In this document: piece after piece, positions 1 to 64,000 of the stretch | Layout: every line of letters begins with the position of its first letter | How positions within the stretch are numbered: the stretch's first letter is position 1 | NCBI RefSeq assembly: GCF_050320075.1 | Contig: NZ_CP190018.1 | Direction: 5' to 3' (one strand) | DNA length: 64,000 nucleotides | From: Escherichia coli | GTDB taxonomy: Bacteria; Pseudomonadota; Gammaproteobacteria; Enterobacterales; Enterobacteriaceae | Translations under genes and position numbers: made by a program | The notes under the pieces: generated by a model | What the model saw: the letters and a program-made list of their open reading frames with translations, nothing else | Database searches by the model: none | What the model was told of the DNA's origin: nothing

Positions 1-668
1 GTTCGGCAGATCGCGAAAAACTGGAACGCTTTTCGCATTCTGAAGGCCTGGATCTGTATCTCGCCCCCGATAGTGAGATACTCGAAACCGTCGCTGGTGA
101 GATGCCCTGGTATGACTCAAACGGGTTGCGCTTAACTTTTAGCCCGCGCGATTTTATTCAGGTCAATGCGGGTGTGAACCAAAAAATGGTAGCGTGTGCG
201 TTGGAATGGCTGGATGTGCAACCTGAAGATCGCGTACTGGATCTGTTCTGCGGTATGGGCAACTTTACACTGCCATTGGCGACACAAGCTGCCAGTGTGG
301 TGGGTGTAGAAGGTGTTCCGGCGCTGGTGGAAAAAGGCCAGCAGAATGCGCGTCTTAATGACTTACACAATGTGACGTTTTATCACGAAAATCTTGAAGA
401 AGATGTCACAAAGCAGCCGTGGGCGAAAAACGGCTTCGATAAAGTGTTGCTGGACCCCGCGCGAGCAGGTGCCGCAGGTGTTATGCAGCAAATTATAAAA
501 CTGGAACCTATTCGTATAGTTTATGTATCCTGTAACCCTGCAACGCTGGCTCGGGATAGCGAAGTGTTATTAAAAGCAGGATATACCATTGCGCGACTGG
601 CGATGCTGGATATGTTCCCACACACGGGACATCTGGAATCGATGGTACTTTTCTCGCGCGTTAAATAG
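1..668 (+). CDS. rlmD: 23S rRNA (uracil-5)-methyltransferase RlmD/RumA, C-terminal part; reading frame is open from the window edge
   Basis: ORF 102..668 in frame with an open frame back to position 3; SAM-methyltransferase motifs ([15 protein letters not shown]); sits immediately upstream of relA as in enterobacteria. Confidence 0.85.
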
Positions 669-715
669 TTACGATTTGCCGATTTCGGCAGGTCTGGTCC
701 CTAAAGGAGAGGACG

Positions 716-2950
716 ATGGTTGCGGTAAGAAGTGCACATATCAATAAGGCTGGTGAATTTGATCCGGAAAAATGGATCGCAAGTCTGGGTATTACCAGCC
801 AGAAGTCGTGTGAGTGCTTAGCCGAAACCTGGGCGTATTGTCTGCAACAGACGCAGGGGCATCCGGATGCCAGTCTGTTATTGTGGCGTGGTGTTGAGAT
901 GGTGGAGATCCTCTCGACATTAAGTATGGACATTGACACGCTGCGGGCGGCGCTGTTGTTCCCTCTGGCCGATGCCAACGTAGTCAGCGAAGATGTGCTG
1001 CGTGAGAGCGTCGGTAAGTCGGTCGTTAACCTTATTCACGGCGTGCGTGATATGGCGGCGATCCGCCAGCTGAAAGCGACGCATACCGATTCTGTTTCCT
1101 CCGAACAGGTCGATAACGTTCGCCGGATGTTATTGGCGATGGTCGATGATTTTCGCTGCGTGGTCATCAAACTGGCAGAGCGTATTGCTCATCTGCGCGA
1201 AGTAAAAGATGCGCCGGAAGATGAACGTGTACTGGCGGCAAAAGAGTGCACCAATATCTACGCGCCGTTGGCGAACCGTCTTGGGATTGGACAACTGAAA
1301 TGGGAGCTGGAAGATTACTGCTTCCGTTATCTCCACCCGACCGAATACAAACGCATCGCAAAACTGCTGCATGAACGCCGTCTCGACCGCGAACACTATA
1401 TCGAAGAGTTTGTCGGCCATCTGCGCGCTGAGATGAAAGCTGAAGGCGTTAAAGCTGAAGTGTATGGTCGACCGAAACACATCTACAGCATCTGGCGCAA
1501 AATGCAGAAAAAGAACCTCGCCTTCGATGAGCTGTTTGATGTGCGTGCGGTACGTATTGTCGCCGAGCGTTTACAGGATTGCTATGCCGCACTGGGGATA
1601 GTGCACACTCACTATCGCCACCTGCCGGATGAGTTTGACGATTACGTCGCTAACCCGAAACCAAACGGTTATCAGTCTATTCATACCGTGGTTCTGGGAC
1701 CAGGTGGCAAAACCGTTGAGATCCAAATCCGCACTAAACAGATGCATGAAGATGCAGAGTTGGGTGTTGCTGCGCACTGGAAATATAAAGAGGGCGCGGC
1801 AGCTGGCGGCGCACGTTCGGGACATGAAGACCGGATTGCCTGGCTGCGTAAACTGATTGCGTGGCAGGAAGAGATGGCTGATTCCGGCGAAATGCTCGAC
1901 GAAGTACGCAGCCAGGTCTTTGACGACCGGGTGTACGTCTTTACGCCGAAAGGTGACGTCGTTGATTTGCCTGCGGGATCAACGCCGCTGGACTTCGCTT
2001 ACCACATCCACAGTGATGTCGGGCACCGCTGCATCGGGGCAAAAATTAGCGGGCGCATTGTGCCGTTCACCTACCAGCTGCAGATGGGCGACCAGATTGA
2101 AATTATCACCCAGAAACAGCCGAACCCCAGCCGTGACTGGTTAAACCCAAACCTCGGTTACGTCACAACCAGCCGTGGGCGTTCGAAAATTCACGCCTGG
2201 TTCCGTAAACAGGACCGTGACAAAAACATTCTGGCTGGGCGGCAAATCCTTGACGACGAGCTGGAACATCTGGGGATCAGCCTGAAAGAAGCAGAAAAAC
2301 ATCTGCTGCCGCGTTACAACTTCAATGATGTCGACGAGTTGCTGGCGGCAATTGGTGGCGGGGATATCCGTCTCAATCAGATGGTGAACTTCCTGCAATC
2401 GCAATTTAATAAGCCGAGTGCCGAAGAGCAGGATGCCGCCGCGCTGAAGCAACTTCAGCAAAAAAGCTATACGCCGCAAAACCGCAGTAAAGATAACGGT
2501 CGTGTGGTGGTTGAAGGTGTCGGTAACCTGATGCACCACATCGCGCGCTGCTGCCAGCCGATTCCTGGAGATGAGATTGTCGGCTTCATTACCCAGGGAC
2601 GCGGTATTTCAGTGCATCGTGCAGACTGTGAGCAACTGGCGGAACTGCGCTCCCATGCGCCAGAACGCATTGTTGACGCGGTATGGGGCGAGAGCTACTC
2701 CGCCGGATATTCGCTAGTGGTCCGCGTGGTGGCTAATGATCGTAGTGGGTTGTTACGTGATATCACGACCATTCTCGCCAACGAGAAGGTGAACGTGCTT
2801 GGCGTTGCCAGCCGTAGCGACACCAAACAGCAACTGGCGACCATCGACATGACCATTGAGATTTACAACCTGCAGGTGCTGGGTCGCGTGCTGGGTAAAC
2901 TCAACCAGGTGCCGGATGTTATCGACGCGCGTCGGTTGCACGGGAGTTAG
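716..2950 (+). CDS. relA: GTP pyrophosphokinase / (p)ppGpp synthetase I
   Basis: 744-aa ORF with RelA/SpoT synthetase region and C-terminal ACT/TGS-like region; conserved relA-mazEFG neighbourhood. Confidence 0.97.
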   Translation: MVAVRSAHINKAGEFDPEKWIASLGITSQKSCECLAETWAYCLQQTQGHPDASLLLWRGVEMVEILSTLSMDIDTLRAALLFPLADANVVSEDVLRESVGKSVVNLIHGVRDMAAIRQLKATHTDSVSSEQVDNVRRMLLAMVDDFRCVVIKLAERIAHLREVKDAPEDERVLAAKECTNIYAPLANRLGIGQLKWELEDYCFRYLHPTEYKRIAKLLHERRLDREHYIEEFVGHLRAEMKAEGVKAEVYGRPKHIYSIWRKMQKKNLAFDELFDVRAVRIVAERLQDCYAALGIVHTHYRHLPDEFDDYVANPKPNGYQSIHTVVLGPGGKTVEIQIRTKQMHEDAELGVAAHWKYKEGAAAGGARSGHEDRIAWLRKLIAWQEEMADSGEMLDEVRSQVFDDRVYVFTPKGDVVDLPAGSTPLDFAYHIHSDVGHRCIGAKISGRIVPFTYQLQMGDQIEIITQKQPNPSRDWLNPNLGYVTTSRGRSKIHAWFRKQDRDKNILAGRQILDDELEHLGISLKEAEKHLLPRYNFNDVDELLAAIGGGDIRLNQMVNFLQSQFNKPSAEEQDAAALKQLQQKSYTPQNRSKDNGRVVVEGVGNLMHHIARCCQPIPGDEIVGFITQGRGISVHRADCEQLAELRSHAPERIVDAVWGESYSAGYSLVVRVVANDRSGLLRDITTILANEKVNVLGVASRSDTKQQLATIDMTIEIYNLQVLGRVLGKLNQVPDVIDARRLHGS

Positions 2951-2959
2951 GCCGAAATT

Positions 2960-3010
2960 AGCTCGTATCTACAATGTAGATTGATATATACTGTATCTAC
3001 ATATGATAGC
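2960..3010 (+). promoter_or_regulatory. mazEF promoter/operator region with perfect palindrome atctaca-a-tgtagat
   Basis: 7-1-7 inverted repeat at about 2967..2981 directly upstream of mazE, followed by AT-rich -10-like sequence; matches the autoregulated mazEF promoter architecture. Confidence 0.6.
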
Positions 3011-3027
3011 GGTTTGAGGAAAGGGTT

Positions 3028-3276
3028 ATGATCCACAGTAGCGTAAAGCGTTGGGGAAATTCACCGGCGGTGCGGATCCCGGCTACGTTAATGCAGGCGC
3101 TCAATCTGAATATTGATGATGAAGTGAAGATTGACCTGGTGGATGGCAAATTAATTATTGAGCCAGTGCGTAAAGAGCCCGTATTTACGCTTGCTGAACT
3201 GGTCAACGACATCACGCCGGAAAACCTCCACGAGAATATCGACTGGGGAGAGCCGAAAGATAAGGAAGTCTGGTAA
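3028..3276 (+). CDS. mazE: antitoxin MazE (AbrB/SpoVT-type)
   Basis: 82-aa [30 protein letters not shown]..., stop overlaps the mazF start. Confidence 0.97.
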
Positions 3277-3611
3277 TGGTAAGCCGATACGTACCCGATA
3301 TGGGCGATCTGATTTGGGTTGATTTTGACCCGACAAAAGGTAGCGAGCAAGCCGGACATCGTCCGGCTGTTGTCCTGAGTCCGTTCATGTACAACAACAA
3401 AACAGGTATGTGTCTGTGTGTTCCTTGTACAACGCAATCAAAAGGATATCCGTTCGAAGTTGTTTTATCCGGTCAGGAACGTGATGGCGTAGCGTTAGCT
3501 GATCAGGTAAAAAGTATCGCCTGGCGGGCAAGAGGAGCAACGAAGAAAGGAACGGTTGCCCCAGAGGAATTACAGCTCATTAAAGCCAAAATTAACGTGC
3601 TGATTGGGTAG
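3276..3611 (+). CDS. mazF: mRNA interferase toxin MazF (ACA-specific endoribonuclease)
   Basis: 111-aa [38 protein letters not shown]..., overlapping gene pair with mazE. Confidence 0.97.
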   Translation: MVSRYVPDMGDLIWVDFDPTKGSEQAGHRPAVVLSPFMYNNKTGMCLCVPCTTQSKGYPFEVVLSGQERDGVALADQVKSIAWRARGATKKGTVAPEELQLIKAKINVLIG

Positions 3612-3682
3612 GTGTTACTAACTCACTTCTATTCTGGTCACAGGTTTCCACCTGACGGACCCGCAATTTTCAGGACATTCTA

Positions 3683-4474
3683 ATGAATCAAATCGACCGT
3701 TTGCTCACCATCATGCAGCGCCTGCGCGATCCGGAAAACGGCTGCCCGTGGGATAAAGAGCAGACATTTGCCACCATTGCGCCTTACACCCTTGAAGAAA
3801 CCTACGAGGTGCTGGACGCCATCGCCCGTGAAGATTTTGACGATCTTCGCGGTGAACTGGGCGATCTGCTGTTCCAGGTGGTGTTTTACGCACAAATGGC
3901 TCAGGAAGAAGGGCGCTTTGACTTTAATGATATATGCGCCGCGATCAGCGATAAATTAGAACGTCGCCATCCGCATGTTTTTGCTGACAGTTCTGCCGAA
4001 AACAGTAGTGAAGTGCTTGCCCGTTGGGAGCAAATCAAAACCGAAGAGCGCGCGCAGAAAGCGCAGCATTCGGCGCTGGACGATATTCCTCGTAGTTTAC
4101 CGGCTTTAATGCGTGCGCAAAAAATCCAGAAACGTTGCGCCAACGTTGGTTTTGACTGGACGACGCTTGGTCCGGTAGTCGATAAAGTCTACGAAGAGAT
4201 CGACGAGGTGATGTACGAGGCACGGCAGGCTGTTATCGACCAGGCTAAACTGGAGGAGGAAATGGGCGACCTGCTGTTTGCCACGGTCAATCTGGCTCGT
4301 CATTTAGGGACAAAAGCGGAAATCGTATTGCAAAAAGCGAACGAAAAATTCGAGCGTCGTTTTCGCGAAGTGGAGCGTATTGTTGCCGCGCGTGGACTGG
4401 AAATGACAGGTGTTGACCTCGAAACAATGGAAGAAGTCTGGCAACAGGTAAAACGGCAGGAAATTGATCTCTAA
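3683..4474 (+). CDS. mazG: nucleoside triphosphate pyrophosphohydrolase MazG
   Basis: 263-aa ORF with tandem MazG-type NTP-PPase domains; position after mazF. Confidence 0.95.
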   Translation: MNQIDRLLTIMQRLRDPENGCPWDKEQTFATIAPYTLEETYEVLDAIAREDFDDLRGELGDLLFQVVFYAQMAQEEGRFDFNDICAAISDKLERRHPHVFADSSAENSSEVLARWEQIKTEERAQKAQHSALDDIPRSLPALMRAQKIQKRCANVGFDWTTLGPVVDKVYEEIDEVMYEARQAVIDQAKLEEEMGDLLFATVNLARHLGTKAEIVLQKANEKFERRFREVERIVAARGLEMTGVDLETMEEVWQQVKRQEIDL

Positions 4475-4686
4475 GGGAATTACGTGGTCAAGCGCGATTT
4501 GTGTCATTTTTTAAATGACAAGCGCTTGATTTGCGTCAAAAACATTTACCCCAAAGGGGCTATTTTCTCACTCCTGATTTCAATAGTGCGCTGGCGAAGA
4601 GGAGGGATAATGAAAGTTTGTGGCACTGGTCATGTTCGGGTATACTGCTTTCCCGTCCTGGTTATTCCATCGTCTTTTCAACCTAA

Positions 4687-6339
<1,653 letters not shown>

Positions 6340-6411
6340 GTAAAAAAGTTAGAACGGCAACGCGTACCCTGGGTACGCGTTGTTTGTCTGGAGTTTCAGT
6401 TTAACTAGTGA

Positions 6412-7725
<1,314 letters not shown>

Positions 7726-7744
7726 GTCTGACTTTATCTGATTT

Positions 7745-7776
7745 AAAAATGCCAGCCTTCGGGCTGGCATTTTTTA
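7745..7776. terminator. bidirectional rho-independent terminator between convergent eno and ygcG
   Basis: aaaaatGCCAGCCttcgGGCTGGCatttttt: GC stem flanked by an A-run and a T-run. Confidence 0.8.
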
Positions 7777-7784
7777 TGGTTGAG

Positions 7785-8657
7785 TTACCAGCGACCGGAC
7801 GCGCCGCCACCGCCAGAAGAACCGCCCCCGCCGCTAAATCCGCCGCCACTTGAGCCGCCACCGGAACCGCTGTTGTCTGAATGATAACTTCTACCAGATG
7901 CTTTTTTCTGAAGTACACATAAACAGGTAAAGACCATAATGGTGGTGAAAGTAAAAAAGAAGAAAAATACAGCACTGGAAAAAGTTTTATCGGAGAACAG
8001 GAATAAATCTAAAAGATAGATTGCTGAAATACAGACACTGCTTTTACATGCGCGACAAAAATTACTGCCTTGATGAAAAAACCAGAAAGGGAAGAACATC
8101 ACTGCAAATACCCAAAAAATAGCAAAGTAATAATGATCACTGGAAGACGCTGATTCAATTTCTGAAGGATTAGCCGGATATTGGTGTTGTGAAGTGAGTT
8201 GGTTATTCAAAGCGTTTATAGCTAGCTCTAATCCCTGAGCTAATTTTTGTTGTTTAAATGCGGGTATCATGTTGCTACGGATGATATCTCCAGCCAGAGC
8301 ATCGGTTACCTTTTCTTCCAGCCCATAACCTACCTGGATGCGGACAGTACGATCCGACCAGGCAACAATGATCAGTATCCCATCATTACGTTTGGCATCT
8401 CCTAAACGCCAATTGTCAAAAACCCGTGTAGCATATTTTTCAATTGTCTCGTCTTTGGTTGTGGGAACAATTAATACAGCAATTTGCACTTGGGTATTAT
8501 TGAAAATAGATTCTAACTTGTACGTCAGTTCTTTCTTTTCTTGTGAGTTTAAGCTACTCGTAAGATCCGTAACTTGTTGCTGTAATGATGGGACAATAGT
8601 TGGTTGGGCTGCAACAAAGGAACACACGAATGTGAATATTAGTATGAAATAGCGCAT
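7785..8657 (-). CDS. ygcG: TPM-domain membrane protein YgcG with Gly/Ser-rich C-terminal tail; start chosen at MRYFILIF (signal-peptide-like), 290 aa
   Basis: ORF 7785..8702 on the minus strand; internal Met at 8657 gives a signal-peptide-like N-terminus; C-terminus [22 protein letters not shown]. Confidence 0.75.
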
Positions 8658-8950
8658 TATAAATGTCCCATTAAAGCTGGATAAATAAATTGACGGCGGC
8701 ATCGGTAATTTGAGATTCGTTATAATTAAAAACGAACACAGAAAAAATAAGTATAATTTTGGTGAATGTTTTTGACATGATTAAATCCCTTTACTTTATT
8801 TATTTCTGACATAATACGTTACTCCCTTTTATTATTAACGATCTGTTTCTCATTTTTCTTTAAACCTGCCTGTAACAGAATGTTAATAAGACATGATTGT
8901 TGTGGCAGGATCTGCAATAATTAACAATTATCCACTTCACAGAGAATGCT

Positions 8951-9622
8951 ATGCAGTACCCGATTAACGAGATGTTCCAGACCCTGCAAGGTGAGGGTTA
9001 CTTTACCGGCGTCCCCGCCATTTTTATTCGTTTACAGGGATGCCCGGTTGGCTGTGCCTGGTGCGACACCAAACACACCTGGGAAAAGCTTGAGGATCGG
9101 GAAGTCTCCCTTTTCAGCATTCTGGCGAAGACCAAAGAGAGTGATAAGTGGGGGGCGGCGAGCAGTGAAGACTTGCTGGCTGTCATTGGTCGCCAGGGAT
9201 ACACCGCGCGGCATGTGGTGATTACGGGTGGTGAGCCTTGCATTCATGATTTGCTGCCACTTACTGACCTGCTCGAAAAGAACGGTTTTAGCTGCCAGAT
9301 AGAAACCAGCGGTACTCATGAAGTGCGTTGTACGCCGAATACCTGGGTCACCGTGTCGCCAAAGCTAAATATGCGTGGTGGTTATGAAGTATTGTCGCAA
9401 GCCCTGGAGCGAGCTAACGAAATCAAACACCCAGTTGGACGCGTACGTGATATCGAAGCACTGGATGAATTGCTTGCGACGCTGACCGATGATAAACCGC
9501 GAGTCATTGCACTGCAGCCGATTAGCCAAAAGGATGATGCCACACGTTTGTGCATTGAAACCTGCATTGCGCGTAATTGGCGTTTGTCGATGCAAACACA
9601 TAAATATTTAAATATTGCCTGA
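8951..9622 (+). CDS. queE: 7-carboxy-7-deazaguanine synthase (radical SAM) QueE
   Basis: 223-aa ORF with CxxxCxxC-type cluster motif (GCPVGCAWCDTKHTW); adjacent to a CRISPR array as for ygcF/queE. Confidence 0.93.
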   Translation: MQYPINEMFQTLQGEGYFTGVPAIFIRLQGCPVGCAWCDTKHTWEKLEDREVSLFSILAKTKESDKWGAASSEDLLAVIGRQGYTARHVVITGGEPCIHDLLPLTDLLEKNGFSCQIETSGTHEVRCTPNTWVTVSPKLNMRGGYEVLSQALERANEIKHPVGRVRDIEALDELLATLTDDKPRVIALQPISQKDDATRLCIETCIARNWRLSMQTHKYLNIA

Positions 9623-9869
9623 TTACACATTTATAAGCGTTATAAATGGGTGGAACCTGTAAAGACTTCTACTCATTTATATTCTTTGTCGCCTCTAAAA
9701 AACCTCCATTTTGCCCATCCTGGACTAATCATTATCATTTTCTACAAATTCTGTGGCGTTAATTTTTCGTTGGAGTGAAAATTATTACGTCGGAGTTTGG
9801 TGGATTTTAGTCGGTATAGAATTACTTTAAATATTTGGCTTTTCAATCAATGAATTAAGTGCTCTTTAA

Positions 9870-9960
9870 CATAATGGATGTGTTGTTTGTGTGTTTCTGT
9901 TAAGTTGGTAGATTGTGACTGACTTAAAAAATCAATAATTAATAATAGGTTATGTTTAGT
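9870..9960 (+). promoter_or_regulatory. CRISPR leader for array A (AT-rich, with conserved agttggtagattgt motif 58 bp before the first repeat)
   Basis: AT-rich sequence abutting the first repeat; motif agttggtagattgt at 9903..9916 is shared with the cas-adjacent leader at the same distance from repeat 1. Confidence 0.7.
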
Positions 9961-11209
9961 GAGTTCCCCGCGCCAGCGGGGATAAACCGTTTGCTGAGTG
10001 TGCATACACACTTGAACATCAGAGTTCCCCGCGCCAGCGGGGATAAACCGCTATCAGTAACAACCTGGTAAATATCGGTTTTGAGTTCCCCGCGCCAGCG
10101 GGGATAAACCGTTTTCGGGGCCATAAATGGCGCTCATTTATGTGAGTTCCCCGCGCCAGCGGGGATAAACCGGGAAAATAAACGCGTTATTCCTTGATGG
10201 GTGCGAGTTCCCCGCGCCAGCGGGGATAAACCGAGCAACAGGTATTTCATATGGCCTGCCGTGCTGAGTTCCCCGCGCCAGCGGGGATAAACCGGCCAGC
10301 GGCGCTGAGTACGACGACCTGATTAAGAGTTCCCCGCGCCAGCGGGGATAAACCGTCAATACAACAGCAATGCTGGAGCTGGAAAAAGAGTTCCCCGCGC
10401 CAGCGGGGATAAACCGTGGTGGGATAGCTGCTCTGCCAGCGTGTCGCGGAGTTCCCCGCGCCAGCGGGGATAAACCGTGGGCGCAGCTCATGTATTCCAA
10501 TAAGGATATGAGTTCCCCGCGCCAGCGGGGATAAACCGAGATTCGCGCAATGTACGGTAAAGACAGCACCGAGTTCCCCGCGCCAGCGGGGATAAACCGC
10601 CATTCTTGTTGTCGTTCATCAAGCGCAGGGGGAGTTTCCCGCGCCAGCGGGGATAAACCGTTTGTTTTGATGATTTATCAGTATATGAATTGGAGTTCCC
10701 CGCGCCAGCGGGGATAAACCGATTTTTGCGCGGCCTGCATGAAACCAGTGGCAAAGTTCCCCGCGCCAGCGGGGATAAACCGGTACCGTTGAGCAATGGT
10801 GGGTAAATGGTGCTGAGTTCCCCGCGCCAGCGGGGATAAACCGATTTAGATACGGCACACAGGAATGCGCTGGATGAGTTCCCCGCGCCAGCGGGGATAA
10901 ACCGCATGGGAGTCCAGATTACAAATTCCAGAATGGGAGTTCCCCGCGCCAGCGGGGATAAACCGCGCCAGTCTGAGGTTTTCCGGTCATACATCGTGAG
11001 TTCCCCGCGCCAGCGGGGATAAACCGACCGTTGCTACACATATGATCAGGCATGTGCCGAGTTCCCCGCGCCAGCGGGGATAAACCGGACGATGAGACGC
11101 CCTGGTGTGCCGCGTTCGTGAGTTCCCCGCGCCAGCGGGGATAAACCGCGTTTAGCTCCGCAATGTTGGATATCACTGATGAGTTCCCCGCACCAGCGGG
11201 AATAAACCA
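9961..11209 (+). CRISPR. CRISPR array A: 21 repeats of 29 bp (gagttccccgcgccagcggggataaaccg) and 20 spacers of 32 bp; terminal repeat degenerate
   Basis: exact 61-bp periodicity with repeat starts at 9961, 10022, 10083 ... 11120, 11181; variant repeats at 10632 (gagtttccc) and 10754 (aagttcc); last repeat gagttccccgcaccagcgggaataaaccac. Confidence 0.98.
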
Positions 11210-11680
11210 CCATATAACCCGTTATCTCTTTCTCAAGTTTTTATATTAGCAGTACTCGTATTAAGCAACATATCCACGTAACACCTCATGTTCAAAATAG
11301 CTCTCCATATATGAGAAGTTCACAATTATCGATACAAAAAATCAAATTTAATCAAAGTGTTATTTGTATAATCCTTAAACCGTTAAGAAATTTTAACATA
11401 TTATTTTTTTAATATTAATTAATGCCTGTTAATTTTTTCTTTAGAATAACAGTGTATTTTTTAAGCTTGTTATTCATTGATTAAGTAATAAATCTGGAAA
11501 TTTGTCTTTGTTTTGAGGCTAATGAGTGGTTTTACATAATCGCCTCTATACGCTGTTGATGAATAGTTCTTATGAATAAAGATATCCAGTTCATACTTTA
11601 AGTGAAAATTGATAAAGTGCGATTCGTATTGTCTTTTATTCTAAAGACATCGAGTGTAGTTAATATTCCTTGTAAAAACA

Positions 11681-11800
11681 GGGATAAACCGAACTAGTTA
11701 AAGTTTTTATTATGTTCCCTGCATCAGCGGGGATAAACCGGACTTGTTATCATTTTTTAAGTTGTCGAACTTATGTTCCCCGCGCCAGCGGGGATAACCA
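11681..11800 (+). CRISPR. degenerate CRISPR remnant: one 3' partial repeat plus two decayed repeats, no recognisable leader
   Basis: gggataaaccg at 11681..11691; atgttccctgcatcagcggggataaaccg at 11712..11740; atgttccccgcgccagcggggataacca at 11773..11800, with a 32-bp spacer between the last two. Confidence 0.75.
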
Positions 11801-11846
11801 TTCAGGTATGTTCAGGCCGGGCAGTTTCCCGCCCGGTCTTCCTCAC

Positions 11847-13325
11847 TTACGCATTCGACCAGCTCTGGATCGAATCCGCATTCCCCAATTCCCCATGCAT
11901 CACTTCATACGATTTTTTCAGGATTACATCAGTATGTTTGGTTAACTCCTTGAAAATGCCTTTATTCATCGCGTTGTAGCGTTTGGCGTTGCTCTCAACA
12001 GGCATAAAGATATCTTTCACGCGAACCATTTTGTCGACAGCCGTTGCGTAATCCGGGTATAGCCCCAGACCTACCGCCGTATTAATCGCTGCCCCCAGGC
12101 TTGCACAACCATTAATGGCGTTACGGCGTGCCGGAAGGTTGAACACGTCGGCAAAAATCTGCATAAACAGATCGCTGTTCGAACCGCCGCCAGTAATGAT
12201 CACATGCTTTGCAAAGTGATTCATTTCATTACACATATTGTCGTAATTGTTCTTCAGCGTCAGCGCCACGCTTTCCAGTATCGAACGATATATCCATGCG
12301 TAATCCATGCTGGAATCAAAGCCAATCATAATCCCGCGTTTGTACGGTTCCCACGGATTGGTCAGCCAGTCCAGCACCGTCATCAGACCATTACAGCCTG
12401 GCGGCACACAAGACGCTTTTTTGTTGAGCAAATCTTCCGGTGAAAGATCCTGTGCTTTGGCATCCTGAATTAACGACTCGCCTAACATGTCGCGTAGCCA
12501 GCTCACCGTCCACATGCCTTTGCGAATACCGTAACCTTCATACAGCAAGGTTTGCGGAATAGAAGACATAATCGGCCAGTACGCTACCGGATCTTTCGGT
12601 AGTAATTTGCCGTTCATCATCAACGCGATGTAAGTGCCAAGAGAAATTACCGCAGTTTCATCATCCAGTAACCCGGCTCCCAGTGCTTCTACCGGTTTAT
12701 CACTGGTGGTACAAACAACCGGCAGCCCAGCCGGGAAATGTGTCGCCAGCGCGGCTTGAGGAGTGATATGCCCAAGAACAGTGCCCGGCATTTGCACATC
12801 AAACAGCATATGACGGGGGATATTAAACTTCTCCATGACTGCGGCATCTTCACTCCATGCCCAGGTCTTATAATCCACCGGCCACTGACCAAAATAGTTG
12901 GCGATATTGTCTTTAAACTCGCCGGTTAAGCGATGCGTCAGATAACCCGAAAAAGAGGTGACATATGCCACGTCAGGATTCGTATGTTCGTAAGGGCGTG
13001 TAACGCGTGCATCCTGCCAGCTAATCAACGGCGCAGCTGGCGTGCCATCGGCTTTCAATAACGCACGGCAGCAACGGATGGATCCCAGACCAATACCGAC
13101 AATATCTTCTTTATTTCCGGCAAACTGACTCATCAAATCGTGACCGGCAAAGCATAATGATGCCCATAAATCGTCGTCAGGATGTTCTGCGGTATCGGCA
13201 TCTGGCGTGTGCATCGGCTGCAATAAGCCTTTGCCTTCGCAAACCACATTACCTTCCAGATCGTACATCACCACTTTTGTGCTCTGACTTCCACCATCAA
13301 TCCCTATGATGTATTTTTTCGACAT
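11847..13325 (-). CDS. ygcE: FGGY-family carbohydrate kinase
   Basis: 492-aa ORF MSKKYIIGIDGGSQSTKVVMYDLEG...; FGGY kinase N- and C-domain signatures. Confidence 0.85.
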   Translation of the reverse strand: MSKKYIIGIDGGSQSTKVVMYDLEGNVVCEGKGLLQPMHTPDADTAEHPDDDLWASLCFAGHDLMSQFAGNKEDIVGIGLGSIRCCRALLKADGTPAAPLISWQDARVTRPYEHTNPDVAYVTSFSGYLTHRLTGEFKDNIANYFGQWPVDYKTWAWSEDAAVMEKFNIPRHMLFDVQMPGTVLGHITPQAALATHFPAGLPVVCTTSDKPVEALGAGLLDDETAVISLGTYIALMMNGKLLPKDPVAYWPIMSSIPQTLLYEGYGIRKGMWTVSWLRDMLGESLIQDAKAQDLSPEDLLNKKASCVPPGCNGLMTVLDWLTNPWEPYKRGIMIGFDSSMDYAWIYRSILESVALTLKNNYDNMCNEMNHFAKHVIITGGGSNSDLFMQIFADVFNLPARRNAINGCASLGAAINTAVGLGLYPDYATAVDKMVRVKDIFMPVESNAKRYNAMNKGIFKELTKHTDVILKKSYEVMHGELGNADSIQSWSNA

Positions 13326-13351
13326 GATTTTTCTCCTGTAATTTTCTGGAC

Positions 13352-14629
13352 TTACTTGCTGCTAGCCATAGCAGGGGCGCTATCAGCAGTACGAATTTTT
13401 TGGAACAGCAAAAAGGTAAAGACGATCACCATGGCAAGCGCCGCCATGCCCATCAGCCACATATTGCGGTAGGCTTCTGCAGCGGGCAGGGTGTCTTGCC
13501 AGTAGCCGATAATCGGGTAAACGAAGACATCCGGCAGGAATCCAATCACCGAACAAATACCTACCGTGGTGCCCATAATGTAAGACGGTGTTCTCGCTTC
13601 GCCAGGGCAGGCCCAGTACAGCCCGCGTGAGGCGTAACAGGTGAATCCCAGCAGTAAAATCAGGCCAATCCCCATCGCGACCGATTGCGGGTTAGAGTTC
13701 GTGACGAGCAGGGCAGTTAACGCCAGCAAGCCGAGTACGGAAAGGATTTGGATCACGCGGGTAGGGGATTTCACTTTGCTGTAGGTGGTGATAATGCCGC
13801 CAAGTGGGCCGCACAGCGCGCGGAAGATTTTGTTGATCACAATCCCCATGTAGCTCGCCGCCACCAGCGACATGCCGTACATTTCGGTCAGATAGTTGGT
13901 GGAGTAACTCAGAATGGCGTAGATGGTGAAGACGCCAAAAATCACCATGCTGCAATACCAGGTGGTGCTGATGCGCAAAACGGCCAGGATGTCGCTAAGC
14001 TGGAATGACTGTTTTTCTTCGTTATTGGCACTGCGCAGATTGTTGTTATCGCTAACAAAAAACCAGCACAGAATCCCCAACAAGATGTAAACCACACTAT
14101 AGATGATGATGACCGTTTTCAGACTGGCGCTGTCATCCGGAGCGAAGCGAGAAAAGACCCACATGGTAAACACCGCCAGCGACATTACACCGACGCCGCG
14201 CAGCCCTTCCATCCAGCCCATAATTTTCCCTTGCTCGCTATGATCGCCCAGCAATGAGGCGGCTTTAATCGACACCGACCACAGCATTAAAATAGTGGTT
14301 ATCGCAAAGGCGACCTGAATACAGAGCATTACCCACAGCGGTGGATATGTTGCCATTAACAGACCCAGTAATCCGGTAATGATCATCGCGGAAGTAATCA
14401 TTTTGCGGTGTGAAAATTTATCGGCAATAACGCCGCTGGGGGCATAAAGAATAATGGCCGCAATACCAAATGTACTCATTATTAAACCTATCTCGGTATT
14501 GCTGAATCCCATAAATTTCGCTATGGGAATTTGATAAATATAACGTAAATAAGCCAGGTCGAAACTAACGCCGCCGCTAAAACTAATTATCGCGAGGGTT
14601 ATCCAACGGCGATATGAGTTGTGTTGCAT
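13352..14629 (-). CDS. yqcE: MFS transporter
   Basis: 425-aa highly hydrophobic ORF with about 12 predicted transmembrane segments; immediately upstream of ygcE on the same strand. Confidence 0.8.
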   Translation of the reverse strand: MQHNSYRRWITLAIISFSGGVSFDLAYLRYIYQIPIAKFMGFSNTEIGLIMSTFGIAAIILYAPSGVIADKFSHRKMITSAMIITGLLGLLMATYPPLWVMLCIQVAFAITTILMLWSVSIKAASLLGDHSEQGKIMGWMEGLRGVGVMSLAVFTMWVFSRFAPDDSASLKTVIIIYSVVYILLGILCWFFVSDNNNLRSANNEEKQSFQLSDILAVLRISTTWYCSMVIFGVFTIYAILSYSTNYLTEMYGMSLVAASYMGIVINKIFRALCGPLGGIITTYSKVKSPTRVIQILSVLGLLALTALLVTNSNPQSVAMGIGLILLLGFTCYASRGLYWACPGEARTPSYIMGTTVGICSVIGFLPDVFVYPIIGYWQDTLPAAEAYRNMWLMGMAALAMVIVFTFLLFQKIRTADSAPAMASSK

Positions 14630-14652
14630 ATCGTATTCCCATTTGTAATAGA

Positions 14653-14700
14653 CAAAAAAAAGAGAAAAGTAAGCCGCCCTTTCAGGTGGATTACTTTTCT
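14653..14700 (-). terminator. intrinsic terminator/attenuator in the 5' leader of yqcE (minus-strand transcript)
   Basis: perfect 11-bp stem gagaaaagtaa / ttacttttctc with 18-nt loop, followed on the minus strand by 8 U, then about 23 nt to the yqcE start codon. Confidence 0.65.
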
Positions 14701-14807
14701 CAGGTCTCTAGTAATTGCAATAAGAAATAACATGGAAAGCAGTGGTGTTGTGTGAGAGTAATCACGCTTCTGCTTTTTAAAATTATTTGACAATTCGAAT
14801 ATCACAC

Positions 14808-14823
14808 TGTGATTACGATCACA
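14808..14823. promoter_or_regulatory. candidate CRP binding site TGTGA-ttacga-TCACA in the divergent yqcE/ygcW control region
   Basis: perfect match to both half-sites of the CRP consensus TGTGA-N6-TCACA. Confidence 0.55.
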
Positions 14824-14876
14824 TTAGCGATTATGCCCTTATGATAAAAATTATCTCCAGTTACCAGAGATAATGA

Positions 14877-14923
14877 GAAAGGTAACTTCCCTCTCGCGGG
14901 GGAAGTTACCTTTCTTTTTTTTT
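14877..14923 (+). terminator. intrinsic terminator/attenuator in the 5' leader of ygcW (plus-strand transcript)
   Basis: perfect 14-bp stem gaaaggtaacttcc / ggaagttacctttc with 10-nt loop, followed by 9 T, then 24 nt to the ygcW start codon. Confidence 0.7.
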
Positions 14924-14947
14924 GCCTTACGGAAATTGGAGCTAACT

Positions 14948-15733
14948 ATGTCAATCGAATCTCTCAATGCGTTCTCAATGGATTTTTTCTCCCTGAAAGG
15001 TAAAACCGCAATTGTTACCGGCGGGAATAGCGGTTTAGGCCAGGCATTTGCCATGGCGCTGGCCAAAGCAGGCGCAAATATCTTTATTCCAAGCTTCGTT
15101 AAAGATAACGGCGAAACAAAGGAAATGATTGAAAAACAGGGTGTTGAGGTGGACTTCATGCAGGTGGATATCACCGCAGAAGGCGCGCCGCAGAAGATAA
15201 TCGCCGCCTGTTGCGAACGTTTCGGTACCGTCGATATTCTGATTAACAATGCCGGTATTTGTAAGCTGAATAAGGTGCTGAACTTCGGTCGTGCCGACTG
15301 GGACCCGATGATTGATGTGAACCTGACCGCCGCATTCGAGTTAAGCTATGAAGCTGCAAAAATTATGATCCCGCAGAAAAGCGGTAAAATCATTAATATC
15401 TGTTCATTATTCTCTTACTTAGGTGGACAATGGTCACCTGCATATTCTGCCACTAAACATGCTCTTGCCGGATTCACCAAAGCTTACTGTGATGAACTAG
15501 GTCAATATAATATTCAGGTAAATGGTATTGCCCCTGGCTATTATGCAACAGATATTACGCTGGCGACACGCAGTAATCCAGAAACCAATCAGCGCGTTCT
15601 TGATCATATTCCGGCAAACCGTTGGGGCGATACTCAGGATTTAATGGGCGCAGCCGTATTCCTCGCAAGTCCGGCATCGAATTATGTCAACGGACATTTA
15701 TTAGTGGTTGATGGTGGTTATTTAGTGCGCTAA
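14948..15733 (+). CDS. ygcW: short-chain dehydrogenase/reductase (KduD/FabG-like); start placed after the leader terminator
   Basis: TGGNSGLGQAF Rossmann motif and S...Y..K catalytic signature (YSATKHAL); the ORF-track start at 14873 would run through the terminator hairpin. Confidence 0.85.
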   Translation: MSIESLNAFSMDFFSLKGKTAIVTGGNSGLGQAFAMALAKAGANIFIPSFVKDNGETKEMIEKQGVEVDFMQVDITAEGAPQKIIAACCERFGTVDILINNAGICKLNKVLNFGRADWDPMIDVNLTAAFELSYEAAKIMIPQKSGKIINICSLFSYLGGQWSPAYSATKHALAGFTKAYCDELGQYNIQVNGIAPGYYATDITLATRSNPETNQRVLDHIPANRWGDTQDLMGAAVFLASPASNYVNGHLLVVDGGYLVR

Positions 15734-15802
15734 TCCATAACGGTGGTTTCTGTTTTCTCTTATTAATGATTATTCCATTTTTATTATCAGGAAGGAATTA
15801 CT

Positions 15803-17257
15803 ATGTCTTTATCTCGCGCAGCGATTGTCGACCAGCTAAAGGAAATTGTTGGTGCAGATCGCGTAATTACCGATGAAACAGTATTAAAGAAGAACAGTAT
15901 TGACCGTTTTCGCAAATTTCCGGATATTCATGGCATTTATACTTTGCCGATTCCGGCAGCGGTCGTAAAACTCGGTTCCACAGAACAAGTATCCCGTGTG
16001 CTGAATTTTATGAATGCGCACAAAATTAACGGTGTGCCGCGTACCGGTGCTTCCGCTACCGAAGGTGGGCTGGAAACCGTTGTGGAAAACTCGGTGGTGC
16101 TCGACGGCTCTGCCATGAATCAAATCATTAATATTGATATTGAGAATATGCAGGCCACGGCGCAATGCGGAGTTCCGCTGGAAGTGCTGGAAAACGCGTT
16201 GCGTGAAAAAGGTTACACCACGGGGCATTCTCCGCAGTCAAAGCCGCTGGCGCAGATGGGCGGCCTGGTAGCAACCCGCAGTATCGGGCAGTTCTCCACA
16301 CTCTACGGCGCAATCGAAGATATGGTCGTTGGTCTGGAAGCAGTATTGGCTGATGGCACCGTAACACGCATTAAAAACGTACCACGCCGCGCGGCAGGCC
16401 CGGACATTCGTCACATCATCATCGGCAACGAAGGTGCATTGTGCTATATCACTGAAGTAACTGTGAAAATCTTTAAGTTCACCCCGGAAAACAACCTCTT
16501 CTACGGCTATATCCTGGAAGACATGAAAACCGGCTTCAACATCCTGCGTGAAATCATGGTGGAAGGGTATCGTCCGTCGATCGCTCGTTTGTATGACGCT
16601 GAAGATGGCACCCAACACTTCACCCATTTTGCTGACGGAAAATGCGTGCTGATCTTTATGGCTGAAGGTAACCCTCGCATTGCGAAGGCGACGGGCGAAG
16701 GGATTGCTGAAATCGTGGCACGTTACCCGCAATGCCAGCGAGTGGACAGCAAGCTGATCGAAACCTGGTTTAACAACCTGAACTGGGGACCGGATAAAGT
16801 AGCTGCCGAACGTGTGCAGATCCTCAAAACCGGCAACATGGGCTTTACCACCGAAGTGTCCGGCTGCTGGAGCTGCATTCACGAAATCTACGAAAGCGTT
16901 ATTAACCGTATTCGTACCGAGTTCCCGCACGCCGACGACATCACCATGCTGGGCGGTCACTCCTCTCACAGCTACCAGAACGGCACCAACATGTACTTCG
17001 TTTACGACTACAACGTTGTTGACTGTAAGCCGGAAGAGGAAATCGACAAGTACCACAATCCGCTCAACAAAATCATCTGCGAAGAAACCATTCGCCTCGG
17101 TGGTTCGATGGTGCACCACCACGGCATTGGTAAACATCGCGTTCACTGGAGCAAGCTGGAACACGGCAGCGCGTGGACGTTGCTGGAAGGTCTGAAAAAG
17201 CAGTTCGATCCTAACGGCATTATGAATACGGGTACTATCTATCCGATTGAAAAATAA
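15803..17257 (+). CDS. ygcU: FAD-linked oxidoreductase (GlcD / alkyl-DHAP synthase-like)
   Basis: 484-aa ORF with FAD-binding PCMH-type domain. Confidence 0.8.
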   Translation: MSLSRAAIVDQLKEIVGADRVITDETVLKKNSIDRFRKFPDIHGIYTLPIPAAVVKLGSTEQVSRVLNFMNAHKINGVPRTGASATEGGLETVVENSVVLDGSAMNQIINIDIENMQATAQCGVPLEVLENALREKGYTTGHSPQSKPLAQMGGLVATRSIGQFSTLYGAIEDMVVGLEAVLADGTVTRIKNVPRRAAGPDIRHIIIGNEGALCYITEVTVKIFKFTPENNLFYGYILEDMKTGFNILREIMVEGYRPSIARLYDAEDGTQHFTHFADGKCVLIFMAEGNPRIAKATGEGIAEIVARYPQCQRVDSKLIETWFNNLNWGPDKVAAERVQILKTGNMGFTTEVSGCWSCIHEIYESVINRIRTEFPHADDITMLGGHSSHSYQNGTNMYFVYDYNVVDCKPEEEIDKYHNPLNKIICEETIRLGGSMVHHHGIGKHRVHWSKLEHGSAWTLLEGLKKQFDPNGIMNTGTIYPIEK

Positions 17258-17350
17258 TGTGTCAGGCAGCGTTCCGCGATGACGGGGCGTTGCCTTTTCG
17301 GCTTCTCAGGCGAGAAGCCGTTCTTATTACCGGACAATGAAGGGATAAAG

Positions 17351-18688
17351 ATGAACACTTCACCGGTGCGAATGGATGATTTACCACTTAACCGTTTTCA
17401 CTGCCGCATTGCTGCGCTCACTTTCGGCGCACACCTGACCGACGGTTATGTCCTCGGCGTCATTGGTTACGCCATTATTCAGCTTACGCCCGCCATGCAA
17501 CTGACGCCGTTTATGGCGGGAATGATTGGCGGCTCAGCACTCCTTGGTTTGTTTCTTGGCAGCCTGGTTCTGGGCTGGATCTCCGACCATATTGGGCGAC
17601 AAAAAATCTTCACCTTCAGCTTTTTGCTGATTACGCTTGCTTCGTTTTTACAATTTTTTGCCACCACGCCAGAGCATCTTATTGGACTGCGCATTTTGAT
17701 TGGCATTGGTCTGGGAGGCGATTACTCAGTCGGTCACACCTTGCTGGCTGAATTTTCCCCGCGCCGCCACCGCGGTATTTTGCTGGGCGCGTTCAGCGTG
17801 GTGTGGACTGTAGGCTATGTGCTGGCAAGTATTGCCGGACATCACTTTATTAGCGAAAGCCCGGAGGCCTGGCGCTGGCTGCTGGCATCGGCAGCTCTGC
17901 CCGCATTGTTGATTACGTTATTACGCTGGGGAACGCCAGAATCGCCACGCTGGCTACTGCGCCAGGGGCGTTTTGCAGAAGCTCACGCTATCGTGCATCG
18001 CTATTTTGGTCCCCATGTTTTACTGGGCGATGAAGTGGCAACGGCGACCCATAAACACATCAAAACCTTGTTCTCTTCGCGCTACTGGCGGCGCACAGCG
18101 TTTAACAGCGTCTTCTTTGTCTGCCTCGTAATCCCATGGTTTGTGATTTATACCTGGCTGCCAACTATCGCCCAGACTATTGGTCTGGAAGATGCGTTGA
18201 CCGCTAGCCTGATGCTTAATGCGTTGTTAATTGTGGGTGCGCTGCTGGGATTAGTTCTGACGCACCTGCTGGCACATCGCAAATTTTTGCTGGGAAGTTT
18301 TTTGCTGCTGGCGGCAACGCTGGTAGTGATGGCTTGTTTGCCTTCCGGCAGTTCATTAACGCTGCTGCTTTTTGTTCTCTTCAGCACCACCATTTCGGCA
18401 GTCAGTAATCTGGTGGGCATTTTGCCTGCGGAAAGTTTTCCTACTGACATTCGCTCGCTGGGCGTCGGTTTTGCCACCGCCATGAGTCGGTTGGGCGCGG
18501 CGGTAAGTACTGGCCTGCTGCCGTGGGTGCTGGCGCAGTGGGGAATGCAAGTCACCTTATTGCTCCTGGCGGCAGTGTTGTTGGTTGGTTTTGTCGTGAC
18601 CTGGCTATGGGCACCAGAAACCAAAGCACTCCCGCTGGTGGCGGCGGGAAATGTTGGAGGTGCGAATGAACATTCTGTTAGCGTTTAA
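17351..18688 (+). CDS. ygcS: MFS sugar-type transporter; start taken at internal MNTSPVRMDD
   Basis: hydrophobic 12-TM ORF; sugar-transporter-like GR[RK] motifs. Confidence 0.75.
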   Translation: MNTSPVRMDDLPLNRFHCRIAALTFGAHLTDGYVLGVIGYAIIQLTPAMQLTPFMAGMIGGSALLGLFLGSLVLGWISDHIGRQKIFTFSFLLITLASFLQFFATTPEHLIGLRILIGIGLGGDYSVGHTLLAEFSPRRHRGILLGAFSVVWTVGYVLASIAGHHFISESPEAWRWLLASAALPALLITLLRWGTPESPRWLLRQGRFAEAHAIVHRYFGPHVLLGDEVATATHKHIKTLFSSRYWRRTAFNSVFFVCLVIPWFVIYTWLPTIAQTIGLEDALTASLMLNALLIVGALLGLVLTHLLAHRKFLLGSFLLLAATLVVMACLPSGSSLTLLLFVLFSTTISAVSNLVGILPAESFPTDIRSLGVGFATAMSRLGAAVSTGLLPWVLAQWGMQVTLLLLAAVLLVGFVVTWLWAPETKALPLVAAGNVGGANEHSVSV

Positions 18689-19445
18689 AGCCGAACCGGA
18701 TGCCGGAATGCTGGCGGAAAAAGAGTGGCAGGCGGCGGCTCAGGGTAATAGCGGACCGGATGTTTCGCTTCTGCGAAGTTTGCTCGGTGCTGATGAACAG
18801 GCTGCCGCCGCGCTGCTGTTGGCGCAGAGAAAAAACGGTACGTCGATGTCTTTAACCGCGTTGAGCATGGGGGATGAACGGGCGTTGCACTGGCTGCGCT
18901 ATCTTATGGCTCTTGGGTTTGAGGAAGCTGTATTGCTGGAGACGGCGGCAGATCTGCGCTTTGCGCCGGAATTTGTCGCTCGCCATATTGCCGAATGGCA
19001 GTACCAGAATCCGCTGGAGCTGATAATTACTGGCTGCCAAAGCAGCGAAGGGCAGAATGGGCAAACGCCATTTTTGCTGGCGGAAATGCTGGGCTGGCCC
19101 TGCTTCACCCAGGTGGAGCGTTTTACTCTCGACGCGCCGTTTATCACCCTTGAACAGCGTACTGAAAACGGGCTGCGCTGTTGCCGGGTTCGCTTGCCTG
19201 CGGTGATTGCCGTGCGTCAGTGCGGTGAAGTGGCCTTGCCAGTACCGGGAATGCGTCAGCGAATGGCGGTGGGGAAAGCAGCAATTATCCGTAAAACTGT
19301 TGCTGCCGAATCGCCAGCGATGCAGTGTCTGCAACTGGCAAGAGCAGAGCAACAACGCGGAGCGACGCTGATTGATGGGCAAACGGTAGCAGAAAAAGCG
19401 CAAAAGCTATGGCAGGACTATTTACGCCAAAGGATGCAGCCATGA
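18666..19445 (+). CDS. ygcR: electron transfer flavoprotein beta-subunit-like protein (FixA-like)
   Basis: ORF 18651..19445, likely start MNILLAFKAEPD; ETF-beta fold-like sequence; directly precedes an ETF-alpha-like gene. Confidence 0.7.
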   Translation: MNILLAFKAEPDAGMLAEKEWQAAAQGNSGPDVSLLRSLLGADEQAAAALLLAQRKNGTSMSLTALSMGDERALHWLRYLMALGFEEAVLLETAADLRFAPEFVARHIAEWQYQNPLELIITGCQSSEGQNGQTPFLLAEMLGWPCFTQVERFTLDAPFITLEQRTENGLRCCRVRLPAVIAVRQCGEVALPVPGMRQRMAVGKAAIIRKTVAAESPAMQCLQLARAEQQRGATLIDGQTVAEKAQKLWQDYLRQRMQP

Positions 19446-20302
19446 ATATCGCAATTGTGACAATAAATCAGGAGAATGCCGCAACAGCGAGCTGGCAGGC
19501 GGCGCAGGATTTCAGCGGTTGTACCCTGGCGCACTGGAAGATTGAACCTCAGCCCGCTGTGGCGGAACAGGTGCTGGATGCGCTGGTGGAACAGTGGCAG
19601 CGAACGCCAGCGGACGTTGTTCTCTTTCCGCCGGGAACGTTTGGCGATGAACTGTCGACCCGGCTGGCCTGGCGTTTACATGGTGCAAGCATCTGCCAGG
19701 TGACTTCGTTAGATATTCCAACCGTAAGCGTGCGCAAATCCCACTGGGGAAATGCGCTAACGGCGACGCTGCAAACAGAAAAACGCCCGCTATGCCTTTC
19801 GCTGGCACGTCAGGCGGGAGCAGATAAAAACGCCACGTTGCCCTCTGGTATGCAGCAACTGAACATTGTCCCAGGTGCGCTTCCCGACTGGCTGGTTAGC
19901 ATAGAAAACCTGAAAAATGTTACCCGCGACCCATTAGCTGAGGCCAGACGGGTGCTGGTGGTGGGGCAGGGCGGAGAGGCAGATAACCAGGAAATCGCTA
20001 TGCTGGCAGAAAAGCTGGGAGCCGAAGTGGGCTACAGTCGGGCACGAGTGATGAACGGTGGCGTTGATGCCGAAAAAGTGATTGGTATTTCTGGACATCT
20101 GCTGGCACCTGAGGTGTGTATTGTTGTTGGCGCTTCCGGCGCAGCAGCGTTAATGGCGGGCGTACGCAATAGCAAGTTTGTGGTGGCGATTAATCATGAC
20201 GCCAGCGCAGCGGTATTTTCACAGGCAGATGTTGGCGTGGTTGATGACTGGAAAGTGGTGCTGGAGGCACTGGTGACAAACATTCACGCAGAATGCCAAT
20301 AA
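19442..20302 (+). CDS. ygcQ: electron transfer flavoprotein alpha-subunit-like protein (FixB-like)
   Basis: ORF 19409..20302, likely start MNIAIVTINQ; C-terminal FAD-binding ETF-alpha-like region. Confidence 0.7.
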   Translation: MNIAIVTINQENAATASWQAAQDFSGCTLAHWKIEPQPAVAEQVLDALVEQWQRTPADVVLFPPGTFGDELSTRLAWRLHGASICQVTSLDIPTVSVRKSHWGNALTATLQTEKRPLCLSLARQAGADKNATLPSGMQQLNIVPGALPDWLVSIENLKNVTRDPLAEARRVLVVGQGGEADNQEIAMLAEKLGAEVGYSRARVMNGGVDAEKVIGISGHLLAPEVCIVVGASGAAALMAGVRNSKFVVAINHDASAAVFSQADVGVVDDWKVVLEALVTNIHAECQ

Positions 20303-20350
20303 CGTGCAGCCGGATGATCCTGCCTACGGTTTCGGGCTGGGGACTTGTAA

Positions 20351-21124
<774 letters not shown>

Positions 21125-21228
21125 ATCAGCATACTTGTCCTTAGCCTTCTGCAGTGACAGCTGGTAGTACAGCGTGCTTCTGGCCAGCCCTGCAGCCTTT
21201 AACAGGTCAGACTGGCAGTGTCCGCACC

Positions 21229-21759
21229 TCAGGCTCCGGATGACTTTCGTTTTTTCTCCAGCTCCTGGCGCTTTTTTTCCAGGAGATGCTCCTGCATGGC
21301 TTTCAGATATGCATTTTCTGCGCGAAGATAACGTAGCTCATTCTTCATCTCTTCCGGCGTCATGTTTGCCTCGTTTTCATGGGTATCATCAGAACGGGTC
21401 ATGCTTTTCTCCTTCCTGCGCCTGATAAAGGCCTCATTACCAGATTTGCGGTAGCCTTTTATCCAGTTTTTAACCGTGTTGTGGCTGGGAATGTTAAACC
21501 GGGCAGCTACCCGGGGTAGAGACTCAGAATGCCCGAGAGCATAAAGAACCACGCAAAGTTTATCTTCAGGAGAATAGCTACGCTTGTGTCTGCAATCCAG
21601 TGCCCGAGGACCGTGAAGAAGAAAAAGATTAATCCAGTGTGAGAGGCTGGTGTGAGAAAGTTGAAAGAGTTTTGCCGTAGAAATGATGCCTGCATGACCA
21701 GCCAGGTAATGATTTACAGCGGCAAGTTTTACTTCAAATGAATGTTTCATAAACTGCAC
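21229..21759 (-). CDS. IS3-family transposase orfA (HTH plus leucine-zipper region)
   Basis: 176-aa ORF; A AAA AAG frameshift motif at about 21271..21279 (minus-strand ctggaaaaaaagcg) near its 3' end. Confidence 0.85.
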   Translation of the reverse strand: MQFMKHSFEVKLAAVNHYLAGHAGIISTAKLFQLSHTSLSHWINLFLLHGPRALDCRHKRSYSPEDKLCVVLYALGHSESLPRVAARFNIPSHNTVKNWIKGYRKSGNEAFIRRRKEKSMTRSDDTHENEANMTPEEMKNELRYLRAENAYLKAMQEHLLEKKRQELEKKRKSSGA

Positions 21760-21884
21760 CTTCAGATGTCAGATTATGTCCAACATTTGGGGTGCAGTTC
21801 ATCAAGCGTCGCATCAGGCGCTGAATGTCGGATGTGGCGTGCAGCCTACAAATCACACAAATTCAACTCGTTACGAGTATCCCG

Positions 21885-22460
21885 TCAAAGCAATTTTTTC
21901 GCTAACGTCCAGACCCCGGTATTCGTGGTGGAAAGCGCCACAACACCCGCGTTAATCGCATTACGCGCATCTTCTTCATCGCACACCAGCCCGCCGGCAA
22001 TCAGCGGTTGGCGGATTTTCTCCGTCACCCAGCCCAGCACTTTAGGCATACAGCCTGGCAGGATCTCAATACAATCCGGATTCGATTGCGCAACTTGCTT
22101 ATCAATGTTGTGAAACGAAATCGAATCAACAATAAACAGGCGATGAATACAGAAAAAACCTTCCGCTCTTGCCGCTTTCAGCATCGATGCTTTCGTGCTG
22201 ATAATGCCGTCCGCCTCGGTCACCAGTTTCAGAAACTGAATCACCACTTCTTTGTTCGATGCGCCTTCCAGCAAATCAACATGAATAAAGGCATATTTTC
22301 CGGCGTTTTTAATCTTTTTAACGATATTACTGATGGTGCAGATATTGCCGTACAACACTGAAATAAACTGGCATTCAGAATCGATTGCCAGTTGCAGGCT
22401 GGCATTATCTTTAACGGCAGCAATCACCGGATTCTGGCGGAGCAGGTGTAAGAGGGGCAT
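21885..22460 (-). CDS. ygcP: GlpP-family (glycerol-3-phosphate-responsive antiterminator-like) regulator
   Basis: 191-aa ORF; family assignment recalled from the K-12 ygcP annotation, not verified by alignment here. Confidence 0.7.
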   Translation of the reverse strand: MPLLHLLRQNPVIAAVKDNASLQLAIDSECQFISVLYGNICTISNIVKKIKNAGKYAFIHVDLLEGASNKEVVIQFLKLVTEADGIISTKASMLKAARAEGFFCIHRLFIVDSISFHNIDKQVAQSNPDCIEILPGCMPKVLGWVTEKIRQPLIAGGLVCDEEDARNAINAGVVALSTTNTGVWTLAKKLL

Positions 22461-22476
22461 AAATTATCCTTATTAT

Positions 22477-22773
22477 TTATCCAAAGCGGTAGGTGATGCC
22501 GAATCCGGAAGGCGGATAGCGCCACTGTTGTAGTGTTGATTCGTCGCACAGCAAACGGCAGGTGCCACACTCCAGGCAGCCGCGATAATCAACGCGTAAG
22601 TCACCTTCCGGTGTGAGCGAAAAAAGACCAGCCGGACAAGCGTTAATCAACCGTTGTACCGTCTGGCGCTCAACGGAGTCAGCCGGAACAATGTGCGGCG
22701 CATCGGCAACGCGCCAGAGATTACGGGCTACAGACATCGCAGACTCCTGATAACATCGCCCGCCAGATGCCAC
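22477..22773 (-). CDS. ygcO: ferredoxin-like protein (FixX-like)
   Basis: 98-aa ORF with Cys-rich motif (CLECGTCRLLC); overlaps the ygcN stop. Confidence 0.7.
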   Translation of the reverse strand: MASGGRCYQESAMSVARNLWRVADAPHIVPADSVERQTVQRLINACPAGLFSLTPEGDLRVDYRGCLECGTCRLLCDESTLQQWRYPPSGFGITYRFG

Positions 22774-23999
22774 AGGCCGTGACGACGTAAATGACGCCAG
22801 AATAACTGGCGCAGCGGTGGAACAGGTTTATCACCCTGATCCCATAAATCGCGGGAAATATCCTGCATTAACGCAGGCCACGCACGGTACCAGCCAGGGC
22901 GTTGCAAAAGCGCCGGAACATGCTGATAACGTTGTAGAACATCCCATAGCAGGCTGCGCTCGACGTTGTGATGATAAAGCGGAAACAGATTTTGCGGCTC
23001 GCGGTGCTGGCAGGCGCTTATCAGCGTTTGTGCCGCCGCCTGCGCGCCAGTTAGCGCCATATCCATGCCGCGCACGGAAATTCCGGTATTGACGCAACTG
23101 CGCAACGCATCGCCCAGCAGCAGCCAGCCGTTACCGGCGTATTGCACCGGCATACTGTGCAAGCCACCTTCTGGCACCAGATGCGCACCATACTCCAGTG
23201 ATTCCGTGTTTTTGATAAGCGGGCGCACTGCCGGATGCGTTTTAAAGCGAGCCAGCAGCTCGCTTGCCGGAACACGACTTTGCGTAAGGGAAGAGAGCGG
23301 GCAAACAATCCCTAACGAGAGCGTTTGTTGATTAGTATAAAGAAATGCGCCGCCGGGTAAGTCATCACAGATCCCGCCGCTGAACAGCAACGCTGCGTCT
23401 TCGTTATTCTCCAGATGAAAACGTTCTTCAATAGCGGATGTTTCCAGCGACAGCACTTCTTTGATCCCCAACGCCATCGCTTCGCCAGCAGGACGAGTCA
23501 CTAACCCGTGACGTTCAGCCAGGACGCTGTTGGCACCTTCTGCCAGCACCACATAACGGGCGCGGAGAATATCGTCACCACAAATGACACCACACACCCT
23601 GCCGTTTTCTTCATACAGCGCATCCACCGTCGCACCGGGGATGCATTCGACACCTTCTTTTTCGGCTTCGGCAACCAGCCACGGATCGAACCGTGCACGT
23701 AATACACTCCAGGATTCACCGCCGGGCTGTAAGCTGGAAAACGTCGTTGCGCCATCCGGCGTTAGCAGAGAAAGGCTTTCGTGAGTGATGCGTCGTTCAA
23801 GAGGCGCGGTCAGATGAAATTGCGGGAGGAGTTCCGCGAGCGCATGGGTGTATAAACGCCCGCCGGAAAGATTTTTGCTGCCGGGGATTTCAGCGCGTTC
23901 CAGTAACAGAACGGACAAACCTGCCCGCGCGCAGCGTAAAGCACAAGCGGTACCTGCTATACCGGCACCAATAATAATAATGTCGCAGTTGTCTTCCAT
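22728..23999 (-). CDS. ygcN: FAD-dependent oxidoreductase (FixC / ETF-QO-like); start taken at MEDNCDIIIIGAG
   Basis: GxGxxG dinucleotide-binding motif at the N-terminus (IIIIGAGIAGTACA). Confidence 0.8.
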   Translation of the reverse strand: MEDNCDIIIIGAGIAGTACALRCARAGLSVLLLERAEIPGSKNLSGGRLYTHALAELLPQFHLTAPLERRITHESLSLLTPDGATTFSSLQPGGESWSVLRARFDPWLVAEAEKEGVECIPGATVDALYEENGRVCGVICGDDILRARYVVLAEGANSVLAERHGLVTRPAGEAMALGIKEVLSLETSAIEERFHLENNEDAALLFSGGICDDLPGGAFLYTNQQTLSLGIVCPLSSLTQSRVPASELLARFKTHPAVRPLIKNTESLEYGAHLVPEGGLHSMPVQYAGNGWLLLGDALRSCVNTGISVRGMDMALTGAQAAAQTLISACQHREPQNLFPLYHHNVERSLLWDVLQRYQHVPALLQRPGWYRAWPALMQDISRDLWDQGDKPVPPLRQLFWRHLRRHGLWHLAGDVIRSLRCL

Positions 24000-24076
24000 G
24001 TCATGCCCCAGATATCCAGAACACAACACCCTAACATGGCGTTACTTAAGGGAAATTGACCGCCGACACACTCTTA

Positions 24077-24442
24077 TCATTCGCCGCGATAGATACAGCC
24101 TGCAGTACAGGTTTCTTTTACCATCACCGCACTTAACAGCGGCACAACGGGTTTAACCTGATCCCAAATCCATTTTGCTAAAACTTCGCTGGTTGGGTTT
24201 TCCAGACCTGGAATATCATTGAGATAATGGTGATCGAGGCGCTCGTAGGTTGGCTTAAACGCCGCTTTCAGTTCAGCGAAATCGATAATCCAGCCCGTAT
24301 GCGGATCGACTTCCCCGGTAATTTCCAGTCGCACCATAAAGGAATGCCCGTGCAGGCGACCACATTTATGCCCTTCCGGGACGTGTGGTAAGCGGTGAGC
24401 GGCTTCGAAGGTGAAATCTTTAAATAACGTGGTGGACATCAT
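24077..24442 (-). CDS. queD: 6-carboxy-5,6,7,8-tetrahydropterin synthase QueD; start at [10 protein letters not shown]
   Basis: 121 aa; conserved His triad motifs ([20 protein letters not shown]) of PTPS-family enzymes. Confidence 0.9.
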
Positions 24443-24757
24443 AATTTCTCTACAGGACGATAAAACCGCCGTAGAGTACCGGAAAGGCTGTTTTTTCGCA
24501 TTATCTAAAACGACTTTGTTGCGCAAAATCGCTGATTTATCTTATTGATGGGCAATATTCATTTGTTTTTCATTGGGTTGGTTAATCTATTTTGTTGTTA
24601 AAGACTATTGCTAAAACAGGTTAGTCGATTTGGTTATTAGTTATCGCTATCCCGTCTTTAATCCACACCGTTCACCCCGTTAACCTTATCTTCTCTTCTG
24701 TTTTATGGGCGCTGACAGGGCGCAGAAACAGCTTTGCTTACTGGAACATAACGACGC

Positions 24758-26557
24758 ATGACGACACAGGTCCCACCTTCCGCGTTGCTTCCGTTGAACC
24801 CGGAGCAACTGGCACGCCTTCAGGCGGCCACGACCGATTTAACTCCCACCCAGCTTGCCTGGGTTTCTGGCTATTTCTGGGGCGTGCTCAACCAGCAGCC
24901 AGCTGCGCTTGCAGCGACGCCAGCGCCCGCCGCAGAAATGCCGGGTATAACTATTATCTCCGCTTCGCAAACCGGCAATGCGCGCCGGGTTGCTGAAGCA
25001 TTACGCGATGATTTATTGGCGGCAAAACTGAACGTTAAGCTGGTGAACGCGGGCGACTATAAATTCAAACAAATCGCCAGCGAAAAACTGCTTATCGTGG
25101 TGACGTCAACGCAAGGAGAAGGGGAACCGCCGGAAGAAGCCGTCGCGCTGCATAAGTTCCTGTTCTCCAAAAAAGCGCCGAAGCTGGAAAACACCGCATT
25201 TGCCGTGTTTAGCCTCGGCGATAGCTCTTATGAATTTTTCTGCCAGTCCGGGAAAGATTTTGACAGCAAGCTGGCGGAACTGGGCGGTGAACGCCTGCTC
25301 GACCGTGTCGATGCCGACGTTGAATACCAGGCTGCTGCCATCGAGTGGCGCGCCCGCGTGGTTGATGCGCTTAAATCGCGTGCGCCTGTCGCGGCACCTT
25401 CGCAATCCGTCGCTACTGGCGCGGTAAATGAAATCCACACCAGCCCGTACAGCAAAGACGCGCCGCTGGTGGCGAGCCTCTCTGTTAACCAGAAAATTAC
25501 CGGGCGTAACTCTGAAAAAGACGTTCGCCATATCGAAATTGACTTAGGTGACTCGGGCCTGCGTTACCAGCCGGGTGACGCGCTGGGCGTCTGGTATCAG
25601 AACGATCCGGCACTGGTGAAAGAACTTGTCGAACTGCTGTGGCTGAAAGGTGATGAACCTGTCAACGTTGAGGGCAAAACCCTGCCGCTGAACGAAGCGC
25701 TACAGTGGCACTTCGAACTGACCGTCAACACCGCCAACATTGTTGAGAACTATGCCACGCTTACCCGCAGCGAAACGCTGCTGCCGCTGGTGGGCGATAA
25801 AGCGAAGTTACAGCATTACGCCGCGACGACGCCGATTGTCGACATGGTGCGTTTCTCTCCGGCGCAACTGGATGCCGAAGCGCTGATTAACCTGCTGCGC
25901 CCGCTGACCCCGCGCCTGTATTCCATCGCCTCCTCGCAGGCGGAAGTCGAGAACGAAGTACACGTCACCGTTGGCGTGGTGCGTTACGACGTGGAAGGCC
26001 GCGCCCGTGCCGGTGGTGCCTCCAGCTTCCTCGCGGATCGCGTGGAAGAAGAGGGTGAAGTCCGCGTCTTTATCGAACATAACGATAACTTCCGCCTGCC
26101 CGCTAACCCGCAAACGCCGGTGATTATGATTGGCCCAGGCACCGGCATCGCGCCGTTCCGCGCCTTTATGCAGCAACGCGCCGCCGACGAAGCGCCGGGG
26201 AAAAACTGGCTGTTCTTTGGCAACCCGCACTTTACGGAAGATTTCCTCTACCAGGTGGAATGGCAGCGCTACGTCAAAGAGGGCGTGCTGACGCGTATCG
26301 ATCTTGCCTGGTCGCGCGATCAAAAAGAAAAAATTTACGTACAAGACAAACTGCGCGAACAGGGCGCAGAGCTGTGGCGCTGGATCAATGACGGTGCCCA
26401 CATTTATGTCTGCGGCGACGCTAATCGCATGGCGAAAGACGTTGAGCAGGCACTTCTGGAAGTGATTGCCGAATTTGGTGGCATGGACACCGAAGCGGCG
26501 GATGAATTTTTAAGTGAGCTGCGCGTAGAGCGCCGTTATCAGCGAGATGTCTACTAA
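24758..26557 (+). CDS. cysJ: sulfite reductase (NADPH) flavoprotein alpha component
   Basis: 599-aa ORF with flavodoxin-like and FAD/NADPH-binding domains; operon cysJIH. Confidence 0.97.
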
Positions 26558-28269
26558 TGAGCGAAAAACATCCAGGGCCTTTAGTGGTCGAAGGAAAACT
26601 GACAGACGCCGAGCGCATGAAGCTTGAAAGCAACTACCTGCGCGGCACCATTGCGGAAGATTTAAACGACGGTCTGACCGGCGGCTTTAAGGGCGATAAC
26701 TTCCTGCTGATCCGCTTCCACGGCATGTATCAGCAGGATGACCGCGACATCCGCGCCGAACGTGCTGAACAGAAGCTGGAGCCACGTCATGCAATGCTGT
26801 TGCGCTGCCGTCTGCCGGGTGGCGTGATTACCACCAAACAGTGGCAGGCGATCGATAAATTTGCCGGTGAAAACACCATCTATGGCAGCATTCGCCTGAC
26901 CAACCGCCAGACGTTTCAGTTCCACGGCATTCTGAAAAAGAACGTCAAACCGGTGCACCAGATGCTGCACTCGGTCGGTCTTGATGCGCTGGCGACTGCT
27001 AACGACATGAACCGTAACGTACTCTGCACCTCGAACCCTTACGAGTCGCAGCTACACGCGGAAGCGTATGAATGGGCGAAGAAAATCTCTGAACATCTGC
27101 TGCCGCGTACCCGCGCGTATGCGGAGATCTGGCTCGATCAGGAAAAAGTCGCCACCACCGATGAAGAACCGATCCTCGGTCAGACTTATTTGCCGCGTAA
27201 ATTCAAAACTACGGTAGTGATCCCGCCGCAGAACGATATCGATCTGCATGCCAACGACATGAACTTCGTGGCAATCGCCGAAAACGGCAAGCTGGTGGGC
27301 TTTAACCTGTTGGTGGGCGGTGGGCTTTCTATCGAACACGGCAACAAGAAAACCTACGCCCGCACGGCGAGTGAGTTTGGCTATCTGCCGCTGGAGCATA
27401 CGCTGGCGGTGGCAGAAGCCGTCGTGACGACTCAGCGCGACTGGGGTAACCGTACCGATCGTAAAAATGCCAAAACCAAATACACGCTGGAGCGCGTGGG
27501 GGTTGAGACGTTTAAAGCGGAAGTGGAGCGTCGCGCGGGGATCAAATTTGAACCGATCCGTCCATATGAGTTCACCGGACGCGGCGATCGTATTGGCTGG
27601 GTTAAAGGCATTGATGATAACTGGCACCTGACGCTGTTTATCGAAAATGGTCGCATCCTTGATTATCCTGGGCGTCCGCTGAAAACCGGCCTGCTGGAGA
27701 TCGCGAAGATCCACAAAGGCGATTTCCGCATTACGGCGAACCAGAATCTGATCATCGCCGGTGTGCCGGAAAGCGAGAAAGCGAAGATCGAGAAGATTGC
27801 CAAAGAGAGCGGGTTAATGAATGCCGTCACGCCGCAGCGTGAAAACTCAATGGCCTGCGTGTCATTCCCGACTTGCCCGCTGGCGATGGCCGAAGCCGAG
27901 CGTTTCCTGCCGTCTTTTATCGACAACATCGATAATTTAATGGCGAAACATGGTGTCAGCGATGAGCATATCGTGATGCGTGTAACAGGCTGCCCGAACG
28001 GTTGTGGTCGCGCGATGCTGGCGGAAGTGGGCCTGGTGGGTAAAGCGCCGGGTCGCTACAACCTGCATCTTGGCGGCAACCGCATTGGGACACGTATCCC
28101 ACGGATGTATAAAGAAAACATCACCGAACCGGAAATCCTGGCGTCGCTTGATGAACTGATAGGGCGCTGGGCGAAAGAGCGCGAAGCGGGTGAAGGCTTC
28201 GGCGACTTTACGGTGCGTGCGGGCATCATTCGCCCGGTGCTCGATCCGGCGCGCGATTTGTGGGATTAA
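26557..28269 (+). CDS. cysI: sulfite reductase (NADPH) hemoprotein beta component
   Basis: 570-aa ORF, start overlaps the cysJ stop; siroheme/4Fe-4S binding Cys motifs near the C-terminus. Confidence 0.97.
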
Positions 28270-28284
28270 CCATCAGCCCGGTCT

Positions 28285-28323
28285 TGTAGGCCTGATAAGA
28301 CGCGTGAGCGTCGCATCAGGCAA
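28285..28323. repeat. REP/palindromic unit in the cysI-cysH intergenic region
   Basis: gtaggcctgataagacgcgtgagcgtcgcatcaggc: inverted arms gcctgataagacgc / gcgtcgcatcaggc. Confidence 0.8.
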
Positions 28324-28342
28324 GGCAAACAGTGAGGAATCT

Positions 28343-29077
28343 ATGTCCAAACTCGATCTAAACGCCCTGAACGAACTGCCGAAGGTAGATCGCATTCTGG
28401 CGCTGGCAGAAACTAACGCCGAACTGGAAAAACTGGACGCTGAAGGCCGCGTTGCCTGGGCGCTGGATAATCTGCCCGGTGAATATGTACTTTCTTCCAG
28501 TTTCGGCATTCAGGCGGCGGTGAGCCTGCATCTGGTGAATCAGATTCGCCCGGATATTCCAGTGATCCTCACCGATACGGGTTACTTGTTCCCGGAAACC
28601 TACCGCTTTATTGACGAGTTAACGGACAAACTCAAGCTCAACCTGAAAGTGTACCGCGCTACCGAAAGCGCCGCCTGGCAGGAAGCACGTTACGGAAAAC
28701 TGTGGGAGCAGGGTGTTGAAGGCATTGAAAAGTACAATGACATCAACAAAGTCGAACCGATGAACCGGGCGCTGAAAGAACTGAATGCGCAAACCTGGTT
28801 TGCTGGCCTGCGCCGTGAACAATCCGGCAGCCGCACCAATTTACCGGTGCTGGCAATTCAGCGTGGCGTATTTAAAGTGCTGCCGATTATCGACTGGGAT
28901 AACCGAACTATTTATCAGTACCTGCAAAAACATGGCCTGAAATATCACCCATTATGGGATGAAGGATATTTATCGGTCGGTGATACCCATACAACCCGTA
29001 AATGGGAACCCGGCATGGCGGAAGAAGAAACGCGTTTCTTTGGCTTAAAAAGAGAATGTGGGTTACACGAAGGGTAA
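28343..29077 (+). CDS. cysH: phosphoadenosine phosphosulfate (PAPS) reductase; start at [14 protein letters not shown]
   Basis: 244 aa; the ORF-track N-terminal extension (28190) runs through the REP element and is not credible. Confidence 0.95.
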
Positions 29078-29094
29078 ATATTGCCGGATAAATT

Positions 29095-29132
29095 AAACGC
29101 CTCTGTCAGAAATGATGGGGGCGTTTTTATTT
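29095..29132 (+). terminator. putative cysH terminator
   Basis: aaacgcc ... ggcgttttt hairpin with T-run. Confidence 0.4.
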
Positions 29133-29341
29133 TGCGAGCAGCATTCCTGATTTTAAACGTGAACGCCGCTGGAAGAATTATCAGGTATAGAATGGCGTTG
29201 GGTGCTTGAGGCTGTCTGGCGTTAAGCATTCGCGAGGTTCCAGATGGACAAAAGCCCCAGGCGATATTTCTATCAACCTGAGGCCAGCGTTCGAACCTAA
29301 GCAATTCGAATGTTAGTCTCTTCTTTGCAGGGAGGCAAGAC

Positions 29342-29494
29342 ATGCTGACAAAATATGCCCTTGTGGCAATCATCGTACTGTGTTGTACAGTACTGGGATT
29401 CACGCTGATGGTAGGCGACTCGTTGTGTGAGTTGAGTATCAGAGAACGTGGTATGGAGTTTAAGGCAGTTCTCGCTTACGAATCGAAGAAGTAG
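29342..29494 (+). CDS. hokX: Hok/Gef-family type I toxin peptide (50 aa), hokX-like
   Basis: [50 protein letters not shown]: N-terminal TM helix plus the Hok C-terminal pattern; below the ORF-track size cutoff; GC hairpin follows the stop. Confidence 0.8.
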
Positions 29495-29688
29495 CCACCA
29501 CGCGGGGGTAAAACCCCGCGTATTGAATTGTGATGGTTTGGTCTCCTGCACCCTTTTTTAATTTATATTGTTTATGTGAATATTATGCCTATGTTTATTA
29601 TTCATATATATTACGGATGAAAATTATTTGATTATTCATAATGTAAATATTTTATTGAACGATATATATCACAGATAATTTTTAATAT

Positions 29689-32388
29689 ATGCGTAAATAT
29701 CCTTTAAGTTTACTGAAGGATAAAAATATTGTGACTTTTTTTGATTTCTGGGGAAAAACCCGACGCGGCGAGAAAGACGGGGGCGACGACTATCACCTTC
29801 TTTGCTGGCATTCGCTGGATGTAGCCGCGATGGGCTATTTAATGGTTAAAAGCAATTGCTTCGGGCTGACTGACTATTTTCGTCAACTAGGTTTCGCTGA
29901 TACGGAGCAGGCAGCACAATTTTTCGCCTGGCTATTGTGCTGGCACGATACTGGAAAATTTGCCCGCTCTTTTCAGCAACTTTACCTGCACCCACAACTC
30001 AAGGTTCCGGAAGGCGCAAGAAAGAATTACGAAAAGATCTCTCATTCAACGCTGGGCTACTGGCTGTGGCATCATTATTTAAGTGAATACGAAGAATTGC
30101 TTCCTTCATCTTCACTCTCTCCGCGCAAACTTAAACGGGTGATGGAGATGTGGATGCCCATGACTACCGGGCATCATGGTCGGCCCCCTGACCGTATTGA
30201 TGAACTGGATAATTTTCTGCCTGAAGACAAAGCTGCCGCACGAGATTTTCTCCTTGAAATCAAGGTACTGTTTCCGCTCATCGAGATCCCCGCATTCTGG
30301 GATGATGACGAGGGCATTGAACTTTTAAAACAACTTTCCTGGTATATCTCTGCAACCGTCGTACTCGCAGACTGGACGGGATCGTCAACGCGGTTTTTTC
30401 CACGCGTTGCACAGGCAATGGATATTAAAGATTACTGGCAGAAGGCTTTAGTTCAGGCTCAAAACGCCTTAACCGTCTTTCCTCCAAAAGCACAAACCGC
30501 GCCTTTCACCGGAATTAATACGCTGTTTCCTTTTATTGAGCACCCGACACCGTTACAGCAAAAGGTGCTGGATCTGGATATCAGCCAGCCTGGGCCACAG
30601 TTATTTATTCTGGAGGATGTGACTGGCGCAGGTAAAACAGAAGCGGCGCTTATCCTGGCCCACAGGTTGATGGCTGCGGGGAAAGCACAGGGTTTGTTTT
30701 TTGGCCTGCCAACAATGGCAACGGCCAATGCCATGTACGATCGGCTGGTAAAAACCTGGCTTGCTTTCTATTCGCCAGAATCCCGCCCCAGCCTGGTGCT
30801 GGCACACAGTGCCCGCACATTAATGGACCGCTTTAATGAATCACTCTGGTCCGGTGATTTAGTCGGGTCAGAAGAACCGGATGAACAAGCGTTCAGTCAG
30901 GGATGTGCGGCCTGGTTTGCCGACAGTAACAAGAAGGCGTTGCTGGCTGAAATTGGCGTCGGCACGCTGGATCAGGCGATGATGGCGGTGATGCCGTTTA
31001 AACATAATAATCTGCGGCTTCTGGGACTGAGTAACAAAATCCTGCTGGCTGATGAGATCCATGCCTGTGACGCTTACATGTCGTGCATTCTTGAAGGATT
31101 GATTGAGCGGCAGGCGCGTGGAGGAAACAGCGTTATTTTGCTTTCTGCCACGTTATCTCAACAGCAGCGCGACAAACTCGTTGCTGCCTTTGCGCGTGGT
31201 GCAGAGGGCCAGCAAGAAGCTCCGTTCCTGGAAAAGGATGATTACCCCTGGCTGACGCACGTTACGAAATCGGATGTGCATTCACACCGGGTAGCAACGC
31301 GCAAAGACGTTGAGCGTAGCGTGAGCGTGGGTTGGCTTCATAGCGAACAAGAATGTATTGCGCGTATCGAATCGGCAGTAAGTCAGGGGAAATGCATCGC
31401 CTGGATCCGGAATTCTGTCGATGACGCTATTAAGGTTTATCGTCAGTTGCTTGCCCGCGGCGTCATTCCTGCTTCCAGCCTTTCTCTGTTTCATAGCCGC
31501 TTTGCTTTTAGCGATCGCCAGCGAATTGAAACGGAAACGCTGGCACGCTTCGGTAAAAGTTGTAGTTTACAGAGATCATCGCAAGTCATTGTTTGTACAC
31601 AAGTAATTGAACAAAGTGTGGATATTGACCTGGACGAAATGATATCCGACCTGGCCCCTGTTGATTTGCTGATCCAACGGGCGGGGCGATTACAGCGGCA
31701 TATCCGCGATATTAATGGTCAGTTAAAGCGTGACGGAAAAGACGAGCGTTCCCCTCCTGAATTGCTGATTCTGGCCCCCGTCTGGGACGACGCTCCAGGT
31801 GACGAATGGTTCGGCAGTGCCATGCGTAACAGTGCATATGTCTATCCCGATCATGGACGAATCTGGCTGACGCAGCGTGTACTGCGTGAGCAAGGCGCGA
31901 TTCAAATGCCACACGCAGCCCGCCTTCTTATTGAATCAGTCTACGGTGAGGACGTGGTAATGCCGGAAGGATTTGCCCGCAGCGAGCAGGAACAAGTGGG
32001 CAAATATTACTGCGATCGCGCAATGGCTAAAAAGTTTGTGCTGAACTTCAGGCCCGGCTATGCCGCCAATATCAACGATTACCTCCCGGAAAAACTGTCG
32101 ACACGTCTGGCTGAGGAGTCTGTTTCCCTGTGGCTGTCTACCTGTATTGCCGGTGTGGTGAAGCCTTATGCCAACGGTGCTCACGCATGGGAAATGAGCG
32201 TTGTCAGAGTGCGTCGAAGCTGGTGGAAAAAACATCGGGATGAGTTTTCTTTACTGGAAGGGGATGCGTTCAGGCAGTGGTGCATTGAACAGCGGCAAGA
32301 GCCGGAGATGGCAAACGTGATTTTAGTCACCGATGACGAAAGTTGCGGGTATTCGGCTATGGAAGGATTGACTGGCAAGGTTGGTTGA
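29689..32388 (+). CDS. cas3: Cas3 HD-nuclease/helicase, type I-E
   Basis: 899-aa ORF; N-terminal HD domain, Walker A (EDVTGAGKTEAA), DEIH box (LLADEIHACD); heads the cas operon. Confidence 0.93.
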   Translation: MRKYPLSLLKDKNIVTFFDFWGKTRRGEKDGGDDYHLLCWHSLDVAAMGYLMVKSNCFGLTDYFRQLGFADTEQAAQFFAWLLCWHDTGKFARSFQQLYLHPQLKVPEGARKNYEKISHSTLGYWLWHHYLSEYEELLPSSSLSPRKLKRVMEMWMPMTTGHHGRPPDRIDELDNFLPEDKAAARDFLLEIKVLFPLIEIPAFWDDDEGIELLKQLSWYISATVVLADWTGSSTRFFPRVAQAMDIKDYWQKALVQAQNALTVFPPKAQTAPFTGINTLFPFIEHPTPLQQKVLDLDISQPGPQLFILEDVTGAGKTEAALILAHRLMAAGKAQGLFFGLPTMATANAMYDRLVKTWLAFYSPESRPSLVLAHSARTLMDRFNESLWSGDLVGSEEPDEQAFSQGCAAWFADSNKKALLAEIGVGTLDQAMMAVMPFKHNNLRLLGLSNKILLADEIHACDAYMSCILEGLIERQARGGNSVILLSATLSQQQRDKLVAAFARGAEGQQEAPFLEKDDYPWLTHVTKSDVHSHRVATRKDVERSVSVGWLHSEQECIARIESAVSQGKCIAWIRNSVDDAIKVYRQLLARGVIPASSLSLFHSRFAFSDRQRIETETLARFGKSCSLQRSSQVIVCTQVIEQSVDIDLDEMISDLAPVDLLIQRAGRLQRHIRDINGQLKRDGKDERSPPELLILAPVWDDAPGDEWFGSAMRNSAYVYPDHGRIWLTQRVLREQGAIQMPHAARLLIESVYGEDVVMPEGFARSEQEQVGKYYCDRAMAKKFVLNFRPGYAANINDYLPEKLSTRLAEESVSLWLSTCIAGVVKPYANGAHAWEMSVVRVRRSWWKKHRDEFSLLEGDAFRQWCIEQRQEPEMANVILVTDDESCGYSAMEGLTGKVG

Positions 32389-32485
32389 GATGCCTGCGAC
32401 AGGGCTCTCTGAATAGTTGATACACCGAAAAGGATGGAATGATGGACAACCGACCAGGGATGGTCTTTTTTACGAGAGGATGCGT

Positions 32486-34048
32486 ATGAACTCGTTTTCA
32501 CTTCTGACAACCCCGTGGTTGCCCGTTCGTTATAAAGACGGAACGACAGGCAAACTGGCGCCAGTCGATCTGGCGGATGAAAATGTTGTCGATATCGCTG
32601 CGCCGCGGGCAGATCTCCAGGGGGCGGCATGGCAGTTTTTGCTGGGACTATTACAAACCAGCTTCGCGCCAAAAGATCAACGTCGTTGGGATGATATCTG
32701 GGAAGACGGACTGGAAGCTGAAAAGCTACGGGAAGCATTGCTGTCATTAGACCATGCTTTCCAGTTCGGGCCAGATTCACCTTCATTTATGCAGGATTTT
32801 GAGGCGCTCACGGGAGATAAAGTTCCGGTCGCTTCGCTACTGCCTGAGATTCCCGGCGTTCAAACAACAAAGTTTAATAAAGACCACTTTATCAAGCGTG
32901 GTGTAACGGAACACCTGTGCCCACAGTGTTCTGCACTAGCCTTGTTCTCTCTACAGTTAAATGCGCCGTCAGGTGGCAAAGGCTATCGCACCGGCTTACG
33001 CGGCGGTGGGCCGATGACCACGCTGATTGAATTACAGGAATATCAGGGCAATCAACAAACTCCCTTGTGGCGCAAACTATGGCTCAACGTGATGCCGCAG
33101 GATGAAGCCGACTTACCGCTACCCAAAAAATTTGACGATCTGATTTTCCCCTGGCTAGGCCCGACGCGTACCAGCGAACTGGCCGGTGCGGTGGTAACCC
33201 ATGATCAGGTCAATAAACTCCAGGCGTACTGGGGAATGCCGCGGCGTATACGTATTGATTTTAATACCACGACAGTCGGCAACTGCGATATTTGCGACGA
33301 GCAGAACGACGCGCTCCTGAGCCTGATGACGACCAAAAATTATGGTGCCAATTATGCCATGTGGCAGCATCCCTTAACGCCTTACCGTGTACCACTTAAA
33401 GAGGGGGGCGAGTTTTACTCCGTTAAACCACAACCGGGCGGTTTAATCTGGCGCGACTGGTTAGGCCTTATCGAAACGGGTAAATCAGAAAACAATACGG
33501 AACTTCCCGCGCTGGTGGTGAAACTCTTTAATGCCAGCAGTCTGAAACAGGCAAAAGTGGGCCTATGGGGATTTGGTTATGATTTTGACAACATGAAAGC
33601 GCGCTGTTGGTACGAACACCATTTCCCGCTACTGCTCAATAAAAAAGAAGGCCAGATACCGAAGCTGCGGCTGGCTGCGCAAACGGCTTCACGGATTCTG
33701 AGTCTGTTACGGAGTGCATTGAAAGAAGCATGGTTCTCCGATCCAAAAGGTGCAAGGGGTGATTTCAGTTTTGTGGATATCGACTTCTGGAACAAAACTC
33801 AGCATCGCTTCCTGAGGTTAGTGCGCCAAATTGAAGAAGGTCAGGATGCGGATGAATTACTCGGCAAATGGCAAAAGGAAATTTGGTTATTCGCGCGTCA
33901 GGATTTTGACGAGCGTGTATTCACTAATCCTTATGAGCCCGTTGATTTGAAACGCGTCATGACCGCGCGCAAGAAATATTTTACAACATCGGCGGAGAAG
34001 CAAAGTGCTAAAGCCGCCAGGGAGAAAAAGCAGGAGGCTGCTGAATGA
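32486..34048 (+). CDS. cse1: Cse1/CasA (Cas8e) large Cascade subunit; start taken at MNSFSLLTTPWLP (ORF opens at 32417)
   Basis: position between cas3 and cse2; about 520 aa; N-terminus aligns by eye with the CasA N-terminal pattern. Confidence 0.85.
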   Translation: MNSFSLLTTPWLPVRYKDGTTGKLAPVDLADENVVDIAAPRADLQGAAWQFLLGLLQTSFAPKDQRRWDDIWEDGLEAEKLREALLSLDHAFQFGPDSPSFMQDFEALTGDKVPVASLLPEIPGVQTTKFNKDHFIKRGVTEHLCPQCSALALFSLQLNAPSGGKGYRTGLRGGGPMTTLIELQEYQGNQQTPLWRKLWLNVMPQDEADLPLPKKFDDLIFPWLGPTRTSELAGAVVTHDQVNKLQAYWGMPRRIRIDFNTTTVGNCDICDEQNDALLSLMTTKNYGANYAMWQHPLTPYRVPLKEGGEFYSVKPQPGGLIWRDWLGLIETGKSENNTELPALVVKLFNASSLKQAKVGLWGFGYDFDNMKARCWYEHHFPLLLNKKEGQIPKLRLAAQTASRILSLLRSALKEAWFSDPKGARGDFSFVDIDFWNKTQHRFLRLVRQIEEGQDADELLGKWQKEIWLFARQDFDERVFTNPYEPVDLKRVMTARKKYFTTSAEKQSAKAAREKKQEAAE

Positions 34049-34581
34049 GTATTGTAAAAGAGGAGCACAAAGCCACGCTGCGTAAATGGCACGAAGAGTT
34101 GCAGGAAAAACGCGGCAATCGTGCCAGTCTGCGGCGTAGCACAACGGTTAATGATGTTTGTCTGTCAGAAGGGTTTCGTTCTCTGCTGATGCAGACCCAC
34201 ACTTTGTGGAAAATTGAAGCACAAGAGTGGCGTTTTACCGCACTGGCGCTGGTCGCCGCAGTTAGCGCCAATGTTAAAGCTATTGATGAACGGCAGCCTT
34301 TTGCCGCGCAGCTGGCGGCGGTAATGTCGGAGGGGCGTTTTACTCGCCTGTCGGCAGTAAAAACGCCTGATGATTTACTGCGTCAGTTACGTCGCGCGGT
34401 CAAATTATTAAATGGTTCCGTCAATCTTATCTCTTTGGCAGAAGATATTTTCCGCTGGTGCCAGGAGAGCGACGACCTGCTCAATCATCACCGCCGCCAG
34501 CAGCGGCCAACAGAATTTATCCGTATCCGCTGGGCGCTGGAATATTACCAGGCTGGCGACGCCGATAACGAACAAAATTAA
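34045..34581 (+). CDS. cse2: Cse2/CasB small Cascade subunit
   Basis: 178-aa ORF overlapping the cse1 stop by 4 bp; Arg-rich helical protein in the expected operon position. Confidence 0.85.
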   Translation: MSIVKEEHKATLRKWHEELQEKRGNRASLRRSTTVNDVCLSEGFRSLLMQTHTLWKIEAQEWRFTALALVAAVSANVKAIDERQPFAAQLAAVMSEGRFTRLSAVKTPDDLLRQLRRAVKLLNGSVNLISLAEDIFRWCQESDDLLNHHRRQQRPTEFIRIRWALEYYQAGDADNEQN

Positions 34582-34595
34582 TAAAGGACTATCTC

Positions 34596-35651
34596 ATGAC
34601 GACATTTATTCAGCTTCATTTGTTAACCGCTTACCCTGCTGCCAACCTTAACCGTGATGACACCGGTGCGCCAAAAACTGTGGTACTGGGTGGAGCAACG
34701 CGTCTGCGCGTTTCCTCACAAAGTCTGAAACGTGCGTGGCGCACTTCTGCACTTTTTGAACAGGCACTGGCGGGCCATATTGGTATTCGCAGTGGGCGTA
34801 TTGCGCGTGAGGCGGCAACTATCCTGATTGAGAAAGGCATCGAAGAGAAAAAAGCCATCGAATGGGCGGCAAAAATTGCGGATTATCTTGGGAAAGCTAA
34901 AAACGACAAAAAACCAAAAGATCCGCTCACTAACGCCGAAACTGAACAGCTAGTCCATATCAGCCCGGCAGAATTTGACGCCGTAAAAGCGCTGGCCCAT
35001 CAACTGGCCGAAGAAAAGCGCGCGCCAAAAGAGGAAGATCTCGCTTTGTTACGTAAAGATCGCATGGCGGTAGATATCGCTATGTTTGGTCGTATGCTGG
35101 CGAATAAACCCGAATTTAATGTTGAAGCCGCCTGCCAGGTCGCGCATGCATTTGGTGTCAGTGAAACGATTGTCGAAGATGATTTTTTCACCGCCGTTGA
35201 TGATTTGCGCCAGGCTTCTGAAGATGCCGGTGCCGGGCATCTTGGTGAAACCGGATTCGGTTCTGCGCTGTTCTACACCTATATCTGCATCGATAAAGAT
35301 CTGCTGGTCGAAAACCTCGGCGGTGACGAAGCGTTAGCTAATCAGACCTTGCGCGCCTTTACGGAAGCCGCACTTAAAGTCTCCCCAACCGGCAAACAGA
35401 ACAGCTTTGCCAGCCGTGCCTACGCCTCCTGGGCGCTGGCAGAAAAAGGCACTGAACAACCACGCTCTCTGGCGGCGGCTTTCTATGAACCCATTAATGG
35501 CACCCGGCAGTTAGATGTGGCGGTGCAGCGTATTACAACGCTTCGCGAAAATATGAATACGGTCTATGAACAGAAGACCGAATGCGCAAGCTTTGACGTG
35601 ATGAACAAACAGGGAAGCATGAAGGACGTGCTGGACTTTATCTGCGCGTAA
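34596..35651 (+). CDS. cas7: Cas7/CasC Cascade backbone subunit
   Basis: 351-aa ORF MTTFIQLHLLTAYPAANLNRDDTG... (RAMP-like N-terminus); operon position. Confidence 0.88.
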   Translation: MTTFIQLHLLTAYPAANLNRDDTGAPKTVVLGGATRLRVSSQSLKRAWRTSALFEQALAGHIGIRSGRIAREAATILIEKGIEEKKAIEWAAKIADYLGKAKNDKKPKDPLTNAETEQLVHISPAEFDAVKALAHQLAEEKRAPKEEDLALLRKDRMAVDIAMFGRMLANKPEFNVEAACQVAHAFGVSETIVEDDFFTAVDDLRQASEDAGAGHLGETGFGSALFYTYICIDKDLLVENLGGDEALANQTLRAFTEAALKVSPTGKQNSFASRAYASWALAEKGTEQPRSLAAAFYEPINGTRQLDVAVQRITTLRENMNTVYEQKTECASFDVMNKQGSMKDVLDFICA

Positions 35652-35661
35652 GGGGCGGCTA

Positions 35662-36408
35662 ATGAGCCAATATTTGATTTTTCAGCTTCATGGGCCAATG
35701 GCATCCTGGGGCGTCGATGCCCCCGGCGAAGTGCGTCATACCCATGAACTGCCTTCGCGCTCAGCATTGCTGGGGCTGCTGGCTGCCGGGGTAGGGATTC
35801 GGCGTGATGATACCGAACGATTAAACGCGTTTAACAGCCACTATTCACTGGTGGTTTGCGCCAGCCGTAACCCGCGCTGGGCACGGGATTATCACACGGT
35901 CCAGATGCCAAAAGAGGTGCGTAAAGCGCGTTATTTCAGCCGTCGCGAAGAGTTGAGCGCCCCTGATCTTCTGAGCGCGATTATCTCCCGGCGCGACTAC
36001 TACACCGATGCCTGGTGGATGGTGGCGGTGGCAACAACCCCCGATGCGCCTTACAGGCTTGAACAGTTGCAGGACGGTTTACGTCATCCGGTTTTTCCGC
36101 TTTATCTGGGGCGAAAAAGTCATCCGCTGGCGTTACCACTTGCGCCGTTACTGCTCGAAGGCAACGCGTCTGATGTCTTACGTAACGCATACCAACAGTA
36201 TCAGGATAGTTTCCGCGAACTGAAAGTCTCACTCCCGAAACTTCAGGATGAATGCTGGTGGGAAGGGGAACACGACGGCCTGGTCGCGAGCAAAATATTA
36301 CGTCGCCGGGATGTTCCTTTAAATCGTCAGCAGTGGCTGTTTGGGGAACGCACCATCAATCAGGGGCCGTGGCTCAGCAAGGAGGAACCATGTACCTCTC
36401 AAGAATAA
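35662..36408 (+). CDS. cas5: Cas5/CasD Cascade subunit
   Basis: 248-aa ORF MSQYLIFQLHGPMASWG... (Cas5e N-terminal pattern); operon position. Confidence 0.88.
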   Translation: MSQYLIFQLHGPMASWGVDAPGEVRHTHELPSRSALLGLLAAGVGIRRDDTERLNAFNSHYSLVVCASRNPRWARDYHTVQMPKEVRKARYFSRREELSAPDLLSAIISRRDYYTDAWWMVAVATTPDAPYRLEQLQDGLRHPVFPLYLGRKSHPLALPLAPLLLEGNASDVLRNAYQQYQDSFRELKVSLPKLQDECWWEGEHDGLVASKILRRRDVPLNRQQWLFGERTINQGPWLSKEEPCTSQE

Positions 36409-37036
36409 CCTTACATACCGGCCAGCTTTCGCCTGCGCAGTTGCTGCATCTGGTGGATCGCGGTGAATATGTAATGCATCAGTGGCTGTGGGATCTTTTT
36501 CCTGGCGGCAAAGAAAGGCAATTTCTTTATCGTCGGGAAGAACTCCAGGGGGCGTTTCGCTTTTTTGTCCTGTCGCAGGAACGCCCGGCGGAAAGTGATA
36601 TTTTCACCATCGAATGCCGACCATTTGCGCCAGAGTTGCGTACCGGACAATCCCTTTGTTTCAACCTGCGGGCGAATCCAACAATTTGTAAAGCGGGCAA
36701 ACGCCACGACTTGCTGATGGAGGCGAAACGGCAGGTGAGGGGGCAGGTGGAAGGAAGTGATGTCTGGTTGCATCAACAACAGGCGGCGCTGGACTGGCTG
36801 GCAGCGCAGGGGGAAAGAAGCGGTTTTACACTACTGGATACCTCGGTCGATGCCTACCGACAACAGCAACTGCGGCGGGAAAACTCCCGGCAACTGATCC
36901 AGTTCAGTAGCGTGGATTATACGGGGATGCTTACGGTCACCGATCCTGGGTTATTTCTGCAACGTCTGAGCCAGGGGTATGGCAAAAGCCGCGCGTTCGG
37001 CTGTGGTCTGATGCTGATCAAACCCGGAGCAGAGGC

Positions 37037-37040
<4 letters not shown>
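36390..37040 (+). CDS. cas6e: Cas6e/CasE pre-crRNA endoribonuclease; start at MYLSRITL preceded by aggagg
   Basis: 216 aa; the MYLS start matches the Cas6e N-terminus as I recall it; C-terminal G-rich loop GYGKSRAFGCGLMLI; overlaps the cas5 stop. Confidence 0.88.
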
Positions 37041-38250
<1,210 letters not shown>

Positions 38251-38346
38251 GTTATCTGTTCTTTAAAAATAAGGAAATGTTTTAATTTAGTTGGTAGATT
38301 GTTGATGCGGAATAAATTTGTTTAAAAACAGTTATGTATGCTTAGT
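38251..38346 (+). promoter_or_regulatory. CRISPR leader for the cas-adjacent array B (AT-rich; agttggtagattgt motif at 38289..38302)
   Basis: AT-rich region between cas2 and the first repeat; shares motif and 58-bp spacing with the leader of array A. Confidence 0.75.
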
Positions 38347-38985
38347 GTGTTCCCCGCGTCAGCGGGGATAAACCGACAATCAGATCACGATCGATGCCTC
38401 GCGTGAGGTGTTCCCCGCGTCAGCGGGGATAAACCGATTTTCGCAGCGGGTAACCGCGCCCGGCGATCGTGTTCCCCGCGTCAGCGGGGATAAACCGTTT
38501 ATGTGGAGTATCAGTGCCTGGGTGGAAAGGTGTTCCCCGCGTCAGCGGGGATAAACCGTGGGGCTGAGCATGGCTAAACAACCGAGGCGCGTGTTCCCCG
38601 CGTCAGCGGGGATAAACCGGTCAACTGGCACCACAGGATGATGGCGGCGAAGTGTTCCCCGCGCCAGCGGGGATAAACCGCAGGTCGACCGACTGGAGGC
38701 GGAGATTGTCGGGTGTTCCCCGCGCCAGCGGGGATAAACCGTGTTGTTTTTCTGCCGGATTAACGCGGTGCGAGTGTTCCCCGCGCCAGCGGGGATAAAC
38801 CGTTGTCGGGCTTGTTCGGCGCGGGTTGTTAACTGTGTTCCCCGCGCCAGCGGGGATAAACCGCCAGCGAAGGACTTGCTCGTGTGGTTAAAGCCGTGTT
38901 CCCCGCGTCAGCGGGGATAAACCGGACGCACTGGATGCGATGATGGACATCACTTGGAGTTCCCCGCCCCTGCGGTAGAACTCCC
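38347..38985 (+). CRISPR. CRISPR array B: 11 repeats of 29 bp (gtgttccccgcg[t/c]cagcggggataaaccg), 10 spacers of 32 bp; terminal repeat degenerate
   Basis: 61-bp periodicity with repeat starts at 38347, 38408 ... 38896, 38957; last repeat gagttccccgcccctgcggtagaactccc. Confidence 0.98.
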
Positions 38986-39005
38986 AGCTCTCATTTTCAA
39001 ACCCA

Positions 39006-40043
39006 TCAAGACGCCTTCGCCAGCTCTTTCACCAGCGGTAGCATTATCCGTATAACATCACGGCAGCGACGTTCTATTCTTCCAGGAAGCGCCTTATCAA
39101 TATGTTGTTGATTATCAAGCCTGACATCGTGCCAGCTTGTTCCCGCAGGGAAGGCGGCGGTTTTTGCACGTTGCTGATAGCCATCCTTATTCCCAAGATT
39201 CCAGTTAGTTGCCTCCACCGAAAGTACCGCAATACCGGCTTTGTCAAAAACTTCCGCGTCGTTACAGCACCCGGTACCCTTCGGATAATTTTTATTCAAA
39301 CCCGGATTGGTCGTTGCGGCAATTCCATGACTACGCGCAATTGCCAGCGCCCTGTCGCGCGTTAATTTCCTTACTGCTTCAGGGGTTTTTACACCGCTGT
39401 TGAAATACAATTTATCGCCAACAATTAAGTTATCGAGATTAATCACCAGCAGCGTATTTTTCTTTTCGGTGTCACTCATCCGCTTGAGTAAATTCTCAGC
39501 ACCTAATTTCCCTTCCTCTTCACCACTGGTCGCCACAAATCGAATACCATACTCGGTAGGCGTATTTTTCAGGCGTTCTGCCAGTTCCAGCATGACACCT
39601 AAACCTGCGGCGTTATCATCCATTCCTTGTAACGTCAGCCCGCCGAGATTGGCATCGGCGTCAGCATCGCTCAGCGGGGCGTATGTATCCAGATGCGCCA
39701 TAATGATGATCTGCTGCGGCGCTTTGCCTTCATGAGCGGCAATCACCGTACTTCCCGTCACGTTATGCCAGCTCTTGCGATTATCGCGGGCGGTATAAAT
39801 ATACCGACTATTAAATGTCCGAATATCACTGCGATAACCCATTTGCTGAAACTGTTGGCGAATATAATCGGCAGATAACATTTCTGCAGGAGTTCCGGTC
39901 ATGCGTCCCGGAAAGAAAGTAGCAATATGTCGTGCCTGAGTATTAGCAAAATCGCCAGGTTTAGGTGACGAGGCGTGTACGGGGAGAATAAAGCATACGC
40001 CGAGCGCCAGGGCAGCGGTACGGTGGCGCAATGCGGAAAACAT
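39006..40043 (-). CDS. iap: alkaline phosphatase isozyme conversion aminopeptidase (M28 family)
   Basis: 345-aa ORF with signal peptide and M28 peptidase motifs; classical position next to the CRISPR array. Confidence 0.9.
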   Translation of the reverse strand: MFSALRHRTAALALGVCFILPVHASSPKPGDFANTQARHIATFFPGRMTGTPAEMLSADYIRQQFQQMGYRSDIRTFNSRYIYTARDNRKSWHNVTGSTVIAAHEGKAPQQIIIMAHLDTYAPLSDADADANLGGLTLQGMDDNAAGLGVMLELAERLKNTPTEYGIRFVATSGEEEGKLGAENLLKRMSDTEKKNTLLVINLDNLIVGDKLYFNSGVKTPEAVRKLTRDRALAIARSHGIAATTNPGLNKNYPKGTGCCNDAEVFDKAGIAVLSVEATNWNLGNKDGYQQRAKTAAFPAGTSWHDVRLDNQQHIDKALPGRIERRCRDVIRIMLPLVKELAKAS

Positions 40044-40294
40044 AGTGAGTCCTTAAATACCATGCAAATTTTTTTACCGCCATAGTATGAAACTGCCGCT
40101 GCGCTAAAACAATTTCAAATCTTCCTAAACGCCCGAAATCCGGTGCCTTAAGCACTTTTTGATATTAGCTTTGCCAAATCGTTATTCCGTTAAGGAACTA
40201 CTCATTCTAATTGGTAATTTCATTCGTTCTCTTACGCTCCCTATAGTCGAAACATCTGATGGCAAGAAAATAGCGGTATTGCAAAGGAACGGTT

Positions 40295-41203
40295 ATGGAT
40301 CAAATACGACTTACTCACCTGCGGCAACTGGAGGCGGAAAGCATCCACATTATTCGCGAGGTGGCGGCAGAATTCTCAAATCCGGTGATGCTCTACTCTA
40401 TCGGTAAAGATTCCAGCGTCATGCTGCATCTGGCGCGCAAGGCGTTTTATCCAGGTACGCTGCCTTTCCCGTTGCTGCATGTCGATACCGGCTGGAAATT
40501 CCGCGAGATGTATGAGTTCCGCGATCGTACGGCTAAAGCCTACGGCTGCGAGCTGCTGGTGCATAAAAACCCGGAAGGCGTGGCGATGGGGATTAATCCA
40601 TTCGTTCATGGCAGCGCGAAACATACCGATATTATGAAAACTGAAGGCCTGAAACAGGCGCTGAATAAATACGGTTTTGATGCCGCCTTCGGTGGTGCAC
40701 GCCGCGACGAAGAGAAATCCCGCGCTAAAGAGCGAATCTACTCTTTCCGTGACCGCTTCCATCGCTGGGATCCGAAAAATCAGCGCCCGGAGCTGTGGCA
40801 CAACTACAACGGGCAAATTAACAAAGGCGAAAGCATTCGCGTCTTCCCGCTCTCTAACTGGACCGAGCAGGATATCTGGCAATACATCTGGCTGGAAAAT
40901 ATCGACATTGTTCCGCTGTATCTCGCTGCGGAACGACCGGTTCTGGAACGCGACGGTATGTTGATGATGATTGATGACAACCGTATCGACCTGCAACCGG
41001 GCGAAGTGATTAAAAAACGGATGGTGCGTTTCCGTACGCTGGGCTGCTGGCCGCTGACCGGTGCGGTGGAGTCAAATGCACAAACACTGCCGGAAATCAT
41101 CGAAGAGATGCTGGTTTCCACCACCAGTGAACGTCAGGGTCGCGTGATTGACCGCGACCAGGCGGGATCCATGGAGTTGAAAAAACGTCAGGGGTATTTT
41201 TAA
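40295..41203 (+). CDS. cysD: sulfate adenylyltransferase subunit 2
   Basis: 302-aa [30 protein letters not shown]...; PAPS-reductase-like fold. Confidence 0.97.
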
Positions 41204-41204
41204 G

Positions 41205-42632
41205 ATGAACACCGCACTTGCACAACAAATCGCCAATGAAGGCGGCGTCGAAGCCTGGATGATTGCGCAACAACATAAAAGCCTGCTGCGTTTTCTGACC
41301 TGTGGTAGCGTCGATGACGGCAAAAGTACCCTGATTGGTCGCCTGCTGCACGATACCCGCCAAATCTACGAAGATCAGCTCTCATCGCTGCATAACGACA
41401 GTAAACGTCACGGCACCCAGGGCGAAAAACTGGATCTGGCACTGCTGGTGGACGGCCTGCAAGCTGAGCGCGAACAGGGCATCACCATTGACGTGGCTTA
41501 CCGTTATTTCTCTACCGAGAAGCGTAAATTTATTATCGCCGATACCCCAGGGCACGAGCAGTACACTCGCAATATGGCGACTGGCGCATCGACATGTGAA
41601 CTGGCGATCTTACTGATCGATGCCCGTAAAGGCGTGCTCGATCAAACCCGTCGTCACAGTTTTATCTCCACACTGTTGGGGATCAAACATCTGGTCGTGG
41701 CGATCAACAAAATGGATCTGGTGGGTTACAGTGAAGAGACGTTCACCCGTATTCGCGAAGATTATCTGACGTTTGCCGGGCAGCTGCCGGGTAATCTGGA
41801 TATCCGCTTTGTGCCGCTCTCTGCACTGGAAGGCGACAACGTGGCTTCGCAAAGTGAAAGTATGCCGTGGTACAGCGGTCCGACACTGCTCGAAGTGCTG
41901 GAAACCGTGGAGATCCAGCGAGTGGTGGATGCCCAGCCAATGCGCTTCCCGGTGCAGTACGTTAATCGCCCGAATCTCGATTTTCGTGGCTACGCCGGAA
42001 CGCTGGCATCCGGTCGCGTGGAAGTCGGGCAACGTGTCAAAGTGCTGCCCTCTGGTGTGGAATCAAACGTCGCGCGGATCGTGACTTTTGATGGCGATCG
42101 CGAAGAAGCCTTTGCCGGAGAAGCGATCACCCTGGTGCTGACGGATGAGATCGACATCAGCCGTGGCGATCTGCTGCTGGCGGCAGACGAATCATTACCG
42201 GCTGTGCAGAGCGCGTCGGTGGATGTGGTATGGATGGCGGAACAGCCGCTTTCCCCAGGCCAGCGTTACGACATCAAAATTGCCGGTAAGAAGACGCGTG
42301 CTCGTGTTGATGGCATTCGTTATCAGGTTGATATTAATAACCTTACCCAACGCGAAGTTGAAAACCTGCCGCTGAACGGCATCGGCTTGGTGGATCTCAC
42401 CTTTGACGAGCCACTGGTGTTAGATCGTTATCAGCAAAACCCGGTTACCGGTGGGCTGATTTTTATCGATCGCCTGAGTAATGTGACCGTAGGTGCCGGT
42501 ATGGTGCACGAGCCAGTTAGCCAGGCAACTACTGCGCCATCTGAATTCAGTGCATTCGAACTGGAATTGAATGCACTGGTTCGTCGCCACTTTCCGCACT
42601 GGGGCGCGCGCGATTTGCTGGGGGATAAATAA
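41205..42632 (+). CDS. cysN: sulfate adenylyltransferase subunit 1 (GTPase)
   Basis: 475-aa ORF with GTP-binding motifs ([18 protein letters not shown]). Confidence 0.97.
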
Positions 42633-43237
42633 TGGCGCTGCATGACGAAAACGTCGTCTGGCATAGCCATCCGGTCACTGTGCAACAACGCGAGCTACAC
42701 CACGGTCATCGTGGTGTAGTGCTGTGGTTTACCGGCCTCTCCGGGTCCGGTAAATCAACGGTCGCCGGGGCGCTGGAGGAGGCGTTACATAAACTCGGCG
42801 TCAGTACGTATCTGCTGGATGGCGACAATGTTCGCCACGGATTATGCAGCGATCTCGGTTTTAGCGATGCCGATCGTAAAGAAAATATCCGTCGCGTCGG
42901 TGAAGTGGCGAATTTGATGGTTGAAGCCGGACTGGTGGTGCTGACCGCATTTATCTCGCCACACCGCGCCGAACGCCAGATGGTTCGCGAACGCGTAGGA
43001 GAAGGGCGCTTTATCGAAGTGTTTGTCGATACACCGCTGGCGATTTGCGAAGCCCGCGATCCAAAAGGCTTATATAAGAAAGCGCGTGCCGGTGAACTGC
43101 GTAACTTTACGGGAATAGATTCCGTTTACGAAGCGCCTGAATCGGCAGAAATTCATCTCAATGGTGAACAATTAGTAACAAATTTGGTACAGCAATTATT
43201 AGATCTGTTGAGACAGAACGATATTATCAGATCCTGA
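42632..43237 (+). CDS. cysC: adenylylsulfate (APS) kinase
   Basis: 201-aa ORF with P-loop GLSGSGKST. Confidence 0.97.
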
Positions 43238-43286
43238 GACACCACCGGGTTTCCATGCCCGGTTCGTCAAAGTAACAGGATCAAAT

Positions 43287-43610
43287 ATGCGTAATAGCCA
43301 TAACATTACACTAACAAATAACGACAGCCTTACTGAGGATGAAGAAACCACATGGTCACTGCCTGGTGCCGTGATCGGTTTTATCTCATGGTTATTTGCG
43401 CTGGCGATGCCGATGTTGATTTATGGCTCTAACACGCTGTTCTTCTTTATCTACACCTGGCCTTTCTTTCTGGCACTGATGCCTGTCGCGGTAGTGGTGG
43501 GGATTGCGCTGCATTCATTGATGGACGGAAAGCTACGCTACAGTATTGTTTTCACCCTGGTGACAGTAGGCATTATGTTTGGCGCACTGTTTATGTGGCT
43601 ACTGGGCTAA
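43287..43610 (+). CDS. ygbE: small inner-membrane protein YgbE (DUF3561-type)
   Basis: 107-aa hydrophobic ORF in the conserved position between cysC and ftsB. Confidence 0.7.
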   Translation: MRNSHNITLTNNDSLTEDEETTWSLPGAVIGFISWLFALAMPMLIYGSNTLFFFIYTWPFFLALMPVAVVVGIALHSLMDGKLRYSIVFTLVTVGIMFGALFMWLLG

Positions 43611-43803
43611 TTTGTACTTTCTTGTCTCCTCTGTTCATAATTCAAACCGTAACTAATAATGAGATTATGTTCTGCACGCCCTGGGTATACGTAACAATGG
43701 ACAAATGTGGTACATTTGCCCGCGTTGTCGCGGTATCCCCAACAGAGGATGTAGAGTCGTCTTCGGATGCATGGGATGATGATGCCGTTTTTCAGGGGGC
43801 AGG

Positions 43804-44115
43804 ATGGGTAAACTAACGCTGCTGTTGCTGGCTATTCTGGTCTGGCTACAGTATTCGCTGTGGTTCGGTAAGAACGGTATACATGACTATACCCGCGTCA
43901 ATGATGATGTGGCGGCACAGCAAGCTACAAACGCGAAACTTAAAGCGCGAAACGATCAACTTTTTGCCGAAATTGACGATCTCAATGGCGGCCAGGAGGC
44001 GCTCGAAGAGCGTGCGCGTAATGAACTCAGCATGACCAGGCCGGGCGAAACTTTTTATCGTCTGGTGCCTGACGCGTCGAAGCGCGCACAGTCTGCGGGG
44101 CAAAACAATCGATAA
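43804..44115 (+). CDS. ftsB: cell division protein FtsB
   Basis: 103-aa [28 protein letters not shown]... with coiled-coil region. Confidence 0.93.
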
Positions 44116-44133
44116 ATCAGCCCAGGAATTAAC

Positions 44134-44844
44134 ATGGCAACCACTCATTTGGATGTTTGCGCCGTGGTTCCGGCGGCCGGATTTGGCCGTCGAATGCAAA
44201 CGGAATGTCCTAAGCAATATCTCTCAATCGGTAATCAAACCATTCTTGAACACTCGGTGCATGCGCTGCTGGCGCATCCCCGGGTGAAACATGTCGTCAT
44301 TGCCATAAGTCCTGGCGATAGCCGTTTTGCACAACTTCCTCTGGCGAATCATCCGCAAATCACCGTTGTAGATGGCGGTGATGAGCGTGCCGATTCGGTG
44401 CTGGCAGGTCTGAAAGCCGCTGGCGACGCGCAGTGGGTATTGGTGCATGACGCAGCTCGTCCTTGTCTGCATCAGGATGACCTCGCGCGATTGTTGGCGT
44501 TGAGCGAAACCAGCCGCACGGGGGGGATCCTCGCCGCACCAGTGCGCGATACGATGAAACGTGCCGAACCGGGCAAAAATGCCATTGCTCATACCGTTGA
44601 TCGCAACGGCTTATGGCACGCGCTGACGCCGCAATTTTTCCCTCGTGAGCTGTTACATGACTGCCTGACGCGCGCTCTAAATGAAGGCGCTACCATTACC
44701 GACGAAGCCTCGGCGCTGGAATATTGCGGATTTCATCCGCAGTTGGTCGAAGGCCGCGCGGATAACATTAAAGTCACGCGCCCGGAAGATTTGGCACTGG
44801 CCGAGTTTTACCTCACCCGAACCATCCATCAGGAGAATACATAA
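44134..44844 (+). CDS. ispD: 2-C-methyl-D-erythritol 4-phosphate cytidylyltransferase
   Basis: 236-aa ORF; ispD-ispF pair with overlapping stop/start. Confidence 0.95.
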
Positions 44845-45323
44845 TGCGAATTGGACACGGTTTTGACGTACACGCCTTTGGCGGTGAAGGCCCAATTATC
44901 ATTGGTGGCGTACGCATTCCTTACGAAAAAGGATTGCTGGCGCATTCTGATGGCGACGTGGCGCTCCATGCGTTGACCGATGCATTGCTTGGCGCGGCGG
45001 CGCTGGGGGATATCGGCAAACTGTTCCCGGATACCGATCCGGCATTTAAAGGTGCCGACAGCCGCGAGCTGCTACGCGAAGCCTGGCGTCGTATTCAGGC
45101 GAAGGGTTATACCCTGGGCAACGTCGATGTCACTATCATCGCTCAGGCACCGAAGATGTTGCCGCACATTCCACAAATGCGCGTGTTTATTGCCGAAGAT
45201 CTCGGCTGCCATATGGATGATGTTAACGTGAAAGCCACTACTACGGAAAAACTTGGATTTACCGGACGTGGGGAAGGGATTGCCTGTGAAGCGGTGGCGC
45301 TACTCATTAAGGCAACAAAATGA
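44844..45323 (+). CDS. ispF: 2-C-methyl-D-erythritol 2,4-cyclodiphosphate synthase
   Basis: 159-aa [42 protein letters not shown]... Confidence 0.96.
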
Positions 45324-46349
45324 TTGAGTTTGATAATCTCACTTACCTCCACGGTAAACCGCAAGGCACCGGGCTGCTGAAAGCCAATCCGGAAGACTTT
45401 GTGGTGGTGGAAGATTTGGGCTTTGAGCCTGATGGTGAAGGTGAGCATATTCTGGTTAGAATCCTCAAAAACGGCTGCAATACCCGTTTTGTGGCGGATG
45501 CACTGGCGAAATTCCTTAAAATTCATGCCCGTGAAGTCAGCTTCGCTGGGCAAAAAGACAAACATGCTGTAACGGAACAGTGGTTATGTGCTCGCGTGCC
45601 GGGCAAGGAAATGCCCGATCTGAGCGCCTTTCAACTGGAAGGCTGCCAGGTGCTGGAGTATGCGCGGCACAAGCGCAAGCTGCGTTTAGGCGCGCTGAAA
45701 GGTAACGCCTTTACCTTGGTTCTGCGCGAAGTGAGCAATCGCGATGACGTTGAACAACGTCTGATCGATATTTGCGTAAAAGGCGTGCCTAACTATTTTG
45801 GTGCCCAACGTTTTGGGATTGGCGGTAGCAACTTGCAGGGCGCGCTGCGCTGGGCGCAAACCAATACTCCGGTGCGCGATCGCAATAAACGGAGTTTTTG
45901 GTTGTCGGCAGCCCGCAGTGCGTTGTTTAATCAGATTGTTGCTGAGCGCCTCAAAAAAGCAGACGTTAATCAAGTTGTTGACGGCGATGCGCTACAATTA
46001 GCCGGACGTGGTAGCTGGTTTGTCGCAACCACCGAAGAACTGGCGGAATTACAGCGTCGCGTCAACGATAAAGAGCTGATGATAACCGCCGCATTGCCGG
46101 GCAGTGGCGAATGGGGAACTCAGCGTGAAGCGTTGGCATTCGAACAAGCAGCTGTCGCCGCAGAAACTGAATTACAAGCCTTACTGGTGCGCGAAAAAGT
46201 TGAAGCCGCGCGCAGAGCGATGCTGCTGTATCCGCAACAATTAAGCTGGAACTGGTGGGATGACGTCACCGTAGAAATCCGTTTCTGGCTTCCGGCGGGT
46301 AGTTTTGCAACCAGCGTTGTCAGGGAACTTATCAACACAACAGGTGATT

Positions 46350-46369
<20 letters not shown>
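45320..46369 (+). CDS. truD: tRNA pseudouridine(13) synthase
   Basis: 349-aa ORF in the conserved ispF-truD-surE-pcm arrangement. Confidence 0.92.
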
Positions 46370-47731
<1,362 letters not shown>

Positions 47732-47870
47732 AACGTGAGGAAATACCTGGATTTTTCCTGGTTATTTTGCCGCAGGTCAGCGTATCGTGAACATCTTTTC
47801 CAGTGTTCAGTATGGTGCCTTGCACGGTAATTATGTCACTGGTTATTAACCAATTTTTCCTGGGGGATAA

Positions 47871-49010
47871 ATGAGCGCGGGAAGCCCAAAATTCACCGTT
47901 CGCCGCATTGCGGCTTTGTCACTGGTTTCGCTATGGCTGGCAGGCTGTTCTGACACTTCAAATCCACCGGCACCGGTCAGCTCCGTTAATGGCAATGCGC
48001 CTGCAAATACCAATTCTGGTATGTTGATTACGCCGCCGCCGAAAATGGGAACGACGTCTACAGCGCAGCAACCGCAAATTCAGCCGGTACAGCAGCCACA
48101 AATTCAGGCTACTCAACAACCGCAAATCCAGCCAGTACAGCCAGTAGCTCAGCAGCCGGTACAGATGGAAAACGGACGCATCGTCTACAACCGTCAGTAT
48201 GGGAACATTCCGAAAGGCAGTTATAGCGGCAGTACCTATACCGTGAAAAAAGGCGACACACTTTTCTATATCGCCTGGATTACTGGCAACGATTTCCGTG
48301 ACCTTGCTCAGCGCAACAATATTCAGGCACCATACGCGCTGAACGTCGGTCAGACCTTACAGGTGGGTAATGCTTCCGGTACGCCAATCACTGGCGGAAA
48401 TGCCATTACCCAGGCCGATGCAGCAGAGCAAGGAGTTGTGATCAAGCCTGCACAAAATTCCACCGTTGCTGTTGCTTCGCAACCGACAATTACGTATTCT
48501 GAGTCTTCGGGTGAACAGAGTGCTAACAAAATGTTGCCGAACAACAAGCCAACTGCGACCACGGTCACAGCGCCTGTAACGGTACCAACAGCAAGCACAA
48601 CCGAGCCGACTGTCAGCAGTACATCAACCAGTACGCCTATCTCCACCTGGCGCTGGCCGACTGAGGGCAAAGTGATCGAAACCTTTGGCGCTTCTGAGGG
48701 GGGCAACAAGGGGATTGATATCGCGGGCAGCAAAGGACAGGCAATTATCGCGACCGCAGATGGCCGCGTTGTTTATGCCGGTAACGCGCTGCGCGGCTAC
48801 GGTAATCTGATTATCATCAAACATAATGATGATTACCTGAGTGCCTACGCCCATAACGACACAATGCTGGTCCGGGAACAACAAGAAGTGAAGGCGGGGC
48901 AAAAAATAGCAACCATGGGTAGCACCGGAACCAGTTCAACACGCTTGCATTTTGAAATTCGTTACAAGGGGAAATCCGTAAACCCGCTGCGTTATTTGCC
49001 GCAGCGATAA
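47871..49010 (+). CDS. nlpD: murein hydrolase activator lipoprotein NlpD (LysM plus degenerate M23 peptidase domain)
   Basis: 379-aa ORF with lipobox LAGC and Q/P-rich repeats (QQPQIQ); precedes rpoS. Confidence 0.95.
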
Positions 49011-49072
49011 ATCGGCGGAACCAGGCTTTTGCTTGAATGTTCCGTCAAGGGATCACGGGTAGGAGCCACCTT

Positions 49073-50065
49073 ATGAGTCAGAATACGCTGAAAGTTCATG
49101 ATTTAAATGAAGATGCGGAATTTGATGAGAACGGAGTTGAGGTTTTTGACGAAAAGGCCTTAGTAGAAGAGGAACCCAGTGATAACGATTTGGCCGAAGA
49201 GGAACTGTTATCGCAGGGAGCCACACAGCGTGTGTTGGACGCGACTCAGCTTTACCTTGGTGAGATTGGTTATTCACCACTGTTAACGGCCGAAGAAGAA
49301 GTTTATTTTGCGCGTCGCGCACTGCGTGGAGATGTTGCCTCCCGCCGCCGGATGATCGAGAGTAACTTGCGTCTGGTGGTAAAAATTGCCCGCCGTTATG
49401 GCAATCGTGGTCTGGCGTTGCTGGACCTGATCGAAGAGGGCAACCTGGGGCTGATCCGCGCGGTAGAGAAGTTTGACCCGGAACGTGGTTTCCGCTTCTC
49501 AACATACGCAACCTGGTGGATTCGCCAGACGATCGAACGGGCGATTATGAACCAAACCCGTACTATTCGTTTGCCGATTCACATCGTAAAGGAGCTGAAC
49601 GTTTACCTGCGAACCGCACGCGAGTTGTCCCATAAACTGGACCACGAACCAAGTGCGGAAGAGATCGCAGAGCAACTGGATAAGCCAGTTGATGACGTCA
49701 GCCGTATGCTTCGTCTTAACGAGCGCATTACCTCGGTAGACACCCCGCTGGGTGGTGATTCCGAAAAAGCGTTGCTGGACATCCTGGCCGATGAAAAAGA
49801 GAACGGTCCGGAAGATACCACGCAAGATGACGATATGAAGCAGAGCATCGTCAAATGGCTGTTCGAGCTGAACGCCAAACAGCGTGAAGTACTGGCACGT
49901 CGATTCGGTTTGCTGGGGTACGAAGCGGCAACACTGGAAGATGTAGGTCGTGAAATTGGCCTCACCCGTGAACGTGTTCGCCAGATTCAGGTTGAAGGCC
50001 TGCGCCGTTTGCGCGAAATCCTGCAAACGCAGGGGCTGAATATCGAAGCGCTGTTCCGCGAGTAA
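49073..50065 (+). CDS. rpoS: RNA polymerase sigma factor RpoS (sigma-38); start at [13 protein letters not shown]
   Basis: 330 aa; sigma-70 family regions 2 to 4. Confidence 0.97.
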
Positions 50066-50083
50066 GTAAGCATCTGTCAGAAA

Positions 50084-50114
50084 GGCCAGTCTCAAGCGAG
50101 GCTGGCCTTTTTTC
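50084..50114 (+). terminator. rho-independent terminator of rpoS
   Basis: GGCCAGtctcaagcgaggCTGGCC followed by tttttt. Confidence 0.85.
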
Positions 50115-50142
50115 TTTTGTTTGGGAAGCATGTGTTTTTGTG

Positions 50143-50180
50143 GGCTGGATAAGCCGCGATAGCGTCGCATCCGGCAATTT
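50143..50180. repeat. REP-like palindromic element downstream of rpoS
   Basis: ggataagccgcgatagcgtcgcatccggca: REP-type GCCGGATG-like arms. Confidence 0.55.
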
Positions 50181-50185
50181 GCACC

Positions 50186-50593
50186 CTATGTGTTCATCAT
50201 CTTGCGCACCAACTGCATAAACAGCTCCTGCTCTTCTGCACTCAAACGCCCCAAAAATTCCTCATCCACGCTGTCACCAATGGGGATCGCCGCAGCAAGT
50301 ACCTTTTCTCCTTCGGCAGTCAGCCAGACAAAGCGTCGCCGCTTGTCAGCGGCGTCATGTTCACGTCTGACTAAGCCACGATTTTCCATTCTTGCCAACA
50401 TTTCTGCCAGCGTTGCTTTGGTGCTGACTGCTGCTTCTATCAGTGCCACCTGTTCGATACCAGGCTTATCAGCAATGGCGCGCATCACCGCGTACTGTGG
50501 TTTGGTGAGGTCAGGTAACTCGTGCTGCCAGCGAGCCGTGTGCTGCTGAAAAAGCTGTCGTAACTGATGGAACGCTTTATTTCGTAACGCCAT
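50186..50593 (-). CDS. MarR/SlyA-family transcriptional regulator; start at MALRNKAF preceded by ggag
   Basis: winged-helix MarR-like sequence; divergent from the decarboxylase operon; ORF-track start at 50626 lacks a ribosome-binding site. Confidence 0.8.
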   Translation of the reverse strand: MALRNKAFHQLRQLFQQHTARWQHELPDLTKPQYAVMRAIADKPGIEQVALIEAAVSTKATLAEMLARMENRGLVRREHDAADKRRRFVWLTAEGEKVLAAAIPIGDSVDEEFLGRLSAEEQELFMQLVRKMMNT

Positions 50594-50739
50594 GTAAACT
50601 CCGGGCAAACTATCTGCCGCTATCATAGCGGTTTTTCAGTGACGAAGAAGATGTTGTTACTTTTCAGTGCTTGCCGCGATGAAAACAGAGGCGTATTTTA
50701 ATAATAACGTTCGTATACGAACAATTAAGAGAATAAACA

Positions 50740-51333
50740 ATGAGACTGATCGTCGGGATGACAGGGGCCACCGGAGCGCCTCTTGGTGTGGCATTACTGC
50801 AAGCGCTGCGGGAGATGCCGAATGTCGAGACTCATCTGGTGATGTCGAAGTGGGCGAAAACCACCATTGAACTGGAAACGCCTTACAACGCCCGCGATGT
50901 TGCTGCCCTCGCAGACTTCTGCCATAACCCGGCGGATCAGGCCGCAACCATCTCCTCAGGTTCCTTTCGTACCGACGGCATGATCGTTATTCCGTGCAGT
51001 ATGAAAACGCTCGCCGGTATCCGTGCCGGTTACGCCGATGGCCTGGTAGGGCGCGCGGCGGACGTCGTGCTCAAAGAAGGCCGCAAACTAGTGCTGGTGC
51101 CGCGTGAAATGCCGCTTAGCACCATCCATCTCGAAAATATGCTCGCACTTTCACGCATGGGCGTGGCGATGGTGCCGCCGATGCCTGCCTTTTATAACCA
51201 TCCCGAAACGGTAGATGACATTGTCCACCACGTGGTAGCCCGCGTGCTGGATCAATTTGGCCTCGAACATCCTCACGCCAGGCGCTGGCAAGGATTGCCG
51301 CAGGCCCGGAATTTTTCTCAGGAGAATGAATAA
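50740..51333 (+). CDS. UbiX/Pad1-family flavin prenyltransferase (decarboxylase B subunit)
   Basis: 197-aa ORF MRLIVGMTGATGAPLGVALLQAL... typical of UbiX flavoproteins. Confidence 0.88.
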   Translation: MRLIVGMTGATGAPLGVALLQALREMPNVETHLVMSKWAKTTIELETPYNARDVAALADFCHNPADQAATISSGSFRTDGMIVIPCSMKTLAGIRAGYADGLVGRAADVVLKEGRKLVLVPREMPLSTIHLENMLALSRMGVAMVPPMPAFYNHPETVDDIVHHVVARVLDQFGLEHPHARRWQGLPQARNFSQENE

Positions 51334-52760
51334 TGGCATTTGATGATTTACGCAGCTTTTTACAGGCGCTTGATGACCACGGCCAGTTACTGAAAATCAG
51401 CGAAGAGGTGAACGCGGAACCGGATCTGGCAGCCGCTGCCAACGCCACCGGACGTATCGGCGATGTTGCACCGGCGCTGTGGTTTGACAATATTCGCGGC
51501 TTTATCGATGCCCGCGTGGCAATGAACACCATCGGTTCCTGGCAGAACCACGCGATTTCCCTCGGCCTGCCGCCAAACACCCCGGTTAAAAAACAGATTG
51601 ATGAGTTTATCCGCCGCTGGGATAACTTCCCCATTGCCCCGGAGCGCCGCGCCAATCCAGCCTGGGCGCAGAACACCGTCGATGGCGACGAGATCAACCT
51701 GTTCGATATTCTGCCTCTGTTTCGTTTAAACGACGGTGATGGCGGTTTCTATCTCGACAAAGCGTGCGTGGTTTCCCGCGATCCGCTTGATCCGGATAAC
51801 TTCGGCAAGCAGAACGTCGGCATCTACCGTATGGAAGTGAAGGGTAAGCGTAAGCTCGGTCTGCAACCGGTGCCGATGCACGATATCGCCCTGCATCTGC
51901 ATAAAGCGGAAGAACGCGGTGAAGATCTGCCGATTGCCATCACACTCGGTAACGATCCGATCATCACCCTGATGGGGGCCACGCCGCTGAAATATGATCA
52001 GTCCGAGTACGAAATGGCAGGCGCGCTGCGTGAAAGCCCGTACCCGATCGCCACCGCCCCGCTGACTGGTTTTGATGTGCCGTGGGGTTCAGAAGTGATC
52101 CTCGAAGGGGTCATCGAAAGCCGTAAACGCGAAATCGAAGGGCCGTTTGGTGAGTTTACCGGGCACTACTCCGGCGGGCGTAACATGACCGTGGTGCGTA
52201 TCGATAAAGTCTCTTATCGCAGCAAACCCATTTTTGAATCGCTCTATCTCGGGATGCCGTGGACGGAAATCGACTACCTGATGGGGCCAGCCACCTGCGT
52301 GCCGCTGTATCAGCAACTGAAAGCCGAGTTCCCGGAAGTGCAGGCGGTAAATGCCATGTACACCCACGGCCTGCTGGCGATTATCTCCACCAAAAAACGC
52401 TACGGTGGCTTTGCCCGCGCGGTGGGCCTGCGTGCGATGACCACGCCACACGGTCTGGGCTACGTGAAGATGGTGATTATGGTCGATGAAGACGTTGATC
52501 CGTTCAACCTGCCGCAGGTGATGTGGGCGCTCTCTTCGAAAGTGAACCCGGCAGGGGATTTGGTGCAGTTGCCGAATATGTCCGTGCTGGAACTCGACCC
52601 CGGCTCAAGCCCGGCCGGTATCACCGACAAGCTGATTATCGACGCCACCACGCCTGTCGCCCCGGACAACCGTGGTCACTACAGCCAGCCGGTGGTGGAT
52701 TTACCGGAAACCAAAGCCTGGGCTGAAAAACTGACCGCTATGCTGGCCGCACGTAAATAA
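51333..52760 (+). CDS. UbiD-family (prenylated-FMN-dependent) aromatic acid decarboxylase (C subunit)
   Basis: 475-aa ORF, UbiD-like; start overlaps the stop of the UbiX-like gene. Confidence 0.88.
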   Translation: MAFDDLRSFLQALDDHGQLLKISEEVNAEPDLAAAANATGRIGDVAPALWFDNIRGFIDARVAMNTIGSWQNHAISLGLPPNTPVKKQIDEFIRRWDNFPIAPERRANPAWAQNTVDGDEINLFDILPLFRLNDGDGGFYLDKACVVSRDPLDPDNFGKQNVGIYRMEVKGKRKLGLQPVPMHDIALHLHKAEERGEDLPIAITLGNDPIITLMGATPLKYDQSEYEMAGALRESPYPIATAPLTGFDVPWGSEVILEGVIESRKREIEGPFGEFTGHYSGGRNMTVVRIDKVSYRSKPIFESLYLGMPWTEIDYLMGPATCVPLYQQLKAEFPEVQAVNAMYTHGLLAIISTKKRYGGFARAVGLRAMTTPHGLGYVKMVIMVDEDVDPFNLPQVMWALSSKVNPAGDLVQLPNMSVLELDPGSSPAGITDKLIIDATTPVAPDNRGHYSQPVVDLPETKAWAEKLTAMLAARK

Positions 52761-52770
52761 GGAGAACAAG

Positions 52771-53007
52771 ATGATTTGTCCACGTTGTGCTGATGAACAG
52801 ATTGAAGTGATGGCGAAATCGCCGGTAAAAGATGTCTGGACGGTCTACCAGTGCCAGCATTGCCTCTATACCTGGCGCGATACCGAACCGCTACGCCGCA
52901 CCAGCCGCGAACATTATCCCGAAGCGTTCCGCATGACACAGAAAGATATTGATGACGCGCCGATGGTGCCGAGCATCCCGCCGCTGCTGGCGGAAGGTAA
53001 GCGCTAA
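52771..53007 (+). CDS. small Zn-ribbon-type subunit of the hydroxyarylic acid decarboxylase (D subunit)
   Basis: 78-aa ORF with CPRC ... CQHC cysteine pairs, directly downstream of the UbiD-like gene. Confidence 0.75.
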   Translation: MICPRCADEQIEVMAKSPVKDVWTVYQCQHCLYTWRDTEPLRRTSREHYPEAFRMTQKDIDDAPMVPSIPPLLAEGKR

Positions 53008-53010
53008 ATA

Positions 53011-53039
53011 AAAGGTCCGATGCCCATCGGACCTTTTTA
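53011..53039. terminator. bidirectional terminator between the convergent decarboxylase operon and ygbN
   Basis: aaaaGGTCCGATGcccATCGGACCttttt. Confidence 0.8.
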
Positions 53040-53045
53040 TTAAGG

Positions 53046-54410
53046 TCAAATTACCGCCCATACGCACCAGGTAATTAAGAATCCGGTAAAACCGAGAATG
53101 GTCGTTAACACTGTCCAGGTTTTCAGACCGTCTGCTACCGATAACCCCAGATATTTGGTCACAATCCAGAACCCTGAGTCATTAATATGTGACGCGCCAA
53201 GCCCACCAAAGCAGGCTGCCAGCGTCACCAATACGCACTGAATCGGATTCAATCCCATCACCGCTTCTGAGAGTAACCCGCCGGTTGTCAGGATTGCTAC
53301 GGTTGCTGACCCCTGCGATGCACGCAGCGCCAGTGAAATAATAAATGCGGCTGGTAACAGAGGCAGGTCAATCATTTGTAGCATGTTGGCAAGGGCTTTG
53401 CCGACGCCCGATTCCACCAGCACTTTGCCAAATACCCCTCCAGCACCAGTAACCAAAATCACTACCGCCGCGGTGGGAAGGGCTGAGCCCATAATGTCGC
53501 TGGTGTGTTGTAAGCTCCAGCCGCGACGTAAAGCCAATAACCAGAATGCCAGCACCAGCGCAATCATTAGAGCTACCATTGGTGAGCCGATCAGCTGTAG
53601 CGTACCAAGCAGGGGATGCGAAGGCGGCATCAGTGTTGCGGAAACCGTACCCGCCATGATAATCGCGATAGGAATAACAATTAGCGAGGTGACCAGCGCG
53701 ACGCCCGGTGGATTTATTTTATCGCTTAATTTTGTCGCGCCTTCCTCACTGGCCGGAGCCAGTTGCATCTGTTCCAGTACTTCCACCGACATCGCATATT
53801 GGCGCTTATTGATTATTTTCGCTGCAAAGTAGCCAACAATCCCTACGGGAATAGAAATCGCAATACCGATGATGGTTAGCCAGCCGATGTCTGCGTGGAG
53901 TAACCCCGCTGCGGCGACAGGGCCTGGATGCGGCGGTACCGCCACATGAACAGTTAGCATGATTCCAGCGACAGGCAGGCCAAATTTGAGTGGCGATATT
54001 TTGGCAACCTTGGCAAAACCGTAAATGATTGGCGCAAGAATAATAAAGCCGACATCAAAGAAGACGGGAATACCGAGGAAGAACGCTGCCAGAGTCAGCG
54101 CAGCGATAGTTCGTTTGTCACCTAACTTGCGACTGAAATAATTAGCCAGTGACTCTGCACCACCAGAGTGTTCGATCATACGCCCCAGCATAGCGCCCAG
54201 ACCAATAATAATAGTGACGGAACCAAGCACACCGCCCATCCCGGCGATCATCACTTTACCCACTTCGCCCGCCGGTATACCCGCCGCAAGTGCGACTAAC
54301 AGGCTGACGAGGAGCAGAGCAACGAATGGTTGTACCTTTGCCTTGATGACCAGCAGCAACAGCATGATTACGCCAGTTAACGCAATGCATAACAATGTAA
54401 TTGTGGACAT
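53046..54410 (-). CDS. ygbN: GntP-family permease
   Basis: 454-aa hydrophobic ORF, GntP-like. Confidence 0.85.
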   Translation of the reverse strand: MSTITLLCIALTGVIMLLLLVIKAKVQPFVALLLVSLLVALAAGIPAGEVGKVMIAGMGGVLGSVTIIIGLGAMLGRMIEHSGGAESLANYFSRKLGDKRTIAALTLAAFFLGIPVFFDVGFIILAPIIYGFAKVAKISPLKFGLPVAGIMLTVHVAVPPHPGPVAAAGLLHADIGWLTIIGIAISIPVGIVGYFAAKIINKRQYAMSVEVLEQMQLAPASEEGATKLSDKINPPGVALVTSLIVIPIAIIMAGTVSATLMPPSHPLLGTLQLIGSPMVALMIALVLAFWLLALRRGWSLQHTSDIMGSALPTAAVVILVTGAGGVFGKVLVESGVGKALANMLQMIDLPLLPAAFIISLALRASQGSATVAILTTGGLLSEAVMGLNPIQCVLVTLAACFGGLGASHINDSGFWIVTKYLGLSVADGLKTWTVLTTILGFTGFLITWCVWAVI

Positions 54411-54498
54411 GGGAAACCCTGTCTGAAAGTTATAGTTAACCTACCCCATCCGTAGATGGGGGGATGTATGGGTACTTTGTAATTAGGGATTTAACGAA

Positions 54499-55275
54499 TT
54501 AGCGCCAGGCGTCAAACCAGCCAAGCCCTTCTTCGGTGAGGCCACGAGGTTTATATTCACAACCGATCCAGCCCTGATATCCCACCTCATCGAACAGGCG
54601 GAACAGCCACGGATAGTTGATTTCTCCATCGTCCGGTTCATGTCGATCAGGTAGTCCGGCAATTTGTACGTGCGCATATTTCCCGGCGTAGTCGCGGATT
54701 AAATGCGTCAGGTTGCCATCTACTTTTTGCGCATGAAAAGTATCTAGTTGAATAAACACGTTATCTCGTGCAACTTCTTCAACAATAGCCAGTGCCTGAT
54801 ACTGGCTGGAGAAGAGATAATGAGGCTTAACGCCGGGGCTGAGTGCTTCAACTAATATTCGCTTGCCGTGTGGCGCAAAGCGGTCGGCAGCGTAGCGGAG
54901 ATTATCGATAAATACTGCCCTGTACCGTTCAGCATCTTCGCCAGCGGGCACGACGCCTGCCATCACATGGACTTGTTCACAATTGAGCGCCAATGCATAT
55001 TCCAGTGCCAGGTCGATGTCTGCGTGTGCTTCGTGCTCACGTCCGGGAAGGGCGGATAATCCCCATTCCCCCGCATTAATATCTCCGGGAGCGGTATTGA
55101 ACAGCGCCAGTGTCAGATGGTTTTGCTCCAGTTGCTTTTGGATTTGCAGGGTGGAGTAGTCATAGGGAAACAGAAATTCCACAGCATCGAACCCGGCTTT
55201 TCGCGCTGCGGCGAAGCGTTCAATAAAAGGCACTTCGGTGAACATCATGGATAAATTAGCTGCAAAACGAGGCAT
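54499..55275 (-). CDS. ygbM: hydroxypyruvate-isomerase-like TIM-barrel isomerase (2-oxo-tetronate isomerase OtnI-type)
   Basis: 258-aa ORF; xylose-isomerase-like TIM barrel; operon context. Confidence 0.8.
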
Positions 55276-55279
55276 TGCA

Positions 55280-55918
55280 TTAACTCCTTAATTCCGCAAT
55301 TTCACCTGCGGTCAGATAACGGATCGGGCGGTCACCGAGAATAAAAATCAGCTTTGCCGTTTCCTCCAGCTCTTCCATATTGTTGGCGGCTTCTTGCAGG
55401 CTTTCACCGCAAACCACTGGGCCATGATTTGCCAGTAAAAAAGCCTGATTGTCTGCTGCCAGTTCCGCCAGATCCTGTGCGATGCGTTTATCGCCCGGTC
55501 GGTAATAAGGCACCAGCGGGACATTTCCCATCCGCATCACCACGTATGGTGTGAACGGACGAATAACGTTGCTGCTGTCCAGCCCTTGCAGGCAGGAAAG
55601 CGCCGTCGACCATGTGCTGTGCAAATGCACCACCGCTTTACAGCGCGGATTGTTGCGATACAGCGCCAGATGAAAGAGCACCTCTTTCGAGGGTTTGTCA
55701 CCACTTAACCATTCGCCATCCGCGGCGACTTTGGAAAGCCGCTGCGGATCGAGATTGCCCAGGCATGAACCTGTCGGTGTCGCCAGTAAATTCCCGTCAG
55801 GTAAAAGCAGCGACAGATTGCCAGCCGAACCGGTTGCATAGCCGCGCTGAAAGAATGAACTGGCAATCCGCGTCATCTCCTCTCGCAAAGACTGCTCTAC
55901 TTTTGCGAAATCGCTCAT
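55280..55918 (-). CDS. ygbL: class II aldolase/adducin-family protein (3-oxo-tetronate 4-phosphate decarboxylase OtnC-type)
   Basis: 212-aa ORF; operon context. Confidence 0.8.
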
Positions 55919-57177
55919 GATAAAAACTCTCTTTGGGCTCGTGAAAAAAAGGCTTCATCACCGAAGTTGCCAGATTTAAGGGCGAGTGAGACAGGTTTAT
56001 CCAGTGCGTTTACCCACGGCACGCCGGGAGAAATGGTTGGGCCAATATGAAACCCTTTTATTCCCAGGCTCTGTGTGACTACGCCGGAGGTCTCACCGCC
56101 TGCGACAATAAAGCGTGTCACGCCTTCCGCTGCTAACCGCGCCGCTAGTTGAGAAAACAGTGTTTCTACTGCCTGACTGGCTTTTTGTGCACCGTATTGC
56201 TGTTGAATTGCTGCCAATGCGTCAGTGCTGGCGGTGGCAAAAACCAGTGGAGCAAGTACACTTTCCTGGCCCAGAACCCACTCTGCCAGTTCGTGTGCAT
56301 AAGCGGCCAGAGTTTCAATTGAGAGGCAGCGTGCCACATCAACTTCACGGGCTGGTGCAATTTGACGGTAATGTGCTACCTGGCGGTTGGTCATTTGAGA
56401 GCATGAACCGGAGAGCACTACGCCGCGCCCAGCGAGCGGATGCCCTGCTTTGCGAGCCTGGTTACCGTTTTCTTGCGCCCACTGCCGGGCAAGGCCAATC
56501 GCCAGACCAGAACCGCCCGTTACCAGTGGGGTATCGCGCAAGGCTTCTCCCTGAATTTCCAGATGGTGTTCGGTCAGCGCATCAAGCACCGCGTAGCGGT
56601 AGCCCTCTTGCTGTAAGCGAGCCAGCTCTTGACGAACGGCATCCACACCTTGTTCGAAAACATGTGCCGAAACGACGCCGCAGCGCCCTGTGGATTGCGC
56701 TTCAACCAGACGGGGAAGATAGCTGTCGGTCATGGGATTTACCGGGTGATGGCGCATCCCGGATTCGGCCAGCAGTTGATTCATTACGAACAAATACCCC
56801 TGATAAACCGTACGTCCGTTGACCGGCAGGGCCGGAGAGAAGACCGTAAACGGCGTGTCGAGAGCATCCATTAATGCATCGGTAACCGGGCCGATATTAC
56901 CTTTCGCCGAACTGTCGAAAGTAGAGCAGTATTTGAAATAGATCTGTTTGCAACCTTGCTGTTGCAACCAGCTCAGTGCCGCCAGCGATTGCTGTGTGGC
57001 TTCAACCACCGGACAGGAACGCGTTTTCAGGCTGATCACCAGTGCGTCGATTGCTTCCGGCATTTTACCTGTTGGAACACCGTTAATTTGTACCGTTGGT
57101 AGACCGTTTTCCACCAGAAAACTGGCGATATCCGTCGCGCCGGTAAAATCATCGGCGATAACGCCAATCTTGATCAT
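55915..57177 (-). CDS. ygbK: DUF1537-family four-carbon acid-sugar kinase (OtnK-type)
   Basis: 420-aa ORF; overlapping stop/start with flanking genes. Confidence 0.8.
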   Translation of the reverse strand: MIKIGVIADDFTGATDIASFLVENGLPTVQINGVPTGKMPEAIDALVISLKTRSCPVVEATQQSLAALSWLQQQGCKQIYFKYCSTFDSSAKGNIGPVTDALMDALDTPFTVFSPALPVNGRTVYQGYLFVMNQLLAESGMRHHPVNPMTDSYLPRLVEAQSTGRCGVVSAHVFEQGVDAVRQELARLQQEGYRYAVLDALTEHHLEIQGEALRDTPLVTGGSGLAIGLARQWAQENGNQARKAGHPLAGRGVVLSGSCSQMTNRQVAHYRQIAPAREVDVARCLSIETLAAYAHELAEWVLGQESVLAPLVFATASTDALAAIQQQYGAQKASQAVETLFSQLAARLAAEGVTRFIVAGGETSGVVTQSLGIKGFHIGPTISPGVPWVNALDKPVSLALKSGNFGDEAFFSRAQREFLS

Positions 57178-58082
57178 GATTTCGCTCCCGGTAGAGTGAT
57201 GCCAGAGAAAATCTTGATAACTGCGCTATCGTCTTCTTTCCCGTAACCCGCGTTACTGGCGCTGGTGAACATATTCAATGCTGTTGAGGCCAATGGCAGC
57301 GGGAAGTGCAGGGCTTTGGCTGTATCGGCAACCAGACCAAGATCCTTAACAAAAATATCGACGGCTGAATGCGGGGTGTAATCGCCATCCACCACATGAC
57401 GCATCCGGTTTTCGAACATCCAGGAATTTCCGGCGGCATTGGTCACGACGTCATACATCACATCCAGCGGGATCCCCGCACGGGCTGCAAGTGCCATCGC
57501 TTCGGCTCCGGCAGCAATATGTACGCCCGCTAACAACTGGTGAATAATTTTTACGGTCGAACCTAGTCCCGGTTCTGCACCTATGCGATAAACTTTTCCG
57601 GCAACGGCTTCCAGCACGGGTGCCAGTCGTTCAAAGGCAATATCGCTACCGGAGGCCATGACAGTCATTTCACCGTTAGCGGCTTTTACTGCACCACCAG
57701 AAACTGGCGCATCCAGCATTTCCAGATCGAATCCAGCCAGAGCGGTAGCAATTTCTTGCGCATCAGCACTAGCGATAGTGGAAGAAACCATTACTGCCGT
57801 ACCGGGTTTCAGATGTTGTGCAACGCCTGTTTCACCAAACAGCACCTGTTTAACCTGGGCCGCATTGACCACCAGCACCAGCAGAGCGTCCAGTTTTTCG
57901 GCAAACGTCGCGGCGTTATCAGAAACCCCGCAAGCACCTGCCTCTTTCAACGTAGCGCAGGCATTGCTGTTCAGGTCTGCGCCCCAGGTAGAAAGACCTG
58001 CGCGGACACATGACAGTGCTGCTCCCATTCCCATTGACCCTAAGCCAACGATACCGACATGAAACTCAGATCCCGTTTTCAT
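57174..58082 (-). CDS. ygbJ: NAD-dependent 3-hydroxyisobutyrate-dehydrogenase-family enzyme (L-threonate dehydrogenase LtnD-type)
   Basis: 302-aa ORF with N-terminal GLGSMGMGAA Rossmann motif. Confidence 0.85.
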   Translation of the reverse strand: MKTGSEFHVGIVGLGSMGMGAALSCVRAGLSTWGADLNSNACATLKEAGACGVSDNAATFAEKLDALLVLVVNAAQVKQVLFGETGVAQHLKPGTAVMVSSTIASADAQEIATALAGFDLEMLDAPVSGGAVKAANGEMTVMASGSDIAFERLAPVLEAVAGKVYRIGAEPGLGSTVKIIHQLLAGVHIAAGAEAMALAARAGIPLDVMYDVVTNAAGNSWMFENRMRHVVDGDYTPHSAVDIFVKDLGLVADTAKALHFPLPLASTALNMFTSASNAGYGKEDDSAVIKIFSGITLPGAKS

Positions 58083-58247
58083 CTGCTCTCCTTGTTAATT
58101 TAAGTGATATTTTGTTTGATATTGTGAATATAGGCGCTGGAAGATAACGATATGGTGAGCTGATTCACAAAAATTAACATTGTGTGTTATTTTATGTGAA
58201 CTAAGCGTTAGTTGCGCCGCGCACGTTTCGCAGGCAAATAGCGTAGA

Positions 58248-59045
58248 ATGTCAGCAGGACAAAGGAAGGAGCAAAAGTTGATACCCGTAGAGCGTCGCCA
58301 AATCATCCTTGAGATGGTAGCTGAAAAAGGCATTGTCAGTATTGCTGAACTAACGGACAGAATGAATGTGTCACATATGACCATTCGTCGGGATTTACAA
58401 AAACTGGAGCAGCAGGGAGCCGTTGTGCTGGTGTCCGGAGGCGTCCAGTCTCCGGGACGCGTGGCGCATGAACCTTCTCATCAGGTAAAAACTGCGCTGG
58501 CAATGACGCAAAAAGCGGCTATTGGCAAGCTGGCGGCAAGTCTTGTTCAGCCGGGAAGTTGTATCTATCTGGATGCGGGAACGACCACGCTAGCGATAGC
58601 ACAGCATCTGATTCACATGGAGTCACTGACTGTGGTCACAAACGATTTCGTTATTGCGGACTACTTGCTCGACAACAGTAATTGCACAATTATTCACACT
58701 GGCGGTGCAGTGTGTCGGGAAAACCGTTCCTGTGTCGGGGAAGCCGCTGCGACCATGCTGCGCAGCCTGATGATTGATCAGGCTTTTATTTCTGCATCGT
58801 CATGGAGTGTGCGGGGGATTTCTACGCCAGCGGAAGATAAAGTCACGGTGAAACGGGCGATTGCCAGTGCCAGCCGCCAGCGAGTTTTGGTCTGTGATGC
58901 GACGAAATATGGTCAGGTGGCGACATGGCTGGCGTTACCATTAAGCGAGTTTGATCAGATTATTACAGACGACGGTTTGCCGGAGAGTGCCAGTCGCGCG
59001 CTGGCGAAGCAGGATCTCTCTTTGCTGGTAGCGAAAAATGAATAA
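58248..59045 (+). CDS. ygbI: DeoR-family transcriptional repressor (true start may be a few codons downstream)
   Basis: N-terminal HTH (IVSIAELTDRMNVSHMTIRRDL) plus DeoR C-terminal sugar-phosphate sensor domain; divergent from ygbJ. Confidence 0.85.
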   Translation: MSAGQRKEQKLIPVERRQIILEMVAEKGIVSIAELTDRMNVSHMTIRRDLQKLEQQGAVVLVSGGVQSPGRVAHEPSHQVKTALAMTQKAAIGKLAASLVQPGSCIYLDAGTTTLAIAQHLIHMESLTVVTNDFVIADYLLDNSNCTIIHTGGAVCRENRSCVGEAAATMLRSLMIDQAFISASSWSVRGISTPAEDKVTVKRAIASASRQRVLVCDATKYGQVATWLALPLSEFDQIITDDGLPESASRALAKQDLSLLVAKNE

Positions 59046-59095
59046 TGGCCTGCAATAACACCGGGTTACTCATGCTTCACAGAAGAAGCATGAGA

Positions 59096-59752
59096 CTACT
59101 TTATTTTATAAAATGACAGCCGCCCGCTTTTCGGCGATCCGGTATCAATATAAATCTGGTTTGCGAACGTCTGAATGTTATCAAACATCATATGTCCAAA
59201 TATAAAATAATCAGCGCCGTTTATTTGTTGTAACTCGCCATTAAGCGATTTCTGCACACGATCAACAGGCCAGAGTAGTTCTCTCTCCGCTATTTCTTTG
59301 CCAAAGAGATATTCATTCCCCGGATAATCTGCATGTGCGATGACATATTTTATTATGTCGTTAGTGATTTCAATAATATGTGGAAGGCGATGAAATTTCA
59401 GCAACAGATTTATTGCTTCTTGTTGTTCCGTCTCATTTAATTCAAAGAACCAGTCGCCGCCGCTGGCAAGCCACATATTTCCATCGCCAGTTTCGAATGC
59501 ATCAAGCGCCATCGCTTCATGGTTGCCTTTAACCGATGTAAACCAGGGCTGGTTTAACAGGCGTAGTACGTTAAGACTCTCCGGCCCACGATCAATATTA
59601 TCGCCGACAGAAATAAGTAAGTCGGTTTCAGGGAAAAAAGAGAGTTGATGTAAGCGGGATTGTAATAATTGATAGTCACCATGAATATCACCAACGGCCC
59701 ATATATAACGATAGTGATGGGCATTAATTTTTTGATAGCGTGTAGATGGCAT
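59096..59752 (-). CDS. pphB: serine/threonine protein phosphatase 2 (calcineurin-like metallophosphatase)
   Basis: 218-aa ORF with GDIHG, GDxxDRG and GNHE motifs. Confidence 0.93.
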   Translation of the reverse strand: MPSTRYQKINAHHYRYIWAVGDIHGDYQLLQSRLHQLSFFPETDLLISVGDNIDRGPESLNVLRLLNQPWFTSVKGNHEAMALDAFETGDGNMWLASGGDWFFELNETEQQEAINLLLKFHRLPHIIEITNDIIKYVIAHADYPGNEYLFGKEIAERELLWPVDRVQKSLNGELQQINGADYFIFGHMMFDNIQTFANQIYIDTGSPKSGRLSFYKIK

Positions 59753-59857
59753 GGTTTTACCCTGTAAAATAAGATTTCCTATTATACAGGGTGTTTTTAT
59801 TTGATTCGTCTGTTGTCGTTAATATTCCCGATAGCAAAAGACTATCGGGAATTGTTA

Positions 59858-62419
59858 TTACACCAGACTCTTCAAGCGATAAATCCACTCCAGCGCCTGA
59901 CGCGGAGTCAGTGAATCCGGGTCGAGATTTTCCAGTGCTTCGACCGCAGGCGACGTTTCTTCTGGCACTGACAGCAAAGACATTTGCGTACCATCCACTT
60001 GCGTAGCGGCGGCGTTCGGCGAAATGCTTTCCAACTCACGCAGTTTTTGCCGTGCGCGCTTAATAACCTCTTTTGGCACGCCGGCCAGAGCTGCAACCGC
60101 CAGGCCGTAGCTTTTGCTCGCCGCGCCATCCTGCACGCTGTGCATAAAGGCAATGGTGTCGCCGTGCTCCAGCGCATCGAGATGCACGTTGGCGACGCCT
60201 TCCATTTTCTCCGGTAACTGGGTCAGCTCGAAATAGTGGGTGGCAAACAGTGTCAACGCTTTAATCTTATTCGCCAGATTTTCCGCGCACGCCCACGCCA
60301 GCGACAGACCATCGTAAGTGGACGTCCCGCGCCCAATCTCATCCATCAGCACCAGACTGTACTCGGTGGCGTTATGTAAAATATTGGCGGTTTCGGTCAT
60401 TTCCACCATAAAGGTTGAACGCCCGGATGCCAGATCATCCGCTGCCCCTACGCGGGTAAAGATGCGATCGATAGGTCCAATCTCGACTTTTTGTGCCGGT
60501 ACATAGCTGCCGATGTAGGCCATCAGCGCAATCAGTGCGGTCTGGCGCATATAGGTACTTTTACCGCCCATATTCGGACCGGTAATGATCAACATGCGAC
60601 GCTGCGGCGACAGGTTCAGCGGGTTGGCGATAAACGGCTCATTCAGCACCTGTTCAACCACCGGATGGCGGCCTTCGGTGATGCGAATACCCGGTTTATC
60701 AATAAAGGTCGGGCAGGTGTAGTTCAGCGTATAGGCCCGTTCTGCCAGGTTCACCAGCACGTCGAGTTCCGCCAGCGCGCTCGCGCTCTGTTGCAACGCT
60801 TCCAGATGCGGCAACAGCAGGTCGAACAACTCTTCATAAAGCTGTTTTTCCAGTGCCAGTGCTTTGCCTTTTGAAGTGAGAACTTTGTCTTCGTACTCTT
60901 TTAGCTCTGGAATAATGTAGCGTTCGGCGTTTTTCAGCGTCTGGCGGCGCATGTAGTTAATCGGTGCCAGATGGCTTTGTCCACGGCTGATCTGAATGTA
61001 ATAACCATGCACCGCGTTAAATCCGACTTTCAGCGTGTCCAGGCCGGTACGTTCACGCTCGCGGACTTCCAGACGCTCCAGATAATCGGTCGCGCCGTCA
61101 GCCAGCGCGCGCCACTCATCCAGCTCTTCGTTATAGCCCGATGCGATAACACCACCGTCGCGCACCAGTACCGGCGGTGTGTCGATAATGGCCCGCTCCA
61201 GCAGATCGCGCAGTTCGGCAAACTCACCCATCTTCTCACGCAGCGCCTGTACCGGAGCGCTATCGACATTTTCTAACTGCGCACGCAGCTCCGGCAGTTG
61301 CTGGAAAGCGTGACGCATACGGGCCAGATCGCGTGGGCGAGCAGTTCGTAAAGCCAGACGTGCCAGAATACGTTCCAGGTCGCCGACCTGACGCAGCACC
61401 GGCTGTAGCTCGGCGGTGAAATCCTGCAATGCGCCAATAGTTTGCTGGCGCTCAAGCAACACGCGGGTATCGCGCACTGGCATATGCAGCCAGCGTTTCA
61501 GCATACGACTACCCATTGGCGTTACAGTGCAGTCGAGCACTGAAGCCAGCGTGTTTTCCGCACCGCCCGCCAGGTTCTGAGTAATTTCCAGGTTACGACG
61601 TGTCGCGGCATCCATAATGATGCTGTCCTGCTCACGTTCCATGGTGATAGAACGAATATGCGGCAGGGTCGTACGTTGGGTATCTTTCGCATACTGCAAC
61701 AGACAACCGGCAGCACAAAGTCCGCGCGGCGCGTTCTCGACGCCAAAACCGACCAGATCGCGGGTGCCAAATTGCAGATTCAACTGCTGGCGCGCGGTGT
61801 CGATTTCAAACTCCCACAGCGGGCGACGGCGCAGGCCGCGACGGCCTTCAATTAACGACATTTCAGCAAAATCTTCTGCATACAGCAGTTCCGCCGGATT
61901 AGTGCGTTGCAGTTCTGCCGCCATCGTTTCGCGGTCAGCCGGTTCGCTCAGGCGAAAACGACCGGAACTGATATCCAGCGTCGCGTAGCCGAAACCTTTG
62001 CTGTCCTGCCAGATAGCCGCCAGCAGGTTGTCCTGACGCTCCTGCAACAGGGCTTCATCGCTGATGGTGCCTGGCGTAACGATACGCACAACTTTGCGCT
62101 CAACCGGACCTTTGCTGGTCGCCGGATCGCCAATTTGTTCGCAGATGGCAACGGACTCGCCCTGATTCACCAGTTTGGCGAGGTAGTTTTCCACCGCATG
62201 GTAGGGGATCCCCGCCATCGGGATCGGCTCTCCCGCGGAAGCACCGCGTTTGGTCAGTGAAATATCCAGCAGCTGCGAGGCGCGTTTCGCGTCGTCATAA
62301 AACAGTTCGTAAAAGTCACCCATCCGATAGAACAGCAGGATCTCGGGATGCTGGGCTTTCAGCTTGAGATACTGCTGCATCATGGGCGTATGGGCATCGA
62401 AATTTTCTATTGCACTCAT
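59858..62419 (-). CDS. mutS: DNA mismatch repair protein MutS
   Basis: 853-aa [43 protein letters not shown]..., Walker [10 protein letters not shown]. Confidence 0.98.
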
Positions 62420-62705
62420 GGGGTTATGTCCGGTTCCCTGATATTAAATGGGGTGTGATGGTTTTTATTTTCGTTGTAATCACATAAGGCGCACATGATA
62501 CCGGAGTTAATCATTTCAGGGGAAGAAGCGAACGGCGAGTTCTTGATGCTGGTTCCGGGAAAGATGCTGTTTTGCAGCTTTTGCGTGATGCTTATGAAGC
62601 AAGTACGCAAAATTGTATCGGTTGGCTAACCCTTCTTCTTTAGAGTCATAGTGCCCTTTAAGATTAAGTTGTAATATAAATGCATCTTAATGAGATGGAG
62701 GCAGC

Positions 62706-63050
62706 ATGTCCGGCAAGCGTATCTCTCGTGAAAAACTGACGATTAAAAAAATGATCGATCTTTATCAAGCGAAATGCCCGCAGGCGTCAGCGGAGCCGGA
62801 GCATTATGAGACGTTGTTTACTTACGCGCAAAAGCGGCTGGATAAATGTGTGTTCGGCGAAGAGAAACCAGCCTGTAAGCAGTGTCCGGTGCACTGTTAC
62901 CAGCCTGCAAAGCGTGAAGAGATGAAACAGATTATGCGTTGGGCTGGGCCGCGAATGCTGTGGCGTCATCCGATCTTAACCGTGCGTCATCTCATCGATG
63001 ACAAGCGTCCGGTGCCGGAGTTGCCAGAAAAATATCGTCCAAAGAAATAA
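62706..63050 (+). CDS. ygbA: nitrous-oxide-stimulated-promoter family Cys-rich protein YgbA
   Basis: 114-aa ORF with CxxxC pairs (KCPQ ... CKQCPVHCYQ). Confidence 0.8.
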   Translation: MSGKRISREKLTIKKMIDLYQAKCPQASAEPEHYETLFTYAQKRLDKCVFGEEKPACKQCPVHCYQPAKREEMKQIMRWAGPRMLWRHPILTVRHLIDDKRPVPELPEKYRPKK

Positions 63051-63088
63051 ATCTGCCGGAGAGCCATACTCTCCGGCAAATAAGGCGC

Positions 63089-63517
63089 TTACGCTTTGGT
63101 GGCAATCAGGATGGCTGATGCTTTGATCAATGCAATAACGCGCGAGCCAGTGGTGAGTTTCATTTCATCCTGACTTTCATTTGTTACCACTGCCACAATT
63201 TCAAAACCCGCATCCGTTTTGATATGGACAGTGGCGTTCACTGCGCCTTCGGTGATTGTCGACACGCTGCCAGCAAACTGGTTGCGAGCAGAGAATTTCA
63301 GTCCACAGTCTTCCGTTGCCAGCGTTACCCACGGGGCTTTAATCAGGGCAATCGCTTCTTTCCCTTTCGCCAGACCCAGCGCTTGCTGGCTGCTGTGAGT
63401 CACAATTGCCACCAGCTTTGCACCACCTGCCAGCGTCAGTTCTACTTCATCATTCACAGCGCCCATTGCTACTGCGCTAACTGTTCCGGTTAATTGATTT
63501 CTTGCTGAAACTGCCAT
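63089..63517 (-). CDS. tandem TOBE-domain molybdate-binding (Mop-like) protein; start at MAVSARNQ preceded by aggagg
   Basis: 142 aa made of two about 70-aa repeats (ARNQLTGTVSAV ... / ARNQFAGSVSTI ...), the TOBE/Mop signature. Confidence 0.75.
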   Translation of the reverse strand: MAVSARNQLTGTVSAVAMGAVNDEVELTLAGGAKLVAIVTHSSQQALGLAKGKEAIALIKAPWVTLATEDCGLKFSARNQFAGSVSTITEGAVNATVHIKTDAGFEIVAVVTNESQDEMKLTTGSRVIALIKASAILIATKA

Positions 63518-63561
63518 ACTGCCTCCTTTCATTGAACGTTGATCGAGTATAACCACATCTG

Positions 63562-64000
63562 TTAAATCAATGCCGATTTATCAATTCCCAGTCGCTTCAT
63601 CCGTGACAGCAGGGTCGTGCGTTTCAGCCCCAGACGTTGCGCAGCGCCTTTAGGCCCGGCAACCACGCCGTTGGTTTCTTTCAGCACGCGAACAATCAAC
63701 TGATATTCATCTTCGCCCTCCTGGGCGACAACCGTTGCGGCAGGCGGCGTTTCAGGCTCCGGTAAAGCAATATCTGGCAGTGACAGCTGCAGCACGTTGC
63801 CGCGTGTTAGCAATACCGCGCGCTCAATGACGTTTTCCAGTTCGCGTACGTTACCCGGCCACTCCATGTTGCTCAAGGTGCGCAGCGTCTCGGCAGGAAT
63901 GCTGTCGATATTGCGCCCGAGACGACGGGCAATTTTGAAGGTAAAGGCTTTCGCCAGCAGCGGAATATCTTCCGGACGCTCGCGTAGTGGCGGCAGGTGG
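63562..64000 (-). CDS. fhlA: formate hydrogenlyase transcriptional activator FhlA, C-terminal part (sigma-54 activator AAA+ end and HTH); N-terminus lies beyond the window
   Basis: frame is open to the window edge; IPLLAKAFTFKIARRLGRNIDSIPAETLRTL ... GNVRELENVIERAV ... HTH tail. Confidence 0.85.
   Translation of the reverse strand, partial: HLPPLRERPEDIPLLAKAFTFKIARRLGRNIDSIPAETLRTLSNMEWPGNVRELENVIERAVLLTRGNVLQLSLPDIALPEPETPPAATVVAQEGEDEYQLIVRVLKETNGVVAGPKGAAQRLGLKRTTLLSRMKRLGIDKSALI

Follow-up and report, generated by a model that had tools for sequence, protein, structure and literature searches.

The chromosomal mazEF (chpA) module of Escherichia coli is among the first chromosomal toxin-antitoxin loci and among the best studied; its operator is already known. 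According to the available descriptions of Marianovsky et al. (2001, JBC 276:5975), mazEF is transcribed from two promoters, P2 and P3, which lie 13 nt apart, P2 being approximately 10-fold stronger. Both promoters are repressed weakly by MazE alone and strongly by MazE-MazF. The same descriptions present the operator as an "alternating palindrome", whose middle part can pair with either the upstream "c" part or the downstream "b" part. Reviews of that work state that the b arm overlaps P2 and that a Fis site upstream of the palindromes activates. As one of these reviews (PMC4803016) relates, numerous mutations in the alternating palindrome left MazE-MazF binding intact, and this tolerance was originally read as recognition that depends on structure more than on sequence.

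A later study measured the individual sites (Zorzini 2015, NAR 43:1241, PMC4333400). MazE dimers occupy three sites, c, a and b, through an AbrB-type N-terminal beta-barrel, with W9, N11 and R16 as contact residues. By isothermal titration calorimetry (ITC), MazE bound c with a Kd of 0.6 uM, b with 2.1 uM and a with 5.1-5.6 uM; the fit for the complete "cab" operator (n=3) gave 0.6 uM, and binding to a random duplex DNA control was very weak. The binding enthalpy was largest for site c (-9.1 kcal/mol, against -3.5 for a), and MazF increased MazE-operator binding in EMSA. The sole structural model of MazE on DNA (NMR/SAXS, PDB 2MRU) concerns site a and shows a B-form duplex contacted in the major groove. 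The study names a as the only perfect palindrome, a statement that overlooks the 15-bp perfect palindrome in its own c oligonucleotide. We also noticed a contradiction in the later literature: a 2016 review (PMC4803016) ranks a as the best site for MazE, while the ITC table of PMC4333400 ranks c > b > a.

The relA-mazE spacer carries the published operator

The window, by which we mean the whole 64-kb stretch of E. coli DNA analysed here, contains relA, mazE, mazF and mazG in this order, followed by pyrG and eno. The features needed below are as follows.

716-2950: relA, with HD, RelA_SpoT, TGS and ACT domains
2962-3010, no strand assigned: whole "cab" operator, bound by three MazE dimers (published); identical to K-12 MG1655
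2965-2973, plus strand: upstream arm "c", GTATCTACA, where the direct repeat first occurs (repeat finder)
2967-2981, no strand assigned: palindrome ATCTACA-A-TGTAGAT, core of MazE site c (sequence; oligonucleotide and ITC, Zorzini 2015; conservation in homologues)
2974-2981, plus strand: middle arm ATGTAGAT, the shared arm of the alternating palindrome (repeat finder; descriptions of Marianovsky 2001)
2981-2994, no strand assigned: oligonucleotide of MazE site a, TTGATATATACTGT (published), with its ATATAT core at 2984-2989; contains the -35-like TTGATA and the -10-like TATACT (relaxed scan)
2987-2992, plus strand: -10-like TATACT, candidate -10 of P2, implied start site ~2999-3001
2993-3002, plus strand: downstream arm "b", GTATCTACAT, where the direct repeat recurs, within the b oligonucleotide (repeat finder; published)
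3002-3007, plus strand: -10-like TATGAT, candidate -10 of P3, implied start site ~3012-3014
3016-3019, plus strand: putative Shine-Dalgarno sequence GAGG, 8 nt ahead of the mazE ATG
3028-3276, plus strand: mazE, 82 aa, antitoxin of AbrB/MazE fold and autorepressor (PF04014, E 3.5e-14)
3276-3611, plus strand: mazF, 111 aa, PemK/MazF endoribonuclease toxin and co-repressor (PF02452, E 5.9e-24)
3683-4474: mazG

The identity of the genes is clear. MazE aligned over all 82 residues with chains of PDB 1MVF and 1UB4 (E ~5e-52) and over residues 2-50 with 2MRN/2MRU. A megablast search with positions 2850-3700 of the window returned E. coli chromosomes of up to 100% identity, in which RefSeq annotates relA, mazE, mazF and mazG; the relA-mazE-mazF-mazG arrangement is annotated by RefSeq in 4415 E. 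coli genomes. The locus has the features of a type II toxin-antitoxin operator: the antitoxin gene comes first in a bicistron and overlaps the toxin gene by 1 nt (3276), the antitoxin carries a DNA-binding domain of the AbrB type (PF04014), and palindromes lie 27-61 nt upstream. Two further elements were seen at this locus. The last codons of relA hold a perfect 12-bp G+C-rich palindrome, CGACGCGCGTCG, at 2923-2934. In addition, when the MG1655 annotation was mapped to the window, the antisense RNA aMEF (ameF, b4844; 2911051-2911450) fell on the minus strand from 3316, in mazF, to 2917, in relA, and is thus transcribed across mazE and the entire operator. A 2022 mBio paper reported that aMEF stimulates mazEF expression.

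A sequence-only reading of this stretch had described a perfect 15-bp palindrome directly upstream of mazE, followed by a second element. The sequence itself, a repeat finder and a script agreed on the palindrome, ATCTACAATGTAGAT, at 2967-2981. It consists of ATCTACA (2967-2973), a single A (2974) and TGTAGAT (2975-2981), so that the two arms are complementary at 7/7 positions across a 1-nt gap; it stops at 15 bp, T2966 and T2982 not being complementary. Its offset is 17 nt past the relA stop codon and 46 nt ahead of the mazE ATG. The second element was likewise present, at 2992-3005 (tgtatctacatatg, equivalent to TGTATCTACATATG). Both elements are contained in the 77-bp spacer between the end of relA (2950) and the mazE ATG (3028). 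Short ATATAT/TATATA palindromes (2984-2990) separate them, and CATATG comes after, at 3000-3005. The complete sequence of 2960-3011 is AGCTCGTATCTACAATGTAGATTGATATATACTGTATCTACATATGATAGCGG.

The two elements are not independent of each other: together they make up a single alternating palindrome with three arms. The repeat finder reported GTATCTACA as an exact 9-nt direct repeat with copies at 2965-2973 and 2993-3001, 28 bp apart. It also reported that the middle arm ATGTAGAT (2974-2981) is complementary at 8/8 positions to ATCTACAT (2995-3002) across a 13-nt gap. The middle arm is thus able to pair with either neighbouring arm. An equivalent description is that the spacer contains one full palindromic site and a half-degenerate second copy. 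Between the two elements sits the third published MazE site, a, with its ATATAT core. The centres of c and b are 28 bp, or about 2.7 helical turns, apart; the two sites thus face different sides of the helix, and simple same-face cooperativity is not obvious.

Positions 2962-3010 matched the 50-mer "cab" operator oligonucleotide CTCGTATCTACAATGTAGATTGATATATACTGTATCTACATATGATAGCGT at 49/50 bases, the difference being the last base: the published 50-mer (Zorzini 2015) ends in ...GCGT, while the window and MG1655 genomes read ...GCGG. The single-site oligonucleotides could be placed exactly, c (GTATCTACAATGTAGATTG) at 2965-2983, a (TTGATATATACTGT) at 2981-2994 and b (ATATACTGTATCTACATAT) at 2986-3004. 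Since the palindrome lies in the c oligonucleotide, which has the lowest Kd, it is the core of the tightest MazE site. The a oligonucleotide of Zorzini does not correspond to the middle arm but to the stretch that separates it from arm b; the letter "a" thus appears to denote one stretch in the 2001 description and another in that of 2015. In a full-text literature search with the palindrome sequence, Zorzini 2015 was the sole match. Taken together, the location in the spacer, the identity to the oligonucleotides and the complementarity of the middle arm to both neighbours identify the element as the published alternating palindrome. The earlier proposal of an operator for MazE-MazF autoregulation is therefore supported, by a sequence equal to published MazE-bound oligonucleotides next to genes that encode MazE and MazF. 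Its judgement that this is a well-formed example and not a novelty was also correct.

Predicted promoter elements within the operator

A relaxed scan of the spacer found one -35-like hexamer, TTGATA (2981-2986), and three -10-like hexamers, TACAAT (2970-2975), TATACT (2987-2992) and TATGAT (3002-3007). The best sigma-70-like pair was TTGATA (2981-2986) with TATGAT (3002-3007), separated by a 15-bp spacer. The assignment most consistent with the 13-nt distance between the start sites, the overlap of b with P2 and the Shine-Dalgarno sequence at 3016-3019 would make TATACT the -10 element of P2 and TATGAT that of P3. An alternative assignment would put P2 on TATGAT. Under either assignment, the predicted core promoter elements all fall inside 2962-3010, so that RNA polymerase would be kept out by three bound MazE dimers with MazF as the bridge. 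The promoter scan itself gave a sole pair near the operator, ATGATA-18-TATGAT (3003-3032), which we discarded as spurious, its -10 element overlapping the mazE start codon.

We also looked for the Fis site. A strict Fis-type pattern (GNNYANNNNNTRNNC) had no match in 2634-7125 and was rarer in the window than in shuffles. The stretch GGCCGAAATTAGCTC (2950-2964) agrees with this pattern in the terminal G/C and the A/T core only. The T that K-12 carries at 2960 is the 11th base of this 15-mer, where the pattern also has T. As a separate observation, the window has A at 2960 and the other aligned E. coli sequences have T (5/5); this position belongs to the stretch of the reported Fis site.

Conservation of the operator within E. 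coli

The spacer together with the adjoining gene ends (111 nt) was present in 4418/5426 complete E. coli genomes. The 49-bp operator was found in 4405 E. coli genomes, with an identity of at least 99% in 4192 of them. We aligned six sequences, namely the window, K-12 MG1655, UTI89, RM14723, B95.deltaA and O19:H7 730V1, and the 15-bp palindrome was invariant in all of them (6/6). Variation was seen elsewhere in the operator: arm b carries a C-to-T change at 2997 (GTATTTACA) in O19:H7 strain 730V1, and UTI89 and RM14723 share an A-to-C change at 3008, directly after the TATGAT hexamer.

Differences from MG1655 were unevenly distributed. Window positions 2961-3040 equal MG1655, and the operator and all of mazE are identical. 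From the end of relA to the start of mazF (2885-3352) there was a single difference, the A/T at 2960, compared with 20 substitutions in the 3' part of relA (2434-2884, 450 nt). A 1-nt indel lies just past the mazF stop codon (~3612). This pattern could reflect purifying selection or a recombination boundary.

Approximately 1000 of the 5426 complete E. coli genomes (roughly 19%) are without mazEF. In the sole such genome inspected, E. coli CB6886 (contig L006, 1601-1700), mazG is the next gene after relA, and the ~95-bp spacer between the two holds the inverted repeat GCTGGATA...TATCCAGC.

Conservation upstream of distant MazE homologues

We assembled 38 loci whose MazE homologues have 28-71% identity: four from a genome scan (two Pantoea, a Hyphomicrobiales bacterium and Chimaeribacter), 11 from a plasmid tblastn search (hosts Proteus, E. 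coli, Zymomonas, Sphingobium, Citrobacter, Klebsiella, Deinococcus, Enterobacter and Gluconobacter) and 23 from IMG/VR contigs. Within 120 nt upstream of the gene start, 21/38 loci carried a sequence with at most 3 mismatches to ATCTACAATGTAGAT, and 7 of the 38 had a single mismatch (e.g., TGTATCTACAATGTAGAGACA in Chimaeribacter and TGTATCTACAATGTAGACATA in Gluconobacter pGOX1); shuffled upstream regions had 6-7.5 mismatches on average. The flanks outside the 15-mer were conserved as well, and symmetrically so: G-9, T-8, A+8 and C+9 recurred in 12-14 of 15 distinct sites. This extends the family consensus to 19 bp, GTATCWACA-N-TGTWGATAC. Against this consensus, 27/38 loci scored at least 14/18, compared with a shuffled best of ~10 and a maximum of 13-14. 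The operator is thus conserved along with the antitoxin across homologous modules, well beyond the shuffled controls. Depending on the measure, 11-17 of the 38 loci were without a good palindrome match, the IncN-plasmid group included.

On the protein side, W9, G10, N11 and R16 were invariant in the alignment of MazE homologues. The sites in the homologous loci were positioned either at approximately -61 to -65, with a TTGACA -35 box in the right arm, or at approximately -20 to -30, and several loci had two sites. In Pantoea the two sites, at -50 and -22, are 28 bp apart and mirror c (-54) and b (-26) of E. coli. A motif common to the c and b arms had been reported earlier upstream of 76/79 AbrB-type MazF modules (Chopra et al. 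2013), and so we regard the footprint in homologues as a confirmation, not a discovery.

Some loci deserve separate mention. Four plasmid loci (L015, L017, L019 and L021; IncN and IncF/R plasmids of Citrobacter, E. coli, Enterobacter and Klebsiella) encode a MazE of 39-43% identity with an intact WGNS motif, and the family palindrome is absent upstream. The next gene in all four is annotated as a hypothetical protein and not as MazF; in the three loci that give it complete (L015, L017 and L021), it would encode ~180 aa. The toxin partner of these loci, or the way they are regulated, may be different. In Candidatus Pantoea varia (L008, 1501-1812), the mazE ORF has 104 aa and loses similarity to MazE past about residue 57, the P. 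agglomerans copy being 82 aa long; the antitoxin gene has probably been frameshifted (pseudogenised), whereas its operator is intact.

Even at only 28-50% identity, chromosomal, plasmid and phage/IMG-VR homologues of MazE retain an almost identical 16-19-bp sequence together with W9/N11/R16. The shared operator and the shared residues that read it raise the possibility of cross-repression: if the palindrome is the ancestral primary MazE operator, MazE from a mobile element could repress the chromosomal mazEF promoter or be titrated by it, and the reverse could also occur. We consider this speculative and rather unlikely. If true, it would mean transcriptional cross-talk between non-cognate mazEF modules through a common operator.

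A model of repression and its alternatives

As a whole, these observations are very probably explained by the palindrome being the core of site c in the E. coli mazEF "cab" operator, at which MazE and MazF repress by promoter occlusion. In this model, MazE dimers would sit on c, a and b (~2962-3010) and be bridged by MazF, and RNA polymerase would be excluded, the operator probably covering the -35-like, the -10-like and the start-site regions. Under stress, loss of the labile MazE would relieve the repression. The dyad of the palindrome, A2974, would lie under the two-fold axis of one MazE dimer. The conservation in homologues suggests that the 15-bp palindrome is the ancestral, family-wide MazE site, read sequence-specifically in the form of the 19-bp consensus. 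A second copy would then lie 28 bp downstream, with arm b as its left half and a right half that may have decayed into, or been replaced by, TATGAT. On this account the "alternating" property would be a by-product of two tandem sites rather than a structural switch.

Exactly such a switch is the alternative that survives best, although we find it improbable. It holds that the arms change between two hairpin or cruciform states (pairing of the c part or of the b part with the middle part) and that MazE-MazF reads the extruded structure. The perfect pairing of the middle arm with either neighbour agrees with this, as does the mutation tolerance described in the reviews of Marianovsky 2001, where secondary structure was weighed above sequence. 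We examined the folding of single-stranded 2960-3010 and obtained -4.3 kcal/mol, with z = -0.78 relative to shuffles, 43/200 of which folded at least as well; this gives no support to a hairpin or cruciform that is intrinsically favoured. Pairing of the upstream arm with the middle arm leaves a 1-nt loop, for which full closure is impossible. Moreover, MazE specifically binds short linear duplex oligonucleotides of each site, and the NMR/SAXS model is a B-form duplex (PMC4333400). Homologues keep the base sequence itself (TCTACAATGT) and not just the complementarity, and most of them have one full palindrome or two separate ones instead of three arms. Mutation tolerance is also what three redundant, MazF-bridged sites would be expected to give, and the published tolerance fits redundancy among the three MazE sites.

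A role at the RNA level seems less probable still. Here the ACA-bearing arms would be MazF cleavage sites in relA read-through transcripts, in P2 transcripts or in the antisense RNA aMEF. ACA is found on the plus strand at 2971-2973 and 2999-3001 and also in the complement of the middle arm, and aMEF spans the region in the MG1655 annotation; however, a 3-mer such as ACA is expected about every 64 nt. Homologous MazF-family toxins cut different motifs, and the operator is conserved across them all the same. MazF has been published to cut its own mRNA at ACA in vivo, but the published cleavage mapping concerns the coding region. Finally, binding of MazE to duplex DNA fully explains the conservation, including the palindromic symmetry, and RNA cleavage needs no symmetry.

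We also asked how unusual the palindrome is by chance. The 64-kb window contained 13 perfect 7+7 palindromes with a spacer of 0-1 nt, compared with 9.7 +/- 3.3 in dinucleotide shuffles, and 43/200 shuffles reached 13. In 27/200 shuffles, some palindrome in the window had a third copy no more than 40 nt away. From the same shuffle figures, ~0.012 perfect 7+7 palindromes are expected in this particular 77-bp spacer. As palindromes in the window are not above chance, we dropped their frequency as evidence of function; the case for function comes from position and context, identity to the published operator and conservation, and not from the palindrome statistic. The unexceptional frequency, together with the modelling of binding at a as the only named perfect palindrome (Zorzini 2015), would suit a functionless chance palindrome next to a real operator made up of the ATATAT site a only, but we give this hardly any credence, because the palindrome-bearing c oligonucleotide binds ~9-fold tighter than a and with the larger enthalpy, ATATAT/TATATA was found upstream in only 2/38 homologue loci against 21/38 for the palindrome, and the palindrome is invariant among the aligned E. 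coli sequences. Equally negligible is a relA transcription terminator or RNA hairpin, which the start of the palindrome 17 nt past the relA stop codon might suggest: the 7-bp stem is A+T-rich, its loop would be a single nucleotide and no T-run follows, a terminator scan of the plus strand (2700-3750) found nothing, Rfam gave 0 matches at E<=1 for both strands of 2600-3800, and E. coli genomes without mazEF have a different hairpin-containing spacer after relA.

Comparison with known systems

The operator in the window is the P2/P3 operator of E. coli K-12 mazEF (Marianovsky 2001; Lah et al. 2003; Zorzini 2015), with the same locus, sequence and flanking genes. We found no functional difference from it; the window has A for T at 2960, just upstream.

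The parD (kis-kid)/pem systems of R1/R100 resemble mazEF in several respects. Kis/PemI is a homologous antitoxin of the MazE-family AbrB fold, and kis-kid likewise has two inverted-repeat regions in its promoter, one of them over the -10 element, with the toxin as co-repressor and regulation dependent on the toxin:antitoxin ratio. As published, the Kis-Kid repeats are two imperfect 18-bp inverted repeats 33 bp apart. E. coli mazEF instead packs three elements into 40 bp, namely one perfect 15-bp palindrome, a half-site and an ATATAT site.

The VapB2-VapC2 complex of Rickettsia felis (PDB 3ZVK) also has an AbrB-type antitoxin dimer that recognises a short A/T palindrome through the major groove, with interactions identical to those with ATATAT (Zorzini 2015). 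It differs in having a PIN/VapC toxin, and the comparison covers site a, not the 15-bp palindrome.

The other operators of AbrB-type MazE-MazF modules (Chopra et al. 2013) carry the core GTATCWACA-N-TGTWGATAC upstream, and W9/N11/R16 are invariant, as in E. coli. Unlike the three-arm layout of E. coli, most of the sampled homologues have a single full palindrome or two full palindromes; on the sequences compared, E. coli seems to be set apart by its three-arm "alternating" layout and by the ATATAT site. The comparative result is that palindrome c is the conserved MazE site, which agrees with the ITC data, where MazE bound it 9-fold tighter than a; the structurally modelled site a is not conserved. 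This suggests that the "alternating palindrome" is better seen as two tandem operators of the family type, the second of them half-decayed.

Follow-up and report, generated by a model that had tools for sequence, protein, structure and literature searches.

The best described counterpart of the element reported here is the leader adjoining the cas genes of Escherichia coli K-12, in which an IHF site occupies positions -9..-35 and a second region, at -44..-59, is conserved among type I-E organisms (Yoganand et al. 2016, PMC5224486). Replacement of -46..-57 abolishes array expansion, the super-shift formed with Cas1-2 and IHF, and integration in vitro, with IHF binding little changed and bending unaffected, whereas replacement of -34..-45 or -58..-69 is without those effects, these neighbouring 12-bp blocks being dispensable. 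Among three 4-bp sub-blocks of the sensitive segment, only -50..-53 ('GTGG') is essential, and this is the integrase anchoring site (PMC5224486). The bend introduced by IHF is described as placing upstream elements at -50..-55 in contact with junction-bound Cas1-Cas2, which also contacts -1..-4 of the leader (review, PMC10011333), and a structural preprint describes for type I-E a single IHF that recruits a motif about 50 bp upstream of the repeat (bioRxiv 10.1101/2023.05.26.542337). Earlier work, as cited in PMC5224486, found up to 60 bp of leader to be essential for acquisition, and for leader2.3 of BL21-AI, the type found at array 1 below, the first 40-60 bp were required according to Yosef et al., as cited in PMC3737337.

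The window analysed here is a stretch of E. coli chromosome of 64,000 nucleotides, in which the order is queE, leader, array 1, remnant, ygcE, cysJIH, hok/sok, cas operon, leader, array 2 and iap. This order was established from open reading frames, NCBIfam matches and comparison with K-12, with the reading-frame survey covering about 5-42 kb, and the cysJIH frames, which lie where expected, were assigned from their location and from the corresponding genes of K-12 and related genomes. Array 1 is annotated as a CRISPR between queE and ygcE in near-identical genomes, and array 2 sits between cas2e and iap in matching genomes, with iap on the minus strand. The names CRISPR2.3/leader2.3, CRISPR2.2, CRISPR2.1, 'leader-A', 'CRISPR-A' and 'cas-EO' are those of Diez-Villasenor et al. 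2013 (PMC3737337), and in these terms array 2 combines a 'leader-A' with 'CRISPR-A' repeats (GTGTTCCCC...) and O157:H7-type 'cas-EO' genes. The features are listed below, with leader positions counted back from repeat 1.

8951-9622: queE, upstream of the array 1 leader.
9892..9895, plus strand: TGTT in the array 1 leader, positions -69..-66.
9903..9916, plus strand: upstream leader motif of array 1 (leader2.3), positions -58..-45, exact match to AGTTGGTAGATTGT.
9930..9942, plus strand: IHF-like site of array 1, AATCAATAATTAA, positions -31..-19, agreeing in 12/13 bases with the consensus WATCAANNNNTTR; a sequence match only.
9956..9960, plus strand: junction element TTAGT of array 1, positions -5..-1.
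9961..11209, plus strand: array 1 (CRISPR2.3), 21 repeats with a 61-bp period and 20 spacers, final repeat degenerate.
11663..11800, plus strand: CRISPR2.2 remnant, with degenerate repeats at 11663-11691, 11712-11740 and 11773-11800.
29200-29357: sok antitoxin RNA (Rfam RF01794, 111.7 bits), between cysH and cas3.
29689-38250: cas3, cse1, cse2, cas7, cas5, cas6e, cas1 and cas2.
37037-37960, plus strand: cas1e, 924 nt, 307 aa; NCBIfam TIGR03638, 380.9 bits, above cut-off.
37957-38250, plus strand: cas2e, 294 nt, 97 aa; NCBIfam TIGR01873, 131.6 bits, above cut-off.
38278..38281, plus strand: TGTT in the array 2 leader, positions -69..-66, followed by TTTAAT at -66..-61 (5/6 to TATAAT).
38289..38302, plus strand: upstream leader motif of array 2 (leader2.1, 'leader-A' type), positions -58..-45, exact match to AGTTGGTAGATTGT.
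38311..38323, plus strand: IHF-like site of array 2, AATAAATTTGTTT, positions -36..-24, agreeing in 11/13 bases with WATCAANNNNTTR; again a match in sequence only.
38342..38346, plus strand: junction element TTAGT of array 2, positions -5..-1.
38347..38986 (end approximate), plus strand: array 2 (CRISPR2.1), 10 intact repeats, a degenerate terminal repeat at about 38958-38986, and 10 spacers.

Repeat 1 begins at 9961 in array 1 (GAGTTCCCC...) and at 38347 in array 2 (GTGTTCCCC...). The repeats of both arrays follow a 61-bp period and take the form GWGTTCCCCGCG[C/T]CAGCGGGGATAAACCG, and the array 2 leader is 96 bp long. Relative to K-12 the repeat types are swapped, the cas-adjacent array of the window being GTG-type and its CRISPR2.3 GAG-type, with the reverse arrangement in K-12. 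The array 2 repeats (38347-38924) are further arranged in blocks, with the loop GCGTCAGC in repeats 1-5 and 10 and GCGCCAGC in repeats 6-9; since each new repeat copies repeat 1, this pattern could preserve the history of successive additions at the leader end. Queries of 229 bp around the leaders are matched in 4,515 of 5,426 complete E. coli genomes for array 1 and in 2,692 of 5,426 for array 2, and strains YZLc1-3 and Ec-U3 carry both arrays in a form identical to the window. An Rfam scan of the whole window returned sok as the sole match, with none overlapping either leader; at the hok/sok locus a Hok/Gef gene is annotated in related genomes, and the equivalent place in K-12 has only the small RNA sokX.

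The earlier note had reported one 14-mer shared by the two leaders at the same distance from the first repeat, and an exact search agrees, locating AGTTGGTAGATTGT at 9903-9916 and 38289-38302, each 58 bp upstream of repeat 1, with no third copy in the 64-kb window at up to 2 mismatches. The common distance follows directly from the coordinates, because repeat 1 begins at 9961 and 38347. The block has 6 G in its 14 bases and a G+C content of 43%, and its core at -53..-50 reads GTAG in both leaders (9908-9911 and 38294-38297), the same as in K-12 leader2.3. Alignment with the experimentally defined type I-E leader, which had been proposed as a check, places the block inside the published functional segment -46..-57 with its core at -53..-50; the block also falls within the repeat-proximal 60 bp of the leader. 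Our numbering agrees with that of PMC5224486, because the GTGG of K-12 is counted at -53..-50. The 14-mer is very probably the upstream recognition motif of enterobacterial type I-E leaders, that is, the integrase anchoring site. The motif is already described in the literature, and the earlier note was correct in picking it out anew. The proposal that it is a leader element directing integration is borne out in that the 14-mer is the published upstream Cas1-Cas2 motif; its association with IHF binding is not, as the block is not an IHF site and the IHF-like sites lie downstream. The CRISPR2.2 remnant indeed lacks the motif, as had been claimed: the region upstream of it (11210-11680) contains no copy of the 13-mer GTTGGTAGATTGT at up to 3 mismatches, and the remnant is likewise without the motif in 6 of 8 other E. 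coli genomes, which are all those in which the scan detected a remnant.

Compared with the anchoring site of the K-12 CRISPR2.1 leader (PMC5224486), the window leaders share the position of the block (-57..-45) and of its core (-53..-50), the spacing to repeat 1, the arrangement in which the upstream block precedes a putative IHF site, the junction and the repeat, and the kind of integrase, Cas1e-Cas2e. In K-12 leader2.1 the place of the window block is taken by GGTTGGTGGGTTGT, and the 13-mers GTTGGTAGATTGT (window) and GTTGGTGGGTTGT (K-12 leader2.1) agree at 11/13 bases, differing at -51 and -49. The published mutants were studied in K-12 leader-T with the K-12 integrase; the window has the core GTAG in place of GTGG and a cas-EO integrase whose Cas1 and Cas2 are 85% identical to those of K-12. 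K-12 leader2.3, at the queE-ygcE locus that holds array 1 in the window, has the identical 14-mer (14/14) at the identical position. Over the last 80 nt the window leader2.3 has A at -38, A at -26 and T at -1 where K-12 leader2.3 has G, T and A, respectively; the array 1 repeats begin GAG, not GTG, and the array 1 hexamer at -66..-61 (9895-9900) is TTCTGT, not the TACTAT of the common, K-12 leader2.3 type. Should this hexamer act as a -10 box, it may drive weaker transcription of array 1 in the window lineage, whose leader2.3 is a minority variant (331 of 4,515 genomes at least 99% identical). Array 2 with its leader and GTG-type repeats is of the O157:H7-type variant (PMC3737337), as are the cas genes, with no substantive difference from it; the 229-bp query spanning cas2, leader and repeat 1 is 95.6% identical to O157:H7 ATCC 43894, where the motif lies at the same place.

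The two leaders are homologous, and the fair test is therefore whether the block is kept better than its flanks. Compared ungapped and in the same register, the leaders are identical at 14/14 positions in the block (-58..-45), at 13/34 positions between -44 and -11, at 12/42 positions between -100 and -59, and at 9/10 positions between -10 and -1 (TATGTTTAGT in array 1 against TATGCTTAGT in array 2). The longest run common to both leaders in any register is the 14-nt block itself, and the block is better conserved than the leader sequence surrounding it in the two arrays. Upstream of the leaders, short collinear nucleotide matches link 9771-9869, ahead of leader2.3, to 38173-38266, which comprises the 3' end of cas2 and the start of leader-A. 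These matches are TGGAGTGAAAAT/TGGGGTGAAAAT, GGTGGATTT and AATCAATGAATTAAGTGCTCTTTAA/AATCAATAAGTTATCTGTTCTTTAA, the last pair spanning the cas2 stop codon, and they hint that CRISPR2.3 and its leader may have descended from a duplicated unit of cas2, leader and array. A tblastn search for a cas2 pseudogene upstream of leader2.3, with Cas2 and Cas1 as queries, returned nothing significant (best E = 0.63).

Within E. coli, the sequence GTTGGT[A/G]G[A/G]TTGT begins at -57 in 18/18 leaders from 9 genomes covering both cas variants. Across species, one genome per species was scanned with the pattern GTTGGTNGNTTGT-N{30,60}-GTTCCCCGCG, which returned 19 stretches; since this pattern required the block, the scan gives the spacing where the block exists, not the share of type I-E leaders without it. 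Sixteen of the 19 are enterobacterial leaders adjoining genuine type I-E repeats, from Escherichia, Citrobacter, Salmonella, Klebsiella, Phytobacter, Pseudocitrobacter, Intestinirhabdus and other Enterobacteriaceae, and the gap between block and repeat in these is exactly 46 nt, as in the window, in 14, with 45 nt in one and 47 nt in one. The other three matches, two in Streptomyces and one in a Clostridia MAG, were taken as chance, having other gap lengths and no type I-E repeat. Over 17 distinct leaders the mean information is 1.9 bits in the block, compared with 0.5-1.1 bits in the region between block and repeat. In PSS-12, an E. coli of K-12 type, CRISPR2.3 is split by an IS421 transposase gene and has IS1A after it, and the annotation gives cas1e a frameshift; the block is retained in both of its leaders.

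The best match to the IHF consensus in the K-12 cas-adjacent leader is AAAAAATGCTTTA at -35..-23, which at 11/13 is no better than the matches in the window leaders and lies almost where the array 2 match does, and agreement at 11/13 is common in A/T-rich leader DNA. The IHF-like match of array 1 and the K-12 cas-adjacent match both lie within the published IHF footprint, -9..-35. At the junction, TTAG at -5..-2 is invariant in the 17 distinct enterobacterial leaders, a stretch lying outside the search pattern. The earlier description of both leaders as ending in 'tatgt(n)ttagt' was right about the common terminal TTAGT; the pattern as a whole is inaccurate, the actual ends being TATGTTTAGT and TATGCTTAGT, which align ungapped. 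Window leaders end TTAGT and K-12 leaders TTAGA, and a dependence of base -1 on the cas variant was considered and ruled out by other cas-EO genomes: in O157:H7 ATCC 43894, Z22-6, MS6192, 1604D011 and EC21Z-048, leader2.3 ends TTTAGA and the cas-adjacent leader TTAGT. NDM1 has TTTACA at the junction, and E. albertii shows a mismatch at -1 between its leaders, as in the cas-EO genomes. Farther upstream, TGTT at -69..-66, likewise outside the search pattern, is kept across the 17 distinct leaders with 2.0, 2.0, 1.5 and 1.7 bits; it probably supplies the TG of an extended -10 promoter for the pre-crRNA and would lie outside the integration signal.

The arrangement of these elements fits the mechanism proposed for type I-E integration, in which IHF would bind the A/T-rich site at about -35..-9 and bend the leader sharply. 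The bend would fold the block (about -57..-45) onto the Cas1-Cas2-prespacer complex at the leader-repeat junction, and this second contact would stabilise the complex at repeat 1 only, with new spacers being inserted leader-proximally. Since the block has to reach the integrase by way of the bend, its spacing from the repeat would be under constraint, and not its sequence alone. The values for binding, bending and the requirement for integration are taken from the literature and all derive from the K-12 cas-adjacent leader; we infer that the same mechanism would operate at both window arrays with the cas-EO integrase. Types I-F and I-C share the logic that bending by a host factor brings distant leader motifs to the integrase and marks repeat 1 (bioRxiv 10.1101/2023.05.26.542337). 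They have two IHF sites and Cas2-bound inverted-repeat motifs up to 100-200 bp upstream, whereas each window leader has one IHF-like site and one block about 50 bp upstream.

The integrase genes of the window are intact in length, with Cas1 and Cas2 both full length, each 85% identical to its K-12 counterpart, and encoded by genes of the same lengths as annotated in related genomes. E. coli also carries ihfA and ihfB. With the cis elements, among them the putative IHF sites, and full-length cas1 and cas2 present, it is plausible that both arrays are competent for acquisition, as the earlier note had suggested. Correct insertion of spacers has been reported at both leader2.1 and leader2.3 arrays, and O157-type Cas1-Cas2 expressed from a plasmid acquires spacers (PMC3737337); in its native state the E. 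coli system is normally kept silent by H-NS (PMC10011333). In a multicopy assay under positive selection, spacers were still acquired by a reporter that had only the proximal 43 bp of leader-A, the array 2 type, and thus no block (PMC3737337). Integration there does not depend absolutely on the block, which in leader-A may raise the efficiency or fidelity of integration rather than being strictly needed. Among relatives of array 2, Ecol_545 (1379-2078 of the compared segment) has all the array 2 spacers together with two extra repeat-spacer units at the leader end. These units weakly suggest polarised growth at the array 2 leader type, the alternative being their loss in other lineages. Other relatives of array 2 differ by single internal spacers, including one spacer missing from the window. 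In six relatives of array 1 no addition at the leader end was seen, all differences being internal gains or losses.

Conservation of the block might have a cause other than recognition by the integrase, and transcription is the most evident candidate. The block could be kept mainly as a part of the pre-crRNA promoter, comprising the start and the initially transcribed region, and not as an integration signal. Just after the invariant TG (-69/-68), positions -66..-61 hold a hexamer resembling a -10 box, which reads TTTAAT in array 2, TACATT in K-12 leader2.1 and TACTAT in K-12 leader2.3; with this placement the pre-crRNA would start near -54, inside the block. In line with this, the CRISPR-1 start is placed about 50 nt upstream of repeat 1 (PMC10011333), and the -10 box of leader2.1 is contained within 69 bp of leader and lies outside 43 bp (PMC3737337). 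However, in vitro integration with purified components, a reaction free of transcription, is lost when the block is mutated (PMC5224486), and the likely start of CRISPR-2 is about 95 nt upstream (PMC10011333), yet the distance from block to repeat is unchanged. Array 1, moreover, joins the poor hexamer TTCTGT to a perfect block, promoter scans of both leaders give no site overlapping the block, and conservation of every base between genera is not usual for start-site regions. In these scans no sigma-70 -35/-10 pair overlaps the block, the only nearby site being CTGACT-16-AATAAT at 9919-9946, downstream of it. A mainly promoter-related role is improbable on this evidence, although part of the conservation could still serve transcription, since the block overlaps the likely pre-crRNA start in cas-adjacent leaders.

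It is more improbable still that the block is bound by some nucleoid protein or regulator (for example IHF at a second site, H-NS or LeuO) in place of Cas1-Cas2. Two 11/13 matches to the IHF consensus do overlap the block on the minus strand of array 2 (-52..-40 and -59..-47), but they depend on flanking bases specific to array 2 and have no equivalent in array 1. H-NS prefers A/T-rich sites, and the block is more G-rich than the sites that it favours. Control of E. coli CRISPR-cas promoters by H-NS has been reported (PMC10011333); mutation of -46..-57, on the other hand, has a minor effect on IHF binding and leaves bending intact, whereas the Cas1-2-dependent super-shift is lost (PMC5224486). 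It is scarcely credible, finally, that the leaders share the block only through common ancestry or by gene conversion, without any function. Homology of the leaders makes some shared sequence expected, and the weak collinear matches reach upstream into the cas2 3' end; the flanks, however, have decayed to about 30-40% identity against 14/14 in the block, which persists, its spacing unchanged, in seven or more named genera with differing leader surroundings. Nor is the block freely variable, being kept in 18/18 leaders of 9 E. coli genomes, and published mutations of it abolish integration (PMC5224486).

With the 14-mer taken as the integrase anchoring site, a combined role can also be envisaged, in which the anchoring block of cas-adjacent leaders would itself be the pre-crRNA start site, with the integration complex and transcription competing for the same DNA. 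Such a double role is unlikely; if true, spacer uptake and crRNA production would be coupled or mutually exclusive, and the extreme conservation of the block would reflect double duty. The identification of the 14-mer as the anchoring site is significant mainly for annotation and leaves the understanding of adaptation unchanged, an experimentally validated cis element having been picked out from raw sequence alone. It is of use in choosing a strain or array for acquisition experiments and in CRISPR typing of E. coli, and for the organism it means that both arrays keep the full published set of leader elements, the IHF sites as putative ones, beside full-length cas1 and cas2.

Follow-up and report, generated by a model that had tools for sequence, protein, structure and literature searches.

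Organization of the CRISPR-II locus

The window – the whole 64-kb stretch of DNA analyzed – carries a locus whose elements run in the order queE, leader 2.3, CRISPR2.3, an AT-rich tract of ~450 bp, CRISPR2.2, a hairpin, and ygcE on the opposite strand. The upstream flank is queE (ygcF; 8951–9622, + strand), a 223-amino acid ORF that is annotated as queE in a 100%-identical genome and in K-12. The functional leader 2.3 (9623–9960, +) is AT-rich and conserved among Escherichia species, with a mean column identity of 95%. It is followed by CRISPR2.3 (9961–11209, +), an array of 21 type I-E repeats with a 61-nt period that an earlier sequence-only reading of this DNA called array A, and whose last repeat (11181–11209) is decayed. 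Beyond the tract and the CRISPR2.2 mini-array lies a GC-rich hairpin (11814–11839) with a predicted 9-bp stem, which, judged from this predicted fold, is probably a terminator and perhaps a bidirectional one. The mini-array ends 46 bp from the stop codon of ygcE (11847–13325, −), a 492-amino acid ORF that is convergent with the arrays and annotated as an FGGY-family sugar kinase.

The region corresponds to the trailer half of CRISPR-II, an E. coli locus that extends from queE/ygcF to ygcE. The CRISPR2.2/CRISPR2.3 nomenclature is that of the Mojica group and is used in PMC3903273, PMC4489801, and PMC3737337. In the literature, CRISPR2.2 has three degenerate type-2 repeats and two invariable spacers, lies 0.5 kb from CRISPR2.3, and has no leader of its own – leaders adjoin only CRISPR2.1 and CRISPR2.3. 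Touchon and Rocha (2010; PMC2886076) also described a highly conserved non-coding sequence of ~0.5 kb within CRISPR2, to which the tract corresponds. Flanking genes, orientation, and separation all match here: three degenerate repeats with two invariable spacers and no adjoining leader lie between ygcE and queE/ygcF, ~0.5 kb past CRISPR2.3. We found no essential difference from the published description, and the locus is CRISPR-II itself. Relative to K-12, the tract and mini-array together are 96.6% identical and the tract alone is 95.8% identical.

The locus has thus already been described and is ordinary, except that the CRISPR2.2 stub is conserved beyond what would be expected of a neutral fossil. 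Our analysis adds outgroup states, a two-part structure of the tract, natural deletion variants of the mini-array, and an extra fossil repeat, and the conservation contrast described below also goes beyond the literature. The extra fossil repeat is a probable one at approximately 11245–11274 (+), after a spacer-like segment (11210–11244). It is unrecognizable as a repeat on its own and is visible only as the positional homologue of a better-preserved repeat (CGTTCCCTGTATCAGCAATAAATAACAT) in a divergent Escherichia genome (L008).

CRISPR2.2 contains three degenerate repeats and two fixed spacers

A 27-nt repeat pattern, searched with up to 3 mismatches, matched 11183–11209, 11714–11740, and 11775–11801, with 0 matches expected by chance. 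The latter two matches are the two decayed repeats flanking one 32-bp spacer that the sequence-only reading had reported, and both repeats and spacer are present: R2 (11712–11740, +; ATGTTCCCTGCATCAGCGGGGATAAACCG) and R3 (11773–11801, +), the terminal repeat, whose 3′ end is degenerate (...GGGGATAACCAT), each differ from the 27-nt core at 3 positions and flank S2 (11741–11772, +; 32 nt, 28% GC). A ‘partial repeat’ had also been placed at 11681–11691. Repeat sequence does occur there, as the intact 3′ end of R1 (11663–11691, +; ATATTCCTTGTAAAAACAGGGATAAACCG), a heavily degenerate repeat of full length that matches the consensus at 18 of 29 positions (null 95th percentile, 15). Since R1 is full length, the mini-array comprises, together with R2 and R3, three repeats and two spacers (20 and 32 nt), as does CRISPR2.2. 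The R2–R3 period is 61 nt, while R1 and R2 are only 49 nt apart and enclose the short spacer S1 (11692–11711, +; 15% GC).

Consistent with membership in a type I-E array, the repeats (cluster 2) share the orientation of the neighboring array. All three are predicted to fold in the consensus 7-bp/4-nt register of a Cas6e-type hairpin (−7.9, −12.1, and −15.1 kcal/mol for R1, R2, and R3, respectively), R2 keeping its hairpin with one U-G wobble pair. R1 is identical in E. coli and L008.

What had been read as a degenerate second array is the named CRISPR2.2, and it does not acquire spacers. We observed no spacer turnover: S1 and S2 are identical, without a single substitution, in 11 diverse alleles and are unchanged in most of 72 metagenome copies, S2 differing at two positions in L008. 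Variation of the two spacers among these alleles and metagenome copies is limited to unit deletions and rare point changes, and no new spacer was found at R1 in any genome examined. S2 is deleted together with R2 in the O145 lineage and in three metagenome loci (L095, L129, and L163), S1 is absent together with R2 from L008 and one metagenome locus (L174), and in one assembly ~155 bp are missing, among them some of the conserved block described below. These natural deletions imply that no single part of the element is indispensable.

No protospacer of S1 or S2 was found in phages or plasmids, and we rejected the idea that they are ordinary anti-phage or anti-plasmid spacers. The literature searched yielded no report of crRNAs from CRISPR2.2. 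As a separate observation, pairwise comparisons among S1, S2, and the spacer-like segment after the last CRISPR2.3 repeat are suggestive of a common origin (p ~0.003–0.08 per pair); we make no use of this below.

The separator is an old AT-rich tract that overlaps the equivalent of a K-12 promoter island

The sequence-only reading had described an AT-rich, ORF-free tract after the decayed last repeat of CRISPR2.3. The tract is real: it spans 453 nt (11210–11662), its longest internal ORF is 33 amino acids, and its GC content is 27.4%, compared with 51.4% for the whole window, with a local minimum of 17%. The 453-nt segment with the highest AT content in the 64 kb overlaps the tract, and only 0.16% of segments of this length are equally AT-rich.

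The tract is present in single copy in 4164 of the 5426 complete E. coli genomes. We found no homologue in phages or true plasmids – the sole ‘plasmid’ matches were mis-filed chromosomes of 4.8–4.9 Mb. A mobile element, phage, or plasmid fragment was rejected as its source given the single copy per genome, the lack of terminal inverted repeats, and the lack of a phage match. A fully decayed run of repeats and spacers was likewise rejected, because the best repeat match inside the tract (12 of 29 positions) equals the shuffled expectation. Searches of the region against Rfam 15 gave no match at gathering thresholds and only noise at relaxed thresholds (E ≥ 1.3), and a known RNA family was rejected.

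Arrays interrupted by foreign DNA offer a partial parallel. In E. coli ATCC 8739, an IS within CRISPR2 (PMC2886076) has similarly split an array into an active leader-proximal part and a leader-distal orphan. Unlike that interruption, the tract has no transposase, terminal inverted repeats, second copy, or homologue anywhere searched, and it is old, being shared with a species-level relative.

H-NS-bound promoter islands, as the Ozoline laboratory defines them, span 300 bp or more and contain, per 100 bp, no fewer than eight start points predicted by PlatProm; those of K-12 have been described by Shavkunov et al. 2009 (PMC2731890) and Panyukov and Ozoline 2013 (PMC3661553). Mapping through the K-12 locus (L088) places positions 11229–11574 of the tract as the equivalent of the K-12 island at 2,901,670–2,902,016 (U00096.2), which is listed as 2901670_347, ‘ygcE(+)/queE(-), intergenic convergent’, and is H-NS-bound ‘according to all studies’ (PMC3661553, Table 1, Table S1). 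The same catalog records binding of RNA polymerase to this island (PMC3661553). The suggestion, made from the sequence alone, that the tract might be H-NS-bound is thus supported by the literature through a secondary table (PMC3661553) and the 95.8%-identical K-12 orthologue. The tract resembles other H-NS-bound promoter islands in being very AT-rich. Most promoter islands, however, lie beside horizontally acquired genes, whereas this one is placed between the two arrays of a CRISPR locus, where there is no gene for it to silence. A simple consensus promoter scan of the tract gave 7 sites against 5.0 ± 2.4 expected from shuffled sequence, which is no excess; one site, a weak –35/–10-like match at 11513–11540 (9 of 12 positions), is conserved.

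In K-12, the very AT-rich center of the tract is a nucleoid-protein platform that binds H-NS and RNA polymerase with little productive transcription. We propose that it is silenced and that it insulates the end of CRISPR2.3 as a spacer. E. coli CRISPR1 and CRISPR2 are co-regulated by H-NS (PMC2886076), and the tract may act with the H-NS-bound leader 2.3 in keeping the array repressed. It may also prevent read-through from the array from running antisense into ygcE.

CRISPR2.2 resembles the trailer end of a single array

The sequence-only reading took CRISPR2.2 for the fossil of an older array with an eroded leader, which the tract might once have been; in this view, the array was formerly independent and stopped acquiring spacers as its leader decayed. 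Several properties fit. The tract lies directly upstream of R1, abutting it, in the correct orientation on the transcribed strand, and its AT-richness is like that of functional leaders (27% GC, compared with 31% for leader 2.3 and 25% for leader 2.1). As in a true leader, its repeat-proximal ~120 bp are conserved and its distal part is variable, and H-NS likewise targets the functional leaders of E. coli. The tract is also old, as its near-neutral divergence from L008 indicates, and forms without it could be secondary deletions between repeats.

Sequence similarity to the known leaders is nevertheless missing. Leaders 2.3 and 2.1 share an exact 14-nt motif (AGTTGGTAGATTGT) whose only sites in the window, in a search that tolerated 3 mismatches, are 9903 and 38289, and it is absent from the tract; local alignments of the tract to either leader score within the shuffled range. 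We accordingly rejected a relationship of the tract to either leader. Polarized integration of spacers at R1 is also lacking in the genomes examined: spacers show no polymorphism anywhere, and R1, the leader-adjacent repeat, is the most degenerate of the three, although integration needs an intact first repeat. Degenerate repeats occur on the CRISPR2.3 side of the tract as well, a pattern that fits old trailer repeats flanking an interruption, and the literature assigns CRISPR2.2 no leader. Together with the origin of R3, described next, these observations speak against the eroded-leader proposal, which we consider unlikely.

Outgroup states connect R3 to the end of a single array. In the B2 E. 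coli strain Nissle, in E. albertii, and in E. whittamii, leader 2.3 is followed by one to three repeats and no tract, and the array ends in a ...GGGGATAACCAT repeat that adjoins the same hairpin as R3. In Citrobacter, Enterobacter, Klebsiella, and others, queE and ygcE converge with only a related hairpin between them and no CRISPR. R3 is therefore the terminal, ancestral trailer repeat of the single array found in tract-less Escherichia, and CRISPR2.2 looks like an orphaned, leader-distal stub of what elsewhere is one queE–ygcE array. The ~450 bp of non-leader DNA would cut this stub off from any leader, so that it gains no spacers and keeps the same ones in nearly all strains.

The tract could have been inserted into one array, or could have been deleted by recombination between repeats in the lineages that lack it. 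L008 carries the tract at 76% identity, close to neutral given a divergence of 25.6% at fourfold degenerate sites of ygcE, which suggests a secondary loss in the B2 strains that lack it. We counted 245 genomes with the Nissle-type tract-less junction, a number that undercounts tract-less genomes since the state has other forms, one of them a replacement by the csc sucrose operon.

The end of the tract and the mini-array are unusually conserved

The tract is not uniform. Its center (11278–11539) varies about like fourfold degenerate sites: among 11 alleles that were picked for diversity, not at random, 43 of 262 positions segregate in the center, compared with 11 of 56 fourfold sites in ygcE. 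Over the same alleles, 2 of 110 positions segregate from R1 through S2 (p = 1e-4). The last ~120 bp of the tract form a conserved 3′ block (11540–11662, +) with predicted small hairpins at 11571–11595 and 11630–11649 and an invariant core at 11552–11601, in which 0 of 50 positions segregate (p = 7e-4). Parsimony-informative sites number 29 in the center, 3 in the block and mini-array, 5 in the segment after the array, and 26 at the 3′ end of ygcE. The contrast also holds across genomes, as 11540–11801 is at least 99% identical in 3564 of 4163 genomes, whereas the adjacent 11278–11539 reaches this level in only 294 of 4146. Divergence of the block from L008 is 15%, compared with 25–34% for the remainder of the tract.

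The mini-array and the final ~120 bp of the tract thus show about ten-fold less variation than the tract center, both in the 11 alleles and across ~4160 genomes. Because the center itself evolves at near the fourfold rate, this contrast argues that the stub is constrained, and the block and mini-array are, by this comparative measure, apparently under purifying selection. Calling the element a fossil is thus only partly justified, since the mini-array and the preceding ~120 bp show much stronger conservation than do synonymous sites in the neighboring gene. The sequence-only reading named a conserved functional element unrelated to CRISPR as the finding that would refute it. The 3′ block goes part of the way, being conserved, but nothing shows that it is unrelated to CRISPR.

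A purely neutral fossil, with low diversity caused by local mutation rate, gene conversion, or recent recombinational spread and with no function, would account for the toleration of deletion variants and for the lack of any target, annotation, or RNA family. Retention of the R1 hairpin is, taken alone, not significant (~0.08–0.16 by our own simple count of transition placements). Yet the stretch of low diversity, ~240 bp without a single informative site, is bordered on either side by haplotypes that are deep and recombining (29 and 31 such sites), and the conservation spans a species-level split, with ~4% divergence of R1, S2, and R3 from L008 against 25.6% at fourfold sites. Gene conversion from other repeats, moreover, cannot preserve S1, S2, or the block. 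Neutrality consequently strikes us as quite improbable.

Candidate functions of the conserved segment

The constraint would most likely be explained by transcription of the block and mini-array into a + strand RNA that contains all three repeat hairpins and terminates at the hairpin near ygcE. Such an RNA – with the block as promoter and 5′ part – might have been domesticated, either as a crRNA-like guide of the CreA/CreR type with which Cascade represses a partly matching promoter, or as a small regulatory RNA that acts independently of Cas and is stabilized by the repeat hairpins. Strong purifying selection on R1-S1-R2-S2 and the upstream core favors an RNA of this kind, as do the Cas6e hairpins in all three repeats and the intact 5′-handle and hairpin that R2 and R3 keep around S2. 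The weak conserved promoter-like site lies just upstream of the block, a terminator-like hairpin lies downstream, and in the literature an sRNA (HB_171) is computationally predicted between ygcE and ygcF. Transitions at Watson-Crick positions of the predicted stems leave a wobble pair on the + strand rather than a mismatch by 10 to 1, a post hoc tally of our own that excludes two changes of G-U pairs. One predicted-stem pair in the block runs from UA through UG to CG and is compensated. A covariation test carries no information, as the observed value was attained in 105 of 500 shuffles and variation is too low, and we rejected covariation as support for the predicted hairpins. The Nissle-type B2 genomes examined, which have a single array and neither tract nor CRISPR2.2, also favor a regulatory RNA, and B2 strains are not known to carry I-E cas genes. 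Touchon and Rocha noted the absence of CRISPR1/CRISPR2 from some B2 genomes (PMC2886076).

CreA and CreR are crRNA-like regulatory RNAs of type I systems, and CreTA modules are toxin-antitoxin RNA pairs. The mini-array resembles CreA and CreR in having minimal degenerate repeats around a fixed pseudo-spacer that is conserved rather than turned over. Unlike them, it has no PAM-flanked promoter target in the 64 kb and no adjacent toxin candidate, and it lies ~26 kb from the cas operon. On both strands of the window, neither S1 nor S2 gave a match of seed plus PAM to any promoter, that of the cas operon included. The only match that combines a 7/7 seed, 10/12 positions, and an ATG PAM falls inside a 258-amino acid ORF (54499–55275, −), which we take to be a hydroxypyruvate-isomerase-family gene, and total matches elsewhere in the 64 kb reach at most 19 of 32 positions. 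S1 and S2 were thus rejected as CreA-like guides to a promoter within the window. The missing phage and plasmid protospacers and Rfam match also weigh against a regulatory RNA, as does the existence of strains without S1 and strains without S2. On balance, we regard a regulatory RNA as doubtful.

The block might instead encode a small protein, either a 31-amino acid ORF (11602–11697, +) or a 20-amino acid ORF (11594–11532, −). The GTG start of the longer ORF is ATG in strain EC556, which also carries three substitutions in it (11619, 11622, and 11625) that fall at consecutive third positions and are synonymous. Neither start is preceded by a Shine-Dalgarno sequence, however, and compared with L008 the 31-amino acid ORF shows ~1 synonymous to 7 non-synonymous changes and a C-terminus altered by the S1-R2 deletion, and the 20-amino acid ORF is cut to 13 amino acids in L008. 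Conservation reaches well past both ORFs into S1, R2, and S2. Coding signals this weak and inconsistent across L008 led us to reject both as genes, and we consider a small protein very improbable.

Discussion

We consider it likely that the region is a CRISPR2.2 trailer stub set apart by a non-leader, H-NS platform tract whose 3′ part is constrained. Underlying this reading are the observed anatomy and identity of the locus, the absence of the leader motif, the outgroup states, and the conservation contrast; to these it joins the binding of H-NS and RNA polymerase published for K-12 and, by inference, a + strand transcript and a silencing or insulating role.

The finding by itself matters little, since the feature already has a name and lies in the most thoroughly studied CRISPR locus. 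The gains are modest. The mini-array can be read as the trailer stub of a single ancestral queE–ygcE array, and the separator is not a relative of a leader but an AT-rich center that varies like fourfold sites and is H-NS-bound in K-12, followed by a constrained block of ~120 bp. The ‘invariable’ spacers, in turn, are invariable beyond what descent alone explains.

A more speculative extension, to which we give little weight, is that 11540–11801 is a domesticated CRISPR remnant under purifying selection, both in E. coli and in one or more sister lineages of Escherichia. Expressed from the + strand, it would serve as a crRNA-like guide or as an sRNA based on repeat hairpins, outside ordinary adaptive immunity, and be freed when H-NS silencing of the adjoining AT-rich island lifts. 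Should the constrained part turn out to be transcribed into RNA, E. coli itself would offer a case in which a leftover of CRISPR has taken on a different role. This would explain why approximately three quarters of the complete E. coli genomes examined keep an apparently useless three-repeat array.

The feature is the known CRISPR2.2 array and its separator

The genes flanking the feature are queE (ygcF) and ygcE, which identifies the locus as CRISPR-II of E. coli. CRISPR-II has been described as a single array (CRISPR2.2-3) or as CRISPR2.2 and CRISPR2.3 'separated by 0.5 kb', with leaders adjoining CRISPR2.1 and CRISPR2.3 only (PMC3903273, PMC3737337). Given this location and description, the feature is a re-discovery of a named one – the CRISPR2.2 array and its 0.5-kb separator. 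Of 5,426 complete E. coli genomes, 4,175 each carry a single copy of the tract plus mini-array, which we found on no plasmid and under no annotation; ygcE is present in 5,372.

CRISPR2.3 (9961-11209, + strand) comprises 21 type I-E repeats with a 61-nt period and ends in a decayed repeat (11181-11209, + strand; GAGTTCCCCGCACCAGCGGGAATAAACCA). The AT-rich tract that follows (11210-11662, 453 nt) is 27.4% GC, compared with 51.4% in the window, with a local minimum of 17%, and the most AT-rich segment of that size in the 64 kb overlaps it. Its longest ORF is 33 aa. The sequence-only observation of a degenerate second array lying past AT-rich, ORF-free DNA is confirmed. This mini-array consists of repeats R1 (11663-11691; ATATTCCTTGTAAAAACAGGGATAAACCG), R2 (11712-11740) and R3 (11773-11801, degenerate at its 3' end), all on the + strand, and spacers S1 (20 nt) and S2 (32 nt). 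The partial repeat proposed at 11681-11691 has its 11 nt intact but is actually the 3' end of the full R1, which matches the consensus at 18/29 positions and whose predicted fold has exactly the hairpin register of the consensus repeat. We rejected the tract itself as a run of decayed repeats, its best match being 12/29 and the null 95th percentile 15. Past the mini-array, ygcE ends after 46 bp on the opposite strand, with a GC-rich hairpin in between.

We observed that the repeat at 10634-10660 (GTTTCCCGCG…), with a C-to-T change in the 5' stem arm, is the sole imperfect internal repeat of CRISPR2.3. The spacer-like segment that follows the final repeat of CRISPR2.3 (11210-11247), S1 (11692-11711) and S2 (11741-11772) are mutually similar; the segment has an exact AAGTTTTTAT in common with S1 and GTTATC…AAGTT in common with S2. 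These similarities hint that the units could be old duplicates (p about 0.003-0.08 per pair, which is weak).

CRISPR2.2 as a probable remnant of a single ancestral array

A terminator hairpin alone separates the convergent queE and ygcE in Citrobacter, Enterobacter, Klebsiella, Cedecea and others, implying that CRISPR-II as a whole was added in Escherichia. Leader 2.3 (the functional leader of CRISPR2.3) is present in E. albertii, E. whittamii and the B2 E. coli strain Nissle, followed by 1-3 repeats and, beside the hairpin that also follows R3 in the window, a terminal repeat with the same end as R3 (...GGGGATAACCAT), with no tract. The shared terminal repeat and hairpin in these tract-less lineages indicate that R3 represents the ancestral trailer repeat of CRISPR-II. 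Judged from this comparison, CRISPR2.2 is the leader-distal stub of a single ancestral array.

A divergent Escherichia genome (L008) carries the tract at 76% identity with an R1-S2-R3 mini-array. In ygcE, 25.6% of 4-fold sites differ between L008 and the window; the tract has thus diverged about as far as synonymous sites and is old. In B2 strains without the tract, repeat-repeat recombination probably removed it. One unit past its last good CRISPR2.3 repeat, L008 also retains a recognisable degenerate repeat, CGTTCCCTGTATCAGCAATAAATAACAT, whose E. coli counterpart (~11245-11274) has decayed beyond recognition. With the mini-array, this repeat places degenerate repeats on both sides of the tract, which may have entered an existing array; alternatively, two arrays may once have stood in tandem.

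Several loci depart from this organization. 'E. coli SCPM-O-B-8794', a divergent Escherichia, has no CRISPR between queE and ygcE (its locus L037, 7480-7617); the interval holds just ~138 bp of AT-rich sequence and a relative of the hairpin at window 11814-11839, which therefore predates the array. In the tract-less strain KS21, sucrose-utilisation genes (cscK, a porin) lie directly beside ygcE, with no queE inside 2.5 kb; from these neighbours, the CRISPR-II region appears to have been replaced. OkiPb01688, also tract-less, has an IS1 just past the first 62 bp of the tract and lacks ygcE and yqcE, a truncated SDR-family gene (probably ygcW) alone remaining. In RM9245, F437 and Z142-3, ygcE is cut to its 3' 456 bp and fused directly to queD/cysJ, and yqcE, ygcW and following genes are deleted; the tract and CRISPR2.2 are intact.

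The tract shows no similarity to the leaders and its K-12 orthologue is reported to bind H-NS

The tract had been proposed to be a former leader or an H-NS-bound silencer. Leader 2.3 (9623-9960) and leader 2.1, that of CRISPR2.1 (38251-38346), align with each other and have an exact AGTTGGTAGATTGT motif in common (at 9903 and 38289, some 45-60 nt ahead of the respective first repeat). The similarity of the tract to either leader does not exceed shuffled controls, and the motif is absent from it with up to three mismatches allowed; an eroded leader of an older array is thus not supported. We also found no inverted termini, second copy, or phage or true plasmid homologue of the tract, and no Rfam family matching the region.

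Leader 2.3 of this strain shares just ~90.5-91% identity with its counterparts in K-12, O157, Nissle and L008 and 92.3% with that in E. albertii, with private changes spread across it, a few close to the repeat. The literature describes this leader as 'similar in all cases'; the present haplotype is common to about 300 complete genomes. In CRISPR2.1 (38251-38952, directly after cas2), the leader is short (~96 nt), two variants of the repeat are intermixed (…CGCGTCAGC… and …CGCGCCAGC…), and the last repeat, GAGTTCCCCGCCCCTGCGGTAGAACTCC, is strongly degenerate. About 9 kb upstream of this array, the Rfam family of the sok antitoxin RNA (RF01794) is matched over its full length (29200-29357, + strand; 111.7 bits, gathering score 59); judging from K-12, this is probably the sokX/hok-like remnant that lies near cas3/cysH.

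The K-12 orthologue of the tract (U00096.3 2,903,559-2,904,012) is 95.8% identical. For published promoter islands in U00096.2 coordinates we assumed a +1,977 bp shift to U00096.3; the listed queE/yqcG island agrees with the K-12 annotation under this shift, and a check on the casA/cas3 island used presumed gene coordinates. The K-12 orthologue then contains the island 2,901,670-2,902,016 (window ~11229-11574), listed as 'ygcE(+)/queE(-), intergenic convergent' and as H-NS-bound 'according to all studies' (Grainger, Oshima, Kahramanoglou) (PMC3661553). For all islands (78/78), binding of RNA polymerase with scant productive transcription is reported, and the same group mentions a computational prediction of an sRNA, HB_171, between ygcE and ygcF (PMC3661553, PMC2731890); we found no experimental follow-up of HB_171 in the literature. 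The published K-12 data thus support an H-NS-bound tract. Its AT-rich centre (11278-11539) is most likely an H-NS platform at the CRISPR2.3 trailer end, which would silence or insulate.

The stub and adjacent block vary less than the tract centre

Among about 4,150 genomes, the centre is at least 99% identical to the window in just 294 and 90-95% identical in 3,296, whereas the adjacent 11540-11801, of the same length, is at least 99% identical in 3,564; the ygcE 3' end, on the far side of that segment, is again 95-99% identical in 5,043 genomes. Across 11 alleles picked for diversity, 43/262 sites segregate in the centre and 11/56 at ygcE 4-fold sites, which we read as about the usual neutral level (theta roughly 0.06 by our own arithmetic). 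The corresponding counts are 2/110 for R1-S1-R2-S2 (Fisher p = 1e-4) and 0/50 for the core (11552-11601) of the block that precedes R1 (11540-11662; p = 7e-4). Parsimony-informative sites number 29 in the centre, 3 in the block and mini-array, 5 in the 45 bp after R3 and 26 in the ygcE 3' end, and recombinant haplotypes occur on either side of the low-diversity segment. L008 has the same R1 as E. coli and differs from it at 2/32 positions in S2 and 2/29 in R3, compared with 25.6% of 4-fold sites.

This low diversity and divergence argue that the stub and the preceding ~120 bp are under constraint, while the centre varies about like 4-fold sites. The description of the region as a fossil therefore holds for the tract centre alone. 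Being cut off from any leader, the stub would not acquire spacers, and its invariance supports its reading as a non-acquiring remnant. EC556 carries a rare block allele (L089 3560-3640, equivalent to window 11600-11680) with at least four variants in common with L008 (11619 A, 11627 C, 11628 G, 11645 G), which suggests introgression or old polymorphism; the ygcE of EC556 is frameshifted.

R1, R2 and R3 each keep a Cas6e-type hairpin in predicted folds, although retention in R1 alone is not significant (about 0.08-0.16 by our simple count of transition placements). An essential guide-RNA role is disfavoured: no promoter in the 64 kb, cas operon included, carries a seed-plus-PAM match to S1 or S2, and no S2 protospacer was found among phages or plasmids. 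Natural deletions also occur, of R2-S2 (O145 RM9154 and metagenome loci L095, L129 and L163), of S1-R2 (L008, L174) and of ~155 bp of tract including part of the block (one assembly); the small ORFs of the block are not conserved in L008. Small + strand hairpins are predicted at 11571-11595 and 11630-11649, one pair of the latter being U-A in most strains, U-G in EC556 and L121, and C-G in L008. In our post hoc tally of transitions at Watson-Crick stem positions, with two changes at G-U pairs left out, about ten yield a + strand wobble and one breaks a pair; in a covariation test the observed value was reached by 105/500 shuffles. A weak promoter-like site lies at 11513-11540 (TTGAGG-16-CATAAT/C), and a + strand transcript could terminate at the hairpin nearest ygcE.

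The stub and upstream block are most likely kept by selection, as what we infer is probably a + strand structured RNA; a genuine regulatory function seems unlikely. The constraint on the stub and block goes further than the remark in the literature that spacers are 'invariable'.

Follow-up and report, generated by a model that had tools for sequence, protein, structure and literature searches.

Paired leader terminators of the divergent yqcE and ygcW operons in Escherichia coli and their probable control by the GlpP-family protein YgcP

In a 64,000-nucleotide stretch of Escherichia coli DNA (the window), we have found that both of the divergent operons starting at the yqcE/ygcW intergenic region begin with a short leader RNA that ends transcription early. 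It is probable, in our assessment, that the leader terminators of both operons are relieved by YgcP, a protein of the GlpP family, together with a phosphorylated ligand, while CRP gates the initiation. The cluster, uncharacterised and of a sugar-like catabolic type, comprises ten y-genes in E. coli K-12; its products include an SDR, a GlcD-like FAD oxidase, an ETF, MFS transporters and the FGGY-family kinase YgcE. To our knowledge, protein-mediated antitermination of catabolic operons is known in enterobacteria for very few systems, the textbook case being bgl, and GlpP-type control has been studied only in Bacillus. The genes concerned are as follows.

13352 to 14629, minus strand: yqcE (MFS transporter), first gene of yqcE-ygcE, downstream of the minus-strand leader (ORF list and RefSeq annotation)
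14948 to 15733, plus strand: ygcW (SDR), first gene of ygcW-ygcU-ygcS-ygcR-ygcQ, downstream of the plus-strand leader (RefSeq annotation)
21885 to 22460, minus strand: ygcP, GlpP-family (PF04309) protein, presumed trans-acting antiterminator (Pfam, PDB relatives)

Results and discussion

Intrinsic terminators in the two leaders

The yqcE/ygcW intergenic region is made up of two homologous promoter-leader modules in mirror arrangement. On both sides, an intrinsic terminator is placed between the promoter and the first gene, with the start site upstream of the hairpin.

14654 to 14661, minus strand: U8 tract of the yqcE leader terminator (sequence, A8 on the plus strand; the 3' end of the RNA ecr2775 maps here)
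14662 to 14701, minus strand: intrinsic terminator hairpin of the yqcE leader, 5' arm GAGAAAAGUAA at 14701 to 14691 and 3' arm UUACUUUUCUC at 14672 to 14662 (fold, covariation, Term-seq)
14875 to 14916, plus strand: intrinsic terminator hairpin of the ygcW leader, 19 pairs (fold, Term-seq)
14915 to 14923, plus strand: U9 tract of the ygcW leader terminator (sequence)

The 19 pairs of the ygcW stem include two G-U pairs, and the T9 run is separated by 24 nt from the ATG at 14948; on the yqcE side, the distance from the U8 tract to the start codon (14629 to 14627) is equally 24 nt, and these approximately 24 nt hold the ribosome-binding site. The ygcW terminator RNA folds with -34.6 kcal/mol (z = -6.55), and none of 200 shuffled sequences folds as well, while for the yqcE terminator (z = -3.1) one of 200 does. 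An earlier sequence-only reading of this DNA had described a perfect stem and a U run on each side. Both hairpins and both U runs are indeed present, but the yqcE coordinates were off by one, and the yqcE stem is imperfect, its outer 11 bp being perfect and followed by two internal mismatches.

The same reading had noticed that the two leaders are related in sequence, and this relationship turned out to be larger than was described: the leaders are homologous with each other from the transcription start onward, and the pattern shared by both is RUUACY-AGAGAY(N1-3)-GAGAAA-RGUAAY-[variable inner stem]-UUACYUUUCUC-U8-9. When positions 11000 to 25000 were scanned against Rfam 15, only chance-level matches were obtained at E <= 5, with no known riboswitch or cis-regulatory family among them.

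Termination in vivo

Published K-12 data show that transcripts end prematurely at both hairpins. In the catalogue of E. coli candidate sRNAs by Romero et al. (2014), RNA-seq gave ecr2774 (73 nt) and ecr2775 (63 nt), the latter confirmed by northern blot, with no function, regulator or structure proposed; we identify these two as the short terminated leader RNAs of the ygcW and yqcE sides, respectively. The Term-seq data of Adams et al. (2021) furthermore contain orphan 5'-UTR 3' ends inside both leader hairpins, again with no proposed function, regulator or structure: on the ygcW side at window position 14910 (40,640 reads, intrinsic score 15.8, Rho score 0.50) and on the yqcE side at 14665 (intrinsic score 11.4, Rho score 0.61), both flagged "No" for Rho termination. 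These ends fall 6-13 nt short of the ends of the U tracts because of, as we consider, exonuclease trimming. On both sides, therefore, a stable stem-loop, an adjoining U tract and bicyclomycin-insensitive 3' ends are found, as expected of a Rho-independent terminator. The regulation had been thought not yet described; in fact, ecr2774 and ecr2775, their 3' ends and a CRP site were already published, and it is the link to YgcP that is new.

An antiterminator helix overlapping the terminator

Upstream of each terminator, a helix of 6-7 bp (RUUACY/RGUAAY) closes a GAGA-rich loop of 14-15 nt and overlaps the terminator 5' arm, so that the helix and the terminator are mutually exclusive.

14690 to 14715, minus strand: yqcE antiterminator hairpin, AUUACU at 14715 to 14710, 14-nt loop AGAGACCUGAGAAA at 14709 to 14696, AGUAAU at 14695 to 14690 (nascent-RNA fold, covariation)
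14859 to 14887, plus strand: ygcW antiterminator hairpin, AGUUACC at 14859 to 14865, 15-nt loop AGAGAUAAUGAGAAA at 14866 to 14880, GGUAACU at 14881 to 14887 (nascent-RNA fold, covariation)

As long as the terminator 3' arm has not emerged, the nascent RNA folds best into this helix, with -6.7 kcal/mol for the ygcW hairpin. Covariation of the leaders, proposed earlier as a check, was found for both helices. Among 90 distinct leaders, the terminator helix is 91.6% paired, with double changes at seven pairs, compared with 53-65% in slid controls; in a MAFFT alignment of the 90 leaders, the antiterminator helix is 90.8% paired, compared with 15-54% when slid. In five of the 90 rows, MAFFT had placed the 5' strand of this helix wrongly, and the count was therefore repeated on the RNA-model alignment, giving 93.4% (23-47% slid); the RNA model itself carries no information on the antiterminator helix, and antisense shadow hits were removed before the count. 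In this alignment, the pairs vary between GC (65) and AU (24), UA (66) and CG (21), and AU (89) and GC (4), the last being U-A in Faecalibacterium (GUUUC/GAAAC). The double change from G-C to A-U is specific to the antiterminator helix, and at alignment column 40, 58 of the 90 leaders have a mismatch in the terminator, yet a pair in the antiterminator. The compensatory changes represent few independent events (roughly five to seven lineages), and apart from them the sequence of the helix is strongly conserved. Its 5' strand resembles the terminator 3' arm, and part of the covariation is therefore three-way; this share alone would fit RNA pairing and common recognition by one factor alike and cannot separate the two.

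Such a helix has a bearing on what the short RNAs are. They were first reported as candidate sRNAs, one of them with a northern blot, and the abundance of the ygcW leader 3' end in Term-seq could speak for trans-acting sRNAs or for terminators that damp expression constitutively, read-through being unregulated. Neither a plain sRNA nor a damper, however, has a role for a mutually exclusive, covarying upstream helix; moreover, in each cluster one leader copy immediately precedes an operon (in E. coli, the gap to the start codon is 24 nt) and, across phyla, is placed beside a PF04309 gene in all loci examined. We thus regard this explanation as unlikely, while a dual role as sRNA and regulated leader may exist.

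The highly conserved loop sequence also raises the idea that the first hairpin with its GAGA-rich loop is a very small metabolite-binding riboswitch, YgcP being an enzyme or unrelated. Very small aptamers do exist as precedent; nonetheless, only about 30 nt are available ahead of the terminator 3' arm, Rfam gave no match as described above, PF04309 genes accompany the motif at all loci examined, and the similar glpD leader of Bacillus subtilis needs GlpP. A riboswitch is accordingly a rather unlikely reading, and we favour a protein-controlled leader.

Promoters, CRP sites and the mini-ORF

Each leader is preceded by an extended -10 promoter and by a CRP site of its own.

14716 to 14732, minus strand: yqcE promoter, extended -10 with TG at 14732-14731, n, TATTTC at 14729 to 14724; start at about 14716-14719 (ecr2775 5' end, conservation)
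14751 to 14766, strand not assigned: predicted CRP site for the yqcE promoter, TGTGAgagtaaTCACG, centre 14758.5, about -41.5 (sequence, conservation, CRP-activation listing)
14808 to 14823, strand not assigned: CRP site for the ygcW promoter, TGTGAttacgaTCACA, centre 14815.5, about -41.5 (sequence, in vitro binding, PhyloScan prediction, conserved spacing)
14842 to 14858, plus strand: ygcW promoter, extended -10 with TG at 14842-14843, n, TAAAAA at 14845 to 14850; start at about 14853-14859 (ecr2774 5' end, conservation)

Transcription starts 1-4 nt before the antiterminator hairpin, the start sites being taken from RNA-seq coverage in old genome coordinates with a precision of about 3 nt. Across the divergent regions of Enterobacterales, TGnTA is conserved on the ygcW side at 16-18 nt from the helix and is kept on the yqcE side in 39 of 49 loci at 16-17 nt. 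The TGTGA-N6-TCACA at 14808 to 14823 is present just as the sequence-only reading had it, but it is not one site shared by the two operons; with a second, predicted one at 14751 to 14766, each promoter has its own. On both sides, all 49 loci keep a CRP site (with at most one mismatch on the yqcE side) at an invariant distance, and the class II spacing of about -41.5 holds if the starts, good to about 3 nt, are at about 14857 and 14717. The ygcW-side site is covered by a PhyloScan prediction and was bound by CRP in vitro with a Kd of 1.7 nM in a preprint, and yqcE-ygcE is listed as CRP-activated.

The mapped starts also bear on a 10-codon ORF (MIKIISSYQR, 14841 to 14873), for which attenuation by a leader peptide had been suggested. 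The ORF does exist in this strain, with its stop 2 nt before the ygcW hairpin, and Escherichia and Citrobacter have one like it. The ATG of the ORF, however, overlaps the TG of the extended -10, and the mapped 5' end of the transcript comes at least 12 nt after it. A truncated or frame-shifted ORF is seen in the loci L014, L022, L023, L029, L031 and L063 and in every locus from Serratia, Pantoea and Rahnella, and nothing comparable exists on the yqcE side. What looks like conservation of the ORF is due to nucleotides of the promoter and the helix, and a leader-peptide attenuator, whose probability we put as negligible, was rejected.

Phylogenetic distribution of the leader

The conservation of the paired leaders in related genomes, on which the earlier proposal had been made to depend, extends across orders and phyla. 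The leader is present in the 49 divergent yqcE/ygcW regions across Enterobacterales, except for one collapsed locus. It adjoins ygcP homologues in Vibrio, Photobacterium, Bacilli, Clostridia and Negativicutes, usually with one copy per operon; namely, the motif is found before ygcP-cluster operons of Vibrio, Photobacterium, Thalassobacillus, Bacillus, Listeria, Fodinisporobacter, Clostridium, Sporomusa, Lachnoclostridium and Faecalibacterium. Throughout the 64+5 loci that were retrieved, ygcP belongs to the same cluster.

Among 5426 complete E. coli genomes, 5063 have the 70-nt leader, at a median of two places per genome (highest, four) and never on a plasmid. The window itself contains exactly two copies: in a scan with the RNA model, only yqcE-ygcE and ygcWUSRQ carry one, and no third copy was detected before ygcN-ygcO-ygcP or elsewhere in the 64 kb. 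Within the regulon proposed from the sequence, the leader is confined to the former two operons; ygcN-ygcO-ygcP, which encodes the Fix-like proteins and the regulator, has none of its own.

Being inverted repeats about 200 bp apart, the two copies might instead act as DNA, either as terminal inverted repeats of a degenerate mobile element or as repressor operators; in L037 and L042, indeed, the two copies are identical within the genome, and L033 looks like recombination between the two. Against this, the copies are few and absent from plasmids; in Firmicutes and Vibrionaceae, they are often in direct orientation before separate operons. The compensatory changes fit RNA helices, G-U pairs included, transcripts end at the hairpins, and RefSeq annotates no DNA-binding regulator in the locus. 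A function at the DNA level is hence highly improbable compared with one in the RNA, and a dispersed repeat or MITE was rejected on the copy number and the absence from plasmids.

Proposed role of YgcP and comparison with known systems

As the sequence-only reading had it, YgcP is a GlpP-family protein: it matches PF04309 over the full length (positions 1-173 of 173 of the model, E = 1.6e-62; Pfam) and has relatives of solved structure (PDB 3kts and 1vkf), while no NCBIfam model matched it. RefSeq annotates no other regulator in the locus. The leader closely resembles a GlpP target of B. subtilis, and YgcP thus very probably switches the cluster on.

By default, the terminator 3' arm displaces the weak first hairpin, and transcription stops to give the RNAs of 63 nt and 73 nt seen in vivo; this much is shown by the published data, whereas the following steps are proposed. 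Once bound to a phosphorylated metabolite, probably the product of the kinase YgcE, YgcP would bind and stabilise the first hairpin. The stabilised hairpin would sequester GAGAAA-RGUAAY, namely the terminator 5' arm, and we propose that RNA polymerase would therefore read into yqcE-ygcE and ygcWUSRQ. CRP-cAMP would gate initiation at both promoters, so that expression would need carbon limitation and inducer together. The logic proposed would be that of B. subtilis glpFK and glpD under the control of GlpP and glycerol-3-phosphate.

For the glpD operon of B. subtilis, GlpP-dependent control through the 5' UTR is documented, and we compared this leader, among the GlpP targets glpD, glpFK and glpTQ, with those of the ygc cluster. 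In the published glpD 5' UTR, a GGUC/GACC helix closes the loop CUGAGAUGAGGAGA and overlaps the terminator 5' arm. The two systems share a regulator of the same Pfam family; an intrinsic terminator in the 5' UTR; a hairpin with a GAGA-rich loop of about 14 nt, which overlaps the 5' arm and is the favoured nascent fold; one leader copy before each operon; an FGGY-family kinase and an FAD-dependent dehydrogenase in the regulon; and a global catabolite regulator on top of the specific control. The helix is, however, RUUACY/RGUAAY here instead of GGUC/GACC, the host is Gram-negative with probable class II CRP promoters instead of CcpA, and the ygc system is known from sequence and published RNA maps. 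The regulon here, moreover, is an uncharacterised one (SDR, GlcD-like FAD oxidase, ETF, MFS) instead of one of glycerol genes, and the ligand is hence probably not glycerol-3-phosphate. The similarity is one of architecture and a short loop motif, short of demonstrated homology.

The YgcP dependence of leader read-through, its inducer and the binding of YgcP to the leaders are what we infer, and antitermination could in principle be real but exerted by another factor such as a global RNA-binding protein or a cold-shock-type RNA chaperone. The linkage of the motif to ygcP across distant taxa and the precedent of the PF04309 family both point to YgcP, making another factor very unlikely.

Two further groups of regulators are worth comparing with the YgcP mechanism. 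BglG, SacY and LicT (E. coli bgl; B. subtilis sac and lic) likewise act on catabolic operons through a weak antiterminator, the RAT element, which overlaps the terminator 5' arm and is stabilised by the protein; the ygc locus, in contrast, encodes no CAT-PRD protein, its RNA element differs in sequence and shape, and its control is presumably by a bound metabolite instead of PTS phosphorylation. HutP and TRAP bind NAG/GAG repeats, and the conserved ygc loop has two GAG motifs a few nucleotides apart; here too, a ligand-activated protein would set the choice between the terminator and the antiterminator. The proteins have unrelated folds, however, and HutP and TRAP are 6- to 11-mers on many repeats, whereas the ygc leader has two GAG motifs in a hairpin loop.

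Significance of the leader class

Considering the distribution described above, we think it reasonably likely that the E. coli leaders are the Gram-negative representatives of a widespread, uncatalogued class of cis-regulatory RNA, which is recognised by the YgcP subfamily of GlpP proteins and marks every operon of a mobile catabolic cluster. If so, the class would join a hairpin close to the start site, RUUACY-[AGAG...GAGAAA loop]-RGUAAY, to an intrinsic terminator, and the cluster so marked would comprise an SDR, a GlcD-like FAD oxidase, an ETF, an FGGY kinase and interchangeable transporters, common to Enterobacterales, Vibrionaceae, Bacilli, Clostridia and Negativicutes. YgcP would then be the first GlpP-type antiterminator working in a proteobacterium. 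The proposed mechanism would also give a concrete and testable explanation to published data that are so far orphans, namely the two short RNAs and the two 3' ends.

In the literature, we found no functional study of ygcP, the other ygc genes, PF04309 or ecr2774/ecr2775, and no substrate could be assigned because all ygc proteins scored below the curated cut-off in NCBIfam. The motif, marking the operons of ygc-type clusters across phyla, would define the regulon and help to identify the substrate, and the conserved leader could be used as a read-through reporter in the search for the inducer. As a mere hint at the substrate, YgcU has alkyl-DHAP synthase and oxidases of the GlcD/LctD type as its nearest relatives of solved structure.

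Termination in Both Leaders

The genes yqcE and ygcW diverge from a common intergenic region, and each is preceded by a leader with a hairpin and a run of U; ygcE, ygcU-ygcS-ygcR-ygcQ, an IS3 insertion and then ygcP-ygcO-ygcN are the neighbors.

Features of the locus (window coordinates, with source)
10327-11209: CRISPR array between queE and ygcE (RefSeq annotation of the identical strain)
13352..14629, minus strand: yqcE (ORF list and RefSeq annotation)
14654..14661, minus strand: encoded U8 of the yqcE leader (sequence)
14662..14701, minus strand: yqcE leader terminator stem (RNA fold)
14751..14766: CRP site, yqcE side, TGTGAgagtaaTCACG (sequence)
14808..14823: CRP site, ygcW side, TGTGAttacgaTCACA (in vitro Kd 1.7 nM; earlier prediction)
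14875..14916, plus strand: ygcW leader terminator, 19-pair stem (RNA fold)
14915..14923, plus strand: T9 run after the ygcW stem (sequence)
from 14948, plus strand: ygcW (RefSeq annotation)
20402-21750: IS3-family transposase with programmed frameshift, between ygcQ and ygcP (RefSeq annotation)

The ygcW hairpin has a folding energy of -34.6 kcal/mol (z = -6.55), which none of 200 shuffles matched, and the yqcE stem (z = -3.1) consists of a perfect outer part of 11 pairs and an imperfect inner part. Both hairpins called perfect in the sequence-only reading do fold, but perfection applies to the ygcW stem alone, and the minus-strand hairpin had been placed off by one. The U runs had been described as ending 23-24 nt before the start codons; indeed, the distance is 24 nt on each side. 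The likeness in sequence noticed between the two leaders is also real and reaches further 5' than had been seen, into a common UUACY element. In an alignment of 90 distinct leaders, furthermore, the terminator helix was 91.6% paired, with double changes at seven pairs, against 53-65% in slid controls.

The E. coli window matches strain CFSAN061763 at 100% identity and K-12 at about 98%; the intergenic region is collinear with that of MG1655, and all of the substitutions fall outside the hairpins, leaders and CRP sites. Older genome coordinates of short RNAs from this region were mapped to the window by an offset that we take to be about 1975-1978. Two such RNAs were reported by Romero et al. 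(2014): ecr2774 (73 nt), upstream of and on the same strand as ygcW, and ecr2775 (63 nt), upstream of yqcE and confirmed by northern blot. With the assumed offset, ecr2774 would occupy ~14855-14858 to ~14928-14931 and ecr2775 ~14716-14719 to ~14653-14656, each starting a little 5' of the conserved UUACY element and ending at the U run. Independently, Term-seq (LB, OD 0.4; intrinsic-terminator score threshold of 3.0) by Adams et al. (2021) recorded the 3' ends 2900311(-), which is window position 14910 (40,640 reads, Rho score 0.50, intrinsic score 15.8), and 2900556(+), which is 14665 (1,557 reads, Rho score 0.61, intrinsic score 11.4). Both were flagged as not Rho-dependent, with no regulatory element noted there, and each lies within the 3' arm of its hairpin. 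The premature termination proposed for both hairpins is thus seen in two published datasets, and these conserved leader terminators halt transcription in vivo.

The Term-seq ends are situated in the A/U-rich lower stems, 6-13 nt short of the U-tract ends, whereas the RNA-seq-defined ends extend to the U tracts; such positions are compatible with trimming by a 3' exonuclease as far as the G+C-rich inner stem.

In other Escherichia loci, the ygcQ-ygcP interval is a short gap instead of the IS3 insertion, which may influence 3' end formation of ygcQ or convergent transcription.

A Candidate Antiterminator Hairpin

A second helix, mutually exclusive with the terminator, can be formed between an upstream (A)RUUACY and RGUAAY(U), the latter being part of the terminator 5' arm. 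In a MAFFT alignment of the 90 leaders, this helix was 90.8% paired (slid controls, 15-54%), with pair types including GC 58/AU 26 and UA 58/CG 23. When the count was repeated on an alignment by a covariance model encoding the terminator only, with antisense shadow hits taken out, pairing was 93.4% (slid controls, 23-47%), and the pair types were GC 65/AU 24, AU 89/GC 4 and UA 66/CG 21. Both helices stand above their controls in this analysis across Enterobacterales, which is of the kind that had been suggested for Enterobacteriaceae. A specific argument for the antiterminator comes from the nucleotide after RGUAA, because the terminator leaves it mismatched in 58 of the 90 leaders, and yet it is paired in the antiterminator, where it covaries from G-C to A-U. 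In folds of the growing transcript, the antiterminator hairpin was the best structure (-6.7 kcal/mol for ygcW and -1.4 kcal/mol for yqcE) until the terminator 3' arm emerged, at which point the terminator reached -31 and -20 kcal/mol, respectively. A hairpin this weak would need a stabilizing factor in order to win. As judged from pairing and covariation, the predicted alternative hairpin is well supported.

We then compared the leaders with the B. subtilis glpD 5' UTR, whose sequence was taken from the supplement of a paper. The plan is the same: a GGUC/GACC helix closes a 14-nt loop, CUGAGAUGAGGAGA, and the 3' half of the loop together with GACC starts the terminator 5' arm; this hairpin is likewise the best nascent-RNA fold before the terminator forms. 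A GAGAU...GAG(A/G)A theme is common to the loops, while the helix sequences differ (RUUACY/RGUAAY in E. coli). According to the literature, GlpP with glycerol-3-phosphate acts on the glpD UTR and on similar glpFK and glpTQ leaders. The likeness to the GlpP target is well supported by this comparison, and the functional resemblance to glpD is strong, although homology is not proven.

Attenuation by a leader peptide had been raised as another explanation, given a 10-codon ORF ahead of the ygcW hairpin. The start of this ORF is the TG of the extended -10 element, ahead of the mapped 5' end; in many species the frame is shifted or cut short, and the yqcE side offers no equivalent. We therefore reject this alternative. 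Rfam contained no family matching the leaders. A dispersed repeat is ruled out by a BLAST survey of complete E. coli genomes, in which the leader occurred at a median of two places per genome (5063 of 5426 genomes) and never on plasmids.

The leader is wholly absent from ~7% of complete E. coli genomes, and a few strains match just a fragment of the region (47 bp in NZ_CP080133.1 and 29 nt in NZ_AP027619.1), so that some lineages have the locus deleted or rearranged.

Conservation and Promoters

With YgcP as the query, 64 loci were fetched and their genes mapped. The divergent yqcE/ygcW arrangement was found in 49 loci, from Escherichia to Serratia, Rahnella, Budvicia, Pantoea and Erwinia, and all 49 had both leaders, as the proposal of a conserved pair predicts, in one architecture: RUUACY, an AGAG-N-GAGAAA-type loop, RGUAAY, a variable inner stem-loop, UU(A/G)CYUUUCUC and U7-9.

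Only one CRP site had been recognized between the leaders. While that site (14808..14823) is present and bound in vitro, a second lies at 14751..14766; each is ~41.5 nt from the inferred start site of its own side, and both promoters include a TGnTA-type extended -10 element. A CRP-like site (≤2 mismatches) is located on each side at 42.5-45.5 nt from the helix in 49 of 49 loci, and in nearly all of them TGnTA is 16-18 nt from the helix. The operon yqcE-ygcE is listed as CRP-activated.

A divergent locus in Limnobaculum eriocheiris (L033) was left out of the 49; its yqcE/ygcW gap is collapsed to ~130 bp, with a single hairpin between A9 and T9 (13883-13954) and without the promoters and CRP sites of either side, which looks like recombination between the two inverted leader copies or a collapse in the assembly. 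In Citrobacter youngae (L011) and Klebsiella spallanzanii (L012), an insertion of ~127 bp resembling an ERIC-type palindromic repeat separates the yqcE leader terminator from the start codon. Also, locus L037 (16257-16329 and 16579-16651) and locus L042 (16312-16384 and 16593-16665) each carry a pair of identical terminator hairpins, whose sequence differs between the two genomes; this suggests gene conversion between inverted leader copies. The inner stems of E. coli have diverged.

Association with YgcP

YgcP, proposed to be a GlpP-family protein, matches the GlpP family of Pfam (PF04309) over its full length and is the sole candidate regulator encoded in the locus. The covariance model found exactly two leader copies in the 64-kb window, and enterobacterial loci likewise had two each. 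The motif also adjoins ygcP homologues in distant bacteria, ahead of operons of the equivalent cluster.

Leader copies in distant bacteria
Thalassobacillus: one copy, 58.7 bits
Vibrio hannami: two copies, divergent SDR/FGGY-kinase region
Photobacterium: two copies
Clostridium sediminicola: two copies
Sporomusa: two copies
Fodinisporobacter: two copies
Bacillus sp.: two copies
Listeria: one copy per locus, weak score, same position in all five loci
Lachnoclostridium: one copy
Faecalibacterium: one copy

The distant copies contribute further, independent compensatory changes in the helix: Listeria, Bacillus and Fodinisporobacter show A-U to G-C, Faecalibacterium A-U to U-A and Sporomusa G-C to A-U. 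Where readable, a -10-like element lies ~5-10 nt before the helix, placing the hairpin close to the predicted start site. The association of the motif with YgcP is well supported by this distribution; binding of the leaders by YgcP is our inference, as is the identity of the ligand. No paper linking YgcP with these leaders was found in the literature.

Protein identity between E. coli and Listeria, Bacillus or Thalassobacillus (loci L057-L064) is 70-78% for YgcW, 54-59% for YgcP and 61-67% for YgcU. Such values are high for phyla so distant and suggest that the cluster travels horizontally with its leader RNA.

Proposed Regulon and Substrate

By the covariance model, the leader is present only ahead of yqcE-ygcE and ygcW-ygcU-ygcS-ygcR-ygcQ, and no copy was found at ygcN-ygcO-ygcP; the proposed regulon would thus cover the former two and not the latter. 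No ygc protein reached an NCBIfam cut-off, and hence no substrate was assigned. An FGGY kinase, an SDR, the GlpP homologue and an FAD oxidase with GlcD and alkyl-DHAP synthase as relatives make up the core of the cluster. This set parallels GlpK, GlpD and GlpP, and from the parallel the inducer would be a phosphorylated product of YgcE. Comparison with loci L067, L068 and L071 shows that the transporter of the cluster is interchangeable: E. coli has an MFS protein, Vibrio and Photobacterium a BCCT-family one and Fodinisporobacter an OpuA-type ABC system, an exchange that might hint at the substrate.

Follow-up and report, generated by a model that had tools for sequence, protein, structure and literature searches.

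Does the short spacer between ygcU and ygcS of Escherichia coli carry an RNA signal that affects expression of the genes beyond it, and if so, of what kind? The spacer lies in a window of 64,000 nucleotides (the whole stretch of DNA that was analyzed), in which the ygc cluster is arranged as ygcE and yqcE on the minus strand, followed by ygcW, ygcU, ygcS, ygcR, and ygcQ on the plus strand. According to RefSeq, the products of the plus-strand genes are an SDR oxidoreductase (ygcW), an FAD-binding oxidoreductase (ygcU), an MFS transporter (ygcS), and the beta and alpha subunits of an electron-transfer flavoprotein (ETF; ygcR and ygcQ, respectively, both downstream of ygcS). The product of ygcP is annotated as a glycerol-3-phosphate-responsive antiterminator. 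An earlier note on this DNA had pointed to a hairpin with a weak U tract in the spacer. Two hairpins, here called hairpin 1 and hairpin 2, were found at the junction (Table 1), and the one described in the earlier note is hairpin 2.

The ygcU-ygcS junction and the start of ygcS

A 601-nt piece around the hairpin was 100% identical to the sequence of E. coli strain 7/2 and 96.5% identical to that of K-12, and the same piece was found in 5,093 of 5,426 complete E. coli genomes. The spacer was nearly invariant within the species (at least 95% identity over the spacer in 5,061 of 5,092 genomes), and the single-nucleotide polymorphisms among the sampled E. coli strains were located in hairpin 1, not in hairpin 2.

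Table 1. Features of the ygcU-ygcS junction, with positions in the 64,000-nt window
Feature	Position	Strand	Remarks
ygcU stop codon (TAA)	17255..17257	+	ORF 15803-17257, annotated as ygcU in RefSeq
Hairpin 1: GGCAGCGUUCCG / CGAUGA loop / CGGGGCGUUGCC	17265..17294	+	12 pairs, including 3 G·U; Escherichia only
RefSeq/PGAP ygcS start codon (ATG)	17279..17281	+	469-aa product; lies within the hairpin 1 loop; probably not the true start
TTTT run between hairpins 1 and 2	17295..17298	+	Read from the sequence
Hairpin 2: CGGCUUCUC-AGGC-GAGAAGCCG	17299..17320	+	9 perfect pairs; -14.9 kcal/mol, z = -4.5; conserved with compensatory changes
Interrupted U-rich tail, TTCTTATTA	17321..17329	+	Of its first 8 nt, 6 are T
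Shine-Dalgarno region of ygcS, GAAGGGA	17339..17345	+	K-12 and its relatives have GAAGGGG; conserved before the ATG at 17351 in 32 orthologues
Conserved ygcS start codon	17351..17353	+	445-aa product; ATG and Shine-Dalgarno region invariant in the alignment

The RefSeq start of ygcS (17279) puts both hairpins under coding sequence in thousands of genomes. If that start were used, the palindrome would be incidental, a by-product of the N-terminal coding sequence of a 469-aa YgcS. The reading frame from 17279 is open and its ATG was invariant in nine Escherichia sequences, both of which are in keeping with such a protein. However, this ATG has no preceding Shine-Dalgarno sequence and sits in a hairpin loop, whereas the ATG at 17351, together with its GAAGGG(G/A) Shine-Dalgarno sequence, was kept in 32 of 32 alignable orthologues. 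An upstream in-frame start codon was absent in 18 of the 26 non-Escherichia loci, an in-frame stop lay only three codons upstream of ygcS in 5 of the 26, and the 24-codon extension (17279-17350) was confined to Escherichia. Within Escherichia, the changes in the extension were nonsynonymous (SGEK to STGK) yet preserved base pairing; a conserved start combined with amino acid constraint, as expected of coding sequence, was not found for the extension. PGAP itself calls the 445-aa form of YgcS where an IS200C element interrupts the spacer. The comparative data thus favor the ATG at 17351, the start at 17279 is probably wrong, and a coding origin of the palindrome is highly improbable.

Because the comparative data contradict the start at 17279, we regard both hairpins as intergenic. 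The earlier note had placed hairpin 2 between the ygcU stop codon and the ATG at 17351, and our data agree; the RefSeq start differs. The practical result is a correction of the annotation: the RefSeq start of ygcS probably adds 24 untranslated residues to the protein in thousands of E. coli genomes, and the extended annotation hides two RNA hairpins inside a coding sequence.

Hairpin 2 is a conserved plus-strand RNA structure with a T-rich tail

The arms of hairpin 2, CGGCTTCTC (17299-17307) and GAGAAGCCG (17312-17320), are separated by the 4-nt loop AGGC, and the inverted repeat is exactly the one described in the earlier note. All nine pairs are Watson-Crick pairs and six of them are G-C. 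None of 200 dinucleotide shuffles of the 22-mer RNA folded as well. The window was also scanned with a strict pattern that required nine or more perfect pairs, five or more of them G-C, a loop of 3 to 8 nt, and five or more T among the 8 nt that follow the stem. This pattern occurred at six places on both strands, one of them hairpin 2. In 100 dinucleotide shuffles, the same pattern was expected 0.13 +/- 0.46 times per shuffled 64-kb window, and the likelihood of a chance match within the 93-nt spacer is therefore about 1e-4. These results confirmed that hairpin 2 is real and that chance does not explain it.

Hairpin 2 lies 41 nt after the ygcU stop codon and 30 nt before the conserved ygcS start. 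It has the G+C-rich stem-loop of an intrinsic terminator (about 5 to 14 bp with a loop of 3 to 8 nt, on the transcribed strand) and the location of one, downstream of a stop codon and outside coding sequence. Its tail on the plus strand, TTCTTATT (17321-17328), has 6 T in 8 nt; in the RNA (UUCUUAUU), the 6 U in 8 are interrupted at positions 3 and 6, against a U tract of about 7 to 9 nt in a full terminator. The minus strand has no T run after the stem and reads AAAAGG. No sigma-70-like site was predicted on the plus strand between position 15928 and ygcS. A search of positions 13000 to 23000 with the Rfam 15 covariance models (E <= 1) gave no relevant match to a known RNA family; the only hit was a chance-level rliE match in the ygcW leader region.

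Hairpin 1, which had been missed in the earlier note, is the stronger of the two structures (-20.2 kcal/mol, z = -4.95). It was present only in the 93-nt spacers of Escherichia and was absent from the 52- to 62-nt spacers of other genera. Since it stands directly upstream of hairpin 2, the 93-nt spacer is almost filled by tandem hairpins, and the 106-nt region holding both had a z score of -4.3.

A genome scan with YgcS gave 46 loci, 43 of which had intact ygcW-ygcU-ygcS synteny. In these 43 Enterobacterales loci, every ygcU-ygcS spacer contained a hairpin with an energy of -12 kcal/mol or lower (median, -21.4 kcal/mol). The ygcW-ygcU spacers, which are of similar length and served as an internal control, reached -12 kcal/mol in only 4 of 43 cases (median, -6.0 kcal/mol). 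A homologous hairpin, with the form GGCTTCYC-N3-6-GRGAAGCC or derivatives of it, was found in the genera that could be aligned, namely, Escherichia, Citrobacter, Klebsiella, Raoultella, Enterobacter, Superficieibacter, Yokenella, Pluralibacter, Mixta, Entomohabitans, Cedecea, and Buttiauxella (32 alignable orthologues in total). In Serratia, Rahnella, Limnobaculum, Budvicia, Enterobacillus, and two MAGs, an unrelated G+C-rich hairpin occurred 6 to 21 nt after the ygcU stop codon. The stem started 5 to 14 nt after that codon in about 30 of the 43 loci, and in most species only 20 to 30 nt separated the hairpin from the ygcS start.

The pairing itself was conserved among the 32 orthologues, each of which folded individually (-8.2 to -20.6 kcal/mol), and the loop sequence varied. 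In their alignment, 90% of the cells were paired, compared with 47 to 64% when the 3' partner was slid by 1 to 3 columns. Changes on both sides were seen in five of the nine stem pairs, and 0 of 500 shuffles reached the covariation score, a control that overstates the significance because the sequences are related. The 26 distinct in-register rows contained 208 Watson-Crick pairs, 22 G·U pairs, 3 A·C mismatches, and 1 A·G mismatch. The large excess of G·U over A·C indicates that the constraint acts on RNA of the plus strand, rather than on a DNA palindrome or on RNA of the minus strand. RNAalifold returned no consensus structure for the model-fitted alignment (A5) because five rows, all from the RIT693/Cedecea/Buttiauxella clade, were 1 to 2 nt out of register; the covariance model left the same five rows out of register. 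Explicit pair counts, made despite these five rows, and per-sequence folds were therefore used in place of RNAalifold.

The tail was more variable than the stem. The 8 nt after the stem held a mean of 5.4 T (range, 3 to 7) in the 32 orthologues. Terminator strength was ranked with the d'Aubenton-Carafa discriminant (d), computed with the modern energies of ViennaRNA, so that only the relative ranking of the values is meaningful. On this relative scale, hairpin 2 (d = +2.0) and hairpin 1 with its TTTT run (d = +7.7) were both borderline and the ygcW leader terminator scored +56, while the orthologous junction hairpins ranged from -44 to +44. The U tract of hairpin 2 is thus weak, as the earlier note had said. 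Canonical tails were found in Citrobacter sedlakii (TTTTTTT, d = +44), Pluralibacter (TTTTTT, d = +34), and Limnobaculum (TTTTTGT, d = +38). The tails of Enterobacter sp. 10-1 (CCTTTACC) and Citrobacter amalonaticus (CAATTTTA) were poor and Rahnella had none. As the hairpin was kept in each of these, selection may act on the hairpin as such and not on termination.

Candidate roles of the junction hairpin

The most economical reading of hairpin 2 is a partial terminator inside the operon, as the earlier note had proposed, because a structure was present in 43 of 43 loci, the tail is T rich, and there is neither room nor a predicted site for a promoter before ygcS. Stated more broadly, we hold it somewhat probable that hairpin 2, with the U-rich tail, works as a leaky intrinsic terminator, as a hairpin that protects 3' ends, or as both. 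Termination, its leakiness, and a stabilizing effect are properties that we infer from the sequence features described above. Hairpin 2 would act as an RNA structure on the sense (plus-strand) ygcW-ygcU-ygcS-ygcR-ygcQ transcript, in the untranslated spacer that follows ygcU. Once RNA polymerase has passed the ygcU stop codon, the nascent RNA would fold into the 9-bp G+C-rich stem while the polymerase is on UUCUUAUU; a fraction of the complexes would terminate, and the remainder would read through into ygcS, ygcR, and ygcQ. Given the lack of a predicted promoter and the spacing of 20 to 30 nt, these three genes would have to be transcribed by read-through. Transcripts that end at hairpin 2, by termination or by 3' trimming, would be shielded from 3'-to-5' exonucleases. 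Both effects would raise ygcW and ygcU relative to the transporter and ETF genes; as they work in the same direction, sequence by itself cannot separate termination from protection. In Escherichia, a 33-nt insertion adds hairpin 1 and its UUUU run upstream, giving tandem weak terminator-like hairpins.

The ratio that could be set in this way is not the one suggested by the earlier note, which had the hairpin modulating the balance of transporter to ETF. The transporter gene ygcS and the ETF genes ygcR and ygcQ all lie downstream of the hairpin, which could therefore only set the level of ygcW and ygcU against that of ygcS, ygcR, and ygcQ. If this is true, an uncharacterized enteric catabolic operon makes less of its membrane transporter and ETF than of its two soluble dehydrogenases. 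The junction hairpin would also offer a phylogenetically graded natural series, from weak to canonical U tracts on one conserved stem, for the study of terminator strength. Current concepts are unchanged by it, since hairpin 2 is most likely an uncharacterized instance of a well-known type of element.

Leaky terminators or attenuators inside E. coli operons include the rplL-rpoB attenuator and the T1 terminator of rpsU-dnaG. The junction hairpin resembles both in having a G+C-rich stem-loop and a U-rich tail on the sense strand of a co-directional spacer with no downstream promoter; the distal genes would likewise depend on read-through, and a step-down in expression would be expected. It differs from them in its interrupted U tract and borderline score, in being a terminator by sequence only, and in belonging to an uncharacterized operon. 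Intercistronic stabilizing hairpins, such as the REP element between malE and malF, provide a second comparison. Like that element, hairpin 2 is a stable hairpin directly after an upstream cistron, which it could protect from 3' exonucleases to give unequal amounts of products; unlike it, hairpin 2 lies in a single-copy spacer and carries a T-rich tail, which stabilizers do not need.

This last difference bears on the possibility that hairpin 2 is purely an element of RNA stability or processing, without appreciable termination. Such an element would block 3'-to-5' exonucleases after endonucleolytic cleavage or after downstream Rho-dependent termination, or, in a processed ygcSRQ RNA, would serve as a cap at the 5' end. 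REP hairpins are known to create differential stability of operon segments in malEFG, and the persistence of a hairpin in 43 of 43 loci, set against a U tract that varies widely, is poor in several genera, and is weak in E. coli, is what this explanation would lead one to expect. However, a pure exonuclease barrier needs no U tract, whereas the tail was T rich in all 32 alignable orthologues (at least 3 T in 8, with the mean given above) and canonical in several genera. We therefore regard a role in stability to the exclusion of termination as unlikely, although it deserves consideration; the two roles are compatible. Intergenic palindromes in E. coli often belong to REP elements, and ERIC-like repeats did insert into the ygcU-ygcS spacer in other genera, so that hairpin 2 might in principle derive from a dispersed repeat of the REP/BIME, ERIC, or a similar type, either as a copy or as a remnant, or might be a palindromic DNA operator bound by a transcription factor. 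Against a repeat, the 93-nt spacer was single copy, with a median of one place per genome in 5,092 E. coli genomes even at E <= 10, the covariance model found no second match in the 64-kb window, and no Rfam family matched; against an operator, the asymmetry between G·U and A·C favors RNA over a DNA palindrome. Either origin is scarcely credible.

The ygcW leader and the ygcU stop codon

In the leader of ygcW, on the plus strand, a small hairpin (14850-14874) precedes a terminator (14877-14923) made up of a 17-bp hairpin and a T9 run. The hairpin of this terminator (14877-14914) has 17 pairs and a folding energy of -27.6 kcal/mol. Its sequence, the 5' arm (GARAARGTRACTTCYC) and the 5' flank included, hardly varied among the 43 loci, as expected for an element that is specifically recognized, and the GlpP-like antiterminator YgcP probably targets it. 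In published Term-seq tables, a 3' end that coincides with the terminator was mapped 38 nt upstream of ygcW; it was supported by about 40,600 reads and had an intrinsic score of 15.8 (Adams et al. 2021, PMC7815308). Since the only 3' end recorded was in the ygcW leader, the operon was largely off (leader attenuated) in those cultures. Neither ygcU nor ygcS has a 3' end in the same tables; with transcription ending in the leader of ygcW under those conditions, this result has low power (Adams et al. 2021, PMC7815308). The SMRT-Cappable-seq supplements make no mention of the ygc operon genes, and the literature on the ygc genes yielded nothing on the ygcU-ygcS junction.

Hairpin 2 might then be a second target of YgcP, with regulated read-through, and the earlier note had raised the idea of another antitermination target. 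The cluster does encode a protein resembling glycerol-3-phosphate-responsive antiterminators, it has a strong ygcW leader terminator at which a 3' end was detected by Term-seq, and the apical stems of the leader and junction hairpins both contain CUUCYC/GRGAAG (CUUCCC/GGGAAG in the leader). The junction hairpin also shares the transcript and strand of the leader terminator. Unlike that terminator, with its 17 pairs, T9 run, and invariance, it is short, has a weak tail, and shows sequence turnover: its sequence changes in the RIT693/Cedecea clade and in Buttiauxella while the leader stays invariant, and in Serratia, Rahnella, Limnobaculum, and Budvicia, unrelated hairpins stand in its place. 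Its loop sequence is not conserved, no alternative antiterminator fold competing with hairpin 2 was found, and it carries neither the conserved sequence of the leader nor an alternative structure. The idea of a second antitermination target thus found no support, and we consider it very doubtful. The earlier note saw no sequence similarity between the junction hairpin and the leader hairpins, and in essence this is correct.

Shared recognition of the two elements was considered on the basis of the common CUUCYC/GRGAAG segment and rejected, since the segment does not covary between them.

The position of the stem relative to the ygcU stop codon raises another possibility. The tR2 terminator was almost fully repressed by a terminating ribosome when placed 5 to 14 nt from the stop codon, and this repression vanished, with full efficiency restored, beyond about 30 nt (Li et al. 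2016, PMC4824070). The junction stem resembles such ribosome-masked terminators in the roughly 30 of 43 orthologues in which it starts at 5 to 14 nt. E. coli differs, as hairpin 2 is at +41 nt, past the limit of about 30 nt, and hairpin 1 is at +7. By analogy, the junction hairpin could be a translation-gated checkpoint that is masked by the ribosome finishing ygcU and that Escherichia has rewired to a constitutive hairpin 2. A ribosome at the ygcU stop codon would mask the ancestral stem and allow read-through, and polymerases without a following ribosome would terminate without reaching the genes for the membrane transporter and the ETF. In Escherichia, hairpin 1 would have taken the masked position, and hairpin 2, pushed to 41 nt, would act constitutively. 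We regard this scheme as rather improbable, and a leaky terminator and/or protective hairpin as the better candidate for hairpin 2.

Several insertions were seen at the junction. In Klebsiella spallanzanii, about 125 nt are inserted between the ygcU stop codon and the conserved hairpin (locus L007, positions 2816-2945). This insert is a dispersed repeat, of which E. coli genomes contain a median of seven full-length copies each (about 84% identity), all of them in DNA that carries no annotation, and we take it to resemble ERIC/IRU elements. The spacer itself was rejected as a REP, BIME, or ERIC repeat, since it is single copy in E. coli; the Klebsiella insert, by contrast, occurs at a median of seven places per genome. 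The spacers of Raoultella, Enterobacter sp. 10-1, and Citrobacter koseri (short form) (loci L010, L037, and L047) appear to contain similar insertions; a short-word BLAST comparison between the long spacers of different genera gave no cross-matches. Two Serratia spacers of 240 to 256 nt (L031 and L033) hold two inverted copies of a CCCTCTCC...GGAGAGGG hairpin motif, which looks like another small repeat element inserted at the ygcU-ygcS junction. In the K. spallanzanii spacer and in those with similar insertions (L010, L037, and L047), the block of hairpin, Shine-Dalgarno sequence, and ATG was always intact. In E. coli CFSAN018748, an IS200C element is inserted directly after the TTCTTATT tail (window position 17328/17329; locus L049, positions 1569-2279), that is, between hairpin 2 and the ygcS ribosome-binding site, and separates ygcS from the upstream transcript.

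The region immediately before ygcS contains other minor features. The ygcS 5' untranslated region (TTACCGGACAATGAAGGGGTA) is unusually conserved throughout the Escherichia-Citrobacter-Klebsiella clade. A possible stem at 17328-17368 on the plus strand (UACCGG/CCGGUG plus UGAAG/CUUCA) would enclose part of the ygcS Shine-Dalgarno sequence and the AUG. Its folding energy (-11.4 kcal/mol, z = -2.65) is marginal, and covariation was not available as support for it. The stem was present only in the Escherichia-Citrobacter-Klebsiella clade; Pluralibacter and the RIT693 clade lack it. A three-codon mini-ORF, ATG AAG GGA TAA (17337-17348, plus strand), overlaps the ygcS Shine-Dalgarno sequence and ends 2 nt before the ygcS ATG. 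It reads ATG AAG GGG TAA/TAG in relatives and is probably incidental because it is deleted in C. amalonaticus and Citrobacter braakii. Farther downstream, the window carries a 1,432-bp insertion relative to K-12 (20370-21801) between the convergent ends of ygcQ and ygcP. The annotation of strain 7/2, which is near-identical, describes it as a transposase of the IS3-like element IS1397 with a programmed frameshift; IS1397 targets REP/palindromic units.

Follow-up and report, generated by a model that had tools for sequence, protein, structure and literature searches.

The interval between cysH and the type I-E cas3 gene in the Escherichia coli DNA analysed here, a window of 64,000 nucleotides, holds a short open reading frame of the Hok family, and the question is what this frame represents: a complete type I toxin-antitoxin locus with its own antisense RNA, a remnant that never produces its toxin, or a toxin tied to the CRISPR-Cas operon that it adjoins. 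The toxin gene and its two neighbours lie as follows, with all coordinates given as positions in the window.

Stop codon at 29077, intrinsic terminator at 29095..29126: cysH, the 5' neighbour
29342..29494, plus strand: hok toxin coding sequence (HokX, published also as 'HokG'), identified by Pfam, an identical RefSeq protein and dN/dS
ATG at 29689: cas3 (type I-E), the 3' neighbour

The toxin frame has 50 codons and encodes a single transmembrane helix at roughly residues 5-24. Against the Pfam family PF01848 (HOK_GEF), the translated product gives an E value of 6.3e-10 and covers positions 1-42 of the 42 in the model. The NCBIfam matches of the same product stay under the curated cut-offs (53 versus 89 for the HokA equivalog and 39.5 versus 73 for the Hok subfamily), and an assignment to the HokA equivalog is unjustified on these scores. 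RefSeq has an identical protein, WP_000956458.1, at this position in O157:H7, in a strain of 100% identity and in one that lacks cas genes, and PGAP names it 'Hok/Gef family protein'; the statement in the preliminary description that the frame is absent from the open reading frame track therefore fails for the public annotation. Of 5426 complete E. coli genomes, 5425 contain the region in a megablast search with 29080..29700; in each case it lies on the chromosome, with 'Hok/Gef family protein' annotated beneath the match. In the literature, hok and sokX adjoin cysH in 90% of UPEC strains; a hok gene of the cysH-iap region has been described as homologous to hokX of E. coli B (PMC7232551); and 'hokG' is the name given to the gene of WP_000956458.1 in a 2025 RNA-editing study (PMC13017025). 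A 2026 preprint surveying Hok proteins does not mention hokX. In general, hokX/sokX, also called 'hokG', is an already known, annotated and described locus, and it had been identified correctly beforehand: translation, Pfam, Rfam, RefSeq annotation and purifying selection agree on a 50-codon Hok-family frame between cysH and cas3, and the annotation together with the literature on the cysH-adjacent hokX bears out the reading of this frame as hokX-like.

By scanning one genome per species with an exact pattern, a 25-base motif of the leader, 31 matches were obtained on 28 contigs, from Escherichia, Pseudocitrobacter, Kluyvera, Klebsiella, Atlantibacter, Pluralibacter, Pseudescherichia and Enterobacter. 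An alignment of 29 loci from about 10 genera was used for the comparisons below, and dN/dS was computed against the window copy. The hok frame is unbroken and always 50 codons long in all 29 aligned loci. The dN/dS values range from 0 to 0.17 within Escherichia and Pseudocitrobacter and from 0.04 to 0.3 overall, and the protein is identical at 50 of 50 residues across phylogroups despite synonymous changes. The hok frame is under purifying selection across genera.

The covariance-model search proposed in the preliminary description returned a clear match: the Rfam family RF01794 ('sok') aligns with 29200..29357 over the full model (1-157) at 111.7 bits, against a gathering score of 59, with an E value of 1.4e-24. 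Because the matched strand is that of hok itself and the match stops close to the hok start, this family represents the hok mRNA leader rather than the antisense RNA; as evidence for Sok the plus-strand match was set aside, and Sok was mapped instead from the K-12 annotation. Several other models, among them ctRNA_p42d, PyrR and Spot42, scored below threshold in a low-threshold Rfam scan, and all of these fell on the cysH terminator and were rejected as terminator look-alikes. The antisense gene, its promoter and the ribosome binding site with which this promoter overlaps are as follows.

29302 to 29244, minus strand: SokX antisense RNA gene, 59 nt, identical at 57 of 59 positions to sokX of MG1655 (b4701, NC_000913.3)
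29310..29315, minus strand: -10 box of the Sok promoter, TAACAT (complement of ATGTTA), separated from the SokX 5' end by 7 nt
29333..29338, minus strand: -35 box of the Sok promoter, TTGCCT (complement of AGGCAA), with a 17-nt spacer
29330..29335, plus strand: hok Shine-Dalgarno sequence, GGGAGG, 6 nt before the hok ATG, with an invariant core

The preliminary description held that a sok-like antisense RNA could not be placed by eye, and the K-12 annotation places it at these positions. In the SokX fold (-22.7 kcal/mol, z = -3.6), a 5' tail precedes a terminator-like hairpin, and UUUUGU comes after the hairpin. The plus-strand sequence GGAGGCAA at 29331..29338, which contains the Sok -35 box, is invariant in the 29 loci, and the spacer is free of indels; five of the six -10 positions are also invariant, giving TANCAT. 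The two promoter boxes are embedded in the signals of the opposite strand, in that the -35 box overlaps the hok Shine-Dalgarno sequence GGGAGG and the -10 box overlaps the first two codons of a 12-codon upstream frame (considered below). An antisense Sok RNA, complementary to the leader and with its own promoter, is thus encoded in cis at hokX, and it is predicted to be expressed in the source strain.

A promoter and terminator consensus scan of 29000..29800, with a reporting threshold of 9/12, returned the cysH terminator, one promoter-like site of no relevance within hok, and nothing else; the promoters of hok and Sok both scored under 9/12, and no local intrinsic terminator for hok was reported. 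Since both promoters fall below this threshold, they were placed by homology and conservation. For hok, about 30 of 33 related loci have TAGAAT or a one-base variant at a constant spacing from GGGTGC, and no good -35 box was found, the -35 region not being conserved across the related loci. The elements of the hok mRNA placed in this way, with its predicted ends, are listed here.

29188..29193, plus strand: putative -10 box of the hok promoter, TAGAAT, 6 nt 5' of the predicted mRNA start
29200..29560, plus strand: predicted full-length hok mRNA, comprising leader, coding sequence and 3' UTR to the T-run; position 1 of RF01794 corresponds to 29200
29200..29212, plus strand: 5' element GGGTGCTTGAGGC, equivalent to tac of the R1 hok mRNA, nearly invariant in 29 loci
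29250..29261, plus strand: AAAAGCCCCAGG box, equivalent to ucb / anti-SD, the R1 equivalence being taken from the model in PMC9841398
29316..29327, plus strand: upstream arm of a long-range helix, 5' of the hok Shine-Dalgarno sequence, with its partner at 29484..29495 at the end of the coding sequence
29500..29521, plus strand: 3' GC-rich stem-loop ACGCGGGG-GTAAAA-CCCCGCGT, 6 nt past the hok stop
29540..29553, plus strand: fold-back element GGTCTCCTGCACCC, equivalent to fbi, pairing with the 5' end and followed by a T6 run at 29554..29559

In the minimum-free-energy fold of 29200..29562 (z = -3.8), the 5' end is closed on the 3' end: GGGUGC (29200..29205) pairs with GCACCC (29548..29553), and GAGGCU.. 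pairs with the preceding 3' bases. The 5' element GGGTGCTTGAGGC has two alternative partners, 29548..29553 in this full-length fold and AAAGCCCC at 29251..29258 in the Rfam consensus structure. Similarly, the AAAAGCCCCAGG box can pair with the 5' end, as in the Rfam structure, or with the GAGG region, and the RNAalifold consensus selects CCCCAGG with CCUGAGG at 29278..29284. This consensus retains the 5'-3' closure, a 5' hairpin, the Sok-terminator/anti-SD hairpin, the long-range helix and the 3' stem-loop. Over the 29 loci, 97.2% of cells are paired and 15 pairs carry a compensatory change, with the caveat that the consensus structure was predicted from the same alignment on which the pairing was counted; in controls whose partners were slid by 1-3 columns, 33-49% are paired, with 0-5 compensatory pairs. 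The tac/fbi helix (helix 1) is 100% paired in the 29 loci, yet it is invariant and so carries no covariation support, and the long-range helix (RNAalifold helices 5 and 6) is 97-100% paired and mostly invariant. The stem-loop at 29500..29521, the GC-rich hairpin noted earlier after the hok stop, is conserved in the 29 loci with a compensatory CG<->UA change and, by analogy with R1, is probably the protective 3' end of the processed hok mRNA.

The coding sequence also contains an RNA-editing site, at the codon for Tyr46.

29477..29480, plus strand: UACG motif at the Tyr46 codon, a TadA A-to-I site (edited A at 29478) giving Y46C

Supplementary Table 1 of PMC13017025 lists WP_000956458.1 c.137A>G p.Y46C at 14.8% (188 of 1270 reads) and at 23.6% in UPEC isolates, and in urinary isolates Y46C editing was found to reach about 37%. 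The primers of that study and the 21-nt sequence context agree exactly with the window, the flanking sequence GUUCUCGCUUACGAAUCGAAG being identical to 29468..29488. The published editing of an identical gene means that the gene is transcribed in natural isolates, and a further implication is that a fraction of the Hok peptides has the Cys29/Cys46 pair. Tyr46 aligns with Cys46 of HokA and HokB. According to PMC12214031, those two toxins have Cys46 encoded in the DNA, HokC, HokD and HokE acquire it through TadA editing, and the toxicity of HokB requires Cys46 together with Cys29 and Cys14.

A mechanism of the R1 type can be drawn from these elements. The parts, their conservation, the fold and the purifying selection are direct observations, and transcription and editing of the identical gene are published; the order of events, the processing and the toxicity would follow the R1 paradigm. 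In this scheme, a weak promoter (-10 TAGAAT, 29188..29193) would give a stable mRNA of about 360 nt that is translationally silent while its 5' end is folded on its 3' end. Slow 3' trimming to the GC stem-loop at 29500..29521 would then allow the 5' end to re-pair with the AAAGCCCC box, and the leader would open. The 59-nt SokX (29302 to 29244), made from a stronger promoter whose -35 box lies over the hok Shine-Dalgarno sequence, would pair with the opened leader, and this pairing would block translation, trigger decay, or both. Once Sok is depleted, the 50-aa Hok peptide would be made and inserted in the inner membrane. Conversion of the Tyr46 codon to Cys by TadA editing would probably raise the toxicity. 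A published assay found toxicity for 42 of 45 Hok homologues, HokE among them, and in the literature on hokX we found no toxicity assay of the exact 50-aa peptide.

The sole remaining mechanistic question is the route into hok translation at a locus that has no classical mok start. Two elements of the leader bear on it.

29280..29283, plus strand: GAGG, the mok Shine-Dalgarno position in R1-type loci, with no start codon after it in the window allele
29310..29348, plus strand: 12-codon upstream frame, a candidate mini-mok, with ATG at 29310 and TGA at 29346..29348

In R1, hokB and hokC the mok frame begins 6-8 nt past the GAGG in the Sok target (R1 as described in PMC9841398), and the relatives in Klebsiella, Kluyvera and Pluralibacter have GAGG-N7-ATG (at -50/-51), whereas E. 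coli hokX has TCG (29292..29294) in place of this ATG. In the window there is no ATG, GTG or TTG 5-12 nt past the GAGG at 29280; in the hok frame, read upstream, the TGA at 29279 is reached before any start codon, and the -1 frame offers none either. The 12-codon frame is the sole frame that begins upstream and extends to hok; its stop and the two sense codons before it lie across the hok ATG (29342..29344) and hok codons 2-3. The preliminary description had proposed that this frame, far shorter than the classical mok, is translationally coupled to hok. The frame itself is real, it overlaps the hok start, and the classical mok is missing; coupling between the frame and hok is plausible, with the complication that the ATG of the frame doubles as part of the Sok -10 box.

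This complication leads to the main alternative, direct initiation at the strong hok Shine-Dalgarno sequence. According to this alternative, the upstream frame is a by-product of the Sok -10 box (the CAT of TAACAT), hok is initiated at its own Shine-Dalgarno sequence once the mRNA has been processed, and Sok masks or refolds the leader and promotes RNase III-type decay instead of blocking a leader peptide. The ATG at 29310..29312 is exactly the complement of this CAT (-10 positions 4-6), no recognisable Shine-Dalgarno sequence precedes it, and the frame of the peptide is not conserved, since it differs by sublineage (+1 in hokX, in frame in hokE and the Pseudescherichia type, or a 32-codon version) and in Pluralibacter stops 14 nt short of the hok ATG. 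Against the by-product explanation, the frame from the homologous upstream ATG reaches the hok start in 28 of the 29 loci despite indels, and a synonymous change in hok, CTG->CTA, keeps the stop of the upstream frame in place (TGA->TAA). In addition, the G of the ATG corresponds to a C at -10 position 4 that is non-consensus, yet invariant. The first of these points has to be read against chance: by our estimate a stretch of 10-11 codons is open about 60% of the time and there are only about 5 independent arrangements, so the conservation of the upstream frame is not significant. In R1, mok need be translated only up to the hok start, and hok is not translated without upstream translation of mok (PMC9841398); this behaviour argues against direct initiation, and by analogy with it a short mok is mechanistically sufficient. 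Weighing these points, we give entry through the 12-codon frame, the least certain step of the mechanism, slightly less than an even chance, and direct initiation with the frame as a by-product is a serious competitor that we also place somewhat below even. In E. coli the hokX/hokE subfamily is without the classical mok start kept by its Klebsiella and Kluyvera relatives, and its sole upstream frame begins within the Sok -10 box, which makes for a small, testable mechanistic question.

The state of the locus in the population bears on whether it is alive at all. The coding sequence and 3' UTR (29342..29560) are found in 4220 of 5426 complete genomes, and in 3419 of these genomes at least 80% is covered in one piece. 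One otherwise identical strain carries IS1 with a 9-bp duplication of 29512..29520, and other genomes carry IS186/IS421 at about 29516; these IS186/IS421 sites mirror the K-12 chromosome, in which copies of IS186 lie 19-20 bp past hokC and hokE (19 bp past the hokE stop). The GGGG-N6-CCCC hairpin is a recurrent IS target, and insertion there severs the fold-back element. The window copy has no insertion, and every element is present.

These losses raise the possibility that the locus is a remnant which never produces Hok, translationally dead through loss of the mok start, like the 'inactive' hok loci of K-12. In keeping with this, the classical mok ATG has become TCG, about 22% of complete E. 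coli genomes are without the hok coding sequence and others have IS1 or IS186 in the 3' hairpin, and the chromosomal hokA, hokB and hokC gave no post-segregational killing in published tests, as summarised from the literature in the preprint. A dead gene is hard to reconcile with the strong purifying selection and with a protein unchanged across phylogroups; moreover, all of the regulatory RNA elements are conserved, with compensatory changes, and the mRNA is expressed and is edited at a site that is relevant only to the protein. We therefore consider a remnant unlikely. The best explanation overall, which we hold with high confidence, is that the locus is an intact hokX/sokX type I toxin-antitoxin system with an R1-type mechanism.

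The position of this intact hokX/sokX next to cas3, which the preliminary description had singled out, invites a functional reading. In that reading the toxin is tied to the type I-E cas operon as an abortive-infection backup, as an addiction module that stabilises cas, or as a transcriptional input to cas3. The gene does stand directly upstream of cas3, the elements of the hok mRNA end about 130 nt before the cas3 ATG, and no local terminator was found in the scan. A comparison with K-12, which had also been proposed beforehand, is suggestive in the same direction: in K-12-type genomes the leader and sokX are kept and the homology to the window ends exactly after the hok ATG, at 29344, with the K-12 variant of cas3 about 90 nt further on, so that the break between two variants of the cas operon falls exactly there. 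Synteny speaks against a tie of this kind. When CysH, Cas3 and Iap were searched by tblastn against the related loci, the immediate 3' neighbour of cysH proved to be hok in E. coli, E. whittamii, other Escherichia, Pseudocitrobacter, Kluyvera, Atlantibacter and Pluralibacter. For the most part iap comes next in these cysH-hok loci and cas genes are missing; this cas-free arrangement is seen in E. coli strains, E. whittamii, Pseudocitrobacter, Kluyvera, Atlantibacter and Pluralibacter, and an E. coli isolate from a dog has the order cysH-hok-iap. The presence of hok after cysH in genera and strains without cas means that hokX is anchored to cysH and is older than the cas block that lies between hokX and iap. 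In addition, the leader is found in 5425 of 5426 E. coli genomes whatever their cas content, and a published genome-wide survey places hok near defence systems in 12% of cases against 9.4% expected by chance, which is not an enrichment. On the synteny and this enrichment test the linkage to CRISPR was rejected, and we regard it as extremely improbable. The earlier observation that hokX adjoins cas3 stands, and the placement has no apparent function. It appears that the adjacency is incidental and was set by the insertion site of the cas block, and the proximity of hokX to CRISPR-Cas is no evidence of an association between toxin and defence.

A narrower idea concerns transcription alone. Transcription of hok may continue into cas3, in which case the hokX leader and SokX would modulate cas3 expression, and in K-12-type strains SokX might act on a leader-cas3 transcript, the truncated hok leader and the Sok target lying only about 90 nt upstream of cas3 in those strains. 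We consider this very improbable; if it were true, the action of SokX on the leader-cas3 transcript would give a function to the orphan sokX of K-12.

Based on these results, the practical value of the locus lies in a clean map of all the parts of an intact hokX/sokX, of which K-12 has only a remnant. Beyond correct annotation its importance is small, since it belongs to the best-studied family of type I toxin-antitoxin systems and is present in most E. coli.

Among known systems, the E. coli hokX/sokX (sokX of K-12 being b4701) is the same locus, as judged by the position after cysH, the protein WP_000956458.1 and the 57 of 59 identical Sok positions. K-12 has only the leader and sokX, whereas the window copy is intact, and the hokX of E. 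coli B has been reported as disrupted by an IS element (PMC7232551), which the window copy does not contain. The closest named paralogue is hokE/sokE of K-12, whose toxin is identical at 38-39 of 50 residues and which has in common with hokX the Sok hairpin core GTTGATAGAAATATC, the -10 box TANCAT, the -35 box TTGCCT and the UACG editing context at Tyr46. It differs in having 4 extra nucleotides between the Shine-Dalgarno sequence and the ATG, GGGG where hokX has GAGG, and a frame from the upstream ATG that is in frame with the toxin (a 62-aa extension) instead of a 12-codon frame at +1. The hokC/mokC and hokB/mokB systems of K-12 belong to the same family and have a mok start right after the GAGG (GAGG-N6/8-ATG), like the Klebsiella and Kluyvera relatives of hokX, whereas E. 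coli hokX is without it; mokC is in frame with hokC (69 aa), and mokB lies in the -1 frame (55 aa). Plasmid R1 hok/sok (parB), compared here by its description in PMC9841398, resembles hokX/sokX in the Hok/Gef toxin, the Sok RNA antisense to the leader, the tac/fbi fold-back, the anti-SD box and the protective 3' stem-loop. The mok of R1 has 70 codons, starts 8 nt after the GAGG and overlaps hok, whereas the window has a 12-codon frame that starts 32 nt before hok; and R1 hok/sok is borne on a plasmid and acts by post-segregational killing, whereas hokX is a fixed chromosomal gene.

By comparing the window with K-12 (L002, position 3265; L007), the limit of the shared leader region may be defined precisely. 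The homology ends exactly behind the hok ATG (29344/29345), and therefore the boundary of two type I-E cas-operon variants lies inside hok. Past this start codon, K-12 carries 92 unrelated bases and then its own cas3 variant. What stands directly upstream of cas3 in K-12 is an orphan hok leader with sokX and a 5-codon stub (ATG TGT ATA TCA CTG TAA). In the window itself, the type I-E repeat (GAGTTCCCCGCGCCAGCGGGGATAAACCG and a variant) occurs in two CRISPR arrays, which are listed here together with iap.

10510..11148, the larger CRISPR array, approximately 18 kb upstream of cysJIH
38406..38559, a short CRISPR array of approximately 3 repeats, located between iap and the cas operon, which it follows directly
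39006..40043, minus strand, iap

A separate observation concerns L027 (JAEWTL010000007.1), a 3.3-kb contig labelled "MAG: Bacillota bacterium", on which the hok leader of E. coli (98% identity over 187 nt) is followed by a K-12-type cas3. This contig is almost certainly an Escherichia fragment mis-binned as Bacillota.

In the Rfam search, the match to RF01794 ("sok antitoxin") lies on the hok-sense strand at 29200..29357 (+) and covers the leader in full, as far as the hok start region; therefore, what this family detects is the hok leader rather than the 59-nt antisense RNA. Strand assignments made with RF01794, such as the "sok_15/sokX, 152 nt" of an EHEC study, denote the mRNA leader. A sub-threshold ctRNA_p42d match at 29093..29135 (+), with 24.9 bits where the gathering score is 50, coincides with the cysH intrinsic terminator and was judged to be a terminator look-alike.

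The classical mok start, GAGG-N7-ATG at 50-51 nt before hok, is kept in hokX relatives of Klebsiella (L029, L034, L035, L036 and L039), Kluyvera (L015 and L033) and Pluralibacter (L021), and this start usually shares the reading frame of hok, so that a fusion frame of 67 aa results. The loci of E. coli, Pseudocitrobacter and Atlantibacter, together with hokE-type loci, are without this start. Some genomes carry tandem duplicates, with two hokE-type or hokX-type loci approximately 500-1200 bp apart: L018 and L031 (E. coli SCPM-O-B-8794; Escherichia sp. MOD1-EC7003) and L035 (Klebsiella spallanzanii).

In the hok locus, the 3' GC hairpin at 29500..29521 (GGGGG-TAAAA-CCCC) is a recurrent IS target; the sequences concerned are L005, which is NZ_CP180393.1, L040 and L041. 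In one strain, an IS1 insertion is flanked by a 9-bp duplication of 29512..29520, and in other strains the insertion point of IS186/IS421 is at approximately 29516. Similarly, the hokC and hokE loci of K-12 have IS186 copies just downstream, which parallels the IS insertion in the hokX 3' hairpin.
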